Origin: Macrostomum lignano
Taxonomy: Eukaryota
DNA length: 64,000 bases
NCBI GenBank assembly: GCA_002269645.1
Contig: NIVC01001157.1
Span: 256,312 to 320,311, forward strand
Reading direction: 5' to 3'
Shown here: one piece after another, positions 1-64,000 of the stretch
How the letters are laid out: each line of letters opens with the position of its first letter
Numbering within the stretch: the first letter of the stretch is position 1
Translations under genes and position numbers: made by a program
Notes under the pieces: generated by a model
Told to the model about the DNA's origin: nothing
Databases searched by the model: none
What the model saw: the letters and a program-made list of their open reading frames with translations, nothing else

Positions 1-1192
1 GCCAGATTGCGTCCCGCAATGCAATTGGCTGAGCTGTGCAACCCCCGACACGCGCTGCAGCGGAACCTGGGAAAGAGTTTGGGACACGCCTCGCAGGAGG
101 TGGCAGCCGTAACCAAGTGTACCCGGTGCTGCTTGTCAGAGTCAACGTACGTCTCGAAATCGTAGTAAACGTACGGGGCGCTAGACTCTTTGGCTTTGGG
201 CGGGGTGACAAAGCACTCGTAGGTGGCTGTTTCGTCGTACTGCTTGCAGACTGGATACTTGGAGTGACCGCACTGATGCTCGGGGGCCTGGCCCACTTTC
301 AGTTCTTCTAGATAGCCACACGTGCCGCAAACGTGGACTGAATCACAGCGAGATCTACCCGCCCTATTCTTGCGCTTGTGATTCTCTTGACACTGAGCAT
401 TATAGCAATTTAGCCCAATTTAATCATGGCATCTCACATGCGCGGTTATGCTTGCAGTTGGCACCCGGGGTCTTGCAGGTGCTGCAGGCGTCTGCGCACT
501 TGTGCTTGGCGTTGCCGCAATCGTAGGCCATCTCGCACTTGGAGCAGTAGTGGTGGCTGCCGAAAAACGCTGGCAGCTTGGTGATCACATTGAAGTGCTG
601 CTCTACGAGGTGGAGGTGCAGAATCTCGGTGCCAGGCAGGTTGAAGATGCACCTGTTGGCCTCCTCAGCCCGGTACACACGTACACCAAAATCATGGCCT
701 GGATGCAGCCGGTTCAGGGCACGGATCGCCTCGGGCAGTACATCCACCCGAAGGCCTGCGAGACGGTTTGAAGAGTGTGTGGGGGGTAAAATATTTATTT
801 TAGTATTCCCTGATACTATGTAGGATTCTTATCGGGAAAATAGTAGAAAATGGTTCTTTTAGTATTCCATGATACTATGTCAAGTGGTTCCTTTAGTAAT
901 CCATGAAAATACTATAAACTACACTATTTTAGTTGAAATTCTTTTCGGGAACATACTAGAAACTTACCGTGTAGAGGCCAGCCTCGATTTGCAGCTTAGT
1001 CGCCAGATTAATGTGCTTAAAAACAACATTCGGCCGTCATGCGGGATGCACGCACCGGGGAGTGTGGGCCGCTTTGAGCATTTTGTCGCTCTCAAATTTC
1101 GCCGCCATGAAATCCTCGCCGGCCAAGTCTTGCTTGAAAACTTTTAGCGTGTGGGCAAACACCTCCCACAAATCTTCAGTGTTACTAATGTG
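1..1192 (-). pseudogene. polB: Distal part of the protein-primed DNA polymerase B gene of the outer Polinton (Cys/His-rich N-terminus running into the exonuclease I motif), with stops/frameshifts; continues beyond window start
   Basis: Minus-strand translation across frames: VVHISNTEDLWEVF..., HLHLVEQHFNVITKLPAFFGSHHYCSKCEMAY...HKC (424-747), YNAQCQENHKRK...SRCDSVHVCGTCGY...EHQCGHSK, then YVYYDFETYVDSDKQHRVHLV (exo I DFET motif, ~115-180). Confidence 0.85.
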
Positions 1193-1198
1193 CACCAC

Positions 1199-1553
1199 AG
1201 TAGTAAGTAAAAGTACGCTTCCAGACCCAGAGGCACCTATTAAACAGCACATTTGAAGGGCTAGAGGGGGGACACGGGGGGAATCAAAAAAACACATGTA
1301 AACACTAAACAGCACAATTAAACACAATTAAACACCCCCAATACCCCCAATAACCCCATTTAATCAAAAACACTATTAACACACCCAATCAAATCCACAC
1401 ATCAGAAATCAAACCCCCATGTCCCCCCTCTAGCCCTTCAAATCCATTGTTTCAATAGGATCTGATCTAGAAGCGTACTTTTACATACTACTACATCCAA
1501 ACACACACAAACACTCTCTAACCCGTCGCCAGCGCCGCAGGCGCAAAGGGTCT
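1199..1553. repeat. Left TIR of inner Polinton
   Basis: Near-identical reverse complement of 12339-12694; begins AGTAGT. Confidence 0.93.
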
Positions 1554-1568
1554 TTTTCTGTTACGAAA

Positions 1569-1883
1569 ATGAACCGAGTTTACACCTTTTCAGTTAGTGA
1601 TACTTTTAAGACTGTTGCTAAAAATTCAGAGATTATAAAACAGCATATTTTGAATGGAATAATTGATGAAGTATATTTAAAATATGATGACAAAAAAGAT
1701 CTAAAACTTTATCCGTTAGATTTGGATGGTTTGTATGATCTAGAACGAGCGGGTGAGTTAATATTTCAACTTGGAGATTATTTAAATTCAGACGATTGGG
1801 AGGTTCGTTCAACTGATTCCGAGTCAACAAATAGTTCATATGAAACTAGTGACTCGGAGAATGAAATTGAAATTTTTATGTAA
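1569..1883 (+). CDS. Acidic hypothetical protein of inner Polinton (104 aa)
   Basis: AAAATG start immediately inside the TIR, open frame, acidic Ser/Thr-rich C-terminus; no family recognised. Confidence 0.5.
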   Translation: MNRVYTFSVSDTFKTVAKNSEIIKQHILNGIIDEVYLKYDDKKDLKLYPLDLDGLYDLERAGELIFQLGDYLNSDDWEVRSTDSESTNSSYETSDSENEIEIFM

Positions 1884-2091
1884 AAATGAATTATTACTCA
1901 GTAACAGAAACTACATTTATTGTGAAAAATATATTTAAAAAAATGAAGGTAAATCGTATCAATGATACGCATGCTTTTCATGATTATTCCTATATCGGAA
2001 ACGTGCCGGCCAATAATTATATTAGTAATAATATTGTTTTTCTTTGTTATAAAAAATTTACTACCCTGTTGCCTTAAGTAATTGTACGAAC

Positions 2092-2900
2092 TTAGTTCGC
2101 AGATATTATCTGGTTCTCATAAAAGGAACCCAATATTTCTTCACCATCTTTATCAGCAATGATATAGGTTGTAGGATTTGTATTTAAAACTTTACTGATG
2201 GTAAATTTCTCACTTATCTTCCAATATCCTTTTCTTCCCTTTTCAAACTTATCTTTCCATTTATAAATATAAACAGAATTACCAACTTTAAAACCTTTAG
2301 TTTTCTTTTTTTCAAACTCTCCAAAAGTGACTTTAACATTTTCAGGAGTGTTATAGCTTGTTGAGGAGTCATTTTTATAGCTGAATGATATGAATTATTA
2401 TAATCTTTCACAACGTCTGGTAATATTTTTACCCACTTTTGGTTACCATTAATACTAAACTGAAACCACAATTTCTTACCTAAAGTTCGATTAACTCTTT
2501 CAATCAGTGCGTTTTTGCTTTCTCCATAAATAGAATAAATTTTATTAATATACTCACCATTCGCGTCTTTTTTCCTTTCTTTTCCTTTTTCAAAATGATA
2601 CAATTTATACATATGATGATTGTAAAATTCTTTTCCTTCATCAACACACAACCTATCACTTTTTTCTCTAAGATTTTTAAAAGCAGCGGCAATCTCCTCT
2701 CCTTTTTTGGATTTCAAAGGAACAGCCCACGCATTTCGAGTAAGATATATCCAGATATAACTATCCAGTATGGTTAAGATATATTTATATCCTCTTTCGT
2801 TCGGCATTGACATTAAATCAGCATATCAAATTTCATTCTTTTTGAAGTTAATGATTTTTCTATAAAATTTAGGCTTTCGGTATTCTTTGTGAAGAACCTT
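2092..2900 (-). pseudogene. int: Polinton retroviral-like (rve/DDE) integrase, with a W-to-stop and a frameshift
   Basis: LHKEYRKP...NEI*YADLMSMP...YKYILTILD...AWAVPLKSK...LCVDEGKEF...ALIERVNRTL...YNNSYHSAIKMTP, plus C-terminal KVGNSVYIYKWKDKFEKG...TYIIADKDGEEILGSFYE. Confidence 0.88.
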
Positions 2901-2989
2901 TGCCTCATCAGAACTTAACCCACCACCACTTAATAACAAACACTCTACACAATTATTTTCATGTTGATTGTAATTAATTCCCAAACCAA

Positions 2990-3680
2990 ATTTCACTTTA
3001 GATTGCAAGATCTTTTTAACCATCCACCGAGTTAATCTCTGGCTTACCGATAATCCCTGTAAATTATCTAATCCTTCAATCATTTTTCTATCGGCTTCAT
3101 GCTTTAATCTTATGCTTCCTCAGGAGAATTCTTGTCAGCATCTCTGTATGCTAAGTCATGATAATATGCTAACCAATCAATACCATTGATGGGAATTGAA
3201 TCAGCTTTTGGAGTATCATCAGGATTTAATCTCAAATCCAGCCTAGTCCCGGGTAGTTTGCCCTCAATCTTTCGAAAGAGGCTGGAGCACACCTTAAGCG
3301 GTTAAATTACCACCCACCTCCGTCTGCTCTCTGAACCTTCTCCTTATACTTTTATACTTAGGAGCTTGACTGCGCATTGTCACCATGTCTTCAAGCTTGT
3401 TACCTTTGGGAAGAGGAGTTACCTCTGTTCCTTCAAAAGATTTCTCAATTGAAGTGGTACTTGAAGCTGTATGACGGGTTTCACGCAATTTGAAGGTGTC
3501 GCCACAAATAGTGACTAGCAGTAGCTTTGCTTCTACCACTCAGGCCACGGGTTAACCTGTGAAGTTCATTGATGGTAGGTGTAGTTCCCCAGTATATTTT
3601 CCAGTAGTAAAGATTGGTGGTAAGCCTGTTAGTCCTTTTTGAACATCTAAAAATCCACCTTCAAACAAAAGTTGGCTCAT
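2990..3680 (-). pseudogene. Parvovirus VP1-type phospholipase A2 gene, interrupted by a ~300-bp insertion and a 1-nt frameshift
   Basis: MSQLLFEGGFLDVQ...GELHLPSMNFTG / PGTRLDLRL...PINGIDWLAYYHDLAYRD...RLKHEADRKM...KVKFGLG; the FTGPG Ca-binding loop and HD motif match the Parvo_coat_N-type PLA2 pattern. Confidence 0.8.
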
Positions 3681-4292
3681 TTTTAATAGCCTTAAAAATA
3701 CAAGTTAACACTAATTGTTTTGCAAATTCTTTAATTGTTGGTTTTTTAACAAATTTAGTTTTATTATCCATAGCAGCTAGGTATCTTTTATTTGTCCAAT
3801 GTTCCGACTTTTTAATTTGTTCCTCATTGCGATAATCAAAAGATGAAGCAGGAATAAAATGATCCACATGCAAAACACCAATATAATCTTTTGGCAAATA
3901 ATAATGTTTGGTGAAATTTAACCAATCTTTAAAGAATTCAATTGGGCAACCAAGATAATAAATAGTATGGTTGTCTTTTTGACCATTAGTTGATTTTAAT
4001 AGTTTATTTATTCTAGTTCGCGTGTTTACAATAAGTTTGAAATTTTCATCTTCACTATATCTTGTTTTTCTATATTGATTAACTTTTTCTTTATTGTTTT
4101 GTGCATATATTAACTTTCTCTATAATTTTTTCTTTATTTTCAGCATAATATCGAGGATAGCAAATATTCTTTTTGATAAAATTTCCCACATTCTTTGCAA
4201 TTACCTTCATATCGATTCTGGGTTATTCTATATCTAAACTCAAGCAAAAAATTCTCTTCTTTACATCTACTACAGATCTTTTTAGTTTCCAT
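3661..4292 (-). pseudogene. HNH-type endonuclease (frameshifted)
   Basis: N-terminal CKEC zinc pair, TRYSEDENFKLIVNTRTRINKLLK...YLGCPIEFFKDWL, then LHVDHFIPASSFDY...HWTN...DNKTK. Confidence 0.65.
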
Positions 4293-4316
4293 TTTATGAA
4301 AAAATAAATTTAACAT

Positions 4317-4994
4317 CTAAATAATTCCTGTATGTCCAGCAGCTTTGGCAGCGGCTAAAACAAGTTTTCGTGGAGTTTTAAATCCTTCGCCAACAGCTCG
4401 TTTGTTATTTATTGATTGATCAATCCTTTTATACAAACTAGTGTTTTTAACACCCCCTACTCCTAACTCATCATAAAAAAATTTAGCACTTACTAATTCA
4501 TCCACAGTATATAAATCAGGATTAAACTTTACTCTAGGGTTCATAATAATATTATATGCTTCACCCAATTCTCTATATAGCTCATTCCGATTTTTATCAA
4601 CCCCACCAATTCGATAATTATCATTATCTAAATCCGTCACGCTAATACTTTGTGGAGAAGCTCTCTGATATTGTTCCCTACCACCCAGTTCTGCAGCCCT
4701 AATCTCTGCAACTCTCAATTGTGCTTGATCAACATCATAAGCGGGCGGTTCATCCTCAATTACATCTTCCTCTTTTGGCTCCGTATTCTTAGCAATTTTT
4801 TCAAGAAGCTCTTTATCAGTTTTTGTTAATTCACTAATTTTCCCCGTAATAGGATTAACAAAAGGAGCAGCAAATCTTTCACCAGCTAACTGTATTCCTA
4901 ACTTTCTTTTTTGTAAATCCCTAACAAAATCAGAATATCTTTGTTTCTCTTTATAAATCGCTAATTCACCATCAACATCCATAAATTGACTCAT
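4317..4994 (-). CDS. Polinton hypothetical protein (225 aa)
   Basis: Long open frame in AT-rich DNA, AAAAAATG start, head-to-head with the capsid gene; no family recognised. Confidence 0.6.
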   Translation of the reverse strand: MSQFMDVDGELAIYKEKQRYSDFVRDLQKRKLGIQLAGERFAAPFVNPITGKISELTKTDKELLEKIAKNTEPKEEDVIEDEPPAYDVDQAQLRVAEIRAAELGGREQYQRASPQSISVTDLDNDNYRIGGVDKNRNELYRELGEAYNIIMNPRVKFNPDLYTVDELVSAKFFYDELGVGGVKNTSLYKRIDQSINNKRAVGEGFKTPRKLVLAAAKAAGHTGII

Positions 4995-5028
4995 TTTTTA
5001 ACATAAAAAACTTTTTTAACTTAAAAAA

Positions 5029-5585
5029 ATGGCTGAAACAAAAAACAGATGGAGTGATAAGTATTATTTCAAAAAACCACGGCAATATATCAATGAGGTC
5101 AGGGCAAAAGATTTAAATTATACCCTACCAACAAGCGATAATTCAAACAATTTTACTACCGGAACGGTAACTTTTGATGTTGGTGCAACTAATACGATAC
5201 TAATGCAACTAAACGCATTTTCCGTGTTAGATGCTTATATACACGAAATGACGGAACAGCTCTTGCGGCCGGCGATATAGCCGATCGTTCTGGTATTGTT
5301 ATCGAGAAAGATTGGTTTTATAAATGTTTTTCCCAAGCGCAACTAAGAATTAACGGAGCTGAGGTTGAGACATCAACAAACCCCGCAGAGATTAATGGAG
5401 TTCTTAAACATTTAAATTATACTTATTTATCAAAACAGGTTGGTGATAATGTTGGATGGATGCCCGATAAGGGAGATGGTGGAGCAATAAATTTTCCTAC
5501 CATAGCACCAGCAGCCGGCGCAGATACCGCTGCTCTTATTAATTACCTTAATACAAACATAGTTCCCGTTGTTGTTGAGCTGTTG
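5029..5585 (+). pseudogene. N-terminal fragment of a Polinton double-jelly-roll major capsid protein (frameshifted, truncated)
   Basis: MAETKNRW...TVTFDV... then, in another frame, WFYKCFSQAQLRINGAEVETSTNP...VLKHLNY, resembling the conserved FSQxxxxxNGxxxE segment of Polinton MCPs. Confidence 0.6.
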
Positions 5586-6828
5586 AGCTAATTTTTTGTA
5601 CATTCAGCCGTATCTTGTTGTTTAGGACATTTGAGGGGTATGTTTGATGCTTCAAAATCAGCATATATTACAATTGGTTTTTTAATTGCCATAAAATGTT
5701 GTTGGAACTTTAATATTTGTTCTTTTTCATTGGGCATTACAACATTAGTAAATAATTAGGTTTTTAAGAGCACTTTCATTCTTTTTAAATGTGAAACAAT
5801 TTCTACATATTGGCATTCTATTTCCATTTGTTCTTAATAAGGAACAAATATCTTTTATGTATATATAATGTGTATTGTTTTCATGCTGTATGTACAATAA
5901 ATCGATTTGGTCTGGTGCTGTTATATCAGTTGCTGGCTTAATAAGAAAACATCTTTTTTTTATATCATTCTTTATCGTGTGCTTTAACCCAATCGTTTGG
6001 CTGTTCAATTGAAAATACATTAATATTTAACCCATTCATTTTTTCAATCTTATATATATCATCTATGGATACTGGGTAGGATATGTCTTTCATTATTATT
6101 TCATCCACATAATCTCTAATAATATATTTTATTTACATGCCATTTTACTTGTTTGTGATATTTTTGAATTAGTAAACACCATAATAAACACTTATCATCT
6201 TCATTGTTGGGATTTATGATCATGGGAGATGTAAATCCTGGATCCATATGTGATCGTCCTCGAAGAACTTCAATAGGAACAATCTTTACTGTGGCTGAGT
6301 TATAAGAAACAAAAATGAAGCCTGATCCGTTTTCTGTCATCTTATCAATCCATTTATCAAACTCTGCTTCGATATTATCAAATTGTTTGGTATATGTTCC
6401 CATTGATAAAAGTGACTTATATGATTCTTGTGAAAAGGTATTTATTACTTCAATTTCTGAAATTGCATTTATCATATTTGGTTTTTTAAATTCTGTTTCA
6501 ATTTCAATTTTATACCTAACTGGCTGCCGTTTGTTATTTTGTCTCATAGTATATTCGTCTAATACGGTCTTTAATTTTTCTTTCATTTGTTTAAAATATT
6601 CTTTATAATCTGTATTCATATCAATATTAATATTTATTATTTCAGCACCATTCGCTGGTGGTGATGCTGTTTGTTCGATAATATCTAATTGTGTTTGTAA
6701 ATTGATTTCATTTTCTGCTCTAATTCTAGCTTCTATTTCCGCCCTATCGGCAATTCGTTGTGCTTTGATTTGAGCTATTAATTGAGCTCTAAGTTCTGGG
6801 TTGTCGATTTGAGCTAAAATATTTCCAT
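5585..6828 (-). pseudogene. polB: 5' part of a second, different pPolB gene (GSG[W/F]-type N-terminus) truncated just after exonuclease motif I
   Basis: TENGSGFIF...LRGRSHMDP...IINPNNEDDKCLLWCLL; IDLLYI...THYIYIKDICSLL...ICRNC; PIVIYADFEAS at ~5650-5690. Confidence 0.8.
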
Positions 6829-6879
6829 TTTATAGAATAAAATTTATACAATGTTTGAATTATTGGTTTTTTAATTTTA

Positions 6880-7812
6880 TGTTTTGGGCATCCTGACCCT
6901 CCCCACAGGAGCTTATTCGAGTTCCGCTTTTGGTAACAGTAAGCCACTACCCATAACGTTTGCATTTAAGAAGATTCCTGAACCTGCTTTTGGTCGCATT
7001 TCGAGATATAATCCGCTTCCGTCATGTTTTTTAATTATGTTAAAATCTTTTCCTAATTTATTAAAAATTTTCTGAACCGCAGGTCTAAAATTAGCTCCGA
7101 TATTGTCGAAAAATCCTTTAGCTTCTTCGCCGGTTTTTCCAAGGTTTGACCGAATTCATGAAATTTGTCTGCGACAACTCCGCTTCCGTGGGTCATTCCT
7201 TGCAAGATTAAACCCTCACCGTGAGTTGTTCCTTTTAAAATTAAACCTTTTCCGGCTGCTAACCTAGCTTCTGCATTTTTTTTGTTCTGGTGTTGCTGAA
7301 CTACTATTAATTGTGTCTATAAGTTTTTGTTTGAATTGTGCGTCCTGCGTTATTTGCTGTCTTTGAAATTCTGCATCTCGTTTAGCTTTTTCATCCGCAG
7401 CTTTTTTGTCATTTACTGCTTTTGCAACTCCAGCCGCTCCACCAGCGACTCCTTCAGCCGCGGCAATTCCTCCAAAAATTATTGGGAGCAAAGTTGCAAG
7501 TGGAAGTATGCCCCCTTGTTTTTCTTTTAATTTTGCTCACTGTTTTCGGTTATCATGAATCCTTTTGCCTGCTAAACCGGCTGCTCCTGCTGCCCCAAGT
7601 CCTAAAAGGATTGGTAGAAAGGGTAGTAATCCACCATCCCTTTTTATGTGAGTCTCCATTAAAAATTTTACATCAGAATCTGTTAGCCTATAGGTTTTAC
7701 GGTTGTGCTTAAATGAAATGGGTCTTCCTTCTTGTGCATATTTTGCAGCGAGTTTAAAAGTATCAATATCATAATCCAATTTTTTACCTAAACGATCTAA
7801 TCTTTTTAACAT
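6880..7812 (-). pseudogene. Gly-rich virion core / membrane-active-like protein gene(s), frameshifted
   Basis: DGGLLPFLPILLGLGAAGAAGLAG (7537-7812), LPIIFGGIAAAEGVAGGAAGVAKAVNDKKAA (7264-7491) and repeated GxGL/GSG motifs (6884-7260); a pattern I recognise from Polinton structural genes. Confidence 0.5.
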
Positions 7813-8034
7813 TGAGTGACTATGTTTGTTATCATCTAAATTTAAGGTGTCTACTATTTCTCCTATAAAATAAAGACGATACTACTAAGCAACGGTAGAT
7901 CCGTCGATTTTGGAGGTGGGGTGGGTGTCAACCCTCCTCGCCTCTCATTGGCTGGCGCCCCGATCACTAGGTGATAGATACCCGTATCGATATCGGCGCT
8001 CGGCGCGCGCGCGCCGCAGGCGCGTGGCGCCAAG

Positions 8035-9435
8035 CGCCGCAGGCGCACCTACCGATATGTACCGATATGTATGCTCACCCTACCGACATGTACCCCGATA
8101 TGTACACCCTCCCGAGCCGCAGGCGCACCCTCCTGAGCCGCAGACGCCCATGCCGCAGGCGCCCCGAGTGTACACTCTCCCGAGCCAAAGGTACACTCTC
8201 CCCAGTACACTCTCCCCAGTACACTCTCCCGATATGTACACTCTCCACAGTACACTCTCCCGATATGTATGCATACACAGATATGTAGTCAACGATATTA
8301 GGCTAGTGAAAACTACTTATAGTAGGTGAAATTGAGTATATTTACATAAAAATGTAGATAAAACATATTGGTAGGTGAATAATGACGCATATTACATATT
8401 AAAATGTACATATTGGAGCATATGAGCAGCAAAAACACACAATGTAGGTGCATATTTGACAGAAATAGACAAAGCAGGTACTGTAAGCACTACATAGGTG
8501 GTAATACACACAGTATAAAGTAGGTTTACAAAGTGTACTTTCGATACATATCGGATTAATGTATAAAGCGGGTTTACAAGGCATGCATATATCAGAAGGT
8601 GTAGTTGTATAATACAGGCGCGCATGTATAATCAGATTATAGGCAAACGCCCAGGTGCAATTTCAACAGACGCGTAAATAATGTCACACCGACTAAAGAG
8701 TAAATATTGTCTAACCCGCAGGTGCATAAATATTAAACAAAAGCGGTTCGGGGAAATCCCAAAAGGGAGGTTTTAGCCGCCCGTTTTCGCCGCCCTAACC
8801 CTCTTATGGGTACAATTGCGTTGAAAATATTTCAAGTCATTAGGTTGTAAGACCCTCCATATTTTAGGTGGGTGGACTCGAGCCCGGGGCCAGCCCATTA
8901 CAGTTTTTTGGGCCGGCCCCTCTGCCAATTTCCTCCCTAGGTGCGAGCTATCAGAATTGGTCTTTTAACCCCCGTGTATACACACATAGAGGCCCCCCAG
9001 CTAGCGTCCCATTCTAACCTACCCAGTGTACAGTGTTGGGTTCCCCAAACCGCGTACAAAGAGAAATACCTTATCAGTCAATCTCCATACGCTCCCTCAG
9101 GGCTGTCTCGTACGCGGCCTCTTCCTCCACGCTCTCGAAGCAGTAGTCGGATGACTGGCAATGTGGAAATTATAACAGTCAATGTAGATAGAATATAGGC
9201 AAGGTATATGATTAGATGAGTTGTGTATACAGTGTAATATCTTACCAAACCTAAATCCTCCTCCAGCCGCCACAGGCGTAGAGACGCTGTATAGCGCACC
9301 AACGAAAGGTGCTCCTCCCAGTTGGTAGACCGGATAGCTACTGCAGGCTCATCCCACGCAGTCGGGCGCGCTCCCGGACCGGCCAGGTACGCCTCCGAGT
9401 CGGGGGCATACGAATTACGCCCTATTAGCCAATCC
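8035..9435. repeat. Left arm of a ~1.4-kb inverted duplication
   Basis: Reverse complement of 10661-12070 with a few substitutions and small indels; includes short TACACTCTCC and GCCGCAGGCGC repeats at 8035-8280. Confidence 0.93.
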
Positions 9436-10010
9436 TGGTGTAGCGTCTCCGCCTCCAGCACCTCCCGCAGATCAGCCCCTCGGGCCACCAAAGTATCAAG
9501 AACCCGATTAAAGGCTCTGACAAAGGTGGCTTGGGAGGGCAGGCCGCCAGGGTGGCGAGACCTCAACCAGTCAATGTCCCCGCGGAAAAATGAGGCCACA
9601 ATGCGAGGAAAGCGCTCACGAACCACGGCGATCTCCTCAGACATATCCTCGTCCTCATCGTCGAAGAGAAGGAGCGTAGAGGCTGATGATATTGAGGCCC
9701 GGTGGGAGGTAGTTGAAGCAGAGGCGGCAGCGGCAGAGACGGGCGCAGTAGAGACAGAGGCGGCAGCAGCAGCAGGGGCGCCGTTCACAACCCCGCCGAT
9801 AGCCAGCAGCGGGAGGTCAAAAACTTCAGAGTCGGTGTCGCTATCATAGGACATGGCCCAAGCTAGATATTGATCAGCCTCCCAATTATCGGTTCCGTTG
9901 TTTTCAGTGCCTAGGGGAACTATGTGTTCAGGGATATCACCCTCGAGGCTGGTTAACTCTTCAGTCGGGCGATTATTATCCCAGAGGTTGGATAGAGCTC
10001 GGCGGGCCAT
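9078..10010 (-). CDS. Orphan protein (310 aa), acidic/Ala-rich N-half
   Basis: CAACATGG start with a TATATAA box at ~10077-10083; homologous 5' end recurs at 14752-14790. Confidence 0.6.
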   Translation of the reverse strand: MARRALSNLWDNNRPTEELTSLEGDIPEHIVPLGTENNGTDNWEADQYLAWAMSYDSDTDSEVFDLPLLAIGGVVNGAPAAAAASVSTAPVSAAAASASTTSHRASISSASTLLLFDDEDEDMSEEIAVVRERFPRIVASFFRGDIDWLRSRHPGGLPSQATFVRAFNRVLDTLVARGADLREVLEAETLHQDWLIGRNSYAPDSEAYLAGPGARPTAWDEPAVAIRSTNWEEHLSLVRYTASLRLWRLEEDLGLVRYYTVYTTHLIIYLAYILSTLTVIISTLPVIRLLLRERGGRGRVRDSPEGAYGD

Positions 10011-10121
10011 GTTGGAATCAACAGAGAGTAAAGTATTAGAGCTAGGATAGGTTCGACTCTCCAGAGAGGAAACACTAATTATATAGACGGATCGAGTGAG
10101 GCGGTGCGAACCAATAGGAAA

Positions 10122-10655
10122 CTAGCAGTCCCAACCCTCGTTATACAGATTTTCCCAGGGCGGAGATTGGTAGGGTTTGAGACCCACAAGCTGAAGAACA
10201 TCCTCCTCAGTCCTGGCTACCGGAGGCGTGTCTGTCTTGACTCGCTTGGCTGGAGGGGGTGCCTCAGGTACCGGCTTGAAGAGCTTGTCCAAACGGGCGG
10301 CAAACATCCTGCGCCACAGTTCAGGCGTGAATTCGATCGTGTAGCGCCAATTAAACTTTGGGTCCTGATTGAGCCAATTGCGCAGCAAACGGATCCTCCC
10401 TCGCGAAGCTTCAACTGCCTTGAAATTGCCCAACAGGACCCGCTTGTTCACGTGAAGGCGGGCAGCAGCCTCCAGGTCAGGGCGCGCAGCTTCGAGCTTC
10501 TTCCACTCTGGCTCGCTCAAGTAGATTGCAGGGAAGCCGTCCTTCCACACTCCGGCCTCGTTGGTGTAGAGACGCCGAATTTCAATCAAGTTGTGTTCAG
10601 TTTCAAATGTGGGCTTCCGCGCCACAAAGTTTTCGTATAGAGAGATAGAAGACAT
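10122..10655 (-). CDS. Tandem PC4-like (putative ssDNA-binding) protein, 177 aa; original promoter replaced by the inverted arm
   Basis: LIEIRRLYTNEAGVWKDGFPAIYLSEPEWKKL fits the PC4 core pattern IDIRxY...GxxKxG..IxL..EQWxxL; a second weaker repeat ends TIEFTPELWRRM; close paralogue of 14090-14635. Confidence 0.6.
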   Translation of the reverse strand: MSSISLYENFVARKPTFETEHNLIEIRRLYTNEAGVWKDGFPAIYLSEPEWKKLEAARPDLEAAARLHVNKRVLLGNFKAVEASRGRIRLLRNWLNQDPKFNWRYTIEFTPELWRRMFAARLDKLFKPVPEAPPPAKRVKTDTPPVARTEEDVLQLVGLKPYQSPPWENLYNEGWDC

Positions 10656-10660
10656 GATTT

Positions 10661-12070
10661 GGATTGGCTAATAGGGCGTAATTCGTATGCCCCCGACTCG
10701 GAGGCGTACCTGGCCGGTCCGGGAGCGCGCCCGACTGCGTGGGATGAGCCTGCAGTCTGCTATCCGGTCCGGATAGCTACTGCTATCCGGTCTACCAACT
10801 GGGAGGAGCACCTTTCGTTGGTGCGCTATACAGCGTCTCTACGCCTGTGGCGGCTGGAGGAGGATTTAGGTTTGGTTAGATATTACACTGTATACACAAC
10901 TCATCTAATCATATACCTTGCCTATATTCTATCTACATTGACTGTTATAATTTCCACATTGCCAGTCATCCGACTACTGCTTCGAGAGCGTGGAGGAAGA
11001 GGCCGCGTACGAGACAGCCCTGAGGGAGCGTATGGAGATTGACTGATAAGGTATTTCTCTTTGTACGCGGTTTGGGGAACCCAACACTGTACACTGGGTA
11101 GGTTAGAATGGGACGCTAGCTGGGGGCCTCTATGTGTGTATACACGGGGGTTAAAAGACCAATTCTGATAGCTCGCACCTAGGGAGGAAATTGGCAGAGG
11201 GGCCGGCCCAAAAAACTGTAATGGGCTGGCCCCGGGCTCGAGTCCACCCACCTAAAATATGGAGGGTCTTACAACCTAATGACTTGAAATATTTTCAACG
11301 CAATTGTACCCATAAGAGGGTTAGGGCGGCGAAAACGGGCGGCTAAAACCTCCCTTTTGGGATTTCCCCGAACCGCTTTTGTTTAATATTTATGCACCTG
11401 CGGGTTAGACAATATTTACTCTTTAGTCGGTGTGACATTATTTACGCGTCTGTTGAAATTGCACCTGGGCGTTTGCCTATAATCTGATTATACATGCGCG
11501 CCTGTATTATACAACTACACCTTCTGATATATGCATGCCTTGTAAACCCGCTTTATACATTAATCCGATATGTATCGAAAGTACACTTTGTAAACCTACT
11601 TTATACTGTGTGTATTACCACCTATGTAGTGCTTACAGTACCTGCTTTGTCTATTTCTGTCAAATATGCACCTACATTGTGTGTTTTTGCTGCTCATATG
11701 CTCCAATATGTACATTTTAATATGTAATATGCGTCATTATTCACCTACCAATATGTTTTATCTACATTTTTATGTAAATATACTCAATTTCACCTACTAT
11801 AAGTAGTTTTCACTAGCCTAATATCGTTGACTACATATCTGTGTATGCATACATATCGGGAGAGTGTACTGTGGAGAGTGTACATATCGGGAGAGTGTAC
11901 TGGGGAGAGTGTACCTTTGGCTCGGGAGAGTGTACACTCAGGGCGCCTGCGGCATGGGCGTCTGCGGCTCAGGAGGGTGCGCCTGCGGCTCGGGAGGGTG
12001 TACATATCGGGGTACATGTCGGTAGGGTGAGCATACATATCGGTACATATCGGTAGGTGCGCCTGCGGCG
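10661..12070. repeat. Right arm of the ~1.4-kb inverted duplication
   Basis: Reverse complement of 8035-9435; carries the 3' half of the 310-aa ORF (10659-11042). Confidence 0.93.
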
Positions 12071-12218
12071 TATGTGATGTGAGCTGGGTTAATTTTTTTT
12101 TCGCTTCGTGATAAAATTGAGTTCTTCTTATATGCATTTATATAACATTTAGCTGCGTGGGTGGGGTGATGAATGTCCACATTCCATTTAGCTGCGTGGG
12201 TGGGGTGATGAATGCCCA

Positions 12219-12283
12219 CATTCCATTAAGGCCAGATTTTTGAAAACGAAAACGAAAACGAAAAATCTGGCCTTAATGGAATG
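12219..12283. repeat. Short hairpin: ~23-bp inverted repeat around a (GAAAAC)n loop, preceded by a 39-bp tandem duplication
   Basis: CATTCCATTAAGGCCAGATTTTT ... AAAAATCTGGCCTTAATGGAATG. Confidence 0.75.
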
Positions 12284-12338
12284 TTGAGTGCGTGGGTGAG
12301 CTGGCTAAAAATAGCTTCTATTCTTTCTCTACCATTCT

Positions 12339-12694
12339 AGACCCTTTGCGCCTGCGGCGCTGGCGACGGTTAGAGAGTGTTAGTGTGTGTTTGGATGTAG
12401 TAGTATGTAAAAGTACGCTTCTAGATCAGATCCTATTGAAACAATGGATTTGAAGGGCTAGAGGGGGGACATGGGGGTTTGATTTCTGATGTGAGGATTT
12501 GATTGGGTGTGTTAATAGTGTTTTTGATTAAATGGGGTTATTGGGGGTATTGGGGGTGTTTAATTGTGTTTAATTGTGCTGTTTAGTGTTTACATGTGTT
12601 TTTTTTATTCCCCCCCGTGTCCCCCTCTCTAGCCCTTCAAATGTGCTGTTTAATAGGTGCCTCTGGGTCTGGAAGCGTACTTTTACATACTACT
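12339..12694. repeat. Right TIR of inner Polinton
   Basis: Reverse complement of 1199-1553; ends ACTACT followed by TSD CACCAC. Confidence 0.93.
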
Positions 12695-13859
12695 CACCAC
12701 ATATTCAACGCCCTTTGCCCTAAACTTAGGCAGGTCGCGTTGATTATACAGCCGGGCCGTAAAACCTGCAGAGAATGAATGGGGGTGTGAGTCAGCCTGG
12801 GTCTGTCTGGGGAATGGGGGCTAGATAACTCACCCGGTCCGGTAACAGATTCCGGCTGTGTTGGCGGGACAAACGCGTCTGAAAAAAACACAAGGAGATA
12901 AAAACCAGAAGAATCTGTCATTTTCCTGGCCCCAGCGTGTTCGGACAAAGAGGCACCCCTCCCAACTCTATCCCAGCAAGTTCCTATCAGCCCTGGCACC
13001 CCTCTGTCGCAGCACCCTAACAGCAGCAATTCACCAACTCTATCCTGCAACTATTTCTTATCAGAGTCTTTGTTTACTCTTCTGCACCCCTCCAATTCTC
13101 ACAGACCCTGCAGCTGTTGCTGCTAACCCTGCTGAAACGTGTCAAGCCCTCCCCAGCAACTGTGTCTGTTTTTGCTACAGACCCCGCTAATTTCTTATCA
13201 GTACCCCAACCGCAGCACACCCCCCGCCTGTCTGGACACGCGCAGCACCCTATCTGCAGCCCCAGTCTTCGTTTACGCTGTCCCTGCCAGCCCGTGTAGC
13301 TATCACAGCACCGCTAAATCTACCTAGCACGTGTCTGCAATTTTTTAACCCTAACGATTATCTGTTACAGACCCTGCCTATTTCTTATCAGCAACGTACC
13401 CTCCTGCCTAGCAACTCCAGTCTAGACCCCTGCAGCTTTCGCAGCAGCCCCAGTCTTTGTTTACTCTGCTGCACCCCTCCAATTCCCTGCAGCAGTTAAC
13501 CCTAGCAACTCTCTGTCACCGCACCCCAACGATTATCTGTTACAGACCCTGCCAATTTCTTATCAGCACCCCAGCTGCAGCCTGTCTGGGCAGCTCCGTA
13601 CACGCACCCTATCTGCAGCCCCAGTCTTTGTTTACACGCGCAGCTCACCGTGCTGAAACTTGTCTAGACAGCGCTAAACCCTTGCAGCTGTCGCAGCAGC
13701 TCACCCCACTGCTAATTCTTATCGGTACCCTGCCGCAGCACCCTAGCAACTCTAGTCTAGACTGATAAACAACTGGCCAGAAATTAATTAAAACCTACCA
13801 TAAAGACGCTGCCTCTTATCAGCCAGGAAAGCAGTTGGTGCTGCGCTGCGTTTAGCCAT
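12695..13859 (-). pseudogene. polB: 5' end of the outer Polinton pPolB gene: exon 1 13859-13799, predicted intron 13798-12766, exon 2 from 12765 to the insertion site
   Basis: ATG at 13859 gives MAKRSAAPTAFLADKRQRLY+G|GTAGGT; acceptor ATTCATTCTCTGCAG|GT; joined frame GFTARLYNQRDLPKFRAKGVEYVV continues in frame as HISNTEDLWEVF at 1192 once the insert and one TSD copy are removed. Confidence 0.7.
13020..13760. repeat. Degenerate tandem repeat, unit ~170-195 bp, ~4 copies
   Basis: CAG(CCCCA)GTCTT(T/C)GTTTAC recurs at ~13062, 13257, 13445 and 13617 with shared downstream blocks. Confidence 0.7.
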
Positions 13860-13914
13860 TTTAAAAACAGAGAGCGGAGAGAGAAGGATTATCTCTCTAC
13901 CCCGGTTCTGGGGG

Positions 13915-14045
13915 TCTGTATATATACTAAAAATCTGCTCAGCTCGACTGTTATTGGTCAAATCACCAAAAACCAACCAAAATCATCAGAAATCGTCCCC
14001 AAAATCACCCCCACCCCACCCTCCATCCGGGGGTATATAAGGCGC
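13915..14045. promoter_or_regulatory. Divergent promoter region between polB and the PC4-like gene
   Basis: TATATATA at ~13919 upstream of the minus-strand ATG 13859; TATATAA at ~14034 about 55 bp upstream of the plus-strand ATG 14090. Confidence 0.55.
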
Positions 14046-14089
14046 TGCACGGCTGTCAGAGAGCTCTGTGCTGCTGCTACTGCTAAATC

Positions 14090-14635
14090 ATGTCTTCTAT
14101 CTCTGTATACGAAAACTTTGTGGCGCGGAAGCCCACATTTGAAACCGAGCACAACTTGATTGAAGTTCGGCTGCTCTACACCAACGAGGCTGGAGTGTGG
14201 AAGGACGGCTTCCCTGCAATCTACTTGAGCGAGCAAGAGTGGAAGAAGCTCGAAGCTGCGCGCCCTGACCTGGAGGCTGCTGCCCGCCTTCACGTGTACA
14301 AGCGGGTCGTGTTGGGCAATTTCAAGGCTGTCGAGGCTTCGCAAGGAAGGATTCGTTTGCTGCGCGATTGGCTCAACGTGGACCCAAAGTTTAATTGGCG
14401 CTACACGATCGAATTCACGCCTGAACTGTGGCGCAGGATGTTTGCCTCCCGTTTGGACAAGCTCTTCAAGCCGGCACCTGAGGCCCCACCGCCTGCCAAG
14501 CGAGCCAAGACAGAGACCCCTCCGGTAGCCAGGACTGAGGAGGAAAATCTGCAGGACGTTCTTCAGGTTGTGGGTCTCAAACCCTACCAATCCCCGCCCT
14601 GGGAAAATATGTATGACGAGGGTCGGCACTGGTAG
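14090..14635 (+). CDS. Tandem PC4-like protein (181 aa) of the outer Polinton
   Basis: Intact ORF with TATA box and AAATCATG start; LIEVRLLYTNEAGVWKDGFPAIYLSEQEWKKL motif. Confidence 0.62.
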   Translation: MSSISVYENFVARKPTFETEHNLIEVRLLYTNEAGVWKDGFPAIYLSEQEWKKLEAARPDLEAAARLHVYKRVVLGNFKAVEASQGRIRLLRDWLNVDPKFNWRYTIEFTPELWRRMFASRLDKLFKPAPEAPPPAKRAKTETPPVARTEEENLQDVLQVVGLKPYQSPPWENMYDEGRHW

Positions 14636-14974
14636 TTTCCTATTGGCTCACACCACCTCACTGGGATCTACTATATAATTAGTGTTTCCTCTCTCTCCAG
14701 AGAGCCAAACCCCATCCTAGCTCTAATACTTTACTCTCTGTTGATTCCAACATGTCCCGCCGAGCTCTATTTAACCTCTGGGATAATAATGTGAAAGTAT
14801 GAAAGTGTGACAGTACTTTCATTTAAAAATGGCCCCACTGGTGTCCATTATAAGCGTTCTCATTGGTTGATAAGATTATACAAAAGAGAGACTGGAAATG
14901 ACTTGTTACTAAAAATAACTCAACACTGCTAATGCGATCGTATTTCAAATTGGCTAAGTCATAACCCGTAACCG

Positions 14975-15629
14975 TCACTGTCTCCACGTCGCTGCATCCG
15001 CCTGGTAGCGCACCTCGTCCCGAATGAGCTTCATATTTTCCAGAACGAAGCTAACTGGTACGGTGCAGCGCTGTAGGGCCGGAAATTCTGTCAATAAGTC
15101 GTACACTCTCAACTTCTTGTCCAAAGTCTGCCTCGATACTTGTAGATTAAGCCGTCGAATTATATTCCGAACCGACTTTAGTGTAAGTTTAGGTCGGTGA
15201 ATGATGAAGCCGATGTAAAATGACACAATTAATGTGCGCTTATCGTAAAAAGTCTCAAGCTGAAATAATTCCGCCAGCATGTTCTGTAGTGGGTAAAACA
15301 GTGGGTAGATGACTAAAGTTCAACGCGCGCATACTTTCCTCGATCACTGATAGCTCCCTTGTTGGCGCTTGAACTTCGACTCCATACGAAGCACGAAGGC
15401 ACTGGAAAACAGCAGCTACTCGTGCTTCGTAGGCGGAAATATCGCGTTGGGTTTGTCCTTTCATGCTAGCCAAATCGTATTGTATTTCCTCCTCTTTGAA
15501 TTTTTCAAACAATTGATGGAGTCCATCTCTCCGCTCTAAAGGTATTAAATTAATCAAATCGTTCACAAATGCGTTAAGTCGAGCGGTTCTAACTGTAATT
15601 CTTTCAGCCATTGCGTTTTCTAATAGCAA
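14975..15629 (-). pseudogene. Unnamed Polinton-associated family, paralogue 1 (frameshift near 15255-15280)
   Basis: C-terminal YDLLTEFPALQRCTVPVSFVLENMKLIR...DAATW motif shared with 42147-42869 and 57548-58219. Confidence 0.5.
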
Positions 15630-15832
15630 TTAAGTGAAAAAGGCTGGCCGGCTTCCGCCTTTACTTAAAAAAACGTTTTCCGCTCGCGTTTGAGCTCTTA
15701 GCCAATAAGCTCACCCGCAAGAGCCAATGCGGGTTTGAGGTGGTAGTGGTTGCTGAGTCTTGGTTATGCGCAGTTCAGTTAAGACGTGGCTAAAAATTTG
15801 CTAAATCATGCTAGCTAAAATCGATTATGGTA

Positions 15833-16260
15833 TCATTCTGCTCTATCAACCCCCAGCTCTTTCAGCAGTCTTCCTAGATCTTTACTTGGCGCATGCAATA
15901 CAAAACCCGCCCCTTTACCCAAACAGCCGCCAAGCCCCAACCCCAACTTTGTCTTTCCAAAAATAACAGCTTTAACTAGCTTCCGAGCGATCGATTCCTT
16001 ACACCCGCTGGAAGTCCTCATATTGTCTAATCTCCTAAGCATTTCTTTGTCCCAGCAATTCTACTCTGGAAAATCCCTATACTAAACGTCGTGCCACATG
16101 CAGACAGAGCTCGTTCAACGGCTCAGGCCCAGGATTTGGATTATTGTTTTTATATAACTGAATTTCAAGCGGATTCAAAGGCCCGCAATATTTGTAGCCA
16201 GGAATTGTCCAGCCTTTGTTTTCGATGAGGAAGCAGTTTAATTAATCCGTGAGCATCAGC
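15833..16260 (-). pseudogene. Parvovirus-type PLA2, copy 2
   Basis: WTIPGYKYCGPLNPL...EPLNEL...HDV*YRD...KEMLRRLD...GKTKLGLG. Confidence 0.78.
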
Positions 16261-16288
16261 CATTTTTTTGAAAAAATAAATTCTAAAA

Positions 16289-16795
16289 ATGGCAGAAGAA
16301 AAACTTAAATCTGTCTACTACAGTGACAAAGGATTGTTTTGTAGGAAAAAATGCCGTTAGTAAACTCATGGAGCTGAGTAAGGAACCAAAAGCTACAGTA
16401 GAAAAGTGGCTCTCCAAGCAAGCAGTCTACCAAGTCTATTTCCCACCTGTTCAATTTACAAGACCTCACTTTGAGATCTATACGAGCGTAAACCTAATGA
16501 GGCGCACCAAGCAGATATTCTGTTTCTCACCAATGACTCAGGCTACAAGTATGCTCTCACAGTTATAGACATTGCCTCCAGATATAAGGAAGCGAGACCA
16601 CTTAAGACAAAGAAGTCAGAAGCAGTTGCAGCTGCGCCATCCAAGAAATTTACAAAAACTCTCAGCTTACATACCCCCAAACCTTTATGACTGATCCTGG
16701 CAAAGAATTCATGGGTGCAGTCAAATCCCTTATGGAAAAGAACAATACGAAAATGCGCTACGGAAGAACTGAGCTCCACAGAGACCAGGCTGAGG
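16289..16795 (+). pseudogene. int: Polinton integrase, copy 2 (frameshifted, 3'-truncated)
   Basis: MAEEKLKSVYYSD...VEKWLSKQAVYQVY...RPHF...PNEAHQADIL...YKYALTVIDIASRYKEARPLKTK...MTDPGKEFMG...HRDQ. Confidence 0.85.
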
Positions 16796-16891
16796 CGGCG
16801 TTTGACTTAAGTTATTTGATACTCTATATTATTCTACATTATCACAACTTGTTTATTATATTTTTGTTCTTATTTTATTCCACTGCAAGTA

Positions 16892-18199
16892 CGAGAATAA
16901 GTCACTCAGAAAGTTCTTAGCTTGAACACGAAAACAGCAACAAATGAACTAAAAAACGACTACAAGTGCTCAAAATACTCTCCACCGGCATTGATACAGG
17001 CTTGCATCCTGTGAAACCAGCTGTCGAAGCACTGCCGCCAATCCTCATCCCGGAGCTCCTCGATGATGTTTTTAAACTCATTCACAGCTTCTTCCGGTGA
17101 AGAAAAGACCTGGCCCTTCAGAATCTCCTTGCACTTCGGAAACAGAAAAAAGTCGCACGGTGCCAGGTCTGGACTGTAAGCAGGGTGAGTCATCAGCTGG
17201 ACCCCACAGTCAGCCAGAAACTCCAGAGTTTGAGCCGCCGTGTGCGCGCTGGCGTTGTCGTGGTGCAGAAGCACCCCACGCATTCCGCACCTTGGGCGCC
17301 TCTGGCTCACAGCAGAAAAGACCTTGGGCAGGCAAACCGTTGTGTACCAGTCAGCGGTGACTGTCTGGCGATCTTCAAGTGAAACGGAAGCCACATGCCC
17401 AGTGCGCATGAAGAAACAGGCCACCATCTGCTTGCCGACACTCCGGCTGCGTCGAAACTTTGTGGGGCTGTCCTCGTCTCCAAAGGTCCACATGGCTGAC
17501 TGGCGCTTGCTTTCGGGGTCGTATTGATAAATCCAGGTCTCATCGCCCGTGAGGATGTCCCAGATACGCCGGCTGGTCCCGGATTCGAATTTCTGCAGCA
17601 TGAATCGGCACCAAGCCACCCTGGTGTCCTTCTGCACGTCCGACAGCTGATGGGGGATCCACTGGGAAGCCAGCTTCCGCACTCCAAGGTGTTCGTGCAT
17701 AATGGCGTGCACACTCCCCGATCCAATACCGATCTCCTGCTGGATCTGCTGGTAGGTCACTCGCCGGTCAGCGGCAATCATGCTGGACACAGCGCAGATA
17801 TTTTGTGGAGTCACTGCGTCACAGGGTCTCCCGGATCGATGTTCATCTTCGAGGCTTTCTCGACCTCGGCGAAACTCAGCAAACCAGTTTTTGACGGTTG
17901 CGTATGAAGGACATACATGGGTGAAAACGTTCTGTAAAGTTTGATACGATTCGGCCGGCGACTTGCCTTGCTTGAAGTGCAGGTACAACATTGCTCTGAA
18001 GTCGCGATTTTCCAGCTTCATTGTTGAATTGAAGAACTCAGGGGTGAACTGACTTTAACTCGCTGCAGTGGACTCAAAAGTGGCTGCTTCTGTTTGAAAT
18101 TTTTGCTGTGATACTTTTAAAAGTTGGTCTTTACCATAGACAAATTTCATGCTTCTACGTCTCGTGGATCCTACTCAGGCTAAAGACTTTCTGAGATCG
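16892..18199 (-). mobile_element. Mariner transposon, full length (~1.3 kb)
   Basis: TA at 16890-16891 and 18200-18201; imperfect TIRs sharing TCAGAAAGT(TC/CT)TTAGC(T/C)TGA; intact transposase inside. Confidence 0.88.
16960..18021 (-). CDS. Mariner D,D34D transposase (353 aa, intact)
   Basis: WIPHQL, TGDETWIY, HHDNASAH, YSPDLAPCDFFLF; 34 residues counted between the second and third Asp. Confidence 0.95.
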   Translation of the reverse strand: MKLENRDFRAMLYLHFKQGKSPAESYQTLQNVFTHVCPSYATVKNWFAEFRRGRESLEDEHRSGRPCDAVTPQNICAVSSMIAADRRVTYQQIQQEIGIGSGSVHAIMHEHLGVRKLASQWIPHQLSDVQKDTRVAWCRFMLQKFESGTSRRIWDILTGDETWIYQYDPESKRQSAMWTFGDEDSPTKFRRSRSVGKQMVACFFMRTGHVASVSLEDRQTVTADWYTTVCLPKVFSAVSQRRPRCGMRGVLLHHDNASAHTAAQTLEFLADCGVQLMTHPAYSPDLAPCDFFLFPKCKEILKGQVFSSPEEAVNEFKNIIEELRDEDWRQCFDSWFHRMQACINAGGEYFEHL

Positions 18200-18298
18200 T
18201 ACATACTCATTTTCTCTAGAACACTCTGTCTACCTGTGTGCGCCTAGCCCACCACCCCAAATATTGTCATCTTCCACCACTGTCTCCTGATCGCTATA

Positions 18299-21125
18299 TG
18301 TAATATCTCGTTGTTGATTTTCGCTCATTGAAATAAAGAATTTATCTCGCCTCGCTCTAAAACTAACACTGAACAGAATGAACTTTTCTTAGTCATTTGC
18401 GACACAATAATGGCGTCGCAAGCAGGCAGACAACAGAGCCAAGAGCTCGATTTGGAAAATGCAGAAATGGCCGAGGCGTGGATGCAACAGCTATCGGCAA
18501 CAGCACGCATCAAGAAGCTCTCCGACTCTGACCAAGCTCGAGACAAAACGGACTTGTTTCTATCAATGGCGGGACTCCAAGCAATCCGCATCCTGTCCCT
18601 CATGGCAGCACCCAAACAGTTGGATGAAATGACGTTTGACGACATCAAGAAACTCGTCGACAGCACAATTCGCCCTAAAAAGCGCCTCGTCATCGCTGAG
18701 CGCACGAAATTTCTCAATTTGAGGCAGGAGGCAGGGGAGAGCGTCATGCCGTACTTCCGAAGGCTGAGAGCTGCTGCATCGCTATGTGAATTTGAGACAC
18801 TGGACTAAATAAAACGACATGATCGTCATGTGACTCATCGATGGTCTGGTTTCGCCTGAACACAAGAAGCAGATTCTCGAGCGGCTGCAAGAAGGCGACA
18901 TGTTGCTAGACAGCATTCTGCAGAGCCTACAGCACCTAGAGCAGATCAGGGACTACAACGCTCCCGCGACTGCGGACATCGCATTCACCGGCCAGCAGAA
19001 GAGCGCGTCACCTTCAAGGACATCGGCAATCTTTAAATGCAGATTCTATGGCACCAGCCACCCTAGAGGCAGCTGTCCGGCATACGGCAAAAAGTGCACC
19101 AATTGCCAGAAGAAGAATCACTTCGCGGCTGTCTGTAGATACCGAGCTGTCCACTTGGAGACAACAGGGTCTGCTGAGGAAGCGGAAGTGTATGCTGTAG
19201 GCCCCAGCGCAGCAAGGACTGGCCTTTTCAGGACCATTAAGATCAACGGCTGTTGCGTGCCAATGCAGGTCGACACCGGCGCGGAGGTCAGCCTCATTCC
19301 GCAGAACCTCTAGCGACAGCTCGGCCGCCCAGCCCTGCGCAAGTGCAAGAGAATTCTGCGGCAGTTTGATGGCTCCAGCATTGCTTGCCTGGGCGAATTC
19401 ACTGCGTCGCTCGAGACCGACTCAAGGTTCGTGGCAGTCGATTTGTTCGTCACCGTTGCGGAAAAGAAGCACGGGTTGCTCGGCATGAACAACATCAAGC
19501 TGCCGAAAGACGCCGTCACCATCAACGAGATACAGCAGCTCGGCTGTCTCAAAGGCTTCCAGGCCAAAATCAGACTCGTTGAGGGAGCCATGCCGTTCTA
19601 CTGCGCTGCACGATCAGTGCCGCTACATCTCAGGGACCTGGTGGTGCGTGAGCTGCAGCGAATGAAGTCTGAAGGCATCATTGAGCCAGTCCCTGCCGGA
19701 GGCAGCCAGTGGGCGTCCCCTATTATCAACGTCCTGAAGCCCAATGGAAAAGTGCGAGTATGCGCCGACTTCAAGGCTGAGTGAATCATCAGATCTGCAA
19801 CGACACCTACCCAAAGCCGGAAATGGAGACCATATTCTCCGAAGTCGCTGGCATGACGCTTTTTGCCAAGCTCGACCTCTCGGACACCTACCTGCAGATC
19901 GAGCTAGACGAGGACAGCGAGAAGTGACCACTATTTCAACGCCACTCGGCCTTTTCAGGTACAAGAGACTGGTGCCTGGTCTGAAGTCAGCGTCATCGAT
20001 TTTCCAGAAGGCCATGCAGACAATCCTGGAAGACATCAGCAGCAAAATTGTCTACCAGGATGACATTCTTCTGGGTGCGAAGTCCGACTCCGAGCTCAAT
20101 CAAAAAGTGCAACGCGTACTGCAAGCTCTGCAGTCAGCTGGAATGACAATCAACCTGGACAAATCGAATCTAAGAGAAACAGAAATTTCCTTCCTAGGCT
20201 ACAGAATCAGCGCCTCAGGAATAACTCCGGACCCGGAGCTGGTGGAAAAAAATCGCTCTGTGAAGCCTCCTAAGGACAAGAAGCAACTGGAGTCTTTCCT
20301 GGGACTTGCCAACTTCTTTGGTCGGTTCATCAAGCTACTCAGATGTCGTCGAGCCGCTAAATCAACTGCCAAGCCGAGCAGCAGAGTTCAACTGGGGTCC
20401 TGCTCAGCAAGCTGCTTTCTCACTGATCAAGGACATTCTCAGCCGAGGACCGGTCATTAAGCCTTACAACAAGCGCGAGGAGACCACGCTCACTACTGAC
20501 GCCAGCGAGAAGGCCATTGCAGCGGTCCTGTCTCAGGCCGGACACCCGGTCATGTACTTCAGTCGGCGGTTGAGCAGCGCTGAGACTCGCTACTCCAACA
20601 TTGAGAGAGGCGCTCGCAATCGTCTGGGCCATGGAGCAAGCCAAGCAATTCCTGCTGGGATCGCGCTTCACGCTGAGAACCGACCACCGCCCGCTGGAGT
20701 TCATTTTTGGCACGAGGCGCCAGCTGCCCAAGGTTGCGAACGCCAGGCTGCTTCTGTGGGCCATAAAGCTGATGGCATTTGACTATGACATCATCTACAC
20801 CAAGGGCGAGTCGATTCCGCAAGTCGACGCCCTAACACGGCTGGACTTCGACGACGACAGCTCGGAGAATCAGGGCGAGCAGCTCGAGAGCGTCATCCAC
20901 TGGACGGCAGAAGCCGTAATACCATGGCAGGAGCTCAAGGAAGAAACCCTGCGGGAGAGGCTGCTGACGGACGTTATGAAGCGAGTCGCCACTAACAGAG
21001 TTCCAACTGCTCGCCAGCCGAGAAGCCCTTCAAAGCGGCCCGATGCGCCCTGACTGTGGAGGACGGAGTTCTCTGCTACGGCGACCGCGTGGTGATTCCG
21101 GCCGTCCTCCGGCAAAAAACACTCT
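18299..21125 (+). mobile_element. Decayed Ty3/Gypsy LTR retrotransposon (candidate short 5' LTR 18299-18406, gag, protease, RT, RNase H, start of integrase)
   Basis: TGT...ACA segment followed by PBS-like TGGCGTCGCAAG; gag AERTKFLNLRQEAGES; knuckle CTNCQKKNHFAAVC; protease VDTGAEVSLI; RT YQDDILL; RNase H TTDASEKAIAAVL; many stops/frameshifts. Confidence 0.88.
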
Positions 21126-21134
21126 GGCTAGTGC

Positions 21135-21330
21135 ACAACGATACTCAACAAGGATCCTTTTGAGTATCGCCCCTGCGCCCCCCTTCTTTTCTGATTCTGT
21201 CGGGGATAATATGGATGGATTTAATGGGATTATGTTCGAAGTTTTTAGAGCAAGTGCGGCCCCCCTTTTTTTATTCTGTTGGGGATAACATGTGTGGATT
21301 TAATGGGATAATGGAGGACGTGAAAAATTT
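21135..21330. repeat. Dispersed repeat with an internal duplication; related inverted copy at ~41010-41200
   Basis: TTCTGTCGGGGATAATATGGATGGATTTAATGGGAT vs ATCCATCCATATTATCCCTGACAGAA. Confidence 0.6.
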
Positions 21331-21344
21331 TGTCCCAAAAGCCC

Positions 21345-21590
21345 CCTCATGCATTTTACTCTTCCTAATTTTCTGTTAATGAGCCTCATTATGACGGCTC
21401 GATTGCGCCATATTGTGCAACTTTTCAGCGCCAAGGAAGGCTGCTTTGAGTGCATGGAGGCAGCAGAACAGTTCCTATTTCAGATACTAGCAGCCGACAA
21501 GTGCCTAAGATGTGACTGCGGCCCTATGCTTGCAGCACAAGGCAGCGGCCACATCACTCTCCTCCAGCTAAAATCGTAAATTGTCAACTT
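21345..21590. repeat. Fragment of unclassified repeat family
   Basis: TGTTAATGAGCCTCA(T/A)TATGACG...GATTGCGCCAT block shared with ~22640-22770 and ~62560-62760. Confidence 0.75.
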
Positions 21591-22039
21591 TATTAAAAAA
21601 GATGTTACATGCAAAAAAAGTAATTATATAATTTGGCAGAAAAGGAGAATTATTGAATTGGCGTTATGGTAACTGGCAAGCATGCAGAAACTAATATTAC
21701 ACGTAAGTTAGTAAGAGGAAGAGATGGTTCCAGACAATTGAGCATGATTCCTACAATGCCTGAAAATTACTAAATTGAGACCTGAATAGTGTCGCAGAAT
21801 AGTTATTAAACTTATGAAAATAAGGAAATGCTCGAAAATAAAATAATAAGTTCTCAAGCTAAATTTAGCAAATGCGGAGTTGAGGCCTAATTGGCCTGTC
21901 ATACCAATTCTAACGAAATGCAAAATTTTGGTTACTAAGATCCTAGAGTTAAATTGAGAATTACATGTTGAGATAATAGAATGACAAGCAGATGCCGATT
22001 TTGAGTTCCTGAACTAATAAAAACTAAGAGTTATCCGCG

Positions 22040-22795
22040 CGACAGTTCCGATTAATTCTTCCCATTCTTCCTCAGCAGGAGAGCCCGAAGCGGGGGCGTC
22101 AGGCCGAGGCATCCCAGCTCATCGGCGAACCTTCGGCCGACTAGTTCGACCGCACTCGGGTCAAAGTCCCGATCTCTGAGTCTCTTGACAGCCAGACTGG
22201 CAGCCCACTCAAAAAGGCTGACGCGGTACTGCTGATCTTCCGTCCGAAGCTGCTCCGCGGTATCGGGCGGCAAGCTCTCAAAGAGGTGGCCGCGGGTGCC
22301 AGCCAAAAGAAGCACTTCGGCGGTCCCAATCGCCTGCTTCTCCTTTACCCAGGCGGCCAAGTCAGCAGTCGACGTGGCGCGGCTGGTCGGCGACGGCGAC
22401 GGAGGTTGCGCCCCAACCTCGGGAGGTGGCCCTGGTGGCCTAATGTTCTTCTCTCTTGTTTCTCCTGGCTCGGACGCAGAAGGAACGAGAGAGCAGAAGG
22501 GGAGAGGGTCTAGCGAACGCACAAGGGGAGGAGTGTAGCTTACTAGACTTGCGTACACTGAGCGATCGTACGCGGCAGGCCAGACATCAACAGTACAGGC
22601 AAGCGCCAAATTTGGCAGCTTTCACTAACTAACCCTAGGCTAGGATAACTTCCTATTTCCTATGTTAATGAGCCTCAATATGACGAATCGATTGCGCCAT
22701 ATTGTGCAACTTCTCAGCGCCAAGGAAGGCTGCTTAGAGTGCATGGAGGCAGCAGAACAGTTCCTATTCCTATTCCAGTTCCTATTCCTATTCCT
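22040..22795 (-). mobile_element. Unclassified repeat element with a coding remnant (185-aa frame) and a (TTCCTA)n tract at its junction
   Basis: RPPGP...DLAAWVKEKQAI...RGHLFESLPP...LRTEDQQYRVSLFEWAASLA is homologous to 36640-37070; 5' part matches ~62415-62560. Confidence 0.6.
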
Positions 22796-22799
22796 ATAG

Positions 22800-23620
22800 A
22801 CCAGGAACGTAAAAGACCTCAAATTCAACGTCAAAACGCAGACAGAGCAACGCAACAGACTGCAGCAACCACATCAGACGCGCCTTGGAGACACCTCGCC
22901 TTAGAATCCAACACGCCGTCTCATTGTCGCAGTACACAGCAAGCCGACGTCCAGCCTAGGATCGGCACCATCTCAAAACAGCCAGCAAGATAACCACAGC
23001 CTCCTTGTAATTGATGCAGTAATCCTGAAAAACACCATTTGCGTCGATCTGCCAGTCAATGAAGCACCAATCACGAATTCCATCACCGTCACGGAGCACC
23101 GCCGCGGCGCCTGTAGACGATGAGTCAGTCTCTATGGCAACACAAGCCCTCGGCGAAGTCCACAGGCCAACACCGATGCGATGCTGCAAAGCCAAACGCC
23201 ACCAGGAGATGTGGTGCACCACGGAGGGGCTAACAAGAACTCTGTCATGAGGCCGATGCAGCTTGTTGACAATGTCGATAAGAGGTCGGAGGAAAACTCT
23301 CCCGTGCCGAACAACTTGCGACGCCCAGTTTAACTTGCCGATCAACTTCTGCAAACACGACTTTAACAGCCTTTTCTTCGAAGAGCAGAGGAATAAAACA
23401 CGCAACAAGTCTTGGACTTTGTCGGCAGGAAGAGACATCTGGCCTGCCACGCTATCAAATAAAGTGCCCAGGAAGGTCATCCGCGTTGTCGGCGCAACAC
23501 ACTTGCTACGATTAACGGTGAAGCCTAGCCGCTCGAGCAGATCGATGAGATGGTTTTAGAACTTCCAGCAGGACTCCAGATCTCCACAAAAGGCGAAATC
23601 ATCCATGTAGGCTTCCATAG
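22800..23620 (-). mobile_element. DIRS-class retroelement fragment (RT C-half plus RNase H)
   Basis: KAYMDDFAF...RLGFTVNRSK...TFLG...SLPADKV...LIGKLNWAS...IETDSS...INYKEA...VYCDN...FYVPG. Confidence 0.85.
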
Positions 23621-24824
23621 CGTAGCGTGCCTTCTGGGGCGGCCCGTCCCAAGAGCGGAGGCGACCTGAAAGCGGAGGGCGGCGCGAGAGGACACCGAGA
23701 GCGCGTGCATGGCAAAATTGTCAGGCAAAAGGCAGATGTGGTCATAAAAATGAAAGCAAAAGTTAAGCAATTCAGCATCAGAACCGAGCATACGAGACGC
23801 AGCGTCACTAAAAATTTGCATACGACCCGGCAGGTGATAAGCTTTTATACAAATACCATCACGAATGCGCAGCAAAGCCACAGTTTGATAGATCCGAAGG
23901 AGATCGGGATGACTGCAGGACAGGCGCTTTATCATGCCGACAGCGGCGGTACTATCAGAGCAGTGGCGTACTCAGGATTTAGTTTGGGGGGGGGGGGCCG
24001 CAATCCTTAGGGGCGCCAATGTTGGCTGTCTTGTGGGGGCGCCATTTACCAATGTTGCGTGCTTAAAATTTAAATCATGAATATTGAACAATTTGAGCAC
24101 TTTTGTATTTCGACTTGTACTTATTTATTAGAAAATAACTATTATGCTTAATTTGTTTATTGGACTTTATGTATGATCACGTAGGAACAACCGCGAAATT
24201 GGCATTCAAGGCATCAATCAGAATCGATTCAAATGCGCGCAAAAGTTAAGTACAATAACTAAACTCACATGCAAATATAGACAATATTTTGTACTGACAG
24301 ATTAAAAAAACTCATAGCATGGGAAAGTCGTTTTACGATGTGAGAAATTTTCATTAAATTTGAGCATGAAAAGTTTCAGAGTAATGAGAAAGGTATGAAA
24401 CATTCGCCGAATTTTGCACAGACACTTCTATAGAAACTTTTTAAAGAAACATAAATAAATGTCCAAATATAATAGGCAACTCCTGAAAACACTGCACATA
24501 TACTTTTATCGTCCATGCTTGCAGATTTTTTAAAGCAGTTTTCATTGAATAGAATGATCTAGAAGCCTCGCAAAATGACAAAGAACTTGTTTTACTACAC
24601 CCAGTCACCCATTATTTCTTGGAAATCAACTAAGTATATAACAAGTATCTGTGGAAGTAATAAATAAGCCTATTTGAACAGCTTGCTAAAATGTCAATAC
24701 ACAGAATACGCAAAGCAGGAAAATGTCAATACATAAGATCCGGTAAATGGCACCTACTACAATAGTATATGACGGCTCGTACTCGTACGAGCTAGGATCG
24801 CAAATTAAAACAATACCTAACACT

Positions 24825-27263
24825 TCAAAGTAAAAGTTCTATCCGTCTGGGCTGCGACGCGAACCTTTGAAGAACTTCTTCAGGAGTTGGGCAAGCGCTA
24901 CGGTGGCATTGGAGCAGCAGAATCGATTGCAGGCGATCCTCTCCCATTGTGCTGCGCTCAACAGTTAAAGTCCTTTTTAGCTTGGAAAAAACTCTCTCTG
25001 GCTCACACGTTGAGACTGGAAGAGTAGCCAGGATCATGAGTAGTCGCTGAATGTTTGGAAATTTATGCACGCTACAAGTCTTTAATGCTTCAAGTGCTGA
25101 CCCAGGACGGTCTCGCGTCGACACTGCTGCCCACTGTCGACGCCATAGCAGGTACTCTTGCTTCACCACTGAAGGTGGGTCTGTAAGTTGGCAGTTGTAC
25201 TTCAGCACAGCTTCCTGCACTTTACTCCATTGCTCCTCCATGTCAACAAGCTTTTCGTGAAAAAACTTTGGTATCAGAAGCGTCAAGTTGAAGGCACGCT
25301 TTTGTGGAGCATCAAATCGCAGTTTGATATCTGATATGATTGCTGCTACTGCCGGATAGAAAACCGTTTCTCTGTAATGCTGCTCAGCTGTTACCGACAC
25401 CGGTTGCCGGGATCTTGTAGTTGCAAATGCAAAATGTTCTCGTGCAGAGCGAATTCTTGGCGGCCTTACTTCGATATCAAATTCTGCAGCGAGCTGTTCA
25501 ACTTTAGAGAATACTTCTCTAAATCGCACCTCACTTTGAAGCTCTTCCAGTTCAGCCAGGACATGATGAACATCTGCTAAAGCTTCTACCAGTTCGCTGC
25601 TAGATGATTGCAGTCTTCGGGAAACAGGCAGCAGAAGACTGGCCAAGGTTTCAAGGACAATCATCCCAACAATAAAGTCCAAATTCAAAATAGCTGAATG
25701 GTGGCAAGCTGCAGAGCGAGCAGCATCGGTTCCTGGCCAGGAGCTGATTTCTTCTAAGGCTTGTTCAATGAAAGGAAATAGCAATCGAAAGGTGACGACA
25801 GCGGTGTGGCGCTCCAAAAATCGAGTTTCACACAAACTAATGAGATGCCGCTTTGCCGTTTCAACTTCGTGATCATTTGATTGTATTAGACGTTTGAGCA
25901 AAGTAGTCCTTTTGCTGCTTGACTTGAAGCCTGCTACAACCTCTTGAATGACTCCCATGGAATTTCTGATGATATGGACCTTAATGGCATTTGCTGCGCT
26001 TAAATTCAACCAGTGAGCCATACAATGAAAGTAGTCCGCTTGAGGGGCGTCTTTGCGGATAAAAGCAGCAACTCCAATTCTCTCACTCGCCATGGCAGCG
26101 GCACCATCGTAGCATTGTGCTACGCACTGATTCAAATCAAGTCCAAGAGTGCGTAGGCGCCTGACAATTGCGGATGAAATATTCGCACCACTGAGTCGCA
26201 AATTCTCCCATCCATCACAATTTTCAGCTATATCAGCAACAACATCTAGCATTGCAACTGGCTCTTCGAATTGCTGAAAAGCACCATCTTCAGTTTGTTC
26301 TACAAATCGAACAACGATGACCAGCTGCTCCCTCTTCTGTACATCCATCGTTTCATCGACAATCAGTGCCCAGAACATAGCATTCCTAACTCGAGCGACA
26401 ATTCTTTCTTGAATAAGTTGCAACGCGACATCCAAAGTTTCATTCTGAATTCGAGGAGAAAAATATGTCGCGTTTAACGATGCTTGTCTAGCATGTGCTC
26501 CCAAGACACTGTCCCCAGCTCGAATACGAAATCGTAAAAGCGCTCGGAAATTTCCATCATTGACTTTTGGCTCTTCTGCCTCTTGAGAATTGTCTGATTT
26601 TGGGAATAAAGGCTGATTTTCTCCGCGGTGCCCACGCAAACTGAGATTTTGTCTTGCGCATGTCAGCACTGTGTCAATCACTGATATAAGAATTTCCCTG
26701 TTTTTACTGATTTGCTGTTGACGCGTCTTCTCAATTTGGGAGCGAATGTCGTTGGTTTCTTCTCCAAATAATGTGCGCTTCTCAAACTCCTTCATTTTTT
26801 CTACATTTGCTAGATGAAAAGCGGTCTTCTCGTGACAACTAAGGTGTCCACTCTTGCCAGTGAGTTCGTCAAAACGCTGTAGTGGCTTCATAACTAATAC
26901 GCCAGGCATTTGTCCACCCCCATGAGAGCGCCCTCCAACTCCAGCTGCTGATGAAAATAATACACATGGGGTGCAAAATACGCCTTCAAGTCCAGAGACT
27001 CGGCTCACAGACAGCCAGGGAAACTCTTCAAGATGACTGGGCATAATTTTTCGTTTTCTCTGACGTCCTTGACATCGATGCATTGAAAATGGAAAATGCT
27101 CTTGCTTTTTCGGCACCCACGGTTTAAAAAACTTTCGTCGAATTTCGATATTAATTGAACTTAGTTTAACAGCAAGACCGAAGTCATTTTCTGAAAGTGC
27201 TGAAAGTGAATGGCTGAAAGTGCTGTGACTGAATTCTGTCTTCAATGATAAGAGCTGAGCCAC
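24825..27263 (-). CDS. hAT transposase (TTF-type zinc finger, catalytic core, hATC dimerisation domain); true N-terminus lies in 27279-28079
   Basis: VFCTPCVLF, LSLRGHRGE, LIVDETMDV, QCYDGAAAM, HCMAHWLNL, CETRFLER, LPVSTCEPERVFSKLKR. Confidence 0.92.
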   Translation of the reverse strand: MAQLLSLKTEFSHSTFSHSLSALSENDFGLAVKLSSINIEIRRKFFKPWVPKKQEHFPFSMHRCQGRQRKRKIMPSHLEEFPWLSVSRVSGLEGVFCTPCVLFSSAAGVGGRSHGGGQMPGVLVMKPLQRFDELTGKSGHLSCHEKTAFHLANVEKMKEFEKRTLFGEETNDIRSQIEKTRQQQISKNREILISVIDTVLTCARQNLSLRGHRGENQPLFPKSDNSQEAEEPKVNDGNFRALLRFRIRAGDSVLGAHARQASLNATYFSPRIQNETLDVALQLIQERIVARVRNAMFWALIVDETMDVQKREQLVIVVRFVEQTEDGAFQQFEEPVAMLDVVADIAENCDGWENLRLSGANISSAIVRRLRTLGLDLNQCVAQCYDGAAAMASERIGVAAFIRKDAPQADYFHCMAHWLNLSAANAIKVHIIRNSMGVIQEVVAGFKSSSKRTTLLKRLIQSNDHEVETAKRHLISLCETRFLERHTAVVTFRLLFPFIEQALEEISSWPGTDAARSAACHHSAILNLDFIVGMIVLETLASLLLPVSRRLQSSSSELVEALADVHHVLAELEELQSEVRFREVFSKVEQLAAEFDIEVRPPRIRSAREHFAFATTRSRQPVSVTAEQHYRETVFYPAVAAIISDIKLRFDAPQKRAFNLTLLIPKFFHEKLVDMEEQWSKVQEAVLKYNCQLTDPPSVVKQEYLLWRRQWAAVSTRDRPGSALEALKTCSVHKFPNIQRLLMILATLPVSTCEPERVFSKLKRTLTVERSTMGEDRLQSILLLQCHRSACPTPEEVLQRFASQPRRIELLL

Positions 27264-27278
27264 AAAGTGAAGCTGTGC

Positions 27279-28079
27279 TTACATTAGAGAAGAGAGCGCT
27301 TGGAGCTGAAGCGGCTGGATTGTCTGGGGCGCCGCCGACGTCAAGGGCGGCAGCTGAAGCGGCTGGATTGTCTGGGGCGCCGCCGACGTCAAGGGCGGCA
27401 GCTGAAGCGGCTGGATTGTCTGGGGCGCCGCCGACGTCAAGGGCGGCAGCTGAAGCGGCTGGATTGTCTGGGGCGCCGCCGACGTCAAGGGCGGCAGCTG
27501 AAGCGGCTGGATTGTCTGGGGCGCCGCCGACGTCAAGGGCGGCAGCTGAAGCGGCTGGATTGTCTGGGGCGCCGCCGACGTCAGGGGCGGCAGCTGAAGC
27601 GGCTGGATTGTCTGGGGCGCCGCCGACGTCAAGGGCGGCAGCTGAAGCGGCTGGATTGTCTGGGGCGCCGCCGACGTCAAGGGCGGCAGCTGAAGCGGCT
27701 GGATTGTCTGGGGCGCCGCCGACGTCAAGGGCAGCAGCTGAAGCGGCTGGATTATCTGGGGCGCCGCCGACGTCAAGGGCGGCAGCTGAAGCGGCTGGAT
27801 TGTCTGGGGCGCCGCCGATGTCAAAGGCGGCAGCTGAAGCGGTTGGATTGGGGCGCCGCCGATGTCAAGGGCGGCAGCTGAAGCGGTTGGATTGTCTTGC
27901 TCGCAGAGGGCGGTGCTTGAAGCAGCTGTGATGGCTTGTGTAGCCTTGTCGCCTTTATCATCTGAACGACTTGAAAAATACTGTCGGATCTGGGCGCTCT
28001 CTTTTGCGCTGTCTTTGAGCAATCGAGCACGTTTATTTCTTCTACCTTCAGCTCCAGATAATTTTCTTTTTGTCGACAT
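27279..28079 (-). pseudogene. N-terminal segment of the hAT transposase gene containing the 48-bp VNTR
   Basis: MSTKRKLSGAEGRRNKRAR NLS-like start; a 4-nt deletion near 27850 shifts the repeat frame. Confidence 0.6.
27305..27895. repeat. 48-bp minisatellite, ~12 copies
   Basis: Unit GCGGCTGGATTGTCTGGGGCGCCGCCGACGTCAAGGGCGGCAGCTGAA, near-identical copies, no spacers. Confidence 0.95.
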
Positions 28080-28909
28080 GAATCCGTCCAGAGTCCCGAC
28101 TACGCTCTCAAATGCATTCTCGATTCGATAGGTTGAATTGGATTAATGCGTTTTTTAAAGCTTATTTGCTTGGTTTTGCTTTGCATAAGGAATATTCCGT
28201 GAATGAGTCAAACACAGACGCTTTTATTTACAAGTAAGCGTACGTTCATCATAGTACTTTCTTTCTACGTACTTTCAAGCGTAGCTCTTAGGGCTTAGGG
28301 CGTTGGGGGGGGGGGCAGGCAGTCCTTGTTTTGCCTCCTCTCTCTCAACTCAACCCCGCGCGATCGATAATGGACGGGAGACGGTTTGCTTCATGTGGTG
28401 AGGGTATGCACACGATTTTAATGTACAGCGGAGAGCTTTTTAGCTAACATGTTTATCAGTAGAGAATGGGTCGATTAAATTCAGTGGAGAGTTGTCTATT
28501 TGCCAAACTTATTCAATTGATGTTAGAAAAATGTGTACATTCTGACTGACGCCAAGTACAAGCATGCATATAGAAAGCGAGAATTGAACAGCTAGTTATT
28601 TGCGAAGTTCTTAAAAATTGAGTTATTTCTGCTTAATGGAATGAAGAATTTTCAGTAAATGATTAGAATCTACATTTAGTATAGGTAGCTTTTCAAACTG
28701 ATTAGTCATACCTTCATGATATTTGTTTCATTTATACGCACTTATTACAAAAACAAAATTAACTATCTGTTGGTGGGGCGTGGGCGCCTGTCGTTTGGTG
28801 GGTGGGCACCCTGTATCTTACAGTGCGCCCTTGTCTCTTAAATGGGCGTCCGTGTCCCTTAGGTGGGCGCCCCTATCATTCATCGAGCTTATACCCCATC
28901 GTTTCGTTG

Positions 28910-29340
28910 TTGGAGGGGCGCAATTTTTGTGGGGGCACAATTTTTTTAAGGGGCAATTTTTGTGGGGGCGCAATTTTTGTGTGGCCGCAATTTTTGTGCG
29001 GGGATCGATGGGCGGCGGGAGCTTACGGCACCGGGGGCACGTTTACCGCACGGGCGGTAATTTTTAGTCCCTTTTCTGATATTTTAGGCCCTAATTATTA
29101 GCAGCTTATATAAAGGTACCTGTGCTGTGCCCCCTTGCCCTGTGCCCAGTGCCCCCCTAAAATATTAGGCTCTGCCACTCCCTGGGGAGGGGGCAATTTT
29201 AGTGGAACTGTGGGGGCGTAATTTTTGTCAGGGGGGCAATTTTTGTGAGGGCGCAATTTTAGTGGGGAGGGGGGCAATTTTTGTGGGGGGCATTTTTGTG
29301 GGGTGCGCAATTTTTGTGGGGGCGTAATTTTTTGGGCGGG
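28910..29340. repeat. hAT subterminal repeats
   Basis: Around ten copies of GGGG(C)GCAATTTT(T)GTG close to the right TIR. Confidence 0.75.
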
Positions 29341-30732
29341 CGATTGGGGGGGGGCCGCGGCCCCCCCCCGGCCCCCCCCTGCGTACGCCACTGTATCAGA
29401 GTACACCACAACCTTGGTGTTGACCAAGGTATCACCAAGGTATCAAGGTATCACCTTGGTGTTGACCAAGAAGCATTTTCAACTCGGATGTAACCAAAAT
29501 TGGAGCCTTGCAGTCAAAGTCCACGGAGGCAATCAGCGGCCGAAGGAAAAGCCGCAGCTGGCCATTGATTTGACACAGCCACGCTTTCTCACCAGCTTCT
29601 GCATAGTCTTGAGGCGAATGGTCTGCATGCGGCCGCAGTCCCTCAGCAGGCTATCGATCTCACTGGCTTTGTCAGCAGGAAGACTCATAGTGCCCTTTCG
29701 CGTATCGATGCTTATTCCCAGAAAAACCAACTGTTGCACAGGTTGAGCCGACTTATCCCAGTTAATAGTGAATCCCAGCGACTGCAGCGGATTAGTCAGA
29801 AAATCATAGGCCCGCCAGGCCCCGCTCTCCGCGTCAGCTGCGATCGCCCAATCGTCCAGGTAGTTGACGGTGGCATGAAAACCGTACCGCACCATGTGGC
29901 ACCTCACCGCTGATGAAAGCCGGTGAAAAATCTCACAGGAGGCGCGCGAACCGAAAGGCAGCCTGGTGTCGAACATCGTAGTTTCGAGTCCTGGCTTAGA
30001 AAGCGCCACTTTAAACCAGTAAGACAATGGTCATCAGGACTGATGGCGACGGACCTGTAGGCATCTTTAAAATCCACTTTGGCCATAAAGGAACCGGGCT
30101 TTAAATGCTTTTTGAATTCTCGAACAGAGCCAAAACGGATGCCTTTCTCCTGCTGATAGTAGTCCTTAACAGAGTCGCGGAGCGGAGCAGATGGATCGTG
30201 AATGAGGCGAACTTTCCCGTTGGCTTTAGGCAAGGCACCAATGGGTTCACTTTCACAGGCTCCTGAGTAACGGTGTAGCGGCCGAGCCGAAGCTCATCCA
30301 GAAGCTGAGCTTCCACCTTGGCGGCATTCTGGCTAGTGGATGCGTAATTATCTCTCAGAGTAGTAATATTAGGTTGCTTATTATTAACCAGACGAAAGCC
30401 GTGAACAATACCATTCATCAAATACTGCTTGTCGGGGTCGTTATGCAACAGTTTCTCCCAAGTAGAAGCCTTAAAGTCGCCAGCAGAGGAGTTAAAATTT
30501 GGTTGACGCGGAGGATTAAAAGCACTATAAAATTCACTCAGTTTTTTGTCTCAAAAATGGGTAACAATCAGTTAAAAAAACAAACGGATAAAGTTCAAAA
30601 AGCAAAAAAAATAAAAACTTCATTAACAAAATTAAGACAACTTCAAGCCGAAAAAACGAAAAAGGAACTATTAAAACCACCAACGAATAAACAAACAAAA
30701 TCAAAAAAGTTTTTCAATAACTTAAAATAACT

Positions 30733-31149
30733 TTGAGTTGGGATGCTTTTAAACAAAGATATGGAGTTGACACAACTAATAATATTGAGTTAACAAAGTG
30801 GGCGCGGCAATTAAAAATAAAACCATTCAGATGTGTTATGCGCGATGAAATAAAAGATTTACCAAAATATGGGTCTTTCATTGTCAATATTGAAACGACT
30901 AAAGAAAACGGTGTACACTGGTCAGCAGTTTATTCAAAACCAAAAGTTGTTTACTTTTTTTATTCTTATGCATTACCTCCATTGCAGGAATTGGAAGACA
31001 AATTTAATCATACAAAAAATCGTTTATGTGGAGATCATAATGAACAATTTCAAACCTTTGATAAAAGTTATTGTGAACAGGCGGCGTTGTATTTTTTACA
31101 TCGAAATAATAATTCTAACCAATCGCCCGAAGATTTAAAAATATTTTAG
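30733..31149 (+). pseudogene. Adenain-like cysteine protease (Polinton PRO), degenerate
   Basis: TTNNIEL...IVNIETTKENGVHW...YFFYSYALPP...QFQ...SYCE: His, Gln and Cys positions retained, canonical YFDS Asp and CG Gly altered; no ATG start. Confidence 0.72.
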
Positions 31150-31169
31150 ACTCTATAAAATAGACTAAA

Positions 31170-31720
31170 AATGTTATTTTCTGGAACACCCTCATGAAAC
31201 GGAACAGCACGAACCGGTGGTGGAGAATCAACCGGCGTTTATGTTTCATTTGCAGATGGCAGATATATAAATGAAGATGTAGGTTATAAAAAAGTGAAAT
31301 AGATACTAAATTAAATTTAAAACGGAATGTTGGAGATTCGTATACCAAAACTGAAATAGATAATTCATTAAACTTAAAATGTAATACAGCAGATTCCTAT
31401 ACCAAAACAGAAATTGATGATTCCTTAAATTTAAAACGGAATGTTTTTGATTCATATACCAAAACAGAAATTGATGATTTATTAAATTTAAAACGCAATA
31501 TATTAGATTCTCATAGTCAAGCTGAAGTTGATTCTGCAGTTAATGCAAAAAGAGAAATAAGCGATTCCTATTCTCGAACCGATTCTGATTCGCGTTATGT
31601 TCAAACCACAGCAACTGGAACCTTGGATATGAGTAACAATAGAATTATAAATGTTGCAATTACAACGAATAACTCAGTAGTTGATAAAAACTTCAATGCA
31701 AAAAAGTCAATGCACGAGCT
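31170..31720 (+). pseudogene. Fibre-like repeat protein remnant
   Basis: ~5 copies of a 19-aa (57-bp) repeat RNxxDSYTKTEIDxxLNLK followed by TLDMSNNRIINV. Confidence 0.55.
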
Positions 31721-31734
31721 AATGTAACTGATGA

Positions 31735-32270
31735 TTATATTTTTGACACGCCACTTATATCATATACATCAAATCCTGATTTTATTCTTACAGCTTCTGA
31801 AAATAACAATGACGCAATTAAGTGCCCCTGCTCAAACTGCATCAGGGCCTTCGCAGTTGACAGATTCTCGATAGAATAGGTCAGCTTCTTAAACCTCGTA
31901 TCCAAGTCTACCTTTGTCGTTCCATTCAAATTCATGGCGATCAAGTTGAGACCTTCGGAAATTGCACCCAGAGACAACTTTACACCGCGACTCTCATTCT
32001 CTTCCAGCTTCGCGTATATCCTTGCAATAACTCTCTCTCTCGCTCGCTCTCTTCCTTTTTCTTGGGAAGCGCCCTCTTCTTATCCGGAATCAATTCAAGC
32101 TCTTCCAAGCTCGCCTGGAACCTTACCAACTCTTCTTTCCAGCTGCTCAGTCTGCTTCTCATTGCCGACCTTTCTTTAGATGACAGCGAGACCGCCAGTT
32201 CGGCAATCGTTGCAATTCTTGTCTCTTTTGAAGAAGAAAGTTCCGGTTTGACTATGGTGGAGTAATCATG
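31735..32270 (-). pseudogene. Frameshifted hypothetical coiled-coil protein
   Basis: Two abutting open frames (STIVKPELSS...; IARIYAKLEENESRGVKLSLGAI...VSKI). Confidence 0.3.
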
Positions 32271-33911
32271 CAGCTATTCAACACGTTCGTTTTAATAGCA
32301 TATTTGGGGGGAGGGGTAGAGCCAACCGGGAGTGGCTACCATCGCCGCTCGCGCTATGACAAGAAACAGCTGCCATACCTATTCCGATCAACACCCACCC
32401 GCCACACAGCAAAATACCACGCGTAAAAATATCTATTTTAATGCAGTCTAAGTCTTAAGCGTATTGTAACGACATTCTACAATTGCCTAATGATTTCTGC
32501 AAAGTTATAGTAGCTGTCGTAATCTTTTACGTAGGTGACTCCATACTTGAGAAACCAGTGTCTTTGGAGAGCTAGATTAACATTAGGGACATTTATTGTG
32601 TAGTCGGGCCAATATTTCCTCATGTACTCGCTGCATTCTAGTTTGCATCGGTACTTACTCTTGTAATTAGGCTCGCGCGCCTTATAATAAGAACCTGGAG
32701 AGACGATTGAAGCATTTTTATTGAGAATTTATTTTTTTGCGGAGGATGAGCACTCTATTGAGTTTGGGGATTGGCGCTAATTTGATTGTCTTAGCACACT
32801 TTTTGCAAGGCTGGGAGGCTCCTTATGAGACTAATATTTTGTGCTATACTGCGTAAATTTTTGATAATAAAAGTAGAAGTTAGAATAATTTTTTTAGAGG
32901 CAGGTACCCTTTTTGCGGGAATAATAAAGTTATTTTTGAGGCTGTGATATTTTTTGTCCTAGAATACTATGCTCACAGAACGCAACTCACAAACTGATCT
33001 GGAATAATAAAAGTACAGAATTTAGAATATGGAGACAGATTTTTTGGAGAGGCATGTGACGTTCTTAGTTGTAGGTTCCAAAAAAGATGGTGAACTCAAC
33101 AATGGCGGAGTAGATTTCTAGCGGTAGCACTTGGCAATTCAGCGGCAAGATAAATAAGGGCCGCAGCTTGTTTATTGTAATTGTAAATATAAGTTAGTAC
33201 AGAGGCTATGGCACGCGGGGGCGCTGGCGACTGCAACAATGGGTTTGAATTTAATAGATTAAGTAGGATGATGAGCAGATTGATGAAGGTGATGCAAATA
33301 GTAGAGCGATGGCGGTGAGTAGACAGTGATGGCAGTCTTCGGTGGCAAACTGGCAGGTAGGAAGGCAGCGTAGCAGGGCCTAGCGAAGGTAAGGCTAGCC
33401 CGCGGTGGAGTGAGACAGAGAGAGAAAAGAAGGCATAAACAAGTCTGGCCCAGACGGAGCGGGGCCGTGGCGAGAGATAAGGAGATAACAAACTGAGAGC
33501 CAGAGCGCGCAAGCCGAGGAGAGGAGTGAAGGAAGGAAGGAGAGGGGGGAGAAAAGAGAAAACCCCTAGCCCGCCGCCAGGCGGGGTTAATAAAGGAGCG
33601 CAGGAGGGTTAGCATAATATATGCGCGGAGTTTCCATTGGCTGGCGGTGGAAAAGCAAAAACAAAAAGTATCGATCGCGCGAAGACCCTACAGACGTACG
33701 CAAAGATTACAATGTACGCAATGATTAGCAATTGATACAGATTCGTTGGGCGCTACTACAAGTAAACGTGCGCATACAAGATTGGAGAATGTTAAATGAG
33801 AAATTGTAGTCCAACGGCCCTTTTGCGGGACCACTTTAAACTGACAACGTCACAGGCAGGTACCCTATTTTCCTGATCTCTTCGGGAAGAATGAAGTTAA
33901 TCGTTGGTGCA

Positions 33912-34262
33912 TTATGGAGGCTGCGATAATTTTTGTCCTATATAGCCCCTTTCGCATACTACTTTTGCAAGATATACTCTGAATGAATACAAATATGGGG
34001 GGCGTTTACAATCGGTGTATTTTAATATTTCTTCTTTCCGCCGGAAAAAAGAGGACTTCTTGTTTCCGCCGGATTCCGAATCGCCATCTCCATTCTTGTC
34101 ACTTGCTTTCAGAACGAGAGTGTCTAGTGTCTTCTTGAAATACTCACGATCATCTTTCCGAAGATCGTTTAGGAGAAGCGTGAGCGAAGTCTCAGTCTTC
34201 TTAGTTAAATTCTTCAAATGTGTCATTATAGACCATATTTCTTTATCAGCCATTTCAAGCAC
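33912..34262 (-). CDS. Orphan Polinton-associated protein (116 aa)
   Basis: EILKYTDCKRPPYLYSFRVYLA motif recurs (degenerate) at ~38390-38450. Confidence 0.45.
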   Translation of the reverse strand: MLEMADKEIWSIMTHLKNLTKKTETSLTLLLNDLRKDDREYFKKTLDTLVLKASDKNGDGDSESGGNKKSSFFRRKEEILKYTDCKRPPYLYSFRVYLAKVVCERGYIGQKLSQPP

Positions 34263-34689
34263 TGCGAAATAAAATATTTGCTAAAGAAGGCGGAAACTAG
34301 AAAATGAAGAGCCAGATTCTCAAGGCAGCAAAGATTTAAATAAACACATTCCAGAATCTTCTTGAAGTGGGTTGATAAATGGCTGTTCGCAGCTAATCTA
34401 AACCTTTAATTCTTTGCATGATGCTGGAGGCTTTTTGAGTGAGTCATAGAGTATAGAAGACAGAGGGTGATGGATATATAGAAAGTAAAGTGATATGAAA
34501 GAAGCCATGATTCTTAGTCATCGTGACAACAATGTCTACAATTCGAATACATTCAGTCGCACAGGGTAAAAGAGAATTTTTTTGAAATTCAGAAGAAATT
34601 CTATTGTGCAAAAATCTGCATCAGAAGTTTATTAATGTTTTAGCTTTTCATTGTTAACGAATAAATTGTAACTTCTGTTGGGGTTACTA

Positions 34690-35649
34690 TCGTTAAATTG
34701 GTTGACACTTTCATATTGTTTATTCTTGAAAATAGATTATATTAACCCCCTAAACCACACATTTCTCATGGTTTTACTCACGAACTCTCGAAAATTGCAC
34801 TTTTTATAATATTTGAAAATCACAAAAAATCACTGTTTTCAGACCATTTTCACGTGTTTTTAGTCAATTTCACATATCTTTAGTGATTTTTAAATGAGTG
34901 AGGGCATGAAGCGAGGGAACGCTTCTTTTTTGAAAGTATAAAAATTCTGAAAAAATCTGTGTTTCGCATGCCCTCACCCTCAACACCCTCAATATATATA
35001 TATAAATATACTAAATATAATAAATATAAATATATATGTCGTATATATATAGCTCGTATGGATACAATATCTGTGAAAAAAATCTGTGTTTCGCATTCCC
35101 TCACCCTCAACACCCTGTATTGTATGTATATTGTATGTATATATTGTATGTATTGTATGTATATTGTATGTATATATATATATGTATATATTGTGAGGGT
35201 GTTGAGGGTGAGAGCATGCAAAACACAGATTTTTTCAGAATTTTTATACTTTCAAAAAAAGAAGCGTTCCCTCGCTTTCATGCCCTCACTCATTTAAAAA
35301 TCACTAAAGATATGTGAAATTGAGTTGCAGTACAATACAGTTGCAATATATATTTTTATTGTATTTATATTGTATTATATTTATTGTATTTATATTATAT
35401 TAGTATATTTGTATTGTTGATTATATTTATATATTTATATATTATTTATATATTTATATTCACATGTTGTGTATATTCACAACAATATATACAGTATATA
35501 TTCACACACACAATATTTATCCCCCCACCCACTTGCAACTGCGACTTCCTGGTAGTAGTAGCATGATGTAAGGGGATGAGTCATCTGCGAATGGAGCGAA
35601 CTGCGCCCGAGCGATCAATGTGGCTCCTCCCCTTACATCATGTACTACT
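34690..35649. repeat. Polinton-type terminal region ending ACTACT
   Basis: Block 34690-34870 is homologous to 40490-40690 and (inverted) to 47200-47400, which lies just inside an AGTAGT end; finishes with an AGTAGT...ACTACT hairpin at 35554-35649. Confidence 0.55.
34863..35323. repeat. Fold-back with ~130-bp inverted arms around an (AT/TATG)n spacer
   Basis: TCAATTTCACATATCTTTAGTGATTTTTAAATGAGTGAGGGCATG... vs ...CATGCCCTCACTCATTTAAAAATCACTAAAGATATGTGAAATTGA. Confidence 0.85.
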
Positions 35650-36639
35650 CTTCTCTTCTTTCCTAGCCTTTTCCATGTGACGTGGTTTAGGTTTTGTTTG
35701 CTCATATGGGCAGTGTTGATATTGCCGTGAGTCTCAACGCTGCCACCAGTATTGTGCTTTTTGGTTTGGCTCTCACTACTGTGGCGGGTTTTTGACAGGT
35801 ACTGCTGATGCCTGAAGCAACCTTACCTAGCACGTGTATGGGGACTGAGACTGGGGAAAAGTCTAAAATTAACGGTAGTGCTGCCACCAGCCTAGGTACC
35901 GTAGGATCCGCAATGAAGGGGTTTGTTTGGGTTCCACGCAAATAAATAACGCTATAAAAACTAGTCTCAGAGATTTCAATGTCAAGATAACAGGAGTCAA
36001 TGGTACCAAATGGCCTAAGCGGCGCAGTCCTGGCACTGACTAAAATGGTCAGTGCTTGAGCGTGTCTGAGTTTTGCTGTCAGAGGACTCCTAACTCCTGA
36101 TAACCTTGATGCTAACTAGTCTCACGCAGATGGGTGGCGAGGATAGGTCTATGCGCCTGAAGCAGCATATAGCGGATGTTTTTGTTGTTTATCCACTACC
36201 TTCTGTCTACGACAGCAAAGGATGGATAGAACACAATACACTGATTTTAATTGCCTAGCTACATTTTTCCGGAGCCACGAGCCTACGGCCGAGCTCAGGC
36301 CCGTAGTGGAATCGCGCACGTGTGCTGCGACGGCACAATCACTCTCACTCTTGAAGTTCGAAGTTCGAAGAATGATAATTACTATTTGGCACGCGTATAA
36401 ATAGAGTATAAATTGGTTACGAGATTGAGCATAGTTTAAAACAATAGATTGCCCTGAAGGTTGAGATTGCTATACCCTGAAAAATAATGGCTACAATGCC
36501 TAATTTGAGACCTAAGTGGCCTGTCACGGCGACAATAAGTAAAGTAACAAGAGAAATGCATAGAGGAAAAATTAGATTGAATAAAAGAAAAGGTTAATGC
36601 GTTCCTGAAATTGTAATAGTTGTTAAATTGCACCGTCAG

Positions 36640-37400
36640 TTAAATTGCCTTCAAAGTTCTATTCCCGCAGCTCGGCTTTAAGCAAAGGTGGCAGGCCCTG
36701 GTAACCTTGCTCGGCGGCAATTCTGTGGGCCACTGATCCGGCCGCCTGCCGGTTGAACAGTCCGCCCGATAGCTTTTCAGCGGCCAGGCTGGTGGCTCAT
36801 TCAAAGAGGCTGACCCGATACAGCCGGTCCTCAGCCCGGAGCTGCGCCGACAAGTCCGGTGGCAACCCCTCGAAGATATTCCCGCGCACGCCGGCCAATA
36901 GATGATGTCGGCGATTTCAATCGCCTGCCGCTCTCTTATCCACGCGGCTAAATCCTCCATCGAGGAGGCGCGACTAATCGGCCACGACGGCGGCGCCTTT
37001 GCCCTAGCCTCTGGGCAAGGTCCTGGCGGCCTGACGTTACGAGCATGTAACGGGGTGACCGTAGCCACCTGGGCAGCAGCGCGGCGCAGCTTAATAAAGA
37101 GCTGCTTGCCCGCCGGGCCGCAAAATCGCCCTCCTCTTCTACCACGTTTTCGCGAGTTTGGTGGGTGCCCTACGGGGTCGCTCCATCCTTTGAACTGCGC
37201 GCCTGTTTTGCCGCGCTGGCTCCTATCAGGCGCAAGCCCCCGGCTTGCTGCACCACTGCATCGCCGCTATCAGATGGCACCAGCCGGTTAAGGCGTAGCG
37301 GCGAGGCAACAGTCTCCATCGGTGAGTCTGGAGCTCCATCGATAGTAAGTCTGTCCTCTCGATCAGCGGAGCTGGTACTGGTGCTATTCCACGCCTTTTT
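36640..37400 (-). mobile_element. Diverged copy of the unclassified repeat element (cf. 22040-22795)
   Basis: NVRPPGPCPE...DLAAWIRERQAI... and, in the shifted frame, RGNIFEGLPP...LRAEDRLYRVSLF. Confidence 0.6.
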
Positions 37401-37491
37401 ACATGACTCAGAATCGAACTTTTCATAGTTTACTTTTCAGTGAATACTTTGTACATTTCATCACCACTGTCTATGTCGCGGAGTATGAGTG

Positions 37492-38235
37492 CTACCTTGT
37501 ACCAAGAATCATAGTCTTGGTCTTGGTTTTTGTGTGCATTATATTTAACAACTTTGAAACTCCTTCACAAGTGGGTGGTGGAACGTCGCTTTTTAGTGCC
37601 TTTTTATCGGATTCTTGGTTTTCCGTTTTATCCTGTGGCTTAATTAATCTATTTATCTCATCAAGAATTACATCTGGCATGTCTATTAAGCCTTCGGGCT
37701 TTATATGTTTGTATTCCTTAATTTTACCATTCACATAATAGAAACCTGGTGGAGCAAATACTAAAGCCGGAATATCAAAACCCACTCTTTGTTGAATTTT
37801 TTTTTATCTATCTACCTTGTTAAAGTAAAAGTGGTGACCCTTGTTTGTCTGAACAATCCAATCACAATGAGTCATACACAGTTCATTCAACTCAGGGCAT
37901 AGGTCAGCATCATCAATATCGATTACGGTTATATTTGAATTTCGAGTATCTATCCAAATCATGTTGTCTACCTCTGGTCGAAATGGTGGGGAGGTTGAAT
38001 TCCTATCTGCTTTGGTTGGCATTCCTGACGGTATTTTTTTCTTTGTTTTACTATTCCATGTTATACTGCAACTTCCGAATCTAAAATTAAGTTCTCCATA
38101 GAGATTAATTAGTTTATCGTACAATTTTGTTTGTTTTAAATTTCTCAACCTTGGTGGTGGGGCATCATGGTTTTGAAGGGGATCCTGTACGATCACAGGA
38201 GAGAAACTTAAATCGTTTTGATTTTTTCCTTCCAT
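37492..38235 (-). pseudogene. Prim-Pol (AEP superfamily) primase-like gene, frameshifted and truncated
   Basis: NITVIDIDD (DxD), VQTNKGHHFYF (TxxGxHxY), then GFDIPALVFAPP in the next frame. Confidence 0.62.
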
Positions 38236-38329
38236 TTTATTAAAAATAAATTTAACAATATAATTCATCAGTTGCAATGTACTTCTCAAGGGTTATGGGG
38301 AGTTTGAAAATGTTCAATTTCAGCATGAC

Positions 38330-38592
38330 GAAAAATTCATCATTCCCTTTGTGCTGTCTCGAAGTCGATGCCCATTTATCAACATGTGCAAGATATACTC
38401 TAATGAATACAAATATGGGGGCATTTAAAATCGGTGTGTTTTAATATTTCTGCTTTATATTCATCGTAAGCTTATCAATTTCTTCAATTCGTCGAGCCTT
38501 TCGAGTGGTGTTTTTATTTGAGAAAATGATTTAATATAATCATAGTACTTTTGTGATAGAGCATTTCGTACATTTGGGCTATTAGCTTCCAT
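38330..38592 (-). pseudogene. Degenerate homologue of 33912-34262
   Basis: AEILKHTDFKC.P.YLYS..RVYLA at DNA level GAAATATTAAAACACACCGATTTTAAATGCCCCCATATTTGTATTCATTAGAGTATATCTTGC. Confidence 0.5.
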
Positions 38593-38799
38593 TTTTTCTA
38601 GGAAAATTTAAGTCACAATCTGATTCAAGTGGAAGTGAACCCGTTACCAACAACAGACCTCATGCTGAGAATATGTAAATGCAGACTTATCGAATCGGCT
38701 GTAGTGTGTTTACAAATTTCTGAATATAGTGGACTTACCCCCAGATTGTTACATTTAGTAGTTGACTGAGCCTTCTCTTCTTCCTTTGGTGTTGCTTTA

Positions 38800-39100
38800 A
38801 GCCCTTTACGCTTGTATAACTTTCAACATCTCTAGGGGTTCGTTGTAGCCTTTCAGCTTTTTTAATTCTTCGGCTGCTTTTGCTGCGTCAATTTCTCCTT
38901 TCACAGCGGTAGCTATAGAACCTGCTGCTGCTCCTGCTTGTGCAATTAGAGGTTGGTTGTCTTTTACTAAGTTTCCTACTTGCCTAGCAAAGATGCAAAA
39001 CCCTCTCCTCGTGTATTTTCGTCTCTATACCCAAGTCTGCCATATTGTTCTTTTGTTATATTCATTTCAGCTTCTATTTTTAGGGGGTAGAAAAATTCGT
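38800..39100 (-). pseudogene. Second Gly/Ala-rich core-like protein gene
   Basis: GEGFASLLGK... then IAQAGAAAGSIATAVKGEIDAAKAAEELKKL, paralleling AGGAAGVAKAVNDKKAA at 7264-7491. Confidence 0.45.
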
Positions 39101-39625
39101 GCTCGCGAGCCCAGTAGTGGTCAATGAGTAAGACAGGAATGCAAAAGACTCTTAAGACACAAAAGAGGGCTGACTCAGCCTGAGCGGATCTGGTGGAGCA
39201 CGCTGGGCGCCGTTTATTCAAATAGATGGTGTGCATTTTACTCTATCAAGTAAAATTAGTCAGACACTAGCACAATGTTCTGCTATATTTTAAAAAGATG
39301 CGTTCTTGGATATAATTCAAAGCGATTCAGTCACTATAATGAATCTTGATGAAGAATTATGAATCCTGATTCATTGGCTCCTCTATACCTCCTGTTCGTC
39401 TTGGTCGCGGGAATTCTCGAATGTGGTGGTTCCTGCTGTGGCGGCGGCGGCGGAGCGTATAGAGTGTAGTGTGCGTACGCACAGTATGGTACGCCCGGGC
39501 AGTCTGATTGGCTGCGGAGTGGGGTGGGTGCCGCCACCCCAATTCTAACTCCATAATATATAGACGCGTGCCCAGCGCGGCGAGATTTGTAAGAGTTTGG
39601 CTACACAGCAAACACGGCCTCTGAC

Positions 39626-39943
39626 TCAGTTACTAAATGGAGGTGGTGGTTTAATTGGAATTAAAGCAGCGGCATTACCAAGTATTTGCTCCTGCTGTAG
39701 CTGATTATGAACACTATCAATAGAGCGCTCTTTTCGTATGAGCTTTTGAGCCAGCTTCAGCAGTGCTATATCCGCGTTGATCTCGTTGAAATTATCTCGA
39801 CATCGTTGAAGAAATTGTTCGGCCGTCATTGTGAAGACAAAATGTGTCTTTGAATACTGATCCATATAAACGGCTAGAAATGTGTTGGCTTCAACTCTGT
39901 ATGAGGGATGTTGCGCGCGAAGAGTTGGTCTCCCGGCTACCAT
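39626..39943 (-). CDS. Hypothetical protein (105 aa)
   Basis: AAATGG start, open frame between core-like gene and terminal repeat; no family recognised. Confidence 0.4.
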   Translation of the reverse strand: MVAGRPTLRAQHPSYRVEANTFLAVYMDQYSKTHFVFTMTAEQFLQRCRDNFNEINADIALLKLAQKLIRKERSIDSVHNQLQQEQILGNAAALIPIKPPPPFSN

Positions 39944-40489
39944 TTCGTTTTTTCTTAGATGACAGCCTTATATAATAACTTATTTATGTATAGTGATAAA
40001 ACCATCTTTGCGCCAAAACTTATATATGCAAACGCGCACCAATCTACACTCATTCCGTTTTCACAAGTAATTTTTATTGGTTGGCAAAATATTGTCACTG
40101 GCAAAAATTTCATTCTGGCAAAAATTATAATTCTGCCAGTGTTTCTAAGAATAGACTTCCTAAAACCTGCTGAATCCTGTATAATCAAGGATTGTGTTAG
40201 ATTTTTTTTCATTGTGGCACTGAATGCGAGTGCTCGGGGTTGGTCAATCTGGCTATTTTGTATGGTAGATTACTACTGCCAGTGAAAAAAATATCATGTA
40301 ACATACTAGGGGTGAAAATGAATAATTCTAACACCCACAGGTTTAGAGAAGTGTGACTTACTGCGGAAGCTTTGGATTGTGCACTTATACGCAGTTAACT
40401 AGTTTTCGCTTGCCCATTGAATGGTTTAGAAAGAAATAATGGTTTACTGAAGGCCATTATATACATATATTAATTTACTAATTTACTAT

Positions 40490-40818
40490 CGTTAAATTGG
40501 ATGACACTTTCATATTGTATATACCTGAAATTGCATTGAATTGACCCGTGAATCCAACTTTTTTCATGGTTTTACTCTCGAAATCGTGAAAATTGCACTT
40601 TTTTTAATATTTGAAAATCACAAAAATCGCTGTTTTCAGACCATTTTTCCATATTTTTATTCATTTTCACTTATTTTTAGCGATTATCAAAATGAGTGAG
40701 GGCATGAGGGCGAGGGCACCCTCCTTTTTAAAAAGTATAAAAATTCTGAAAAATCTGTGTTCTGTGAAATATACCACAGGCCAATGCCCCCACATACCCC
40801 CACCCTCAACACCGTCAC

Positions 40819-40857
<39 letters not shown>

Positions 40858-41012
40858 ATAATATTTATATTTTTATACTTATCACACACACCTTGCAACA
40901 ATGACCTCCTGGTAGTAGTAGTGTTATATAAGGGGCTGAGTCATCCAGCGAGCTGGCGCGCAATGCGCCCGAGCAATAAGTGTGGCGCAGCCCCTTTTAT
41001 CATACTACTACT
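40490..41012. repeat. Second Polinton-type terminal region ending ACTACT
   Basis: Homologous to 34690-35649, includes an (AT)n tract and an AGTAGT...ACTACT hairpin at 40914-41012. Confidence 0.55.
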
Positions 41013-41319
41013 GATATTATCCCTGACACAATCATAAAAAGGGGGGTCGAATTTGCTTCGAAAAATTCGAAAATAATCCTCCTAAATCCATCCATATTAT
41101 CCCTGACAGAATCAAAGCATAACAGGTGTCCTAAATAATCCACTGACATCCGCCCATAGCATCTTCGAAACAATCGAAAAATAATCTGCATTTATCTCCC
41201 CACATTCAATTCGCAACGCGAAACCAGATCCCTAAGACTTTAGCGAGGGCGCTCATCCTCCGAAAAAAATCTTTTTTCTGAATCTTGATTGTTTTTTATA
41301 TGCTTACGAAGTATCGTGA

Positions 41320-41625
41320 GTTGAAATTTTCTGTCGCTAAAAATATTCACTCTGAACTACTACTTCTACTAGCAGTAGGTTAAAAATGTATTTTAGCATT
41401 TTCTGCTTTTTTATTAGAGTTTACAAAACTTCGTAAATTGAAATTTTCTGTCGCTAAAAATATTCACTCTGAACTACTACTTCTACTAGCAGTAGGTTAA
41501 AATATATTTTAGCATTTTCTGCTTTTTCATTAAAGAGTTTACGAAGCTTGGTAAATTGGAATTTTCTGTCGCTAAAAATATTCACTCTGGACTACTACTT
41601 CTACTAGCAGTAGGTTAAAACTGCT
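41320..41625. repeat. Tandem repeat, ~118-120 bp unit, ~2.6 copies
   Basis: AATTTTCTGTCGCTAAAAATATTCACTCTG(A/G)ACTACTACTTCTACTAGCAGTAGGTTAAAA three times. Confidence 0.9.
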
Positions 41626-41959
41626 AGACATGTGTCAAGATTCCAATTAACAAAATAACCAGATTATCTTGATTCAGTTATCATTTATTTTAATAATTAA
41701 GCAGGCTTTGAAGTTAGAAAAGGCTTAAAAATTACAACCATAGTGTCTTTAGATTAACGACTATAAGTCCATGTTAACAATGCTCAGTTGTTCAAAAGAG
41801 CTCAGTTGTTCTGAAGATCGGCTTCATCCATAGCTGCTTGACCTTCTCCATCACCAGCAGGCTGGCCAGCTTCATCATATGCAGCGAAAAGTTGAGTGGT
41901 AGTATTCACATTAGAGTACTATAGTTTTATAAAAGAGAGGCAGAGGGGAGAGCGCAGCA

Positions 41960-42145
41960 TACATATTGGCCTGCCTAATAATACACACGGTTTTTCCTTC
42001 ACTTCACGCATATTGGGTGGGCCAATAATACACACGGTTTTTCCACCGCCTCACACATATTGGGTCTACCAATAATACACACTGTTTTTCCTTCATTTCA
42101 CACACATATTGGGTGGGCCAATAATACACACGGTTTTTCCGTCAC
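41960..42145. repeat. Tandem repeat, ~48 bp unit, 4 copies, containing ATTGG/CCAAT
   Basis: ATATTGGG(T/C)..CCAATAATACACAC(G/T)GTTTTTCC recurs at ~41962, 42011, 42058, 42107. Confidence 0.85.
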
Positions 42146-42146
42146 T

Positions 42147-42869
42147 TCACACAGATAACTCACAGTAATCATCGAGAAGGCCCTGAAGTTCAGCCGCTGA
42201 TGGAGGTCTTGTTGGGGGAGTCGGATCTAGCCAATCTGCTGCATCCGATTGCCACAACCTTTCGCTCCGAATCGTCTTTGAGTTGTCATGCAGTAATGTA
42301 GCCGAAACAGAGCAAAAGCGGAGCCGCGGAAGCTCGGTCACCAGAGTATAGATGTTATGGCGGGATTGCACGTGGAAGTAACTCACGCTGAACAGTTCTG
42401 CCAAGCTTTTTAATGTCTGCTGATGCCTTGTAATAAATTGGTCATGCACTTTTCTAAGAAAAAATACTGCCACCCAAGTTCGCTGGTTGAATATTTGGTC
42501 CTGCTTAACCAGGTTTTCATGCAGTTCCGGCACCCCATTGTCAACAGGACCTCGGCGTGTGATGTCGTTGCAGATGGCTTCTAACTCCCCCTCACTAATA
42601 ACCTCTGCCTGAGCCGCTTGCTCGTTCTCATATTGAAGCGAACTTCGAAGTTTATGAAATACATCCGTGGCTCTCTCCTTTATCTTCCGTATTTTCATTT
42701 CTTCACTGACTCGCATATGCCTTTCTTCATCTTCAGATAATCTTGCCCAAAGTTCTCAAACCATGTCTTTAACGTTATCCTTATGCTCTTCAACAAAAAA
42801 TTGATCGATGAAATCGATAAAACCTGTCAGATCTTCCATGGTGATTCTGGCTGTAGTTGCATTAAACAT
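42147..42869 (-). pseudogene. Unnamed Polinton-associated family, paralogue 2 (one premature stop near 42760)
   Basis: ERATDVFHKLRSSL and IYTLVTELPRLRFCSVSATLLHDNSKTIR...DAADW match paralogue 1. Confidence 0.5.
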
Positions 42870-43462
42870 TTTGTCTACAAATATATATAAGTAGAGTGTT
42901 TTAAATAGTTTAGAATTAAAAAGTAACTGAAAGTTACAGAAAATGGTTTAAAGTAAATCAGGATTTACTTACGAAGATACTATGCGAATTCGAGCGTCCG
43001 CTAGAAACAATTTCTCCTATTTCTCCTATTTCTTTCAGCAGTCTGCCTATTTCTTTACTGGGCGCGCGCAATACTGCTCTCTCAACCCCCAGCTATTTCA
43101 GCAGTCTTCCTAGTTCTTTATTAGGAGCATGCAATACAATTAGAATGCCCCTCTCCCATTAGAAAATTCCAGAAAATTCTAGACTACAATCTTGGAGTCA
43201 AGCAGGGAAAAAACAATCGATATAGCTCAGTGTACGATAGAAAGTGAGGGGTGAGAATTCTCTGTACACAGAGCATAGGGTGATGAGGTGAGGAGCATGA
43301 AGGAGAAGCATGGTGGAAAGAGAGATTTTAGCCGAAACCAGTGTGCTCAAGACTGTACACTTGTGTGGAGAGAATAGAAGCGAAGGCCAGAAGGCCAGAA
43401 AACTTAACTCTTCTCCCAAACACCCGCCAATTCAAAAAATGAGCTGAATTTTCTTGCTTTAA

Positions 43463-43900
43463 TCATTCTGTTCTCTCAACCCCCAGCTCTTTCAGCAGTC
43501 TTCCTAGTTCTTCACTTGGCGCATGCAATACAAAACCCGCCCCTTCTCCCAAACAGCCGCCAATCCCCAACCCCAACTTTGTCTTTCCAATAATAACAGC
43601 TTTAACTAGCTTCCGAGCGATCGATTCCCTCCACCCCCTTGAAGTCCCCATATTGTCTAATCTCCTAAGTATTTCTTTGTCCCAGCGATTCTTCTCCTCA
43701 GGAAAATCCCTATACAGTGTACTTAATGTCGTGCCACATGCAGACAGAGTCTAGCTCGTTCACAGGCTCATGTCATGCCCAGGATTTGGATTATTGTTTT
43801 TATCTAACTGAATTTCAAGCGGATTCAAAGGCCCGCAATATTTGTAGCCAGGAATTGTCCAGCCTTTGTTTGGATGAGGAAGCTTTTCTATCAGTCCATG
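43463..43900 (-). pseudogene. Parvovirus-type PLA2, copy 3
   Basis: Close DNA homologue of 15833-16260 (WTIPGYKYCGPLNPL; GKTKLGLG). Confidence 0.78.
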
Positions 43901-43959
43901 TGAATTTAAGTTACCACCAGAGCGTTGCATTTTATTAAAAATTTTCTTAAAAAATTACA

Positions 43960-44330
43960 GGGCAGAAACCTCAAAAGCTCTACTACAGCGACAAAGTATT
44001 CTTTGTAGAAAAAAAATGCTGTCACCAAACTCGCAGAACTAAGTAATGAATCAAAACAAACAGTTGAAAGATGGCTATTCAAGCAAGCACTCTACCAAGT
44101 CTATTTCCCACCAGTAAAATTTGAAAGGCCCCATTTCAGTATTTATAAACCGAATCAGGTGCATCAGGCAGATTTACTCTTTATGCCCAATGACTCAAGG
44201 TTCAAGTATGCTTTGACTTTCATTGACATTGCCTCCAGATATAAGGAAGCTCGCCCACTCAAGACGAAGAAGTCAGAAGCAGTTGCAGCTGCCCTCCAAG
44301 AAATTTACAAAAACTCTCCTCTAACCTATC
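43960..44330 (+). pseudogene. int: Polinton integrase, copy 3, cut by a Gypsy fragment
   Basis: RWLFKQALYQVY...RPHF...PNQVHQADLLFMPNDSRFKYALTFIDIASRYKEARPLKTK. Confidence 0.85.
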
Positions 44331-46920
44331 GGTCGAACTGTGTAGTGGCATCCGCTCGTTTGGCCGGGCTCGGATTGCGGCACTGATAGCCTCGCCCAGT
44401 TCTGTTCGGCTGAACAAGCGAGGCGGCGATGAAGCGGGTGATGGGTGGCAAAAACGCGGCGTCGGAGGCGTGGGCGGTGTCGGAAAGTCGTCTAAATTTA
44501 CGACAACCGACTGCGGCGGCGGCGACAATACTCCTAAATACTGAGCAGGAGGCGGTGAGTTCTGATGAGGCGGCGTGTGTAAGACGTCGATCCGTGGATC
44601 GAAAAGAGCTGGCGGGGCCGCGTTTGGCGAAGCCTGTGCGCCTGGGGCCATCAGCTCTTGAAGCGCTGGGAGCAACTCCTCGCTGGGCTCCTCTTGTAGA
44701 GAGCTCGACAGGCTGCTGATTAAGTCGAGCACATTCCCGGCCTTATTCAGGCGCTGCTGCACCGGTGAGCTGCGAGCCGGTGGCTCCGTGGGTGGCTGCG
44801 CTGGTGGGTAACCAGGCCGAACTGGCGAGGTTGCGGCCTCCGCGATTTGTCAGTAGTTGGTAGCCGGGTACCAGCAGCAATCACCTGCGGTGGGTCAAGC
44901 CGGGGCTTGATGGCGGCGGCTCGCTCTCTGGCGACCGCTAGGCGATCGCTAAGGTGAGGCGGCTGCAGCGGTGCTTGCATTTCGTTGTACCAGGTTGAGG
45001 CTTGAATACCACTGAGCTCCTTTCAGTTTGGCGAAGGTTTCTTGAAGGTGCGGGATCGGGTACGGGTGCTTCAGCGTCACATCGTTGATCGCTCTGAAGT
45101 CGTGCACAATTCGAATCGTCTTGTCCTTCTTTGGTACTAGGATCATCGGCGAATTGTAGCTGGAGTACGTTGGCCGTATGATGCCCTTCTTCAGCATATC
45201 ATCGAGCATCTGATCCAATTGCGGTCGTAGATGCGGAGGTATCCGGCGAGGAGGAATCGCGATTGGCGTCGAGTCTGTGAGCACTATCTCATGAGTTACC
45301 AGGTGTGTCAGTCCGTGGTCCACTGGAGTAGAAAGAATGCCTTCTCGCATTCCTTGAGTAAATCTTGAACCTGGTGCCTCTGGTGGCTGTTCAGCTGGTC
45401 TCCGATGTCGACCTCGTTGATCCAACTGTCAGTCGTTTCTTCAGCCGTTAGCAGTTGACGGACTTCTGGCTCATTCGACTCGCTGAAGTACTCGAGGTCC
45501 TGGGTCTTGAGTGGCGTAACTCCCATTAGCATGTTGCGACGCAAGTGAACCTCTGTATCTGATGGGTTAAGTACTTCCATCACTCCTCGACCTTCTGTCA
45601 TCGTATGCAGGACCGGGGCTGCGTCTAACTGGTGATGCTTCGCTTGCAGTCCTGATTTGAGTGGTTCGATAATCATCGGTGAACCGTAGTTCTGCTGATG
45701 ACCTTCGGCTAGTTTAATGGCGACGAGGCAGGAACATTGAGGCGGCAGAGTGCATTTTTCAGCGACGTACACTCGGCAGGCCTTCAGTTCTCTCCTTGAA
45801 TAGCGTACCGGAAGTCGGGTGCCTTGTCGAAATGTGAGCATTCCTTGCTGGAAGTCTAGTCCTTGGCAATGACTCCGCATGAAATCAATTCCTAAAAGAT
45901 TTTCACAGTCTCCTTTGGCGACGAAGAATTCGGTTTCCGCGACATAGTCCCAGAATTCAACTAATAGGATAACCTTGGCGGCGAGACTTAACTCGGTCCC
46001 GTCGTACATAGCGACTCAGTTAGGGTAAGCAGGTGCAACTATACAACGTGGTGGACGACGCCTAATGGCGGCCCAAGTGGACGCTCCGAGGAAGTTTCTT
46101 CTGCTTCCGCTGTCTAGCAGAAAAGCGACCTCTCGTCGAGCCACTCGTCCTGTAATAAATGGATCGGCGTCATGCGCATGGACTGTATTTACAAAGGAGG
46201 CGTTCACGAAACCTCCATCGACCGTTTCTTCGATTACTGACGACTCGGACGAGTCAGCTACCGCCGCTCCGGGGCCATACTCTTCCGGGTAGTGTTCGGG
46301 TAGTGTTCGGCTGTGGCTTGCTGTGCCAACGTGTTGAGTAGATGCTGCCGCTGCTGCATCATTGCAGATTGTTGCTCAACGACTTTTTCCAACTTCGAAA
46401 GGGCGCTGTTGTTGGGCTCCTTTGAGGCTTGTCCCTTCCCGTCCAACATTCTGACCGGGGGCTCGTTTGAACGATGAGCCAGGTCTTTGGCTAGTCCATC
46501 CTCTTCAGTGCTCGCAATGCTTCGCTGAGTGTCGTAGGTCGGATCCAGAAAAGTTTCTCGCGGCAGTCTGATTGAAGAGTTGATTCGGGAGGTGATCAGT
46601 CACCCGAAAACTCCCACTTCCAGACACTTAAGCCTGGGAACAAAATCAGTGATCACTTACTGTGGCGGGCTCTTCTTCTGTGTCGGGCAGGTTCTACGAG
46701 CTCCTTCCTTGTTTCTTCTTTGTTGCGCGCGTTTGTAGAGTTCGCTTCTTCCAATCTTCTTCTCCGGAGGAATCTTCTTGAAGTCTTCGAAGTCCAAAGT
46801 CGGCCGAGAGTGAGAGCAGAACAGTGAAGTTGACGTCGAAATATCTCCTTGAGTGCGGGATTCAGTACGTTTCTCGAGTGTCAAATCACTATCAACAGTG
46901 CGCCCTAATAAGCTCAAATT
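44330..46920 (-). mobile_element. Internally deleted Ty3/Gypsy retrotransposon (gag, protease, RT N-half, 3' region)
   Basis: Protease VAFLLDSGSRRNFL; RT THEIVLTDSTPIAIPPRRIPP...YNSPMILVPKKDKTIRIVHDFRAIND...HPYPIP; RT truncated at ~44990. Confidence 0.85.
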
Positions 46921-48378
46921 CTAACGCGAGGTCCTCCAAAGGGGGCGTCTTCTTCTAGATCTAACGGAATCGGAGTCGTGTGCTCCTATCGGTTAATCTA
47001 GGATAATCCAAATCAACAGTCAGTAATCCTCTAAGGGTATCGGAATCGTTCCGCAGATCCTATCCAATCCCTTAAGAAAATGGGAGGCCTCGAATAGTCT
47101 CAGTAAAGTCAACGGATCAGCAACGGCCGGCCGGCAATAAAATCGCTCTCAGTAGTATAGGAAAAGTAGGTTTGAGCGCAACCCATTTTGAAAAATCACA
47201 AAAAAACAGATAAAAATCGACTAAAAACAGGTGAAAATTGTCTGAAAACAGTGATTTTAGTGATTTCAAAACTTTTGAAAAATTGCTTTTTGCGCGATTT
47301 CGTGACTAAAACCACAAGAAAGTTGTGATTCGTGGGTTAAAATAACCTATTTTCAGGTTTAATCATTTCAAAACTAGCATCAAATTTAATAATAGTCATT
47401 TCTCCCATTGCATAACGCCCTTCAATAAGCCAATCTTACTAGCTTTGCTTTTAACGATCAGTCAGCTACCATCTATGCATAAAAATTGTCCACTCGAGGC
47501 AATACAATGCTTCTACAAAAGTCAATAATTTGCTCCACATTCGCTTTGTCCCGAGACTTTAAAATGGCTTTAATGCTGTTTTAGATTTTTACTTAAAGAT
47601 AATAGAAGACATTCAAGAACATGGAGTGCTTATTTAAATTTTTCGTGGCATGCATACTCGACTACTAGAGCACTAACCGCAGCACTCAACATTTCTATTG
47701 GCTGCCTAAATTTCTGCCAAAACCAAAATGTTTGCCAAAATTTCTGCCAAAAAGTGTTTGGTTTTGGCATCCAATAGGAGTGGCTCGTGCAAATCTTTTG
47801 TGTTCACCCTCTATCTAGCTGTAAAAAAGACATGAAGTGGGCCACGCAAGTTACAAACGAACAATGCTCGCAACCCTACCTACGGACGATTTCACTAACC
47901 CTTTTCTAAATTATGTATCTTAAAAATGGAACAAAAAGTATGAGAAATTCTCCTCAAAGCAATTGTTATATTGTGACTCAGCTTTAACGTCGTGCGAAAC
48001 CCACACTGAGTGGTCAAATAGTATGGTCAAATAGGCTCTCGCAGGAACTCTAACAATTGGTCAAGGACAGCTTCCATTACATAAAGTTAAATTTAATTCA
48101 CGTAAATCAAAATTGCTTTAATGAAAATTAATTATAAAAATTTAAAAAAGATAACAGCGGAGATACTATTTTTTCACTCCTTAAAATCCGTTCTTAGGTT
48201 ACACTTCGCATAACTTATGCAAATAATAATAATGGTTTTGTATTTTAAATATTAAAGTAGTGATTATTAAAACAGAAACAAAAAGTCCTCAAACGCCTAT
48301 GAAGAACAAAATTAAAACATTAGAGCAATTTATTAATATTGACAAATTAGTCCATGGTCACCACAAGTCATCAATCAT

Positions 48379-48912
48379 CTAGTTTTGGTTAGGTGATGAA
48401 GCAGCAGTGCCTCGGATGTCAGCAGTGCCTCGGTTGTCAGCAGTGCCACGGTTGTCAGCAGTGCCTCGGTTGTCAGCAGTGCCTCGGTTGTCAGCAGTGC
48501 CTCGGTTGTCAGCAGTGCCACGGTTGTCAGCAGTGCCTCGGTTGTCAGCAGTGCCTCGGTTGTCAGCAGTGCCTCGGTTGTCAGCAGCGATCTCATAGGG
48601 TGGTGGAAGGCTATCTTCTTCAGTATCCAAATCACCAATCGCTTGCATGGCTTGAGATTGGCTTTGATAGGATAGTGCAATAGCTTGCATGCTTTTTCTT
48701 TTTGACACATTTTCCTTCAGAAGCTTCAGGAGCTTATCCTCCTCCGTAAAGGACTTGAATGTATCTAAACCTTGTAGCTTATTGATTAGTCTCTCAGAAT
48801 CTAGATCTGCAAATATAGTTAATGGCATGAGCCTTCGAATCTTTTGCTTTGTGAGTTCGAATTCCTTTCGATGATCCCTATATCTCTTGCGAAGTTCATT
48901 TTCGGATGGCAT
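48379..48912 (-). CDS. Orphan protein (177 aa) with PPPY motif and (ADNRGT)x10 tail; copy in left arm
   Basis: Intact ORF, 18-bp in-frame repeat GCTGACAACCG(A/T)GGCACT; identical protein at 59028-59561. Confidence 0.55.
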   Translation of the reverse strand: MPSENELRKRYRDHRKEFELTKQKIRRLMPLTIFADLDSERLINKLQGLDTFKSFTEEDKLLKLLKENVSKRKSMQAIALSYQSQSQAMQAIGDLDTEEDSLPPPYEIAADNRGTADNRGTADNRGTADNRGTADNRGTADNRGTADNRGTADNRGTADNRGTADIRGTAASSPNQN

Positions 48913-49720
48913 GTCTATTAAAGCTTTTTATTGTTGCAATGAATTTGGAGAGAATTATCAGCCATCTTTCCAAATTCATTCCTGTATTAATATTATGTTA
49001 AAATACAAAAGCAGCGCATAAACTCAATTCTCATTGGTGCCTCATTGATGACAACCAATGAGAAAGCGACACCGGGTGAATGGAATGCAACTTTGCAGGC
49101 TCATGCCAGATGCAGAAAAAATTCTATCCACATGAGTCAGAATTGTAGTTACTTGAGATGCATGGCATTTTTTTCTGCATTTCTTCATTTCTAAGGCATT
49201 TTCTAGAAATAATGGTTTATTGAAGGCCATTTTTATAAAAAATAAATTTAAGTAATCTACATTTAAGTGTCCTATGAAAGGAGGTAGATTTCTCTTTTAC
49301 TAAGTTGGATGTGGCGCTTATCATATCAAAAGTTTCAAAAAGACCCTCTCCATTGTACAAGTCTAGTGGCTCACCTATCTTGCGTGAATCTATATTTAGT
49401 AACAAAAAACACAAAAGACTTTCAGACACAAAAGACCTCTCGTGAGCACAAAAGAGGCTAGTTTATTTGAACTGCACAAAATGTCTGCCAAAAAGTTTTT
49501 AATTTTAGCATCCAATAAAAATGACTCAGGCAAGTCGCTAGAAAATGTACCACGTCAGATAGAATAGATAGGTATTAATGAATGATAATGTCTCCTTAGC
49601 ATCCACCCCAAAAACAGATACTGCAGTTTTCAAATTTGAGGTTGCTGCCAATTATGCTCACATCTGTCTCATTTAACAAATAGCTCACAGCACCCACCCC
49701 AAAAACAGATACTGCAGTTT

Positions 49721-50227
49721 TCAAATTTGAGGTTGCTGCAACAACTCATCCGCTGCCTCTTCATCCAGCTTCTTCATGACTTCCGGCAGATGTTGTATGC
49801 ACGACCGAATCTGATACAGTGATAGCGTGCAGACATGTAGGCGTGGATGTGCCTGTGCCAAACTCGCAAGCTTCATTAGAAAGTTGATCCACGCATTGCT
49901 GAAGCGGGTGGATTTCTTTAGTTCCTTGAACTGATTCTTCGAGAGATGACGCTTCATATTGTTGTAAATTGCTCCTGCTTGGATGCCATACTTGACTCCA
50001 TAGTTATTAAGACGCTTCAGCTTGTTGAATATCTGGATAAGTTGATCCTTTACAACATGAATAGTAAATCTACCAGTACAGAATTCTTCATTCGATGGAT
50101 CCCGAGCATCCACAGGTTCGCACGATGTGCGGAAAATCTTCTTCAGTTCCTCGATTCGAGCTTCTTTTTCATTAGAGGTTTTAGGTAGGCTATCCGTGAT
50201 AGTGGATAAAGGAAACCGTACTCTTGC
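49721..50227 (-). pseudogene. 5'-truncated copy of the 223-aa ORF at 57548-58219
   Basis: Arm boundary at 50227 removes the first ~55 codons. Confidence 0.75.
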
Positions 50228-50596
50228 TAAACCTAATTAAACCTAAATATTTATTTGAATATTTTAATATATTTTTACTTTTTGAGTTAGTAGTACTAGG
50301 TTTATCGTTTATGTCTATTTAATACTATTGAAATTCCCTAAGTTTATTAATTTATTTAGTATGTTTAATTTATCTAATCTAGTTAAAGCCTTGATAAATC
50401 ATCTTATAATTTTTATTGGGCTTTTATTTTATTCTTTATTTATATCTAGACTTAGTCCTATTCTATATTGTTTTATCATCAAGTATTTTAATGCTATTAG
50501 CCATTAATCATATTAATGCTTGTAACCAAATTAAATAAATGCTATTTTATTTTTTCAGCTAATTATTGGTCACTTCATTTCTAACCTTTCTTTAAA

Positions 50597-52569
50597 ATGG
50601 AAGAAGAGTTTTTTGATGCTTTGGCCACTTTCAATTGTTTGAATGATCTTGATGAGCATAATGTACCATGCCATGAAGAAAGTTTGTCAAGTGCTAATAT
50701 TGGCCCAAGTCAAAATGAAGAGCATTATCTAGTGGCCCATGATGTGCATGAACTAGGCATAAGTGATGAATCAACTAGTCTGGATAGACAAGGAGCAGCA
50801 CCGTGCTTTCTGCAATTGCCTAATGTATTGCAACTTGAGAGTAGTGTCCATCTGACAATGTGCATGGCAATAATGTACATTATTGCTAATCTTGGCTTGA
50901 CAGAATTAAGCATTGATTCTATATTACAAGTCCTAGCTGCTGGTAATTTGCTAACCCAGCCTTTAACATTAAGGCGAGTTAAGTCTATTGTACGCAAAGC
51001 TCTGAAACCAGAGATGTGGATCTCCATGAAGGAAGTTTGCACCAATGCTAGTTGTTCTAAATTGTTTCCTTCTGAAAAATGCTGTGGAACCATGACAAGT
51101 AAAAATGCTTATCTTGACTTCAAATTTCAACTACATCTGATTCTAGAACAGCACTTTCAAACAATCTTGGATTACTCAACAAGTAAAGAAATGAAGACTG
51201 ATATTCTAAAAGATGTTCCTAAAAGTATGGAACCTCTTATGATTTATTTTCATTTCTCAACAGATGGAGCAAAACTCTATTCATATTCATCGCAATCTAT
51301 TTGGCCCGTGCAAGCACCAATTTTGAATCTGCCCCCAGCATTACGGTCAAAGGTGGAGAACACAATCATGTTAGCTGTGTTCATTGGTGGACAAAAGCCT
51401 AAGTGGTCCGAATTCCTTGATGAATATCTGGCAAAAATTGGTTTTAGCCAGATGCACAAATTTTTAATTCACAACTGTATTGTTCCTGTCAAGTTTGAAA
51501 TTTTCGCAGCAGTTTTTGATTTGCAATGGCAAGTGTAATCAACCATAAAAGCTACACTGGTCAATTTGGATCTCTTTTTTGTGATGCTTCTGGTCATGGA
51601 GTTAAAGTTGGCAAAGGTCATTCTATGAAGTTTCCAGTCTTGGGAAATTTTGTCACCAATTCAATTTATAAGCAACGTCTTCAAGCAATTGTACAATCTG
51701 GCTGCAAATCATCACTTTTTGGTATTAAAGGTGTATCAATACTTTTTAGAGTTCTGTAGGATTCCTGAAAATGTGTTGATTGATTCACTTCATCTCTTGT
51801 ATGAAAACTGTACAAAAACAATTTTGAAGTATCAATTTGAAACTCAGAACTGGCAAAAGTCATTTTACCTTGGTCGAAGTCATGAGCCTATTAATAAACT
51901 ACTGCATAGTGCAATTGTGCCTGCATATTTAACTTTTCCTCACAATATTGAGGAGCGTGCTTTTTGGAAAGCTCGAGACTACAAATTTATTGCAATTAAT
52001 TTTTTCCAGTTTTGGCTCTTAACCTTAAGCAAAGAGACAAGCATGATCATGCTAATTCTCTGCTGCTTTTTTCTATTATTTGTCGAGTTTCAAATCATGT
52101 TGATGCCTCTTCTTATTCTTATCAGTTGGATAAAATAATACACTTTTTCCTATCAACTATTGGAAATGTTTTTGATAGTAACATTTATGCTATGAATTTT
52201 CATCTTCTTTTTCACATTTTTCCACAGATTAAAAAGTTTGGGCCATTAGGAAGGTGTTCTATGTTTTCATTTGAAAACAATTTTCTATCAATTAAAAAGT
52301 TTTGTCGAGGCACACGCTACCATCTGAAGCAGACTTGTGAAAAAACTATTTTAACTAAAATGTGTTCTTTGGTTGTTTCAAAATCAAATTTTGCTGGTAA
52401 AGAAAAACTTTTATCATTGCTTGACTTTCCAAGAAGTTGTGGTGGTACCAAGCAAATAGCATTTATTTCAAGCAAGTGTATTAGCATTGATGGTCATAAA
52501 ATGTATGCATTTAGTCCTAGTTCAAACAAGTCATGCTACTACTTTTTTTCACAATCATTCATTTGGTAA
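50597..52569 (+). pseudogene. CACTA/EnSpm-like transposase, frameshifted
   Basis: FSTDGAKLY...SQSIWPVQAPILNLPPALR...ENTIML...GGQKP; AVFDL...VINHKSYTGQFG..FC; IDSLHLLYEN; EERAFWKARDY; GPLGRCSMFSFEN. Confidence 0.78.
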
Positions 52570-53591
52570 GGTTTTGAATTTTTTAACAATGATTCAGTTG
52601 ATGCTCTTGTTCAACTGTATGATCCTATTGATGAGCCATTTTTCAATTTCCAGCATATTGATGAATCTGTTGCCAATGCCATTGATTTCTTTGTAAATAG
52701 TTTTTTTTTTCATAGGTAAGCCATCAACAACTGAATGCATGTATCCTGTTTCGGAAATAAAATGTTCCTGTGTCGCCTATGTGAATCCCCAGTCAACACT
52801 TTTACTAGTTGATGACTTAGTGCCAGACTATGGGTGAAACCATTTTATTTCACTATTTAATTAAACACATTAGCATCGTTTTTGGTTGCCTAAACTTGAC
52901 TATTTTAAAACTGCAAAGTAAGGCTAATTCTGCACTAACTCTATATCAGTTTTGTGAATTTAAAAATAATCTGGCTTCACTTTTGGTGCTCCAGTTGGTT
53001 ATAATTTTTTTGAACAATGTCCAAAAGCATTTTCTAACATTCTTTGCAACTGAAACTGTTTCAAACTCCTTTAAATGCTACCATAATTTTTTAAATTAAA
53101 TTTGCTATATTGTACAACCATTCATGAAAGCAATTGTTAATAAAGTGGATGCATATGGTAATAACTTGTGTTTACAAGTTGCCTCTACTTTTTTCTCCAT
53201 GTTTTCTTTTTAAGGAGATTAGATAGAGTGAAGTATGTCAAATTAAAATTACTCACTATTAAGGATGTGCAAACATAAATGAGCGCCCTCCCCCTTTCGC
53301 AGAGACTAGAAAAAAATCTAGAGGGGGCTAGCAAATTTTTGCCAAAATACAGAGCCACATCCTCCACCTCACTCCTGGGTCCACCACCCCCTTGAAAAAT
53401 TTGTGGTAGTGCTACTGGTTATATATTTCTTAAATAATAAATATTTTTTAATTTGTGCATATCAAATATATATGATAATCGAAATAATGAAATGTAACTT
53501 ATTTTGATTCTACTACACTTTATATTAAATGTAAATGTTTAAGACAGGTTAATTATATTTTTTTTTCAACCAAAATTTCATTTCAGCTGCA

Positions 53592-54795
53592 ATGAACCGG
53601 TTGCGAAGAGCTCCTAGGGAAATTGGTGATGCATTTTCCAGCGCCACATTCAACCATTTGCTACTATGGTTTAGCAAAACCAATCGCCATAGCGGTGCAA
53701 TGTATATTAACTCTGCTCCATTTCGGCATCTCTCTTCTTCTGAGAAGTCCAGGCTCCGAGAGGGACAAACTATCAAGATCCGCGACAGCGAAGGTTATCA
53801 CGAGGCCATTATCCTTAAGCTAGGCAGCTACAATGATATAAAAAAAGCTGAAGAACGCGTTGAAGAGTATGCTGAGTCAGGAATGGCTACAGACGCCATT
53901 ATTGAGACATTGGGTAATGACAATGAGGTGGAAAGTGAGAGCAGCGATGCTGACAGAATCGACAGCGATGACGAGGTTAATGACGAGACTTACGTACCGG
54001 CGCCCCCCCAAGGACAGAACTGAGCTGACAGCTGGCATTCATGAAAGAAGCGCAGCAACAGCGGTTGCTGCGACAGAGTGTCGTGAGCCGTCTGTGCACA
54101 AAGCTATGGCTGCTGAAATTGAGAAAGAGCAACATCTGCTTGCTAATTTTTCAAAAAGACCTCACCTCGAGGAGCACTCGTTACGTCATTTGCAATCTAG
54201 AAGTTCTGGGCCTATCTCAACGCCTCCCTGTGAAAATGAAAACACTTCAAGAAAGGCATCATCTTCTAGTGTCATAACACCAAATGCCACTAAAGAAACA
54301 CCAAAAAGGCAGTCCACAGCCGAGATCAATCAGCAGGCCACATCTTCAACACAACTTCTTCTGCTAGAAGCGCGTGTTCAAACAAGCATTTTAAAGCAAA
54401 TTCTCAACAAGACGGAAGAAAACAGTTTATTAATAAGAGACATTCTAGCCCCACGCGAGAAACTGGAGCGTGTCGATAAAATTTTTATCAGCCACGATGG
54501 TTCCAACTTCAGGCTATCGCAGCTACCGTCTCAACCTACGACTTTTGCACGTGACTTCGTTTTAAAAAAGTATGGCAAAGACTATTGCAAACAGGCTATT
54601 GTCGAGCCTAAGTCCAAATCCGAGCGTGTTGTCATGTGTCCTGAAGACGTCCAGGAAATAAAGGACCTTCTTTCCAACTGGTTCGAGTCATTCAGTTGGA
54701 GCGCTGTTCGCTCGTCTCTCAACCAGATGTTTAGAGATATGACAACTAAAGCTAAAAAAGCTGGCTCATCCGATCAGGATCCAGTCAAGGACTAG
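53592..54795 (+). pseudogene. Transposon accessory protein with a C-terminal BEN-like domain (frameshift in a C run at ~54003-54010)
   Basis: TFARDFVLKKYG...EPKSKSERVVMCPEDVQEIK...WSAVRSSLNQMFRD resembles BEN domains; acidic linker; candidate splice acceptor ATTTCAG at ~53581-53587. Confidence 0.5.
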
Positions 54796-56526
54796 CAGAA
54801 ATATGTTGGGAAGCATGCCAAGCTAACGCGTAAAGTTTTTAGTGAATTGAACATTTCTCTCAACAAAACATTAACATAGTAAATTTAAATCAAACGCAAT
54901 TTATTTAAGCTATTTTTTCTACTTTTTTGGCTATAAGAAAGTATAAAAATTGTATTGTTTGATTTTTTCAATTGTTTTTATTAAATATAATTATTTTGTT
55001 TCTTTTTGTCTGATTTTGTCTGCTCCCAGTTAAATACTACTCGTATTACAATAGCCATTTCGTTACATCCACCTATACTAAACGTCTTATTATACTATTA
55101 TTATTGTTATGGTAGCTAAAACTCCCGCTAAAAATTCTGCTGCTTCTTTGTTTGATTCGACTTGCCAGATTCAGCGCTGCTTTCAGAAACCAAAGAAGCA
55201 GCACAAAAAACTTTAGGGAAAATTCTTGGTGCGTCGTCTTTGTCTGCTTTCTGCGCTGATTCCGCACAATTTAAGTGGACTTCAGTAGCTTATTATTCGG
55301 TTACTTCTTTTACATTTTCGAGATATGGCTGCTATGGGCTGACTCCAGCCAAATTAGTTGCGGCAAAGACGTAAACGAATTTTTAGCGGGCTATTATACT
55401 GTACTTTAAATGGCATCATTATATTTATAATTGTAATAAATAAATTTATTCAATCTTTTCTTGCGCCAACAAACAACTACATTCATTTTAACCAAATGTC
55501 TTAATCTGAAGTTTTTATGGTCAATTTTGACAATAACTTTTTAGGTAAAGCTAAACTTTGGTACATACTCGTATATTTAAATAAACATGAATAATTTTAA
55601 CTTTTTTAGTTTAATTTATCTTCATGTGACGAATAAAGCGGAAGACTTTGTGTAGCGGATAATTGGGATTAATCTACGATCCAGCAGATCAGCAGCCGAT
55701 TTTATCCTTAGCGTGAATTTGCAGATTTAGTATATTTGGATCGGTACTTAATTTGATGCGCCTAGCAAGGGCCGGTCAGGATTCAGTTGATTGGTGGGTG
55801 GGCTGAGGCAGGCGGTAGAGGGTTAAGGTAAAGAGGCCAGACAGCTAAGGGACCCGCAAGCTTAGAGCGAGAAGCGAAGCGACGAAGCAAAAGGAGAGAG
55901 CGGCCGCTGACTGCAAGTGTATTTTATAATTGGTGAGTAAACAAGATAACAACAAGCTTAATCCAAAAACCAGACAAACCCCACTCAGGCGAAATGTACA
56001 TGTACAAATTAATCGATAAATATATCATACAAGAATAACATACGTCAGTACATGTACATAGGTAGGACTACTTTACGATAAATAATAACGATATGAATGA
56101 AATACAAATAATAGAATAAATACATAAGAGGCTACAAAAAACAAAGCAACTAACAGTAAAAATAGCGCGATAATAATACGTACGAATATTGTTAAAATAA
56201 ATGAAAGAATACGGTATGCATATGAAAATACAGAAATACGATACACGCGATTCTACGAATCACACTGTCACATTCATATTGACATTGTTCGTTATAAAGT
56301 AAAAATTGCATGCTGGATGAGATTTATAACAGTTTTAGTTATTATTTTCTTTATCCTTCCCTAGATCGATATGTGAGACGCCATACTATTTGTGTATAAA
56401 TAGCAAACGAAAAGGCGCTGATTGAATATCAATCATTTTTTAATAAAATGCAGTTTGAATTGCTTAAAATGAAGGCAGGTGAAGAATTGGGCACACAATT
56501 TTTACAAACCGGGGCTATGCTTCAAA

Positions 56527-56700
56527 AATAAATTGTAATTTGATTACAACTTCAATTGAAGAAAATACAAGAAAATTGTTTCACTTGTAAAAATTGCAAT
56601 TGTTCTGTTTGCTGCACAAATAAATTGTAATTTAATTACAACTTCAATTAAAGAAAATACAAGAAAATTGTTTTACTTGTGAAAATTGCAATTCAGAACA
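56527..56700. repeat. ~92-bp tandem duplication in AT-rich DNA
   Basis: AAATAAATTGTAATTT(G/A)ATTACAACTTCAATT(G/A)AAGAAAATACAAGAAAATTGTTT twice. Confidence 0.8.
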
Positions 56701-57547
56701 AAGTCTCACAATATAAAAAAATTGAAATTTAAGTATAATTTTCGGCAATTTAATATAAAAAAATTGCACAATTTTCGCAATTTGGCATGGCAATTTTTCG
56801 CAATTTTTTTATTTTTTGGGCGCCAAATGTACTTAAGATGCATGGCATCGCACTGCACAATGCACACTGAAAGAAACTATGTTCCCTTTTTATTCAAATC
56901 ACAAATGACTCAACATTCTTTCTAGCTTTTTTGCATCAAGAATGAAGCAAAGCAACTTACATGTACCTAACCCTAACAGTTTACCAGTTGAGTCAATAAG
57001 TTTTGAATATCAGCATGCTGCAGCAGGAATTGAGCACTTCTTAAACCCCAACTCTATTGTTCATTTTTCACAGAGAAAGGCAGCAACTCAACTAGCTCAA
57101 ATCTTTATAAATTTAAAAAAAGCGTAAACTGACTCACGTGCAGGGGCTGTAGAAGAAAAGCTAGCCGTGTGATTCAGAAGTATACGAGCTAGTTTGCTGA
57201 GAAGCTGAGCATCACACACTACACAGGTGATAGTCAAAGCAGAATGACACACTGTTGTCTGTAGCTTAAGAAGTAATTTGCAGTTTCCGCTAGCTTGCAA
57301 AATCTTGCTGCAGCAGGAATTGTACGCCCACCCTGCCCCAACTCAATTGTATCGTGTTTAAGTAAAATTGAAAATCTGGCAGAGCATCAAGACAGCTGGC
57401 TTTTTTTCTAAAATTTTAAAATCCATTGCCACTCAGCGACATTCTGCTTTAAGCTCAGAATTTACGAGTATCTGGTAAGTAAATTCAACCATCACCTACA
57501 TAACATATATAATATACTCGTAGAACGGATAATATAGACTTTCTCTT

Positions 57548-58219
57548 TTGACAATCCTCTTAGCGCCAACTCGGATACTAAAAATGGAAAACCAAATGGA
57601 AGTTGACAACGCGGACGAGTACTGCAAGAGTTTAGAGCACCTGCTGGAGTCAATTTTCAAGAGCGACGACTTGAGCAACTGGAAGGTGTGGGTTGGCAAT
57701 TACAACGCTATTGCAAGAGTACGGTTTCCTTTATCCACTATCACGGATAGCCTACCTAAAACCTCTAATGAAAAAGAAGCTCGAATCGAGGAACTGAAGA
57801 AGATTTTCCGCACCTCGTGCGAACCTGTGGATGCTCGGGATCCATCGAATGAAGAATTCTGTACTGGTAGATTTACTATTCATGTTGTAAAGGATCAACT
57901 TATCCAGATATTCAACAAGCTGAAGCGTCTTAATAACTATGGAGTCAAGTATGGCATCCAAGCAGGAGCAATTTACAACAATATGAAGCGTCATCTCTCG
58001 AAGAATCAGTTCAAGGAACTAAAGAAATCCACCCGCTTCAGCAATGCGTGGATCAACTTTCTAATGAAGCTTGCGAGTTTGGCACAGGCACATCCACGCC
58101 TACATGGCTGCACGCTATCACTGTATCAGATTCGGTCGTGCATACAACATCTGCCGGAAGTCATGAAGAAGCTGGATGAAGAGGCAGCGGATGAGTTGTT
58201 GCAGCAACCTCAAATTTGA
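57548..58219 (+). CDS. Unnamed Polinton-associated family, paralogue 3 (intact; likely ATG at ~57584)
   Basis: AAAAATGG start; LASLAQAHPRLHGCTLSLYQI motif. Confidence 0.55.
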   Translation: MTILLAPTRILKMENQMEVDNADEYCKSLEHLLESIFKSDDLSNWKVWVGNYNAIARVRFPLSTITDSLPKTSNEKEARIEELKKIFRTSCEPVDARDPSNEEFCTGRFTIHVVKDQLIQIFNKLKRLNNYGVKYGIQAGAIYNNMKRHLSKNQFKELKKSTRFSNAWINFLMKLASLAQAHPRLHGCTLSLYQIRSCIQHLPEVMKKLDEEAADELLQQPQI

Positions 58220-60799
58220 AAACTGCAGTATCTGTTTTTGGGGTGGGTGCTGTGAGCTATTTGTTAAATGAGACAGATGTGAGCATAATTGGCAGCAACC
58301 TCAAATTTGAAAACTGCAGTATCTGTTTTTGGGGTGGATGCTAAGGAGACATTATCATTCATTAATACCTATCTATTCTATCTGACGTGGTACATTTTCT
58401 AGCGACTTGCCTGAGTCATTTTTATTGGATGCTAAAATTAAAAACTTTTTGGCAGACATTTTGTGCAGTTCAAATAAACTAGCCTCTTTTGTGCTCACGA
58501 GAGGTCTTTTGTGTCTGAAAGTCTTTTGTGTTTTTTGTTACTAAATATAGATTCACGCAAGATAGGTGAGCCACTAGACTTGTACAATGGAGAGGGTCTT
58601 TTTGAAACTTTTGATATGATAAGCGCCACATCCAACTTAGTAAAAGAGAAATCTACCTCCTTTCATAGGACACTTAAATGTAGATTACTTAAATTTATTT
58701 TTTATAAAAATGGCCTTCAATAAACCATTATTTCTAGAAAATGCCTTAGAAATGAAGAAATGCAGAAAAAAATGCCATGCATCTCAAGTAACTACAATTC
58801 TGACTCATGTGGATAGAATTTTTTCTGCATCTGGCATGAGCCTGCAAAGTTGCATTCCATTCACCCGGTGTCGCTTTCTCATTGGTTGTCATCAATGAGG
58901 CACCAATGAGAATTGAGTTTATGCGCTGCTTTTGTATTTTAACATAATATTAATACAGGAATGAATTTGGAAAGATGGCTGATAATTCTCTCCAAATTCA
59001 TTGCAACAATAAAAAGCTTTAATAGACATGCCATCCGAAAATGAACTTCGCAAGAGATATAGGGATCATCGAAAGGAATTCGAACTCACAAAGCAAAAGA
59101 TTCGAAGGCTCATGCCATTAACTATATTTGCAGATCTAGATTCTGAGAGACTAATCAATAAGCTACAAGGTTTAGATACATTCAAGTCCTTTACGGAGGA
59201 GGATAAGCTCCTGAAGCTTCTGAAGGAAAATGTGTCAAAAAGAAAAAGCATGCAAGCTATTGCACTATCCTATCAAAGCCAATCTCAAGCCATGCAAGCG
59301 ATTGGTGATTTGGATACTGAAGAAGATAGCCTTCCACCACCCTATGAGATCGCTGCTGACAACCGAGGCACTGCTGACAACCGAGGCACTGCTGACAACC
59401 GAGGCACTGCTGACAACCGTGGCACTGCTGACAACCGAGGCACTGCTGACAACCGAGGCACTGCTGACAACCGAGGCACTGCTGACAACCGTGGCACTGC
59501 TGACAACCGAGGCACTGCTGACATCCGAGGCACTGCTGCTTCATCACCTAACCAAAACTAGATGATTGATGACTTGTGGTGACCATGGACTAATTTGTCA
59601 ATATTAATAAATTGCTCTAATGTTTTAATTTTGTTCTTCATAGGCGTTTGAGGACTTTTTGTTTCTGTTTTAATAATCACTACTTTAATATTTAAAATAC
59701 AAAACCATTATTATTATTTGCATAAGTTATGCGAAGTGTAACCTAAGAACGGATTTTAAGGAGTGAAAAAATAGTATCTCCGCTGTTATCTTTTTTAAAT
59801 TTTTATAATTAATTTTCATTAAAGCAATTTTGATTTACGTGAATTAAATTTAACTTTATGTAATGGAAGCTGTCCTTGACCAATTGTTAGAGTTCCTGCG
59901 AGAGCCTATTTGACCATACTATTTGACCACTCAGTGTGGGTTTCGCACGACGTTAAAGCTGAGTCACAATATAACAATTGCTTTGAGGAGAATTTCTCAT
60001 ACTTTTTGTTCCATTTTTAAGATACATAATTTAGAAAAGGGTTAGTGAAATCGTCCGTAGGTAGGGTTGCGAGCATTGTTCGTTTGTAACTTGCGTGGCC
60101 CACTTCATGTCTTTTTTACAGCTAGATAGAGGGTGAACACAAAAGATTTGCACGAGCCACTCCTATTGGATGCCAAAACCAAAAACTTTTTGGCAGAAAT
60201 TTTGGCAAACATTTTGGTTTTGGCAGAAATTTAGGCAGCCAATAGAAATGTTGAGTGCTGCGGTTAGTGCTCTAGTAGTCGAGTATGCATGCCACGAAAA
60301 ATTTAAATAAGCACTCCATGTTCTTGAATGTCTTCTATTATCTTTAAGTAAAAATCTAAAACAGCATTAAAGCCATTTTAAAGTCTCGGGACAAAGCGAA
60401 TGTGGAGCAAATTATTGACTTTTGTAGAAGCATTGTATTGCCTCGAGTGGACAATTTTTATGCATAGATGGTAGCTGACTGATCGTTAAAAGCAAAGCTA
60501 GTAAGATTGGCTTATTGAAGGGCGTTATGCAATGGGAGAAATGACTATTATTAAATTTGATGCTAGTTTTGAAATGATTAAACCTGAAAATAGGTTATTT
60601 TAACCCACGAATCACAACTTTCTTGTGGTTTTAGTCACGAAATCGCGCAAAAAGCAATTTTTCAAAAGTTTTGAAATCACTAAAATCACTGTTTTCAGAC
60701 AATTTTCACCTGTTTTTAGTCGATTTTTATCTGTTTTTTTGTGATTTTTCAAATTGGGTTGCGCTCAAACCTACTTTTCCTATACTACTGAGAGCGATT
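57713..60799. repeat. Right arm of the 3,087-bp inverted duplication
   Basis: Reverse complement of 47141-50227; ACTACT at 60784-60789. Confidence 0.95.
59028..59561 (+). CDS. Orphan protein (177 aa) with PPPY and (ADNRGT)x10; copy in right arm
   Basis: Identical translation to 48379-48912. Confidence 0.55.
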   Translation: MPSENELRKRYRDHRKEFELTKQKIRRLMPLTIFADLDSERLINKLQGLDTFKSFTEEDKLLKLLKENVSKRKSMQAIALSYQSQSQAMQAIGDLDTEEDSLPPPYEIAADNRGTADNRGTADNRGTADNRGTADNRGTADNRGTADNRGTADNRGTADNRGTADIRGTAASSPNQN

Positions 60800-61175
60800 A
60801 ATCAAAATAACGAAGACTTGAACAACACTTCACAATTGATACGCTTCTCTCCCAGAGATATAGCCTCGATTTGTTGCTCTAACTAACCACAAGATCTTTT
60901 GAGGCTGCTCCGAGTCTGAGGTTTCAGCTCGGATTTTACGCTTGTGTTTATAGTCGAATTTTTGGTAAATACTCGTACTTAGTAGCGCGACTCATATTTC
61001 ATCATATTTCATCAGATTTCATCTTATTTCATCATATTTCACCATAGTTGCAACATATTTCACCATAGTTGCAGCTTGTCTCATGCTTCGTCGTACGTTG
61101 TATTCACGGTCTTAAAATAGAGTATGACAATTTTGCAATTTTTATAACATTTAAGTTTTTCGCTTTTTTATGTTA

Positions 61176-62415
61176 CTACTTAGAGTAGTTTACTTTGTAT
61201 CGTATTTGGAGATCTCTACATGATGACGTGCGATTCCCGCGCAGAAACTGGTCGATCAGTTCTTGCTCTAGATGGTGAGGCTCGAGCCAAGGGAAGGCTT
61301 GTTTTCCTAGCTCCTGCAGAGCATCTGTGTAATCTTCAGTTGACTCGTTCTTGCGCTGGCTGCGGCCTCTGAATTCTTCTCGATACTCGTCAGGTCCTGA
61401 GAGTCGTGCAAATCTCTCTATTAGTCGTTGCTGAAGCTGTCGATAGGTGATGCAGTTGGGCAGCTTCATGCGAAGTACCGCGGCGTAGGCCGAATTTAAG
61501 TCTAAATTTATTGAGGGAAGGTGACTCATTTGCGTTTTGAAATTTTGACCTCTCGAAAATTGAATAGAATACAATAGGTTTTGCGCATCAATACCATATT
61601 TAGAACTCATCAGTCCATAATTTTGACAGGCTAGTGATAGTTTTGCACGTTAAAGCGTGCAATGGCAATGCTATGCTAGAATAGTTTTTAATGTACTTTT
61701 TATAGTATTGGGCCAGGCCTAGAAAACTGCGCAACTGAGATGATGTGCGACGCACTGGCCAATCGCGGATAGCGGCGAGCTTCGCCTCATCCGTCTTGAC
61801 ACCTTCGGGAGTTAGCTTATGTCCTAAGTAAGCCAACTCAGCTGAGAATAGCGCAAATTTCTTCGCTTTCAGCTTCAATTTCGCGTCAATTACGCGTTGC
61901 AGCACTATTTCTAAGTGGGCAAGATGCTGCTCAAAGGTCACTGAATGAACTAGGATGTCATTCATATACCCGAGCGCTATATGGGCTTTAATCCTTCTAG
62001 GAGCAAATTAATGGTCCTTTGGAATGAGCCGGGCGAATCAGTCAAGCCCATTGGTAACACATTAAAGCAAAATTGGCCACGATTAATCATTGAGAAGGCT
62101 GTTCTATGCTAATCTTCCTGTCTAAGCGGTATTTGAAAGAAACATTGCGCTAAGTCTAGGCAAGAATAGAAATTCGAGCCCTTTAAGCAAGCAAAGGTAT
62201 CTTGAATCTTAGGCAGAGGATAGACGTGCCTTAAACATTTCTTATTCAACTCGCGATAATCTAACACTAATCTAACTGTTCCATTCTTTTTAGGTACTAA
62301 CAGCACTGGCGAGTTGTAACTGGAGTATGCTGGCCTAATGATGTTCTTTGCCAACATCTCGTCTATTACGCCATCGAGCTTTTCCTGCAAATGCGGCGGC
62401 ACGCTGCGCGGCGCA
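61176..62415 (-). mobile_element. Rearranged Ty3/Gypsy fragments (RT N-half, RT core/thumb, then gag segment)
   Basis: YNSPVLLVPKKNGTVRLVLDYRELN...YPLPKI...LDLAQCFFQIPL; YMNDILV...LAYLGH...LRSFLGLAQYYKKYI; gag FRGRSQRKNESTEDYTDALQELGKQAF...LIDQFLRG. Confidence 0.85.
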
Positions 62416-62760
62416 AGGGTCCAGTGAGCGCACAAGGGGAGGAGTGCGTTTAACTAGACTAGCGTACAATGAGCGATTGTACGCGGCAGGCCAGGCAACA
62501 ACAGTACAGGCAAGCGCCAAATATGGCGGCTTCCACTAACTAACCTTTAGCTAGAAAACTTCCTAATTTCCTATGTTAATGAGCCTCATTATGACGACTC
62601 GATTGCGCCATCTTGTGCAACTGACTAGCGCCAATTAAGGCTGCCAATAGCACAAAGAGGCTGCAGAACAGTTTCTGTTCCAGATGCTAGCAGCGGACAG
62701 CAATGCCTAAGATGTGACTGCCCTATGCTTGCAGCAGAAGGCTGCGACCACATCAGAAGT
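62415..62760. repeat. Fourth copy of the unclassified repeat family
   Basis: Matches ~22515-22770 and 21345-21590. Confidence 0.75.
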
Positions 62761-62940
62761 TACGTATGCCTCTGCATTTTAATCAATCTTTGGATGGAAT
62801 TCATGCCTAGTAAACATTTTCCACTAATGTATTGATCTAGATCATAAAAAATAAATTTCCGAAATTTCAATTACCCGCTTTCCCATCGCAACGCGATATC
62901 AAATTATGGCCAAAACGTTTTTGTTGAGTTTAAAAAACTA

Positions 62941-63912
62941 CTTCGGGTGTGTCATAAGTAATTTCACTGCAGGCTTCTGTCTAAAATATGTAGGCACATG
63001 GACTTGTGGGTAGTTTAGCTGCAAAGTATACTTAGTGAAGCAATAGCAGTGCATTTGAGACGTGCATAGGTTGTTTATGGCCCAAGCTATCGCAAGAATA
63101 CGCCAAGCAGATTTAGCAAGTGCAACGCGATGAAAAATCGTCTATGCAGCGAACAAAAATCACCATGAATCTTGACATGACGCCTGCACCAAGTAGATCC
63201 GCAAGGTAATCAGCAGGCGGAGCTTGAATGACGTCCTAAACTGCCTGGTTGCTGAGGATGAAAGCTGGCTCCACCTGGATTGCAAGGGCAGCAAGGCAGA
63301 CAATCGCTGCTGGCTGGGAGCTGGGGACTCCAGGGCGACTGTGACCAGGAAGTCCATCTTGGACAAGAAGACCATGCTGCTGGTAGCCTTCACGCCAAAC
63401 GAACGAGTCTCTATCTGCACAACTCCACCGAACACCAAGGTCGATGGCCAGTATTTTATCGACTTTGTCCGGCACACTGGAGACCTCTGGCGCACTCTCC
63501 GGTCAAATCCATGTCACCTGGACGAGGTTCTGCGGCAGATGGACACCGCACGGCCGCACACCTGTAAGGCTTTTTCGAATTTTCTGCTTGCACGGCGAAT
63601 GAATCTGCTCTGACAGAGTCTATACAGCCCGGACTTCAAACTTGTGCAAGAGACTTCTGTTCAAATGGCTGAAGGCTGACTTTTCCAAGAAGAGTTTCGC
63701 AACCATGAAGAGGTCAAACAGGCTGCGTTGCACTGGCTATGGCACTTGGAGGAAAAAACACCTGTAGGCTGAGGTGGACAAGCTGTATGAGCACTGCCAG
63801 ATGGTGATGATATTGGGGGACTCTATGTTGTTGAGTGGTACAGTTTTGTTCATCTGCGATTGCAAGTTCGTCTGTTTTCACATCAGTGACATTACTTATG
63901 ACACACCCGAAG
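62941..63912 (+). mobile_element. Internally deleted mariner/Tc1 element (972 bp)
   Basis: 29-bp TIRs CTTCGGGTGTGTCATAAGTAAT(T/G)TCACTG, TA on both sides; remnant AEDESW...MDTARPH...YSPDF. Confidence 0.9.
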
Positions 63913-64000
63913 TATGACTGTTAGAGCCATAGAAAGGCTCTAACTGCGCCGTCCAGCCGCAGGCGACCCTCCCGACATGTATGCGCAGCGCCCATGCCGC

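Follow-up and report, generated by a model that had tools for sequence, protein, structure and literature searches.

The locus raises the question of whether one endogenous Polinton disabled the DNA polymerase (pPolB) gene of another. This had been claimed in an earlier note on the window, the 64,000-nucleotide stretch of Macrostomum lignano contig NIVC01001157.1 (positions 256,312 to 320,311) analysed here. The locus is a stack of three layers, A > B > A': an old copy of an element family A, a Polinton (element B) in the polymerase gene of that copy, and a younger family A copy (A') in B, whose place inside B gives the order of the stack. A single nest on its own is ordinary; the unusual part is family A, which is small and bears introns, rather than the nesting. 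The features are listed in Table 1.

Table 1. Features of the nested elements in the window, by position
Feature	Position	Strand	Remark
Outer A pPolB exon 4	1..776	-	Cys/His region, DFET exonuclease motif; frameshifted
Outer A pPolB intron 3	777..967	-	without its acceptor AG in this copy
Outer A pPolB exon 3, after insertion	968..1198	-	~265 bp deletion
TSD, left copy	1193..1198		CACCAC
Element B	1199..12694		decayed, internally deleted Polinton of the AGTAGT lineage; begins AGTAGT, ends ACTACT; full relatives 18-20 kb
B left TIR	1199..1553	+	first 294 nt: predicted stem of ~80 bp, z -13.7
B rve integrase	2095..3301	-	PLA2-like N-terminus, two frameshifts; 87-94% to C283 ORF
B ORF with HNH-like motif	3664..4119	-	motif read from sequence; no Pfam match
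B conserved 223-aa ORF	4323..4997	-	80% to C283 ORF; no Pfam match
B putative major capsid gene	5029..5582	+	frameshifted; first 188 of 496 codons
B pPolB	5594..6823	-	three frameshifts; first 425 of 1325 codons; relatives with Endonuclease VII domain
B core-protein-like ORF	6916..7878	-	weak Adeno_PX match; broken near codon 15 by A'
A', second family A copy, in B	7881..12070		left end ACTACT at 7881
A' ORF3	9081..10055	-	
A' PC4-like ORF	10125..10658	-	product likely binds single-stranded DNA
B right TIR	12339..12694	-	
TSD, right copy	12695..12700		CACCAC
Outer A pPolB exon 3, before insertion	12695..12765	-	
Outer A pPolB exon 2 (45 nt)	12834..12878	-	from sequence, splice joints and a bridged gap
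Outer A pPolB exon 1	13799..13859	-	intron 1 joint in one run guessed to be RNA
Outer A PC4-like ORF	14087..14632	+	head to head with pPolB
Outer A ORF3 start	14683..14790	+	element breaks off at 14790

The AGTAGT...ACTACT ends of B, its terminal inverted repeats (TIRs) of ~355 bp (identical at 350 of 357 columns) and its perfect 6-bp target-site duplication (TSD), all described in the earlier note, were confirmed. The insert had been given as 1199-12700; its start was correct, while its end takes in one copy of the duplication. Uninterrupted copies, which the note had proposed to look for, were found elsewhere in the genome. When the two flanks of B were aligned separately to one of them (G000:C493), the left flank (1198-1007) corresponded to residues 33-96 and the right flank (12763-12695) to residues 12-34 of the same exon frame, with an overlap of 2 codons that represents the duplication. 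B thus splits an exon of the outer pPolB gene, the two sides of which match adjacent residues in unbroken copies. The insertion site reads GTGGTG once in 7 of the 9 unbroken A copies compared, and carries other letters in two.

The flanks had also been joined into one frame leading to the Cys/His region and the DFET motif. This frame was not confirmed beyond the junction, where a ~265 bp deletion near 1010-1016, a stop at 1040, the lost acceptor AG and five frame-shifting indels in exon 4 were found. Exon 4 continues past the upstream edge of the window for ~1.13 kb, at which point the element breaks off, and the copy is without the last three pPolB exons and without both ends. It was the most diverged of 15 copies compared (92.8% to the nearest, 5 frameshifts); A' showed 96.1% and 1 frameshift in the same comparison. 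The age signals are of the same order (4 of 354 sites differ between the B TIRs, and outer A has 8 private second-position changes in ~635 codons), so that either the lesions or the insertion may have come first. Because the outer copy has so many other lesions, and because other A copies are transcribed and spliced, a 'knock-out' of the replicase by B is overstated and cannot be demonstrated.

Element B belongs to the Polintons/Mavericks. Its TIRs have AG/AGT ends, and a 6-bp TSD was present in 9/9 paired copies. The integrase ORF of a relative (C283) matched PF00665 above cut-off and PF08398 weakly, the window retaining a frameshifted copy. A pPolB ORF of 1325 aa is found in C2379, of which the window keeps the N-terminal third; the C2379 protein gave no PF03175 match itself, and stands at 28-37% to a lineage C polymerase that passes PF03175. 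A packaging ATPase (PF04665) was matched in B relatives, and its gene is absent from the window copy. The capsid label of the 496-aa candidate, truncated in the window by an internal deletion near 5590, is putative: it comes from size and place, with no capsid Pfam match. Compared with Polintons/Mavericks as portrayed in PMC8097293 and 10.1101/2023.08.22.554363, B is alike in its AGTAGT ends, TIRs, 6-bp TSD, rve integrase, A32-type ATPase (in relatives), long pPolB and the 18-20 kb of full copies. It is unlike them in that a protease gene was not identified; no adenain-like maturation protease was matched among the ORFs scanned by Pfam. The inner and outer polymerases differ in type, as had been noted, and the Endonuclease VII domain occurs in the polymerases of lineages B and C and not in those of A.

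The host of B is not a full Polinton; a Polinton did enter a pPolB gene of another lineage, but the claim failed as to the nature of the host. Polintons are defined by polymerase and integrase and are described as intronless, and family A departs on integrase and introns. Searches of it turned up no gene for an integrase, a capsid protein or an ATPase, so that 'a different Polinton' fails the usual definition. Integrase, capsid and ATPase proteins of B gave no match inside the paired copies C1640, C1263, C1485 and C3085, and integrase/recombinase Pfam families gave none in 40 frames of the C493 copy (63 frames of at least 70 aa listed). A genome search with the A32 ATPase Pfam family was uninformative because it returned 0 matches although such genes are present. 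Family A shares with Polintons TIRs, a 6-bp TSD (10/10 paired A copies, and 3/3 of the sister subfamily A2) and a pPolB, but it is about half their size, and its TIRs (0.9-1.4 kb) begin ACTACT, not AGTAGT, and so do not have the AG/AGT ends of Polintons. The ends read ACTACTA in A, ACTACGTA in A2, AGTAGTA in B and AGTAGAA in C. In the whole genome, 246 ends of family A were counted; of the 32 copies with paired ends on contigs C1-C845, 31 span <10 kb, and the 32nd contains a B insertion.

The family A pPolB matched PF03175 above cut-off, a 30-sequence alignment showed invariant exonuclease and polymerase residues, and the protein is ~30-40% identical to thousands of database relatives; its large exon, used as a sequence query against the PDB, returned no match. 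The gene has six GT-AG (spliceosomal) introns, spliced in runs guessed to be RNA, which split polymerase motifs A, B and C, so that the intronless core genes of Polintons are not seen in A. PMC8097293 describes the genes of intact vertebrate Mavericks as intronless. Besides pPolB, A carries a PC4-like gene and ORF3. The copies C1247 and C1131 lack ORF3, and none was detected in A2 (63% amino-acid identity, same small layout). The PC4 assignment is an Atlas lead at 0.85, below the reliable level; ORF3 had no Atlas match, and its predicted fold is all helix at low confidence (pLDDT 47). UniRef names for relatives of both proteins were inconsistent and had no Pfam support. A copies also contain ordinary retrotransposons.

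The right end and the central 6.3 kb of A' are absent in the window and present in a sister contig (C1158), where A' is flanked by the duplication ATCGTC. The presence of this third element had escaped the earlier note, as had the departure of the outer element from a full Polinton. A' in C1158 and an A2 copy (C3085) are inverted-duplication derivatives with perfect TSDs; these are compatible with strand-displacement copying before integration.

The 6-bp target sites of A and B were compared. Position 2 was A in 30/62 (A) and 50/104 (B) against a background of 0.27-0.28, and position 3 was C in 27/62 and 52/104 against 0.22-0.23, a weak preference that may be general to rve integrases and in which each site was counted on both strands. 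The hexamers of A and B did not differ (P = 0.75, 0.075 and 0.23). Two integrase-coding Polinton lineages are abundant in the genome (237 and 348 end motifs, with rve matches). As A and B have the same weak target preference, A was likely integrated in trans by a Polinton integrase. Beyond what is directly supported (the stack, the 6-bp TSDs, the gene content of A, the spliced polymerase transcript and the target preference common to B), family A is likely a satellite that copies itself and enters the genome through an integrase that Polintons supply. Its copies would be linear DNA, made from the inverted repeats by its own protein-primed polymerase with the PC4-like protein, and the rve integrase of lineage B or C would act on its ACTACT ends. 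A borrowed integrase must tolerate such ends, since those of A and A2 are unlike those of B and C.

The known copies might instead have arisen by deletion from a complete A-type Polinton or virus that has ACTACT ends and encodes an integrase itself, elsewhere in the assembly or outside it. The distinct end sequence suggests such an integrase, C1-C845 hold 35 single A ends for which no partner lies within 45 kb, and the polymerase searches scored a small share of candidate loci (36-40 of 545-652; C4851, C157:110176 and C513:404970 were left out). Against this, none of the 32 A pairs was long, A2 has kept the same small layout at its degree of divergence, and a search with a distant relative as query returned mostly A and A2. 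Ten loci with variant or unpaired ACTACT ends were fetched as candidates for large autonomous A elements; they were A pieces (L073, L080) or nothing Polinton-like. A complete A-type element is accordingly regarded as unlikely.

Polintons and A may also have been steered into one another, by targeting or by integration into co-replicating linear DNA. Apart from the two nests of the window, B lies in A intron 1 at C271 (GAGATA duplication, ~200 bp from the window site in element coordinates), A lies within C at C1412, and B lies within another B at C574/C2328 and within a B polymerase gene at C1064 (one junction only); pooling gave 4 nests where uniform insertion would predict 0.41. This pool combines different samples, however, and C1412 was chosen for its adjacent A and C matches; uniform insertion is also a weak null because A copies contain ordinary retrotransposons as well. 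None of 62 distinct B flanks lay in A or A2, none of 20 independently sampled A flanks lay in Polinton genes, a symmetric count found 1 cross-family nest where 0.26-0.47 were expected, and the nest sites had no common sequence. In the B count, the first 40 rows lost 3 without terminus, 2 with doubtful termini and 3 repeats of one site, the later rows lost 1 same-event pair and 2 repeats, and two flanks with Polinton pieces some hundred bases away (C273, C904) were left out as ambiguous. The flank samples and the symmetric count speak against targeting of pPolB or A by B, which the earlier note had considered, and steering in general seems quite improbable. The best fit is insertion by chance, with no more than a mild excess of nesting, and B would have entered the outer A copy by chance, probably while that copy was already decaying. 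An apparent third case, of B in A2 (C1319), was rejected: it was a shared repeat, which is also present in an A2 copy.

It is very unlikely that another enzyme, either an LTR-retrotransposon integrase or ORF3 as an unrecognised transposase, integrated A. LTR elements are common in the window and in the loci examined, and ORF3 is without assignment, but the duplication length and target profile of A equal those of B. The duplications left by LTR integrases are mostly of 4-5 bp, and these enzymes require TG...CA ends. For ORF3, its absence from some A copies and its low-confidence, all-helix model stand against a transposase.

That the nest is an assembly artefact is scarcely credible, even though the window and C1158 disagree inside A' (4.2 kb vs 10.5 kb) and an N gap interrupts C1158 at the left B junction, since the hexamer of the empty site is perfectly duplicated on both sides of B, the right junction is present in both contigs, and 0.89-1.00 of the words of the left-junction stretch (960-1440) were found in 13 runs of 4 studies, one of which may be the source of the assembly. 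No RNA run on record contained that stretch.

Non-autonomous Polintons are known from Repbase-era work. Like non-autonomous DNA transposons in general, A carries ends and has no integration enzyme, but it retains a conserved, spliced replicase, and its ends differ from those of its presumed helpers. It also resembles cytoplasmic linear plasmids (pGKL-type) and transpovirons, which are linear replicons that have TIRs and no capsid, A being known here from integrated copies; unlike them, it is integrated in a nuclear animal genome at >100 copies, with 6-bp TSDs and spliced introns. Transpovirons differ further in having a Tlr1-like helicase and in depending on giant viruses. The balance tilts somewhat towards A being a kind of Polinton satellite not described before, here in an animal: a nuclear replicon of ~9 kb with its own pPolB and host-type introns, which has lost integrase and capsid, has reached well over 100 copies in two subfamilies and uses integrases that belong to unrelated Polintons, with insertions of helper into satellite and of satellite into helper. 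Repbase or Dfam may already list the family. If this is true, family A represents a route from virus to nuclear helper-dependent replicon, which would parallel the capsid loss that gave the cytoplasmic plasmids; these are derived, according to 10.1101/2024.03.18.585575, from proto-polintons via loss of the morphogenetic module. Family A also offers a direct test of how strict Polinton integrases are about their ends (AGT vs ACT).

Mobile elements nested in endogenous Polinton-like elements are also represented by Ngaro in EMALE virophages (PMC8547959) and by retroelements in cryptophyte PLVs (PMC12220804). Roughly a quarter of EMALEs are hit by Ngaro, and certain Ngaro types show a preference for EMALEs (PMC8547959). 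In contrast, no strong preference was found between A and B, and both are pPolB elements. Such nested copies of two polymerase types provide a physical context in which the polymerase swaps that have been proposed between Polintons could take place.

The window, drawn from a 764-Mb assembly, contained a Polinton of the AGTAGT lineage (element B) with CACCAC on either side and terminal inverted repeats (TIRs) identical at 350 of 357 alignment columns. When each flank was aligned alone against the unbroken copy on contig C493, the match spanned residues 12-34 for the right flank and 33-96 for the left, in the same exon frame. The ends, TIRs, CACCAC pair and abutting flanks bear out the earlier note's claim of a Polinton nested in a protein-primed polymerase (pPolB) gene. 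The uninterrupted copies that it proposed to look for were found elsewhere, and 7/9 carried the target hexamer once at the insertion place. The insertion site lies N-terminal to a Cys invariant in 30/30 relatives and a His present in 29/30, and by the domain scheme of 10.1101/2024.03.18.585575 (source available in part), which places a terminal-protein region ahead of a vOTU protease, it would fall in that region.

The outer gene had also been described as one open frame once joined, which is contradicted by a deletion of ~265 bp past the junction, followed by a stop, an intron without acceptor and five frameshifts; the three final exons are missing from this copy, as are the two element ends. 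The proposed replicase knock-out stands insofar as B lies inside the polymerase gene, but either B or earlier decay may have broken the gene first, as the outer copy's own decay and the arrival of B are too close on the divergence scale to be ordered. A second A copy (A') sits within B's core-protein-like gene. On C1158, the sister contig (99.7-100% identity across common parts), A' is 10.5 kb long, keeps most of its polymerase and has an ATCGTC duplication; the shorter form in the window may be a true deletion or else a collapsed inverted repeat. Divergence ordered the layers as outer A, then B, then A'. The observation of the nest largely holds and its reading needs change: the nest is real, yet probably a chance event.

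Steering of B to family A or its pPolB gene was not supported by the target sites of other B copies: 0/62 distinct B flanks lay in A or its sister subfamily A2, and one cross-family nest was seen on C1-C845 versus 0.26-0.47 expected (region size estimated). None of 20 sampled A flanks lay in a Polinton gene. CACCAC agrees with a weak local target preference common to A and B. Four other nests were found: B in A (~200 bp from the insertion site used in the window), A in lineage C, and B in B twice. The pooled count, 4 versus 0.41 expected in a partly hand-picked pool under a uniform-insertion null, would fit at most a mild excess of nesting over chance.

Features in the window and at comparison loci
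Feature	Location	Details
Element B	window 1199-12694	AGTAGT at 1199, ACTACT at 12694
294-nt units opening the B TIRs	window 1199-1492, 12399-12694	
GCCGCAGGCG(C) motif, inner edge of B TIRs	window 1530-1552	
GCCGCAGGCG(C) motif, A TIRs	window 8005-8150	several times
A' copy	window 7881-12070	
Mariner transposase	window 16960-18054	
Reverse-transcriptase pieces	window 19738-23555	
hAT transposase	window 24825-27278	
Element with 3087-bp perfect inverted arms	window 47141-60799	weak Tnp2-like and methyltransferase matches
gag fragment	window 61176-61649	
B-lineage Polinton within A intron 1	C271:276939-317558	Polinton 282527-314471; 350-bp TIRs identical; GAGATA duplication
A copy within lineage C Polinton	C1412:113829-138958	near-identical TIRs; TACATG duplication
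B in B polymerase gene	C1064:81618	near codon 1211; one junction seen
B in B, between minor capsid and fibre-like genes	C574:9889 / C2328:19600	both junctions, two contigs
A2-type polymerase matches, at least 5	C157:58000-112000	clustered in ~55 kb
Polymerase matches, profile unlike A and A2	C4851:24614, C157:110176, C513:404970	

The finding of value is the host family A, not the nest. The host had been taken for a different Polinton. Two distinct lineages are indeed involved. A polymerase exons, like the other A proteins, gave no tblastn match to B or C copies at E 0.01. A full Polinton the host is not, as no integrase, capsid or ATPase gene was found in the A copies examined. The outer polymerase had named database relatives with 90-99% identity, which were UniRef entries of the flatworm Macrostomum lignano. 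The A end pattern, ACTACTA, had 246 genome matches (reversed control pattern, 0), and 31/32 pairs on C1-C845 spanned <10 kb (median 9.0 kb). Its genes are pPolB (PF03175), a head-to-head PC4-like ORF and ORF3, the last missing from some copies; the PC4-like ORF was an Atlas lead short of the reliable level, and its A2 homologue scored barely above the PF02229 cut-off. A2 shares ~63% amino-acid identity with A, as well as exon layout and size, and has ends ACTACGTA; one A2 copy carries a dUTPase. Duplications of 6 bp were read in 10/10 paired A and 3/3 paired A2 copies. The three matches with a deviating profile possibly represent a further subfamily.

The A pPolB gene has six GT-AG introns and a 45-nt exon 2, and introns 4-6 interrupt polymerase motifs A, B and C. 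Four introns appeared as joints in three runs from three studies (runs guessed to be RNA; assembled contigs, so carrying no level or strand), intron 1 as a joint in one guessed-RNA run, and for the short intron 2 two runs showed a gap that was bridged; the same search gave no joints in a DNA run.

A would copy itself from its TIRs, as the polymerase type and inverted-duplication derivatives with clean duplications suggest, and Polinton integrase acting in trans would paste it into the genome. We consider integration in trans fairly likely, because duplication length and target profile are as B's, no integrase gene was found in A, and the genome is rich in integrase-coding Polintons; the main doubts are A's different end sequence and candidate loci beyond those opened.

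In the parts of the sources available, Polintons encode polymerase and integrase by definition (PMC5499653); intronless genes of intact vertebrate Mavericks, AG/AGT ends and 6-bp duplications (PMC8097293) and core genes without introns (10.1101/2022.07.12.499685) are reported; introners occur within dinoflagellate elements (PMC11957031). Two polymerase classes, with exchange proposed (10.1101/2023.08.22.554363), pPolB paired with DDE integrases in the examples given (10.64898/2026.10.13.758929) and nested retroelements (PMC12220804) are also described (further background: PMC6431247, PMC8547959). A literature search, with most subscription journals and Repbase outside its scope, returned no report of an animal pPolB family that has introns and lacks an integrase, nor of Polintons nested in each other.

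The window is a tract rich in transposons, given its Mariner, reverse-transcriptase, hAT and gag pieces. The long-armed element is probably a CACTA-like transposon; its arm has at least 29 near-identical matches in the genome, and in the C1638 copy the AGTAGT found close to where the arm starts occupies an internal position.

Element B is a decayed deletion derivative, with two frameshifts in its integrase, 188/496 codons of the capsid candidate, 425/1325 codons of the polymerase and no ATPase gene in the window copy. Full relatives (18-20 kb) encode an rve integrase and an A32 ATPase, and their polymerase includes an Endonuclease VII domain; the lineage has 237 TIR-motif matches in the genome. 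Lineage C is a young, abundant third Polinton lineage (348 end matches, ends AGTAGAAGG; 98 capsid genes scored, 98-100% identity) with an rve integrase and a polymerase of B's type. The ends of the 294-nt unit of the B TIRs are ~80 bp inverted repeats, predicted to form a stem (z -13.7) around a loop rich in C and A. The GCCGCAGGCG(C) motif is a possible cis-element common to A and B.

Follow-up and report, generated by a model that had tools for sequence, protein, structure and literature searches.

An element nested in a polymerase gene

Two elements are nested at the left end of the window, i.e., the whole stretch of 64,000 nt analysed here. The outer element leaves the window at position 1 and is cut at 14790, and the inner one sits inside its protein-primed family B polymerase (PolB) gene. 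The part of PolB downstream of the insertion occupies 1-1198 on the reverse strand; the far side of the outer element (12695-14790) carries the PolB start on the same strand, repeat-rich intergenic DNA, a PC4-like gene (14090-14635, forward strand) and the start of a further gene, called gene 2 here. The polymerase has 44 relatives, counted as clusters, at E <= 3e-10, and 43 of them are annotated as PF03175.

The inner element is 11,496 nt long, 4 kb of which form the palindrome discussed below. It begins with a TIR of 355 nt (1199-1553, forward strand, starting AGTAGT) and ends with one of 356 nt (12339-12694, reverse strand); the pair shows 4 differences in 354 positions, and CACCAC, before the first and after the second, forms a 6-bp duplication. 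Matching TIRs and CACCAC on both sides agree with the preliminary description of this DNA, which had taken the inner element as an inserted unit. According to the accessible part of a recent survey, Polinton/Maverick elements have TIRs of 100-1500 bp, duplications of 5-8 bp and lengths of 13-25 kb (bioRxiv 2023.08.22.554363). The TIRs and the duplication found here fall within these ranges and the length falls below, and the inner element is at best a defective Polinton/Maverick derivative.

Next to the left TIR lies an AT-rich block (1554-7887, 33% GC) of broken genes with integrase-like and pX-like pieces. The broken integrase-like frame matched the PFV integrase (E 4e-4) and, below cut-off, Pfam rve (E 0.11), with 0 of 18 among viral contigs and no phage match; for the pX-like piece, Adeno_PX at E 0.003 was the only support. 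Fragments in this block may be polymerase or capsid pieces, and no match to a polymerase was found in the inner element in profile and similarity searches. The palindrome (8035-12070) is flanked on the left by a GC-rich segment (7888-8034, 65%) with hairpins (z -3.58) and on the right by a segment named H (12071-12338), which contains a 39-nt tandem repeat and, near 12218-12285, a hairpin with a 24-bp stem (z -7.15). Rfam returned three miRNA-precursor matches for this hairpin, all far below the gathering score and taken as chance. The motif CGCCGCAGGCG occurs five times in the 64 kb against 0.02 expected, always inside the inner element: at both arm ends of the palindrome, near both TIR inner ends and, in a further copy, at 8012 in the left flank. 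Alone in 36 nt the motif has no special fold (z -0.37), and thus we call it hairpin-like on a 4-bp stem only.

Genes, arms and turn-around of the palindrome

The palindrome has the 1.4-kb inverted arms and 1.2-kb spacer previously described. Its left arm (8035-9435, reverse strand) starts at its outer end with the motif CGCCGCAGGCG and holds short tandem arrays, about 1 kb of non-coding DNA and the native 3' part of gene 2 with a candidate intron and the last exon. The spacer, or loop (9436-10660, reverse strand, 1225 nt), is continuous with it and holds the 5' part of gene 2 and a PC4-like gene. The right arm (10661-12070, forward strand) is the inverted copy and starts inside gene 2.

The PC4-like gene (10122-10655, reverse strand) is open over 177 aa, but its TATA-like box, which the outer copy has at 14034, is lost. 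Its identity was well chosen at the outset: a predicted model (pLDDT 76.5) gave human PC4 in the top six Foldseek rows (probability 1.00, rmsd about 2 A, best E 4.7e-3), which supports a PC4 fold for the 177-aa protein, and the atlas comparison gave 0.90 with 199 shared features, although the Pfam PC4 profile (PF02229) scored the inner copy at only 13.9 bits against a gathering score of 25 (E 0.04) and returned no PC4 row for the outer copy. The protein was matched by 0 of 6 candidates in viral contigs and 0 of 80 in metagenome contigs. Gene 2 (9074-10010, reverse strand, TATA-like box at 10085) had been reported as a 310-aa ORF. The frame is open as stated, but GT-AG sites and automated gene models, from which its splicing was inferred, suggest that it is probably exon 1 (candidate 10010-9246) read through into a 91-nt candidate intron (9245-9155), with a second candidate exon at 9154-9077. 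Gene 2 has no Pfam family and no atlas match.

It had also been proposed that this content is homologous to the outer genes at 14090-14790 and that the inner element carries genes of the lineage it entered. Spacer positions 9972-10660 do match 14085-14790 in inverted orientation, with 47 substitutions over 687 aligned bases, which supports the claim for the PC4-like gene; however, only about 13 codons of gene 2 precede the cut at 14790, and the outer copy offers a counterpart for only 689 of the 4036 nt of the palindrome. The family is the same, but 12 of 14 gene models speak for a sibling element over the outer copy as donor, and we rejected the latter. P0008, a repeat-driven chance match, was excluded from alignment A1. 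Beyond the arm end, gene models searched at loose settings gave only chance matches, and DNA patterns taken from the arm end and from the TIR gave 0 matches.

At the sequence level, the left arm and spacer are shown to be native, one continuous piece of the polymerase-bearing family. As had been noted, the arms differ by SNPs and small indels: 2 substitutions (8165/11940 and 9243/10877) in 1386 aligned bases (0.14%) and 3 indels, namely a 14-nt tandem unit at 8191, 1 nt at 8993/11126 (the right arm having lost it) and, near 10757-10781 of the right arm, a net gain of 24 nt. This gain belongs to a small templated fold-back insertion (10757-10794, forward strand, fold z -2.44), about 100 nt past the turn-around, that reads forward, reverse-complement, forward. 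These states mark the right arm, a truncated copy, as derived: the left-arm base at 10877 dominates depth in the sequencing-run contigs (all depth in X5, X9 and X1; 963 of 1014 in X6), and the inverted part of the insertion matches left-arm sequence in reverse complement.

Both arms carry a local gene 2 variant, in an elaborated form in the right arm; the corresponding stretch is shorter by two residues in 5 of 5 sibling models. This variant points to one template, and a single template does appear to stand behind both arms. Identity of the arms alone would be no proof of it, since an X1 arm contig with 3 differences in 510 letters indicates that very close siblings exist. Two such siblings, head to head, could have been fused by a deletion without any copying back; the many close copies (the 44 polymerase clusters and the X1 contig) would have provided partners, and a blunt junction is compatible with end joining. 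Nevertheless, the variant shared by the arms is missing from all five sibling models, and the arms end at the same base and are 0.14% apart, which makes this fusion very unlikely.

The turn-around lies at 10660/10661, 5 nt upstream of the PC4-like ATG (at 10655), exactly where it had been placed. The join reads ...CATGATTT|GGATTGG..., while parent 1 goes on as |AGCAG and parent 2 comes in as ...ACACCA|. The micro-homology (AATC) formerly ascribed to it does not exist: the parents have 0 bases in common at this blunt join, and GATT, i.e., AATC on the other strand, simply stands on both sides. Template switches usually use micro-homology, and its absence here counts against one. The fold around the turn-around is nothing special (z -0.70), and the protein matches P0014 and P0049, which apparently cross it, are spurious extensions according to their alignments. 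After 10660 the native piece breaks off; the sequence picks up again on the other strand at the position corresponding to 9435 and continues back as far as the first base of the left arm. One junction accounts for every base.

Long inverted arms that finish in short tandem arrays may also suggest that the 4-kb unit is itself a transposon of the foldback type, its TIRs being 1.4 kb long. The preliminary description had named a target duplication or a transposase of the unit's own as evidence against a copy-back origin, and neither was found at 8035-12070 (left ...GCCAAG|, right |TATGTG...). The inner end of the arm, moreover, cuts a gene that siblings keep whole, next to PolB. The depth over the outer part of the arm, several-fold above the rest of the arm (11606-12070 in X5 and X6; 11761-12070 in X9), would fit such a transposon, but we regard this origin as highly improbable.

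The locus in independent sequencing runs

Independent sequencing runs gave partial coverage, a fraction of 0.60 of the words sampled being present in the best run. In the run contigs, both arm and spacer occur in multiple copies. The right arm end (12070/12071) is bridged by X9 record 30 over 52+150 letters and the insertion junction of the right TIR by X1 record 6 over 38+134 letters, each with 0 differences. The turn-around was bridged by 0 of the 32 contig pieces listed (of 1967), and no second copy of the whole unit 8035-12070 was among them. X5 holds the native join between 10660 and 14084, breaking at the same base as the turn-around (depth 216; short side of 47 letters), and a loose end of X1 at 10661 is the native continuation of the spacer.

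These observations bear on whether the palindrome is an assembly or library artefact, produced by a chimeric read or amplification chimera at the turn-around or by the joining of two family copies. Ligation chimeras typically join bluntly and long-read error typically drops 1 nt in homopolymers, as with the junction and the 1-nt loss seen here. The turn-around is unbridged in those pieces, the right-arm states are absent from X5, X9 and X1, and a second long inverted repeat lies within the same window. Published M. lignano assemblies, furthermore, were hard to build, with 63.95% and 31.92% error-free bases by REAPR in the accessible part of the report (PMC5730564). On the other side, one 6-bp duplication at one PolB site is common to both element ends, an independent run bridges the right arm end, and a templated 24-nt insertion would be unusual as a consensus error. 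A plain mirror is ruled out since it cannot yield a palindrome with different flanks at its two arm ends, and absence from contigs, which drop rare variants, proves nothing. An artefact is, all considered, quite unlikely.

A different history is suggested by the presence of the same motif at the arm ends and the TIR inner ends. The segment 1199-12694 could originally have been derived from the end of the polymerase family itself, having acquired 2-kb inverted ends (TIR, H and arm) via copy-back or repair from the other end, with the left H later replaced by the AT-rich block. In the part of PMC3573991 available, Galileo has recruited internal sequence into longer TIRs. The depth of bin 12226-12380 is arm-like (2248/378/231 in X5/X6/X9), and X6 and X9 contain H joined to a variant TIR, with loose ends at 12327. 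On the contrary, bin 12071-12225 has low depth (284/42/42/0.45 in X5/X6/X9/X1, against 2351/402/274/245 in bin 11141-11295, summed contig depth not being equal to copy number), and in X6 record 19 a different sequence of 68 letters precedes 12075. The near-absence of X1 cover in bin 12071-12225 was not counted as evidence. No H counterpart or remnant was found on the left side of the palindrome, and the TIR pair, at 4/354, has diverged more than the arms, at 2/1386 (Fisher p 0.018). We consider this extension of the TIRs unlikely.

A proposed template switch and known systems

We lean, slightly, towards a single fold-back template switch on one template, captured in a defective chimeric element. 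A polymerase would have copied its way into one sibling element from the array-rich side, changed strand shortly beyond the PC4 start and returned over 9435-8035; a second, tiny switch some 100 nt later would have left the 24-nt insertion. The product would then have been joined, without target duplication, between the AT-rich block and the H and TIR end, at CGCCGCAGGCG copies, and, through its 355-nt ends and an integrase provided in trans, the whole chimera may have jumped into PolB of a further member of the family. The palindrome is probably a passenger without function.

Copy-back by template switching during strand-displacement replication, as first proposed, is matched by the geometry, i.e., a native pass over 8035-10660, a switch and a copy back. 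However, the join is blunt, the donor is a sibling, and nothing favours strand displacement over host repair. In our judgement, the chance that the family's own protein-primed polymerase made the switch is a little short of even, and that of host break repair a little above. A second element in the window (47141-60799) has the same anatomy with no polymerase seen, which argues against a shape peculiar to protein-primed replication.

In the accessible account of Sendai virus, copy-back defective genomes have complementary arms, a unique loop and one strand switch (PMC10025937). As far as that source goes, they resemble the palindrome in their two complementary arms, unique loop and lost or cut genes, whereas here the product is DNA, integrated, nested and known only from integrated sequence. 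Copy-back arms, in addition, run to the replicon end; here 624 nt separate the outer end of the right arm from the inner element's right terminus, and the searches beyond the arm end located no end of the donor family. The phi29 polymerase is protein-primed and strand-displacing and can switch to the displaced strand (PMC4176320, in part), and subgenomic phi29 DNA has been attributed to polymerase template switching (Murthy 1998, as cited in the portion of PMC4974454 at hand). Likewise, a protein-primed family B polymerase (PF03175) belongs to the gene set of the donor family, and the break point coincides with a transcription start region; in those excerpts, however, phi29 products pile up as free molecules from genome ends.

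It is improbable, in our opinion, that the 4-kb unit is the fossil of a defective copy-back genome from a virus-like, protein-primed element, i.e., a free linear molecule made by that element's own polymerase and later captured by an element of another lineage, with CGCCGCAGGCG as either the real terminus of the family or a fixed point of hairpin exit. To our knowledge, the replication mode of Polintons has been inferred and never shown. Were the fossil reading true, the genome itself would directly attest to strand-displacement replication of Polinton-type elements and to their release of copy-back products, and a verified copy-back product ending at the replicon end would preserve a rare trace of that replication.

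As it stands, the locus is one rearranged, defective copy, a change of a kind already described for other transposons. Inverted-repeat growth is itself already described: the available text of PMC3573991 reports inverted-repeat expansion for Polintons (with Jurka 2007 among three references), and in its Galileo elements, likewise, internal sequence of a non-autonomous element recurs in inverted orientation on the opposite side and matching TIRs surround an interior of another lineage, but the new arms here do not adjoin the TIRs, being separated from them by 268 nt of H at the right and by 6.5 kb at the left. At eri-6/7 of C. elegans, Polinton remnants with inversions and duplications are reported in the accessible part of bioRxiv 10.1101/2024.01.15.575659. 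There, as here, Polinton pieces were rearranged into repeats and inversions at a single locus; in that account, TIR recombination inverts host exons, with a phenotype, whereas here element coding sequence is duplicated and no host gene is involved. A transcript over both arms, if made, would fold into a 1.4-kb hairpin able to silence the multicopy family.

Architecture, turn-around and templates

Self-comparison of the window gives a single inverted match, 8035–9435 against 12070–10661 (1425 columns), in agreement with the preliminary description of arms of ~1.4 kb around a ~1.2-kb spacer (9436–10660). The arms are unequal, as had also been described: their global alignment has 1384 matches, 2 substitutions and three indel events: one tandem unit of 14 nt (8191), a single nucleotide (8993/11126) and, near 10757–10781, a net difference of 24 nt that the aligner shows as 19 + 5. 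At the turn-around (10660/10661) the plus strand reads ...CATGATTT|GGATTGG..., where the outer element's copy goes on as |AGCAG and the left arm comes in as ...ACACCA|. The join is blunt, with 0 bases shared and 0 added. The AATC micro-homology proposed earlier is therefore withdrawn; GATT stands on both sides, and a micro-homology join would leave one copy.

Left arm and spacer are one continuous stretch of family sequence, since the frame of gene 2 (9074–10010, minus strand) runs through 9435/9436, three contigs of run X1 carry the arm on into spacer sequence at 10661, and gene models from other loci order gene 2, PC4 and PolB like the outer element. Of the two arms, the right is derived. 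At 10877, which is +3 in a candidate splice donor, the left-arm base has 4028/4028 of the depth in X5, 209/209 in X9, 48/48 in X1 and 963/1014 in X6. The 24-nt insertion contains an inverted piece, the reverse complement of left-arm sequence, which may be the trace of a second small template switch. At this site the left arm is longer by two residues than 5/5 sibling models, so that both arms share a variant and one template is favoured. The fusion of two siblings is thus improbable, although an X1 arm contig with just 3 differences in 510 letters indicates that close siblings exist, which counts against the one-template argument. A sibling without about 126 nt at 10745–10873, from beside the small fold-back site to the candidate splice donor, is present in all four runs.

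These contigs come from four runs of four studies (four of 24 listed runs) and were compared with 9436–14084, the best run containing 0.60 of the sampled words. The right arm end (12070/12071) is bridged by an X9 contig with 0 differences at depth 30, and the native join of 10660 to 14084 is present in X5 at the turn-around base. No bridge of 10660/10661 was found among the 32 listed pieces of 1967 contig pieces (24/385 loose ends and 15/22 joints listed); rare variants are lost in contigs, so that the missing bridge leaves the turn-around neither confirmed nor refuted. We consider an assembly or library artefact unlikely; M. lignano assembly quality is treated in PMC5730564, whose supplementary repeat table may list these families.

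Donor family and gene content

Part of the PC4 block is included in 14/44 polymerase models (automated, often antisense and possibly not independent loci). Twelve of the 14 are 96.7–100% identical to the inner copy (10122–10655, minus) vs 76.5–92% to the outer copy (14090–14635, plus), and the remaining two resemble neither closely. Between the inner and the outer copy, 47/687 bases differ. The donor is therefore a sibling of the common subfamily and not the outer copy. The preliminary claim that the inner element carries genes of the lineage it inserted into stands, the content coming from a sibling within the outer polymerase-bearing family.

The inner gene is PC4-like, backed by an atlas score of 0.90 and by its predicted fold, and falls below the Pfam cut-off. 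Its TATA-like box, present in the outer copy, is gone; that of gene 2 is retained. Gene 2, without a family match in Pfam or the atlas, is present as described, but a single 310-aa ORF is doubtful: six sibling models finish with a 26-residue piece identical to 9154–9077, and GT and AG sites delimit 9245–9155, so the frame probably consists of exon 1 with read-through into an intron. The outer polymerase gene (minus strand) likewise has candidate GT-AG introns at about 965–755 and about 438–394, and sibling models break near the candidate introns of both genes. A polymerase family with introns may merit separate attention; introners in dsDNA viruses are the subject of a preprint.

Insertion site and outer ends

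The inner element (1199–12694) has inverted ends of 355/356 nt, with 4 substitutions in 354 and 3 single-base gaps, and is flanked by CACCAC on both sides. Both flanks belong to a protein-primed polymerase gene: frame 3–419 matches 44 proteins, of which 43 carry PF03175 and 43 are named as DNA polymerase of Macrostomum lignano, and 16/44 models read uninterrupted across 12695 to 1198. The empty site is present in X5 and X1 as loose ends at 12691, and an X1 contig of depth 10.8 spans the junction of the right TIR with the target site. M. lignano or a close relative is therefore the probable host. An internal inverted end of about 80 nt (83%) lies within each TIR (1199–1492, 12399–12694), so that the TIR reads as a 294-nt AGTAGT...ACTACT mini-element.

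The AT-rich block (1554–7887) has weak Polinton marks (integrase, E 4e-4; pX-like, E 0.003), and a search of it for a polymerase gave no match. At about 5585–5591 a plus-strand and a minus-strand frame both end abruptly, which suggests an internal deletion or inversion join. ACTACT at 7881–7887, on the AT-rich/GC-rich boundary, matches, as its reverse complement, the opening 7 nt of the TIR, and is possibly a cryptic end, or else chance. Just right of the outer-element cut lies the first of two copies of another repeat (15832–16663 and 43462–44318, 81% identical).

Both arms terminate in CGCCGCAGGCG, found five times in the window (1533, 8012, 8035, 12060, 12349) against 0.02 expected. The GC-rich left flank of the palindrome folds (z −3.58), and the right flank H (12071–12338) holds a 24-bp hairpin (z −7.15). 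Summed contig depth, which gives no copy number, is high in the distal arm, low at 12071–12225 and arm-like at 12226–12380. H is joined to a variant TIR in X6 and X9, and one X6 contig has different letters before 12075. A 39-nt tandem duplication, then the 24-bp-stem hairpin with a GAAAAC-repeat loop, occupy 12146–12285, with relatives in X1, X6 and X9.

Origin of the palindrome

Alongside the observed geometry, blunt junction, polarity and donor, we lean, somewhat beyond even chances, towards a single fold-back template switch on one sibling element, whose product would have been captured between the AT-rich block and H plus TIR at the shared CGCCGCAGGCG; the defective chimera would then have inserted into the polymerase gene of a family member. 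We infer the order of these events and the enzyme behind the fold-back. Alternatively, the TIRs of the whole inner element may have been extended and the left H replaced later. For Galileo, TIR extension and chimeras are described in PMC3573991, according to which Polintons have been reported to show expansion of inverted repeats. Divergence is greater between the two TIRs than between the two arms (Fisher p 0.018), a mild argument against a single event producing both, and we hold this extension to be rather unlikely.

Of the copy-back interpretation put forward initially, the fold-back geometry (arms and, in the assembled window, a single junction) survives, and the micro-homology does not. 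The palindrome works like a copy-back product (copy-back genomes, PMC10025937; phi29 template switching, PMC4974454 and PMC4176320), a likeness that does not by itself establish membership among copy-back defective genomes. It is doubtful that the element's own polymerase made it as a copy-back genome that was later captured. The kind of change is already known. This case has no description in the literature covered, which takes in few subscription papers. Among the matches listed, none joined Polinton with copy-back, snap-back, defective or palindromic forms, nor with the phrases inverted duplication or template switch; those with Macrostomum or PC4 appeared unrelated. Published accounts deal with Polinton rearrangements at eri-6/7 (bioRxiv 10.1101/2024.01.15.575659) and with Polinton features (bioRxiv 10.1101/2023.08.22.554363; PMC8502044).

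That the palindrome is an independent foldback element is very improbable; a target duplication was sought at its ends (8035/12070) and none found. A second element with inverted arms (47141–60799; arms 3087 nt, 4 substitutions) has a spacer with weak Transposase_21/DUF1258 matches and no polymerase seen, so the palindromic shape does not require a protein-primed polymerase. No direct duplication of >2 nt was seen at its ends, and AGTAGT lies 10 nt inside each. A 211-aa ORF is intact on the right (57584–58219), and its left counterpart is truncated at 50227.

Follow-up and report, generated by a model that had tools for sequence, protein, structure and literature searches.

A protein-primed DNA polymerase gene of seven exons in a probably Polinton-derived element of Macrostomum lignano without a detected integrase

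The window analysed here is a stretch of 64,000 nucleotides from the genome of the laboratory flatworm Macrostomum lignano (assembly GCA_002269645.1, contig NIVC01001157.1, positions 256,312 to 320,311), and it contains a broken copy of a polB gene that diverges from a second gene, gene A (Table 1). TATA-like runs lie between the two genes, near 13926-13919 (-) and 14034-14041 (+). A preliminary description had read the first of these runs, the ATG, the 61-nt exon and its GTAGGT donor, and, 1,033 nt further along the minus strand, a CTGAC at 12795 and an AG at 12767-12766 as the beginning of an intron-bearing polymerase gene, and all of these landmarks are where it placed them; the CTGAC is the sole one within the 1,033-nt stretch. 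It left unmentioned that a nested element of 11.5 kb breaks the polymerase frame at 12694. This Polinton remnant is flanked by copies of its 6-bp duplication at 12695-12700 and 1193-1198, and its integrase remnant (2107-2792) lies outside the polB element described here. Beyond the insertion, about 265 nt of the sister sequence are missing near 1010, a stop follows near 1040, and the acceptor of the next intron differs from the acceptor supported by contigs in the sisters, hence its approximate 3' end. No left TIR of the polB element was found up to position 25000. Given the nested insertion, the deletion, the stops and the loss of the far side near 14790, the window's polB copy is dead.

Table 1. 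Features of the broken polB locus, in window coordinates
Feature	Position	Strand	Basis
Likely bidirectional promoter, polB (-) / PC4-like gene (+)	13860..14089	.	sequence; putative function
polB exon 1, 61 nt, phase 1, ATG at 13859	13799..13859	-	sequence, sister loci
Intron 1a, 920 nt, donor GTAGGT at 13798	12879..13798	-	contig skip in sister, sister comparison
45-nt in-frame exon	12834..12878	-	contig joints, sister conservation
Intron 1b, 68 nt, donor GTGAGT, with CTGAC at 12795, a pyrimidine tract and CAG	12766..12833	-	contig skips
5' piece of next polB exon, ending in the nested element's 6-bp target duplication	12695..12765	-	sequence
Nested 11.5-kb Polinton remnant, AGTAGT ends, cutting the polB copy	1199..12694	.	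sequence comparison
3' piece of the exon interrupted at 12694	968..1198	-	sister comparison
Following intron, donor GTAAGT at 967, with an approximate 3' end	757..967	-	sister comparison, contigs
Start of large polB exon, broken, running past the window start	1..756	-	sister comparison
Gene A, 181 aa, predicted ssDNA-binding protein with a tandem PC4/PUR-like fold	14090..14635	+	profile, model, homology
Gene B stub, truncated by an unrelated repeated element that starts near 14790	14752..14790	+	sequence comparison
Palindromic polB-less derivative of the ACTACT family, inside the nested Polinton	7881..12070	.	sequence comparison

The window holds further mobile and repeated sequence. The derivative inside the nested Polinton has its terminus at 7881 and carries genes A and B; gene B (9081-10010, minus strand) encodes about 300 aa without a Pfam family, occurs in part of family 1, the family of the window copy, and overlaps the TIR. 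The matching place in contig C1158 (L040/L076, G000:C1158) holds a polB-bearing copy instead of 7881-12070, which reflects either a rearrangement or an assembly difference. The integrase at 16290-16740 was considered as part of the polB element and rejected, since it sits in a separate repeated family starting near 14800. This repeated element (14790-21360) has terminal repeats, contains a mariner (16963-18054) and gypsy remnants besides the integrase remnant, and is presumably Ginger-like, judging from its TGT start. A transposase frame of 817 aa (24828-28142, minus strand), which we take to be hAT-like, is preceded by a coding tandem array of 12.5 copies of 48 bp, and a perfect inverted repeat of 3,087 nt (47141-50227 and 57713-60799, 7.5 kb apart) has an 18-bp tandem array in each arm. 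Pfam searches with seven frames of the window gave weak matches only.

All evidence for splicing comes from assembled contigs, whose joints mostly have sides shorter than 31 nt. Contigs from four runs of four studies (X1, X2, X5 and X9), guessed to be RNA by run type, were aligned to one sister copy at 86% likeness. A 741-nt GT..AG skip, homologous to intron 1a of the window, was seen in X1 and X9, and a 70-nt GT..AG skip in all four runs; together they leave a 45-nt in-frame exon between them. Further GT..AG skips measured 296 nt (X1, X5 and X9, with X2 2 nt off), 67 nt (X1 and X2) and 83 nt (X1, X2 and X9), and a 71-nt intron is missing from one X2 contig that spans it. Sister copies thus have pPolB in seven exons, and every one of the six introns is skipped in contigs. 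In the alignment to the window, a 68-nt skip corresponding to intron 1b occurs in X1 and X9 and is absent from X14 and X15, DNA-type controls of uncertain kind whose contigs cover intron 1b unspliced. Precise removal from RNA and not from DNA is therefore seen with guessed run types and for intron 1b, to which this control applies. The exon-1 junction appears in the window alignment, at 90% likeness, as a loose end in X1 alone; because it carries sister-copy alleles, splicing is established for the family and not for the window's own copy. That the splicing is real we regard as almost certain. The introns have the GT-AG ends, branch-like site and pyrimidine tract of the major spliceosomal class, and Rfam ribozyme models of group I/II introns had no match in three loci (L001, L021 and L096). 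Spliceosomal splicing of a protein-primed polB gene, as put forward in the preliminary description, is thus supported by contig skips and by comparison among copies, with the spliced contigs aligned to family 1.

It is possible that the 1,033-nt stretch is a single intron, as originally claimed, and that exon 1 is joined straight to the next large exon. This join is GT..AG, in phase 1, and does run in frame with the polymerase because the length of the 45-nt exon is divisible by three; it could represent a minor skip form. However, the predicted junction from 13799 to 12765 is absent among the joints of the window (a complete list) and among the stronger joints of the sister copy (seven weaker ones lie beyond these), whereas both sub-introns are present. 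The 45-nt exon is moreover the most conserved part of the stretch, with a family-2 counterpart in four of ten loci by tblastn; in the window it lies between a pyrimidine-rich AG and a GTGAGT, and both its splice sites are used in contigs. The branch-like site and acceptor attributed to the long intron are parts of the 68-nt intron 1b. Thus, two introns and a small exon very probably take the place of the one intron, and a direct join as the main form strikes us as very unlikely. Without splicing, the reading frame of exon 1 ends at a stop 23 codons on. Part of intron 1a is still present in one X2 contig from which intron 1b has been removed, and in X9 the joint of 1a is weaker than that of 1b (16 versus 108), which is not repeated in X1 (57 versus 74); the X2 contig and the X9 joint strengths give a weak hint that intron 1a is retained.

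Comparison within the genome points the same way. A search of its 764 Mb, in which 40 of 76 candidates were scored, gave about 40 copies. Both ends of the 1,033-nt stretch could be located in 18 of the first 20 loci, all GT..AG and 603-1,305 nt apart; the GTAGGT donor occurs only in the window copy and its twin, GTAAGT in the other 18. Exon 1 is 61 nt long in all 31 of the 38 sister loci in which it was located, and, of 39 sequences, 37 have the 45-nt exon, placed between an AG and a GTGAGT. The window's 45-nt exon is 87-100% identical to that of six sisters and intron 1a 57-65%. Across the 38 family-1 loci, the junctions located are GT..AG in 29/29, 36/36, 29/30, 29/29, 30/30 and 29/29 cases for the six introns in order, with lengths of 487-1188, 67-72, 77-320, 65-144, 67-88 and 69-75 nt. 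Since the shortest intron of any class measures 65 nt, no copy among these loci is intronless. All seven exons were located in 26 family-1 loci, every exon having its model length in 10 and at least one an altered length in 16. The expectation that sisters keep GT/AG and frame while the intron varies was therefore correct for the sister loci.

The last three introns interrupt the catalytic region: two split polymerase motifs A and B, and the third follows directly after the DTDS of motif C. Among 94 distant homologues of at least 1,000 aa each, the exon ends abut in 62 of 64, 83 of 83 and 35 of 40 alignable cases, and exon 2 matched 31, its conserved start preceding the first Met (residue 38). 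Neither exon 1 nor the 45-nt exon matched any of the 94, so exon 1 lacks the distant counterpart for which the preliminary description proposed to look, and it is kept in sister loci within the genome. Matches to PF03175 on two exons (E 7e-14 and 1e-12) identify a protein-primed family B polymerase. The median dN/dS is 0.093 (85 of 91 pairs from 14 copies), and polB is under purifying selection. A polB query matched 6,170 representatives, and multi-exon automatic gene models of it are already in UniRef.

The element that carries this gene is 8,455-9,773 bp long, with TIRs of 0.9-1.4 kb and ends 5'-ACTACT..AGTAGT-3', and perfect 6-bp target duplications flank all 14 elements with both ends, two of which are probably one insertion in two haplotypes. 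Long TIRs and a 6-bp duplication are what is expected of a Polinton. The ends are not, as they read ACTACT in family 1 and ACTACG in family 2 rather than (AGT)2 or (AG)3. The end pattern has 175 matches in the genome and a control pattern none; about 50 of the 175 were inspected as elements, 75 being outside the matches listed, and there may thus be a member that carries an integrase. Certain target duplications are found again at unrelated copies or fall in GACA repeats. Bases 10-29 of the TIR consist of exchangeable blocks that vary between copies but, within a copy, are usually alike at both ends.

The genes of the element are polB, the divergent gene A and often gene B, which has no known family. 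Gene A matches PF02229 in a family-2 member (E 1.7e-6; only E 0.14 for the window protein), its profile finds PC4 matches only in the PDB (E 0.0036), and its model (pLDDT 81.6) has the lancelet adintovirus MOSUB as best viral match; a single-sequence model reached pLDDT 42 with no significant fold match. The PC4 gene of the genome's Polintons matches gene A directly (E 8e-6), and Atlas calls it PC4-like with a score of 0.85, which we use as a lead only. With a PC4 domain indicated by both sequence and fold, gene A is a predicted single-stranded DNA-binding protein; its relatives among sequences of near length are M. lignano entries only. One family-2 copy has a dUTPase-like frame within its TIRs (L107:2607-3134), which shares 43% identity with its counterpart in one of the genome's full Polintons.

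The genome also contains full Polintons of 16-17 kb, which have AGTAGT ends, a PC4 gene, an intronless polB and an rve integrase. Used as queries, the integrase, the ATPase and the capsid of these Polintons, the latter two named by position and motif without a Pfam match, strongly match control loci; in 90 element stretches, they gave matches only on the flanks and one weak match that could not be placed. One flank match reflects an element inserted inside a Polinton capsid gene. Pfam had no match among 115 non-polB frames, nor for the integrase control in the same search. For an adenovirus-like cysteine protease, a further Polinton gene, the element offers little space outside the TIRs, genes A and B and polB. 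Thus, neither a retrovirus-like (RVE) integrase nor a packaging ATPase or major and minor capsid genes were found in the 90 stretches, which cover part of the family members. The Polinton definition, as worded in the cited portion of PMC5499653, requires an RVE integrase. As none was found inside, the element falls outside that definition, and its six introns depart from the intronless core genes of Polintons. The preliminary description was right to see a protein-primed polB, and its label of a Polinton gene does not extend to a host element without the defining integrase; in its working the element corresponds to the half of a Polinton that serves replication. The family has inserted independently at least twice into full Polintons, in one case into a capsid gene (L031/L032, L063 and window 7881).

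Other elements (L084-L086, L092, L094 and L095; for example G000:C56:88644-97024) are gene-less, near-perfect palindromes of 7-9.5 kb with arms at least 99% identical. They share only the terminal ~450 bp with polB elements, carry 6-bp target duplications and are likely satellites. Since palindromes and gene-less satellites share these termini and keep perfect duplications, the cis signals would lie at the ends and not in an intron, so that the suggestion of a replication origin in the intron repeats is unlikely to be right. The common termini could also mean that the element is one segment of a multipartite, bidnavirus-like virus or element, with an unseen ACTACT-ended segment carrying integrase and virion genes. 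Bidnavirus segments are described as having common termini in the cited portion of PMC8502044, and the elements inspected represent about 50 of the 175 end matches. However, the 12 sets of stretches fetched by their ends contained polB elements, non-coding palindromes or nested elements of retro/mariner type, with no Polinton integrase, ATPase or capsid inside them, and we consider a multipartite arrangement improbable.

It is also conceivable that the polymerase is a passenger in an element that moves by cut-and-paste with a borrowed integrase, its introns having built up in a gene no longer needed. The altered exon lengths in 16 of the 26 fully located copies would agree with this, as would the movement of gene-less satellites. 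However, a dN/dS of 0.09 and the retention of exon lengths and splice sites across two families argue for a polymerase in use, and the palindromic derivatives and the block-wise TIR matching within a copy would fit strand-displacement replication of the adenovirus type. A mere passenger is therefore hardly credible.

The second family supports an early origin of the introns. Family 2, whose UniRef name is M. lignano DNA polymerase, has about 65% protein identity to family 1 in the large exon, ACTACG ends and a length of about 9.5 kb without insertions. Five alignable intron positions are common to both families, with GT/AG there in most of ten loci, and the long first intron of family 2 was delimited by eye. 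The introns arose before the split of the two families, probably once the lineage was freed from fitting a capsid or leaving the nucleus. In a quick tree, which we do not use to claim a donor, families 1 and 2 form one long branch with support 100; the best full-length relatives beyond M. lignano entries are at most 37% identical, and five intronless polB genes from the genome's other Polintons, giving no alignment to the large exon, were left out. A distant pPolB2-like query found only the intron-bearing families among the 36 candidates scored of 461, and no viral or metagenome contig matched in a scan for the polymerase together with two neighbours. Two loci resembling a third group proved to be family-1 remnants, and the family-2 end pattern was dropped as unspecific (12 matches versus 43 in the control). 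Two family-2 copies (L097/L096 and L101/L100) have non-LTR retrotransposon-like frames within a CAG-rich exon 1.

The ~185-bp repeats reported for intron 1a do exist, but they are not clean tandem units: Tandem Repeats Finder listed no array in the intron, GATAAGA, used as a landmark word, returns after 159, 175, 190 and 137 nt, and the identity among the four units is 49-65% (45-53% in shuffles). The intron is rather made of short modules in shifting order with words that we take to be GATA- and Fox-like. The window's intron 1a has 6+2 GATA-like and 3+1 Fox-like words where shuffles average 0.5 and 0.2, and eight sisters have similar counts; counts of presumed E-box-like words are mostly inside the shuffle range. 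One explanation, to which we give even chances, is that intron 1a is neutral, slippage-prone filler whose words were multiplied by duplication, for which shuffles cannot correct. Its length (487-1188 nt) and low identity among sisters speak for this, as does family 2, where intron 1a has other words and no GATA or Fox enrichment. Against it, each of the 30 cores examined keeps GATA/Fox-like words in at least two copies, nearly always on one strand, and intron 2, which is unrelated and AT-rich, also contains GATA-like words, if not above the shuffle maximum. Since words can be multiplied by duplication and those of family 2 differ, an enhancer is only possible, and a regulatory role of the array seems to us somewhat doubtful. 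The earlier ideas of an enhancer and of control through splicing may still apply, with weak hints for them and the words of family 2 against.

We favour, as the probable reading, a seven-exon protein-primed polB in a ~9-kb Polinton-derived element without integrase or virion genes that likely borrows its integrase. The steps of this scheme draw on knowledge of Polintons and adenoviruses. The host spliceosome would make the polB mRNA, and no polymerase could be made without splicing because the introns cut motifs A, B and C. With help from gene A, the polymerase would start by protein priming on the ACTACT ends of the freed, linear DNA and copy it. A retroviral-type integrase acting in trans would excise and reinsert the element, producing the 6-bp duplications. 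Finding no integrase or capsid gene in the element is why we propose self-copying with a borrowed integrase, and such borrowing is rather likely. The integrase-bearing Polintons of the genome are the likely helpers, but that those found have AGTAGT and not ACTACT ends speaks against it. Intron 1a, a module array of variable length, may act as an additional tissue-specific enhancer, or its retention may limit expression. A bolder scenario, in which a long-lived Polinton lineage without virion and integrase genes became an intron-rich nuclear replicon that parasitises full Polintons, sustains palindromic satellites of its own and uses intron 1a as a tissue gate through enhancer activity and regulated retention, appears unlikely to hold in full.

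Spliced expression of a protein-primed polymerase and a DNA-binding protein has a precedent in the adenovirus E2 module; however, adenovirus neither integrates nor splits catalytic motifs by introns. Retention of IVS3 in the Drosophila P element controls a mobility enzyme, and there the retention is regulated, whereas the present element offers a weak hint of retention. From homologue names and domain layout, the element may belong with the Beta/pPolB2 group; its insert is termed VSR-like because the homologue P0015 bears that name. With pPolB2 Polintons/Mavericks (Beta adintoviruses), as described in the cited portions of the literature, it shares a protein-primed PolB (PF03175), the VSR-like insert, long TIRs, a 6-bp target duplication and a PC4/MOSUB-like gene. 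Unlike these, which measure 15-25 kb (10.1101/2023.08.22.554363; PMC8502044), it is 8.5-9.8 kb long, has 5'-ACTACT ends and six spliceosomal introns in polB, and no integrase, ATPase or capsid was found in it. Maverick core genes are stated to be intronless in the cited portions of PMC8097293 and 10.1101/2022.07.12.499685, against which the intron is indeed unusual, as had been claimed. The same portions read a terminal short repeat of vertebrate and nematode Mavericks, shared by the element, as a jump-back signal, and PMC8097293 gives an AC-starting end type for a swamp eel Maverick. Nematode Mavericks also carry intron-bearing genes (10.1101/2022.07.12.499685); however, the introns of vertebrate and nematode Mavericks lie in host-derived cargo, those of the element in the replicase itself. 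Dinoflagellate eupolintoviral elements have spliceosomal-type introns too, introners that are described as mostly recent, post-integration and mostly non-coding, whereas the introns here hold fixed positions in two diverged families (PMC12166617). Group I introns of protist Polinton-like viruses are self-splicing (PMC12220804), in contrast to the element's introns, without Rfam match in three loci. Further background is found in PMC6431247 and 10.64898/2026.10.13.758929.

No description of the element was found in the literature searched, Repbase and supplements aside. An endogenous-virus survey assumes no introns and uses prokaryotic gene callers (PMC10120064), and a nematode survey relied on integrase-linked pPolB (10.1101/2022.07.12.499685), as far as the cited portions state. 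Because Polinton surveys rely on intronless genes and a linked integrase, this class would have been missed. A selected, transcribed pPolB with six fixed introns and no detected integrase or capsid suggests a route from virus to host-dependent transposon. If this is true, intron-rich replicons would be invisible to open-reading-frame and integrase-linked surveys, and they may be widespread.

Follow-up and report, generated by a model that had tools for sequence, protein, structure and literature searches.

A Polinton-family end fragment in mirror-image copies around transposon relics of Macrostomum lignano: a candidate inversion with breakpoint duplication

The 64,000-nucleotide stretch of Macrostomum lignano DNA analysed here (the window) contains a 13,659-bp unit in which two inverted arms enclose an interior of 7,485 bp (Table 1). 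The best reading of this unit, to which we assign a probability of about 0.55, is a recent one-off inversion within nested mobile-element relics that duplicated one breakpoint region. The unit resembles the product of one repair accident in transposon debris rather than a new cargo-carrying element. As in such an inversion, inverted copies of one breakpoint region were found around a single-copy block, and of the ancestral neighbours that the two copies should each keep, the inner one of the right arm was seen in reads and the outer one of the left arm probably in one contig.

Table 1. Features of the unit and its flanks (window positions)
Feature	Position	Strand	Remark
LTR-like repeat, very high-copy	46630..47140	-	head of Gypsy relic; left limit approximate
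Left arm	47141..50227	-	inverted copy of Polinton-family end fragment with 10 bp of adjoining flank
Subterminal stretch	47181..47396	+	73-75% like 34686-34899 and 40485-40697
177-aa ORF	48379..48912	-	identical copy at 59028-59561 (+)
Older junction inside both arms	49150..49189	+	19-bp stretch, 1 mismatch, recurs at 56830-56849
211-aa gene, 5'-truncated	49721..50227	-	codons 44-211; first 43 codons missing
Left inner junction repeat	50228..50236	+	9 bp repeated at 50238-50246
CACTA/EnSpm-like transposase relic	50597..52569	+	four reading-frame pieces
BEN-like gene	53592..54795	+	two reading frames, break near 54010
MITE-like insert, 267 bp	55124..55390		14-bp CCC...GGG inverted ends
High-copy insertion, 652 bp	55621..56272		missing in one X2 contig, 5 shared letters at joint
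Polinton-end family DNA, multi-copy	56836..57712	+	upstream of 211-aa gene
211-aa gene, whole	57584..58219	+	small helical protein family
Right arm	57713..60799	+	inner side runs on into family DNA; joint 50227/57712 in run X2
AT-rich right flank	60800..61235		beyond: second Gypsy relic

Mirror-image arms and their termini

The arms are reverse complements of each other over 3,087 bp, with four substitutions (at 47186, 47756, 49833 and 50126) and no indels (BLAST E = 0, 99.87% identity). AGTAGT at 47151 and ACTACT at 60784-60789 each lie 10 bp inside the unit boundary, leaving 3,077 bp of inverted arm when counted from AGTAGT, and the outer 10 bp (47141-47150 and 60790-60799) are inverted copies as well. 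A first-pass annotation of this DNA had described both the near-identical inverted arms and the 10-bp offset of AGTAGT, and these were borne out.

Short-read contigs came from four runs of four studies, of which X2, X9 and X10 were deep, and runs X4-X8 and X15-X17 were left out of the contig comparison for their small word shares. In X2 (depth 1210) and X9 (depth 164), contig pieces have 47151 as their exact first position. These contigs show that a multi-copy family, Polinton-like in its ends and in one gene, truly ends with AGTAGT here, and we take this to be the AG-type Polinton/Maverick terminal motif. The terminus also resembles the TSD-flanked Polinton at 1199-12694 (identity of 16/30 and 18/30 to the AGTAGT starts of that element), which together with the contig starts in two runs upholds the earlier description of the arms as a Polinton-type end. 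The two relatives of the subterminal stretch lie close to other AGTAGT...ACTACT hairpin ends in the window. The terminal motif had no matches in metagenome contigs.

No direct repeat longer than 2 bp was detected within 3 bp of the AGTAGT ends, and at the outer ends of the unit none exceeded 3 bp, while the same test on the Polinton at 1199-12694 gave the 6-bp CACCAC. The remark that the outer 10 bp are inverted, with no integrase-type TSD, was confirmed. TAA, a 3-bp match at the outer ends, was considered as a TSD and rejected as within chance for the offsets tried. Neither protein-primed polymerase B nor integrase was found among the eight unit ORFs scanned in Pfam, none of eight Polinton-remnant queries from the window matched any of 177 unit ORFs, and no capsid, protease or packaging gene was matched in the unit, whose two arm proteins have no assigned family.

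The unit has the AG-type terminus in common with the TSD-flanked Polinton of this window, and shares subterminal DNA and one gene family with Polintons/Mavericks. It differs from them in that no polymerase, integrase or capsid gene and no 5-8-bp TSD was found, and in arms twice the TIR range, which the available parts of two sources give as 100-1,500 bp, with TSDs of 5-8 bp (10.1101/2023.08.22.554363, PMC6431247). A literature search of partial coverage returned nothing on Polintons of Macrostomum and nothing on Polinton composites with mirror-image arms.

Two genes per arm had been proposed, the second cut in the left copy and whole in the right, and this stood except for the length of that gene, which is 211 aa from its ATG and reaches 223 aa only from a TTG. 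The 211-aa gene has paralogues in the window (14978-15319 and 42150-42755) and its protein has an M. lignano homologue (PAA54076). A word-index search yielded no homologue among 87 candidates, and an exhaustive search yielded 10, of which P0006 (repetitive and doubtful) was omitted from the alignments. No relative was confirmed among 134 pattern matches in viral contigs, and fold searches with the structure model (pLDDT 75.5) gave no clear match. The 177-aa ORF contains a 6-residue repeat, corresponding to an 18-bp minisatellite of 10.3 copies at 48402-48587, and matched no protein family. Within the arms also sits an older inverted breakpoint duplication of 13-19 bp, past which lies short repeated filler-like DNA; in the contigs, 49155 is joined to 56836, and loose ends occur at 49190.

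Interior and flanks

The interior had been described as 7.5 kb of unrelated DNA with a transposase and a BEN-like gene. Both genes were found, but both are split between frames, and the stretch from 56836 to 57712 belongs to the Polinton family. The transposase frame breaks near 51520, 51750 and 52000, where X10 contigs pass without gaps; the CACTA-like transposase and the BEN-like gene are broken, as the contigs confirm. All Pfam matches of the transposase fell below the cut-offs (Transposase_21, E = 0.006; DUF1258, E = 9e-4; DUF4218, E = 3e-4), and the order of the sub-threshold Transposase_21 and DUF4218 matches is that of CACTA/EnSpm elements. The ends of such elements are CAC/CCC terminal inverted repeats. 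None of the 37 inverted 14-mer pairs (at least 12/14) between 50228-50600 and 54796-56860 starts in this way, and the best CAC/CCC pairs reach 9-10/14. A word-index search with the first transposase piece gave no homologue among 1,538 candidates.

Both BEN-like frames match a single M. lignano protein whose UniRef name is BEN domain-containing, with no direct Pfam BEN match; the structure model of the BEN part was poor (pLDDT 57), its fold search was uninformative and Atlas matches were weak. The MITE-like insert is bordered at both ends by a 2-bp CT repeat. The last 0.9 kb of the interior is Polinton-family DNA and not cargo, with a depth at 56928-57760 about four times that of the interior and with the joint linking it to 49155. 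No Rfam match was found at 46000-62500.

In the left flank, the LTR-like repeat reaches a depth of 61,623 in X2 (46704-47129), and retroelement-like ORFs at 44949-46599 were identified by eye. One X10 contig with a variant of this repeat continues for at least 23 letters from 47129, that is to at least 47151, through the 10 bp, and 47141-47150 probably belongs to the end of the left LTR-like repeat. This contig could be an allele of the studied locus. Flank motifs had no match among 6 of the 137 LTR families, the part available from the PMC12801592 supplement. We also considered whether the right flank could be the left end of the CACTA relic in flipped form; a first hint of this failed a shuffle test (5 shared 9-mers where 5.4 were expected; 277 of 500 shuffles), and the idea was rejected as unsupported. 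Word sharing between this flank and the relic is at the level of shuffled sequence, so this comparison gives no support for a clean, loss-free inversion.

Contig depth and junctions

Contig depth was used as a rough guide that gives no copy number. A single 5,419-bp contig of X9 spans 50237-55653 with no substitutions at a depth of 21.9, and interior depths are 21-42 in X10 and 188-257 in X2, where one AT-rich piece is at 51. The smallest reference-allele depths in the left flank are 23-24 in X9 (3 of 11 non-zero rows), 21-32 in X10 (3 of 16) and 165-256 in X2 (4 of 12), the remaining rows being higher. The arm reference allele has a depth of 52.6 in X9 (4 of 11 rows, the rest zero) and 40-60 in X10 (8 of 11), and was unseen at 11 of 11 rows in X2. 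Contigs of X3 barely cover the interior and carry no evidential weight. These rough contig depths approximately show most of the interior at about single-locus depth (X2, X9 and X10) and the arm-type allele at about twice that depth.

By the same rough estimate, interior depth in X2, X9 and X10 gives no sign of further copies of the whole unit. The earlier notion of a cargo-carrying composite was not supported: in X2, X9 and X10 the interior has about the depth of one locus, both interior genes are disrupted, and searches of the unit detected no remnant of an integrase or polymerase. A one-off local inversion without other copies, which the first-pass annotation had set against its own reading, fits best, with contig depth as a rough guide.

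The joint found in X2 reads (Table 1) represents the inner neighbour of the right arm. An X2 contig that crosses 57712/57713 extends into the arm for over 48 letters, although a branch to the left inner junction should have stopped it; another family copy, or a sample without the left arm, would explain this. Contigs of X2 and X9 start at 50237, adjoining the left inner junction, and the 9-bp repeat there is possibly templated filler. At position 49833 only the right-arm letter was read, in all four runs. Neither 50227/50228 nor the two outer junctions appeared among the records listed (32 of 3,097 pieces, 15 of 23 joints, 24 of 443 loose ends and 40 of 398 differences), the right flank lying outside the compared region, so that a local mis-assembly is a candidate.

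Origin and significance

In the inversion scenario, the ancestral order would have been the LTR-like repeat, a Polinton-family end fragment of about 4 kb ending at today's 56836, and the broken CACTA-like relic. A 10.6-kb block consisting of 10 bp of the LTR-like repeat, the Polinton fragment and the relic would have been flipped, with its first 3,087 bp also retained in place, through staggered breaks or template switching at a broken fork followed by end joining. The left copy would have retained the old outer neighbour and lost the 5' end of the gene, and the right copy would have retained the old inner neighbour and gained a new flank. Ownership of the 10 bp, the order of events and the repair pathway are the parts that we infer.

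This class of rearrangement is common: among 29 Drosophila inversions, 17 had breakpoint duplications, of at most 1.9 kb, according to the available part of PMC1885836. The inversions of the melanogaster group described there are alike in that inverted breakpoint copies bracket a single-copy inverted block and in that one copy holds a complete gene and the other a cut version of it; they differ in that the duplicated DNA here is a mobile-element end of 3.1 kb and that the uninverted state is unseen. At C. elegans eri-6/7, as far as the accessible text of 10.1101/2024.01.15.575659 goes, Polinton remnants and TIRs likewise flank inverted segments, with several Polinton insertions, but that inversion, which affects a host gene, is explained by separate insertions recombining with each other, whereas in the flatworm a single fragment is duplicated together with some flank and nothing but dead transposon DNA lies between the copies.

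We regard as doubtful an origin by fold-back repair, in which the right arm and right flank would be original and a break in the CACTA-like relic would have folded back and copied the Polinton fragment, overrunning its end by 10 bp before rejoining in the LTR-like repeat, as a one-off event with a wholly derived left arm. The right arm, with its complete gene and its native context on the inner side, fits such a course, as do the right-arm letter alone at 49833 and the shape of the inverted duplication inside the Polinton at 1199-12694. In the available parts of PMC3907307 and PMC10622511, fold-back inverted duplications are near-identical inverted copies of break-repair origin around a normal-copy spacer (single-copy, as here, in PMC3907307), and break-primed fold-back is demonstrated in yeast (PMC10622511). 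The unit differs in its small interstitial scale, and no short inverted sequence or inverted microhomology could be identified at the spacer edge in the present sequence; moreover, in one X10 contig the 10 bp are attached to the left repeat, and a 7.5-kb loop would be long for fold-back priming. Quite unlikely is a local mis-assembly, with a near-identical family copy joined to the wrong end of the single-copy relic or two haplotypes merged. The unseen left inner junction among the listed records, the X2 contig crossing 57712/57713 without the expected break and the unseen left-arm letter at 49833 point that way, and the M. lignano genome is described as redundant and hard to assemble in the accessible part of PMC5730564. 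Yet in X9 and X10 the depth of the arm allele is about double that of the interior, contigs of two runs start at 50237, the arms diverge by substitutions without indels, and the 9-bp repeat and 10-bp overrun would resemble repair scars rather than overlap errors.

The earlier proposal of end-initiated copy-back, yielding a composite with two working ends that would move with its cargo by means of an intact Polinton's enzymes, is the least probable of these origins. In its favour, the two AGTAGT ends are undamaged and nearly identical, and several copies of the family exist, but there is no TSD, the interior is at about single-locus depth on a rough estimate, and the interior genes are broken. 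In the established model, end-primed copying would start at the terminal base; the duplication extends 10 bp past it into outside DNA, and copying therefore did not begin at the end. What had been counted as the first fold-back of a Polinton end in the window (8035-9435 and 10661-12070) proved to be an internal inverted duplication without an AGTAGT terminus, which stops 268 bp short of the right TIR of its element. Also very unlikely is alternative transposition by the CACTA-like element, in which one of its ends would have inserted into the adjacent Polinton fragment while the DNA was replicating, with the inverted duplication as the outcome. A DNA-transposon relic lies directly at the inner junction, the CCC...GGG MITE shows such ends to be present locally, and comparable events in maize Ac gave composite insertions with inverted duplications of transposon DNA and possible double-stranded RNA, in the available part of 10.1101/2020.01.07.897926. 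The flatworm junction differs in having no transposon terminus or TSD, 50228 starts with neither CAC nor CCC, nor does any of the 37 inverted 14-mer pairs, the local transposase is broken yet the duplication is young, and silencing here is hypothetical.

With an inversion that duplicated one breakpoint region as the preferred reading, the unit is an example of a known rearrangement class, and the rearranged locus most likely does nothing. Mirror-image Polinton ends alone define no element; TSD, flank and interior copy number decide. Hypothetically, a read-through transcript could form a hairpin RNA against the family. An improbable further interpretation is the birth of palindromic non-autonomous Polinton satellites, in which ordinary break repair in a Polinton cluster would mirror one end and yield foreign DNA enclosed by 3-kb arms with two intact termini, and an intact Polinton could later copy this unit out and insert it with a TSD, or the unit would silence the family through hairpin RNA. 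If this were true, the inverted breakpoint duplications of 1.4 kb, 13-19 bp and 3.1 kb, all three in Polinton DNA of the 64-kb window, would represent a recurring route. Such units, if later found to have moved with a TSD, would provide a route to long Polinton arms and cargo gain and, if found to make small RNAs, a natural Polinton silencer.

Geometry and Polinton identity of the arms

Self-comparison of the window returned the arms of the unit at 47141-60799 as a single inverted match between 47141-50227 and 60799-57713, with 3,087 bp, four substitutions and no gaps, enclosing an interior of 7,485 bp. The AGTAGT motif and its mirror are each set 10 bp in from the outer edges, the outer 10 bp are inverted, and no flanking direct repeat longer than 2 bp was found at the AGTAGT ends by a test that recovers the 6-bp target-site duplication (TSD) of the Polinton at 1199-12694. 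The geometry given by the first-pass annotation was accurate on these points; overall, it stands with three corrections, and the mobile composite built on it is not supported. Both arms carry a 177-aa ORF that contains an 18-bp repeat, and a second gene, 211 aa counted from its ATG, is complete in the right arm and lacks 43 codons in the left. Because the arms differ at four places in 3 kb, the duplication event is young.

The arms are a Polinton end in fragmentary form. In two short-read runs (X2 and X9, among the pieces listed), contig pieces of a family diverged by a few percent start exactly at 47151, where they are about 5 to 7 times as deep as the interior. The first 30 bases of the terminus share 16 and 18 identical positions with the AGTAGT starts of the TSD-flanked Polinton, and the subterminal 215 bp are 73-75% similar to DNA near two further AGTAGT hairpin ends in the window. 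Two paralogues of the 211-aa gene were found in the window (E=1e-6 for the one at 14978, E=0.005 for the one at 42150; best reversed decoy, 0.58), and its small helical family has 10 relatives in the 50% library, with no Pfam family and no fold match. For two of the unit's proteins, the named relatives all come from Macrostomum lignano (43% and 48% identity). Remnants of polymerase, integrase and capsid were not found within 47141-60799, and in TSD, TIR length and core genes the unit does not match a Polinton.

Mariner, hAT, Gypsy and Polinton relics are nested and piled up in the window. Its 11.5-kb Polinton relic retains an integrase remnant (foamy-virus integrase, E=4e-4) and a weak match to adenovirus protein X, and the first 80 bp of each TIR are repeated inverted further inside the same TIR. 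The two 96-bp hairpins are probably ends of further Polinton-like relics.

Features of the unit and of the surrounding window
Feature	Position	Details
Polinton relic, 11.5 kb	1199-12694	355-bp TIRs, AGTAGT ends, 6-bp CACCAC TSD
Inverted duplication, 1.4 kb, inside this Polinton	8035-9435 and 10661-12070	347-codon frame whole left, 3' part right
Small helical protein family, three members	14978-15319, 42150-42755, 57584-58219	In Polinton-like DNA
Mariner transposase	16960-18021	Open frame, 353 aa
hAT transposase	24825-27083	Open frame, 752 aa
Imperfect palindrome	34864-35323	460 bp
Two AGTAGT...ACTACT hairpins	35554-35649, 40914-41009	96 bp, behind TA-rich runs
Prim-Pol-like remnant	37804-38292	E=0.004, below cut-off; host relic Polinton-like, subterminal DNA resembling arms
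CACTA/EnSpm-like transposase	50597-52569	Three weak Pfam matches in expected order, spread over four frames
BEN-like gene	53592-54795	Two frames match one M. lignano protein named BEN domain-containing by UniRef
MITE-like piece		267 bp, later insert in relic
Repeat		652 bp, later insert in relic; missing from one X2 contig
Mariner-like relic	62941-63912	972 bp, matching ends

Copy number and composition of the interior

Contigs of 4 of the 17 runs listed (X2, X3, X9 and X10, from four studies) were compared with 45000-57760, with contig depth as a rough guide only; this evidence rests on the rows listed (40 of 398 differences, 15 of 23 joints, 24 of 443 loose ends and 32 of 3,097 pieces). A single X9 contig covered 50237-55653 at a depth of 21.9, and interior depth was 21-42 in X10 and 188-257 in X2. 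For the reference allele in the left flank, the lowest depths were 23-24 in X9 (3 of 11 non-zero rows), 21-32 in X10 (3 of 16) and 165-256 in X2 (4 of 12), the remaining rows being deeper, as expected of alleles common to other copies. The arm reference allele, at a depth of 52.6 in X9 and of 40-60 in X10, did not appear among the rows listed for X2. These values fit a locus with one interior and about two arms, and contig depths in X2, X9 and X10, as a rough guide, did not point to additional composites at an identity of 90% or higher.

X10 contigs overlie all four frame breaks of the interior genes without gaps, and the breaks are therefore real. No CAC/CCC terminal pair bracketing the CACTA-like relic was found. 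A short G+C-richer insert lies between the two interior genes at ~53280-53420, its bin being about four times as deep as the interior. The last 0.9 kb of the interior (56836-57712) belongs to the Polinton family, because it is about four times as deep as the interior and is fused to arm DNA in other copies. The supposed cargo is a dead relic, and was probably already the neighbour of a Polinton fragment beforehand.

Junctions and origin of the unit

We read the unit as a recent one-off inverted duplication (probability about 0.55), a reading that becomes rather likely once its fold-back variant is included. If the neighbours outside the left arm and inside the right arm are both the original ones, the locus would once have run from the LTR-like repeat through the Polinton fragment to the relic, and a 10.6-kb block would then have flipped with its first 3.1 kb also left in place, giving an inversion with one breakpoint duplicated, a pattern described for 17 of 29 Drosophila inversions (PMC1885836). 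Fold-back repair starting from the right arm (compare PMC3907307 and PMC10622511) would give nearly the same picture, the distinguishing point being the owner of the 10 bp. In X10, one contig carrying a variant form of the LTR-like repeat, which has a very high copy number, spans 47129 to at least 47151; unless this contig is an allele of the unit's locus, it assigns the 10 bp to the left flank. The LTR could end on the A at 47151, with which AGTAGT also begins. On the minus strand, a stretch resembling a tRNA-Leu primer-binding site (46609-46629) borders the high-copy repeat, supporting 46630-47151 as an LTR. A candidate link between the right flank and the relic did not withstand a shuffle test. 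Under both the inversion-duplication and the fold-back readings the event is chromosomal.

The right inner junction was seen in reads (joint 50227/57712, X2), the left one (50227/50228) was not among the 15 of 23 joints listed, and a local mis-assembly seems improbable. Contigs begin at 50237 in two runs, adjoining a 9-bp repeat, which could be filler copied from a template or could belong to a short repeat that also occurs elsewhere. Two observations speak against a one-off inverted duplication: the X2 contig over the right inner junction extends more than 48 letters into the arm, and at 49833 the right-arm letter is the sole one read. The first-pass annotation had proposed end-primed copy-back yielding a mobile, cargo-carrying composite. 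Nematode Mavericks carrying cargo are known. Terminal-protein-primed copying would begin at the terminal base. An element inserted by integrase would be flanked by a TSD of 5-8 bp (10.1101/2023.08.22.554363). Neither a copy start at the terminal base nor such a TSD was seen, nor any sign of further composites, and the proposal is not supported. It is unlikely that the unit is a palindromic non-autonomous Polinton derivative before its first move.

Among the joints listed, family copies in X2 and X3 fuse 49155 directly to 56836, and relative to them the block holding the 211-aa gene is flipped at the unit's locus, between 13-19-bp inverted copies; this flip, inside both arms, is older than the 3.1-kb duplication. 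The 1.4-kb duplication, whose 10660 junction is the point where similarity to a second PC4-like gene copy (14085-14790) ends, had been taken for another Polinton-end fold-back; it contains no Polinton terminus and so is not one. Given the older flip and the 1.4-kb duplication, inverted events recur at this location. Polinton remnants flank inversions at C. elegans eri-6/7 (10.1101/2024.01.15.575659), and transposon inverted duplications in maize silence their own family (10.1101/2020.01.07.897926). A partial literature search, at the level of titles and listings, found no report of the exact structure. The unit works like known inversion-duplications and is built of Polinton DNA.
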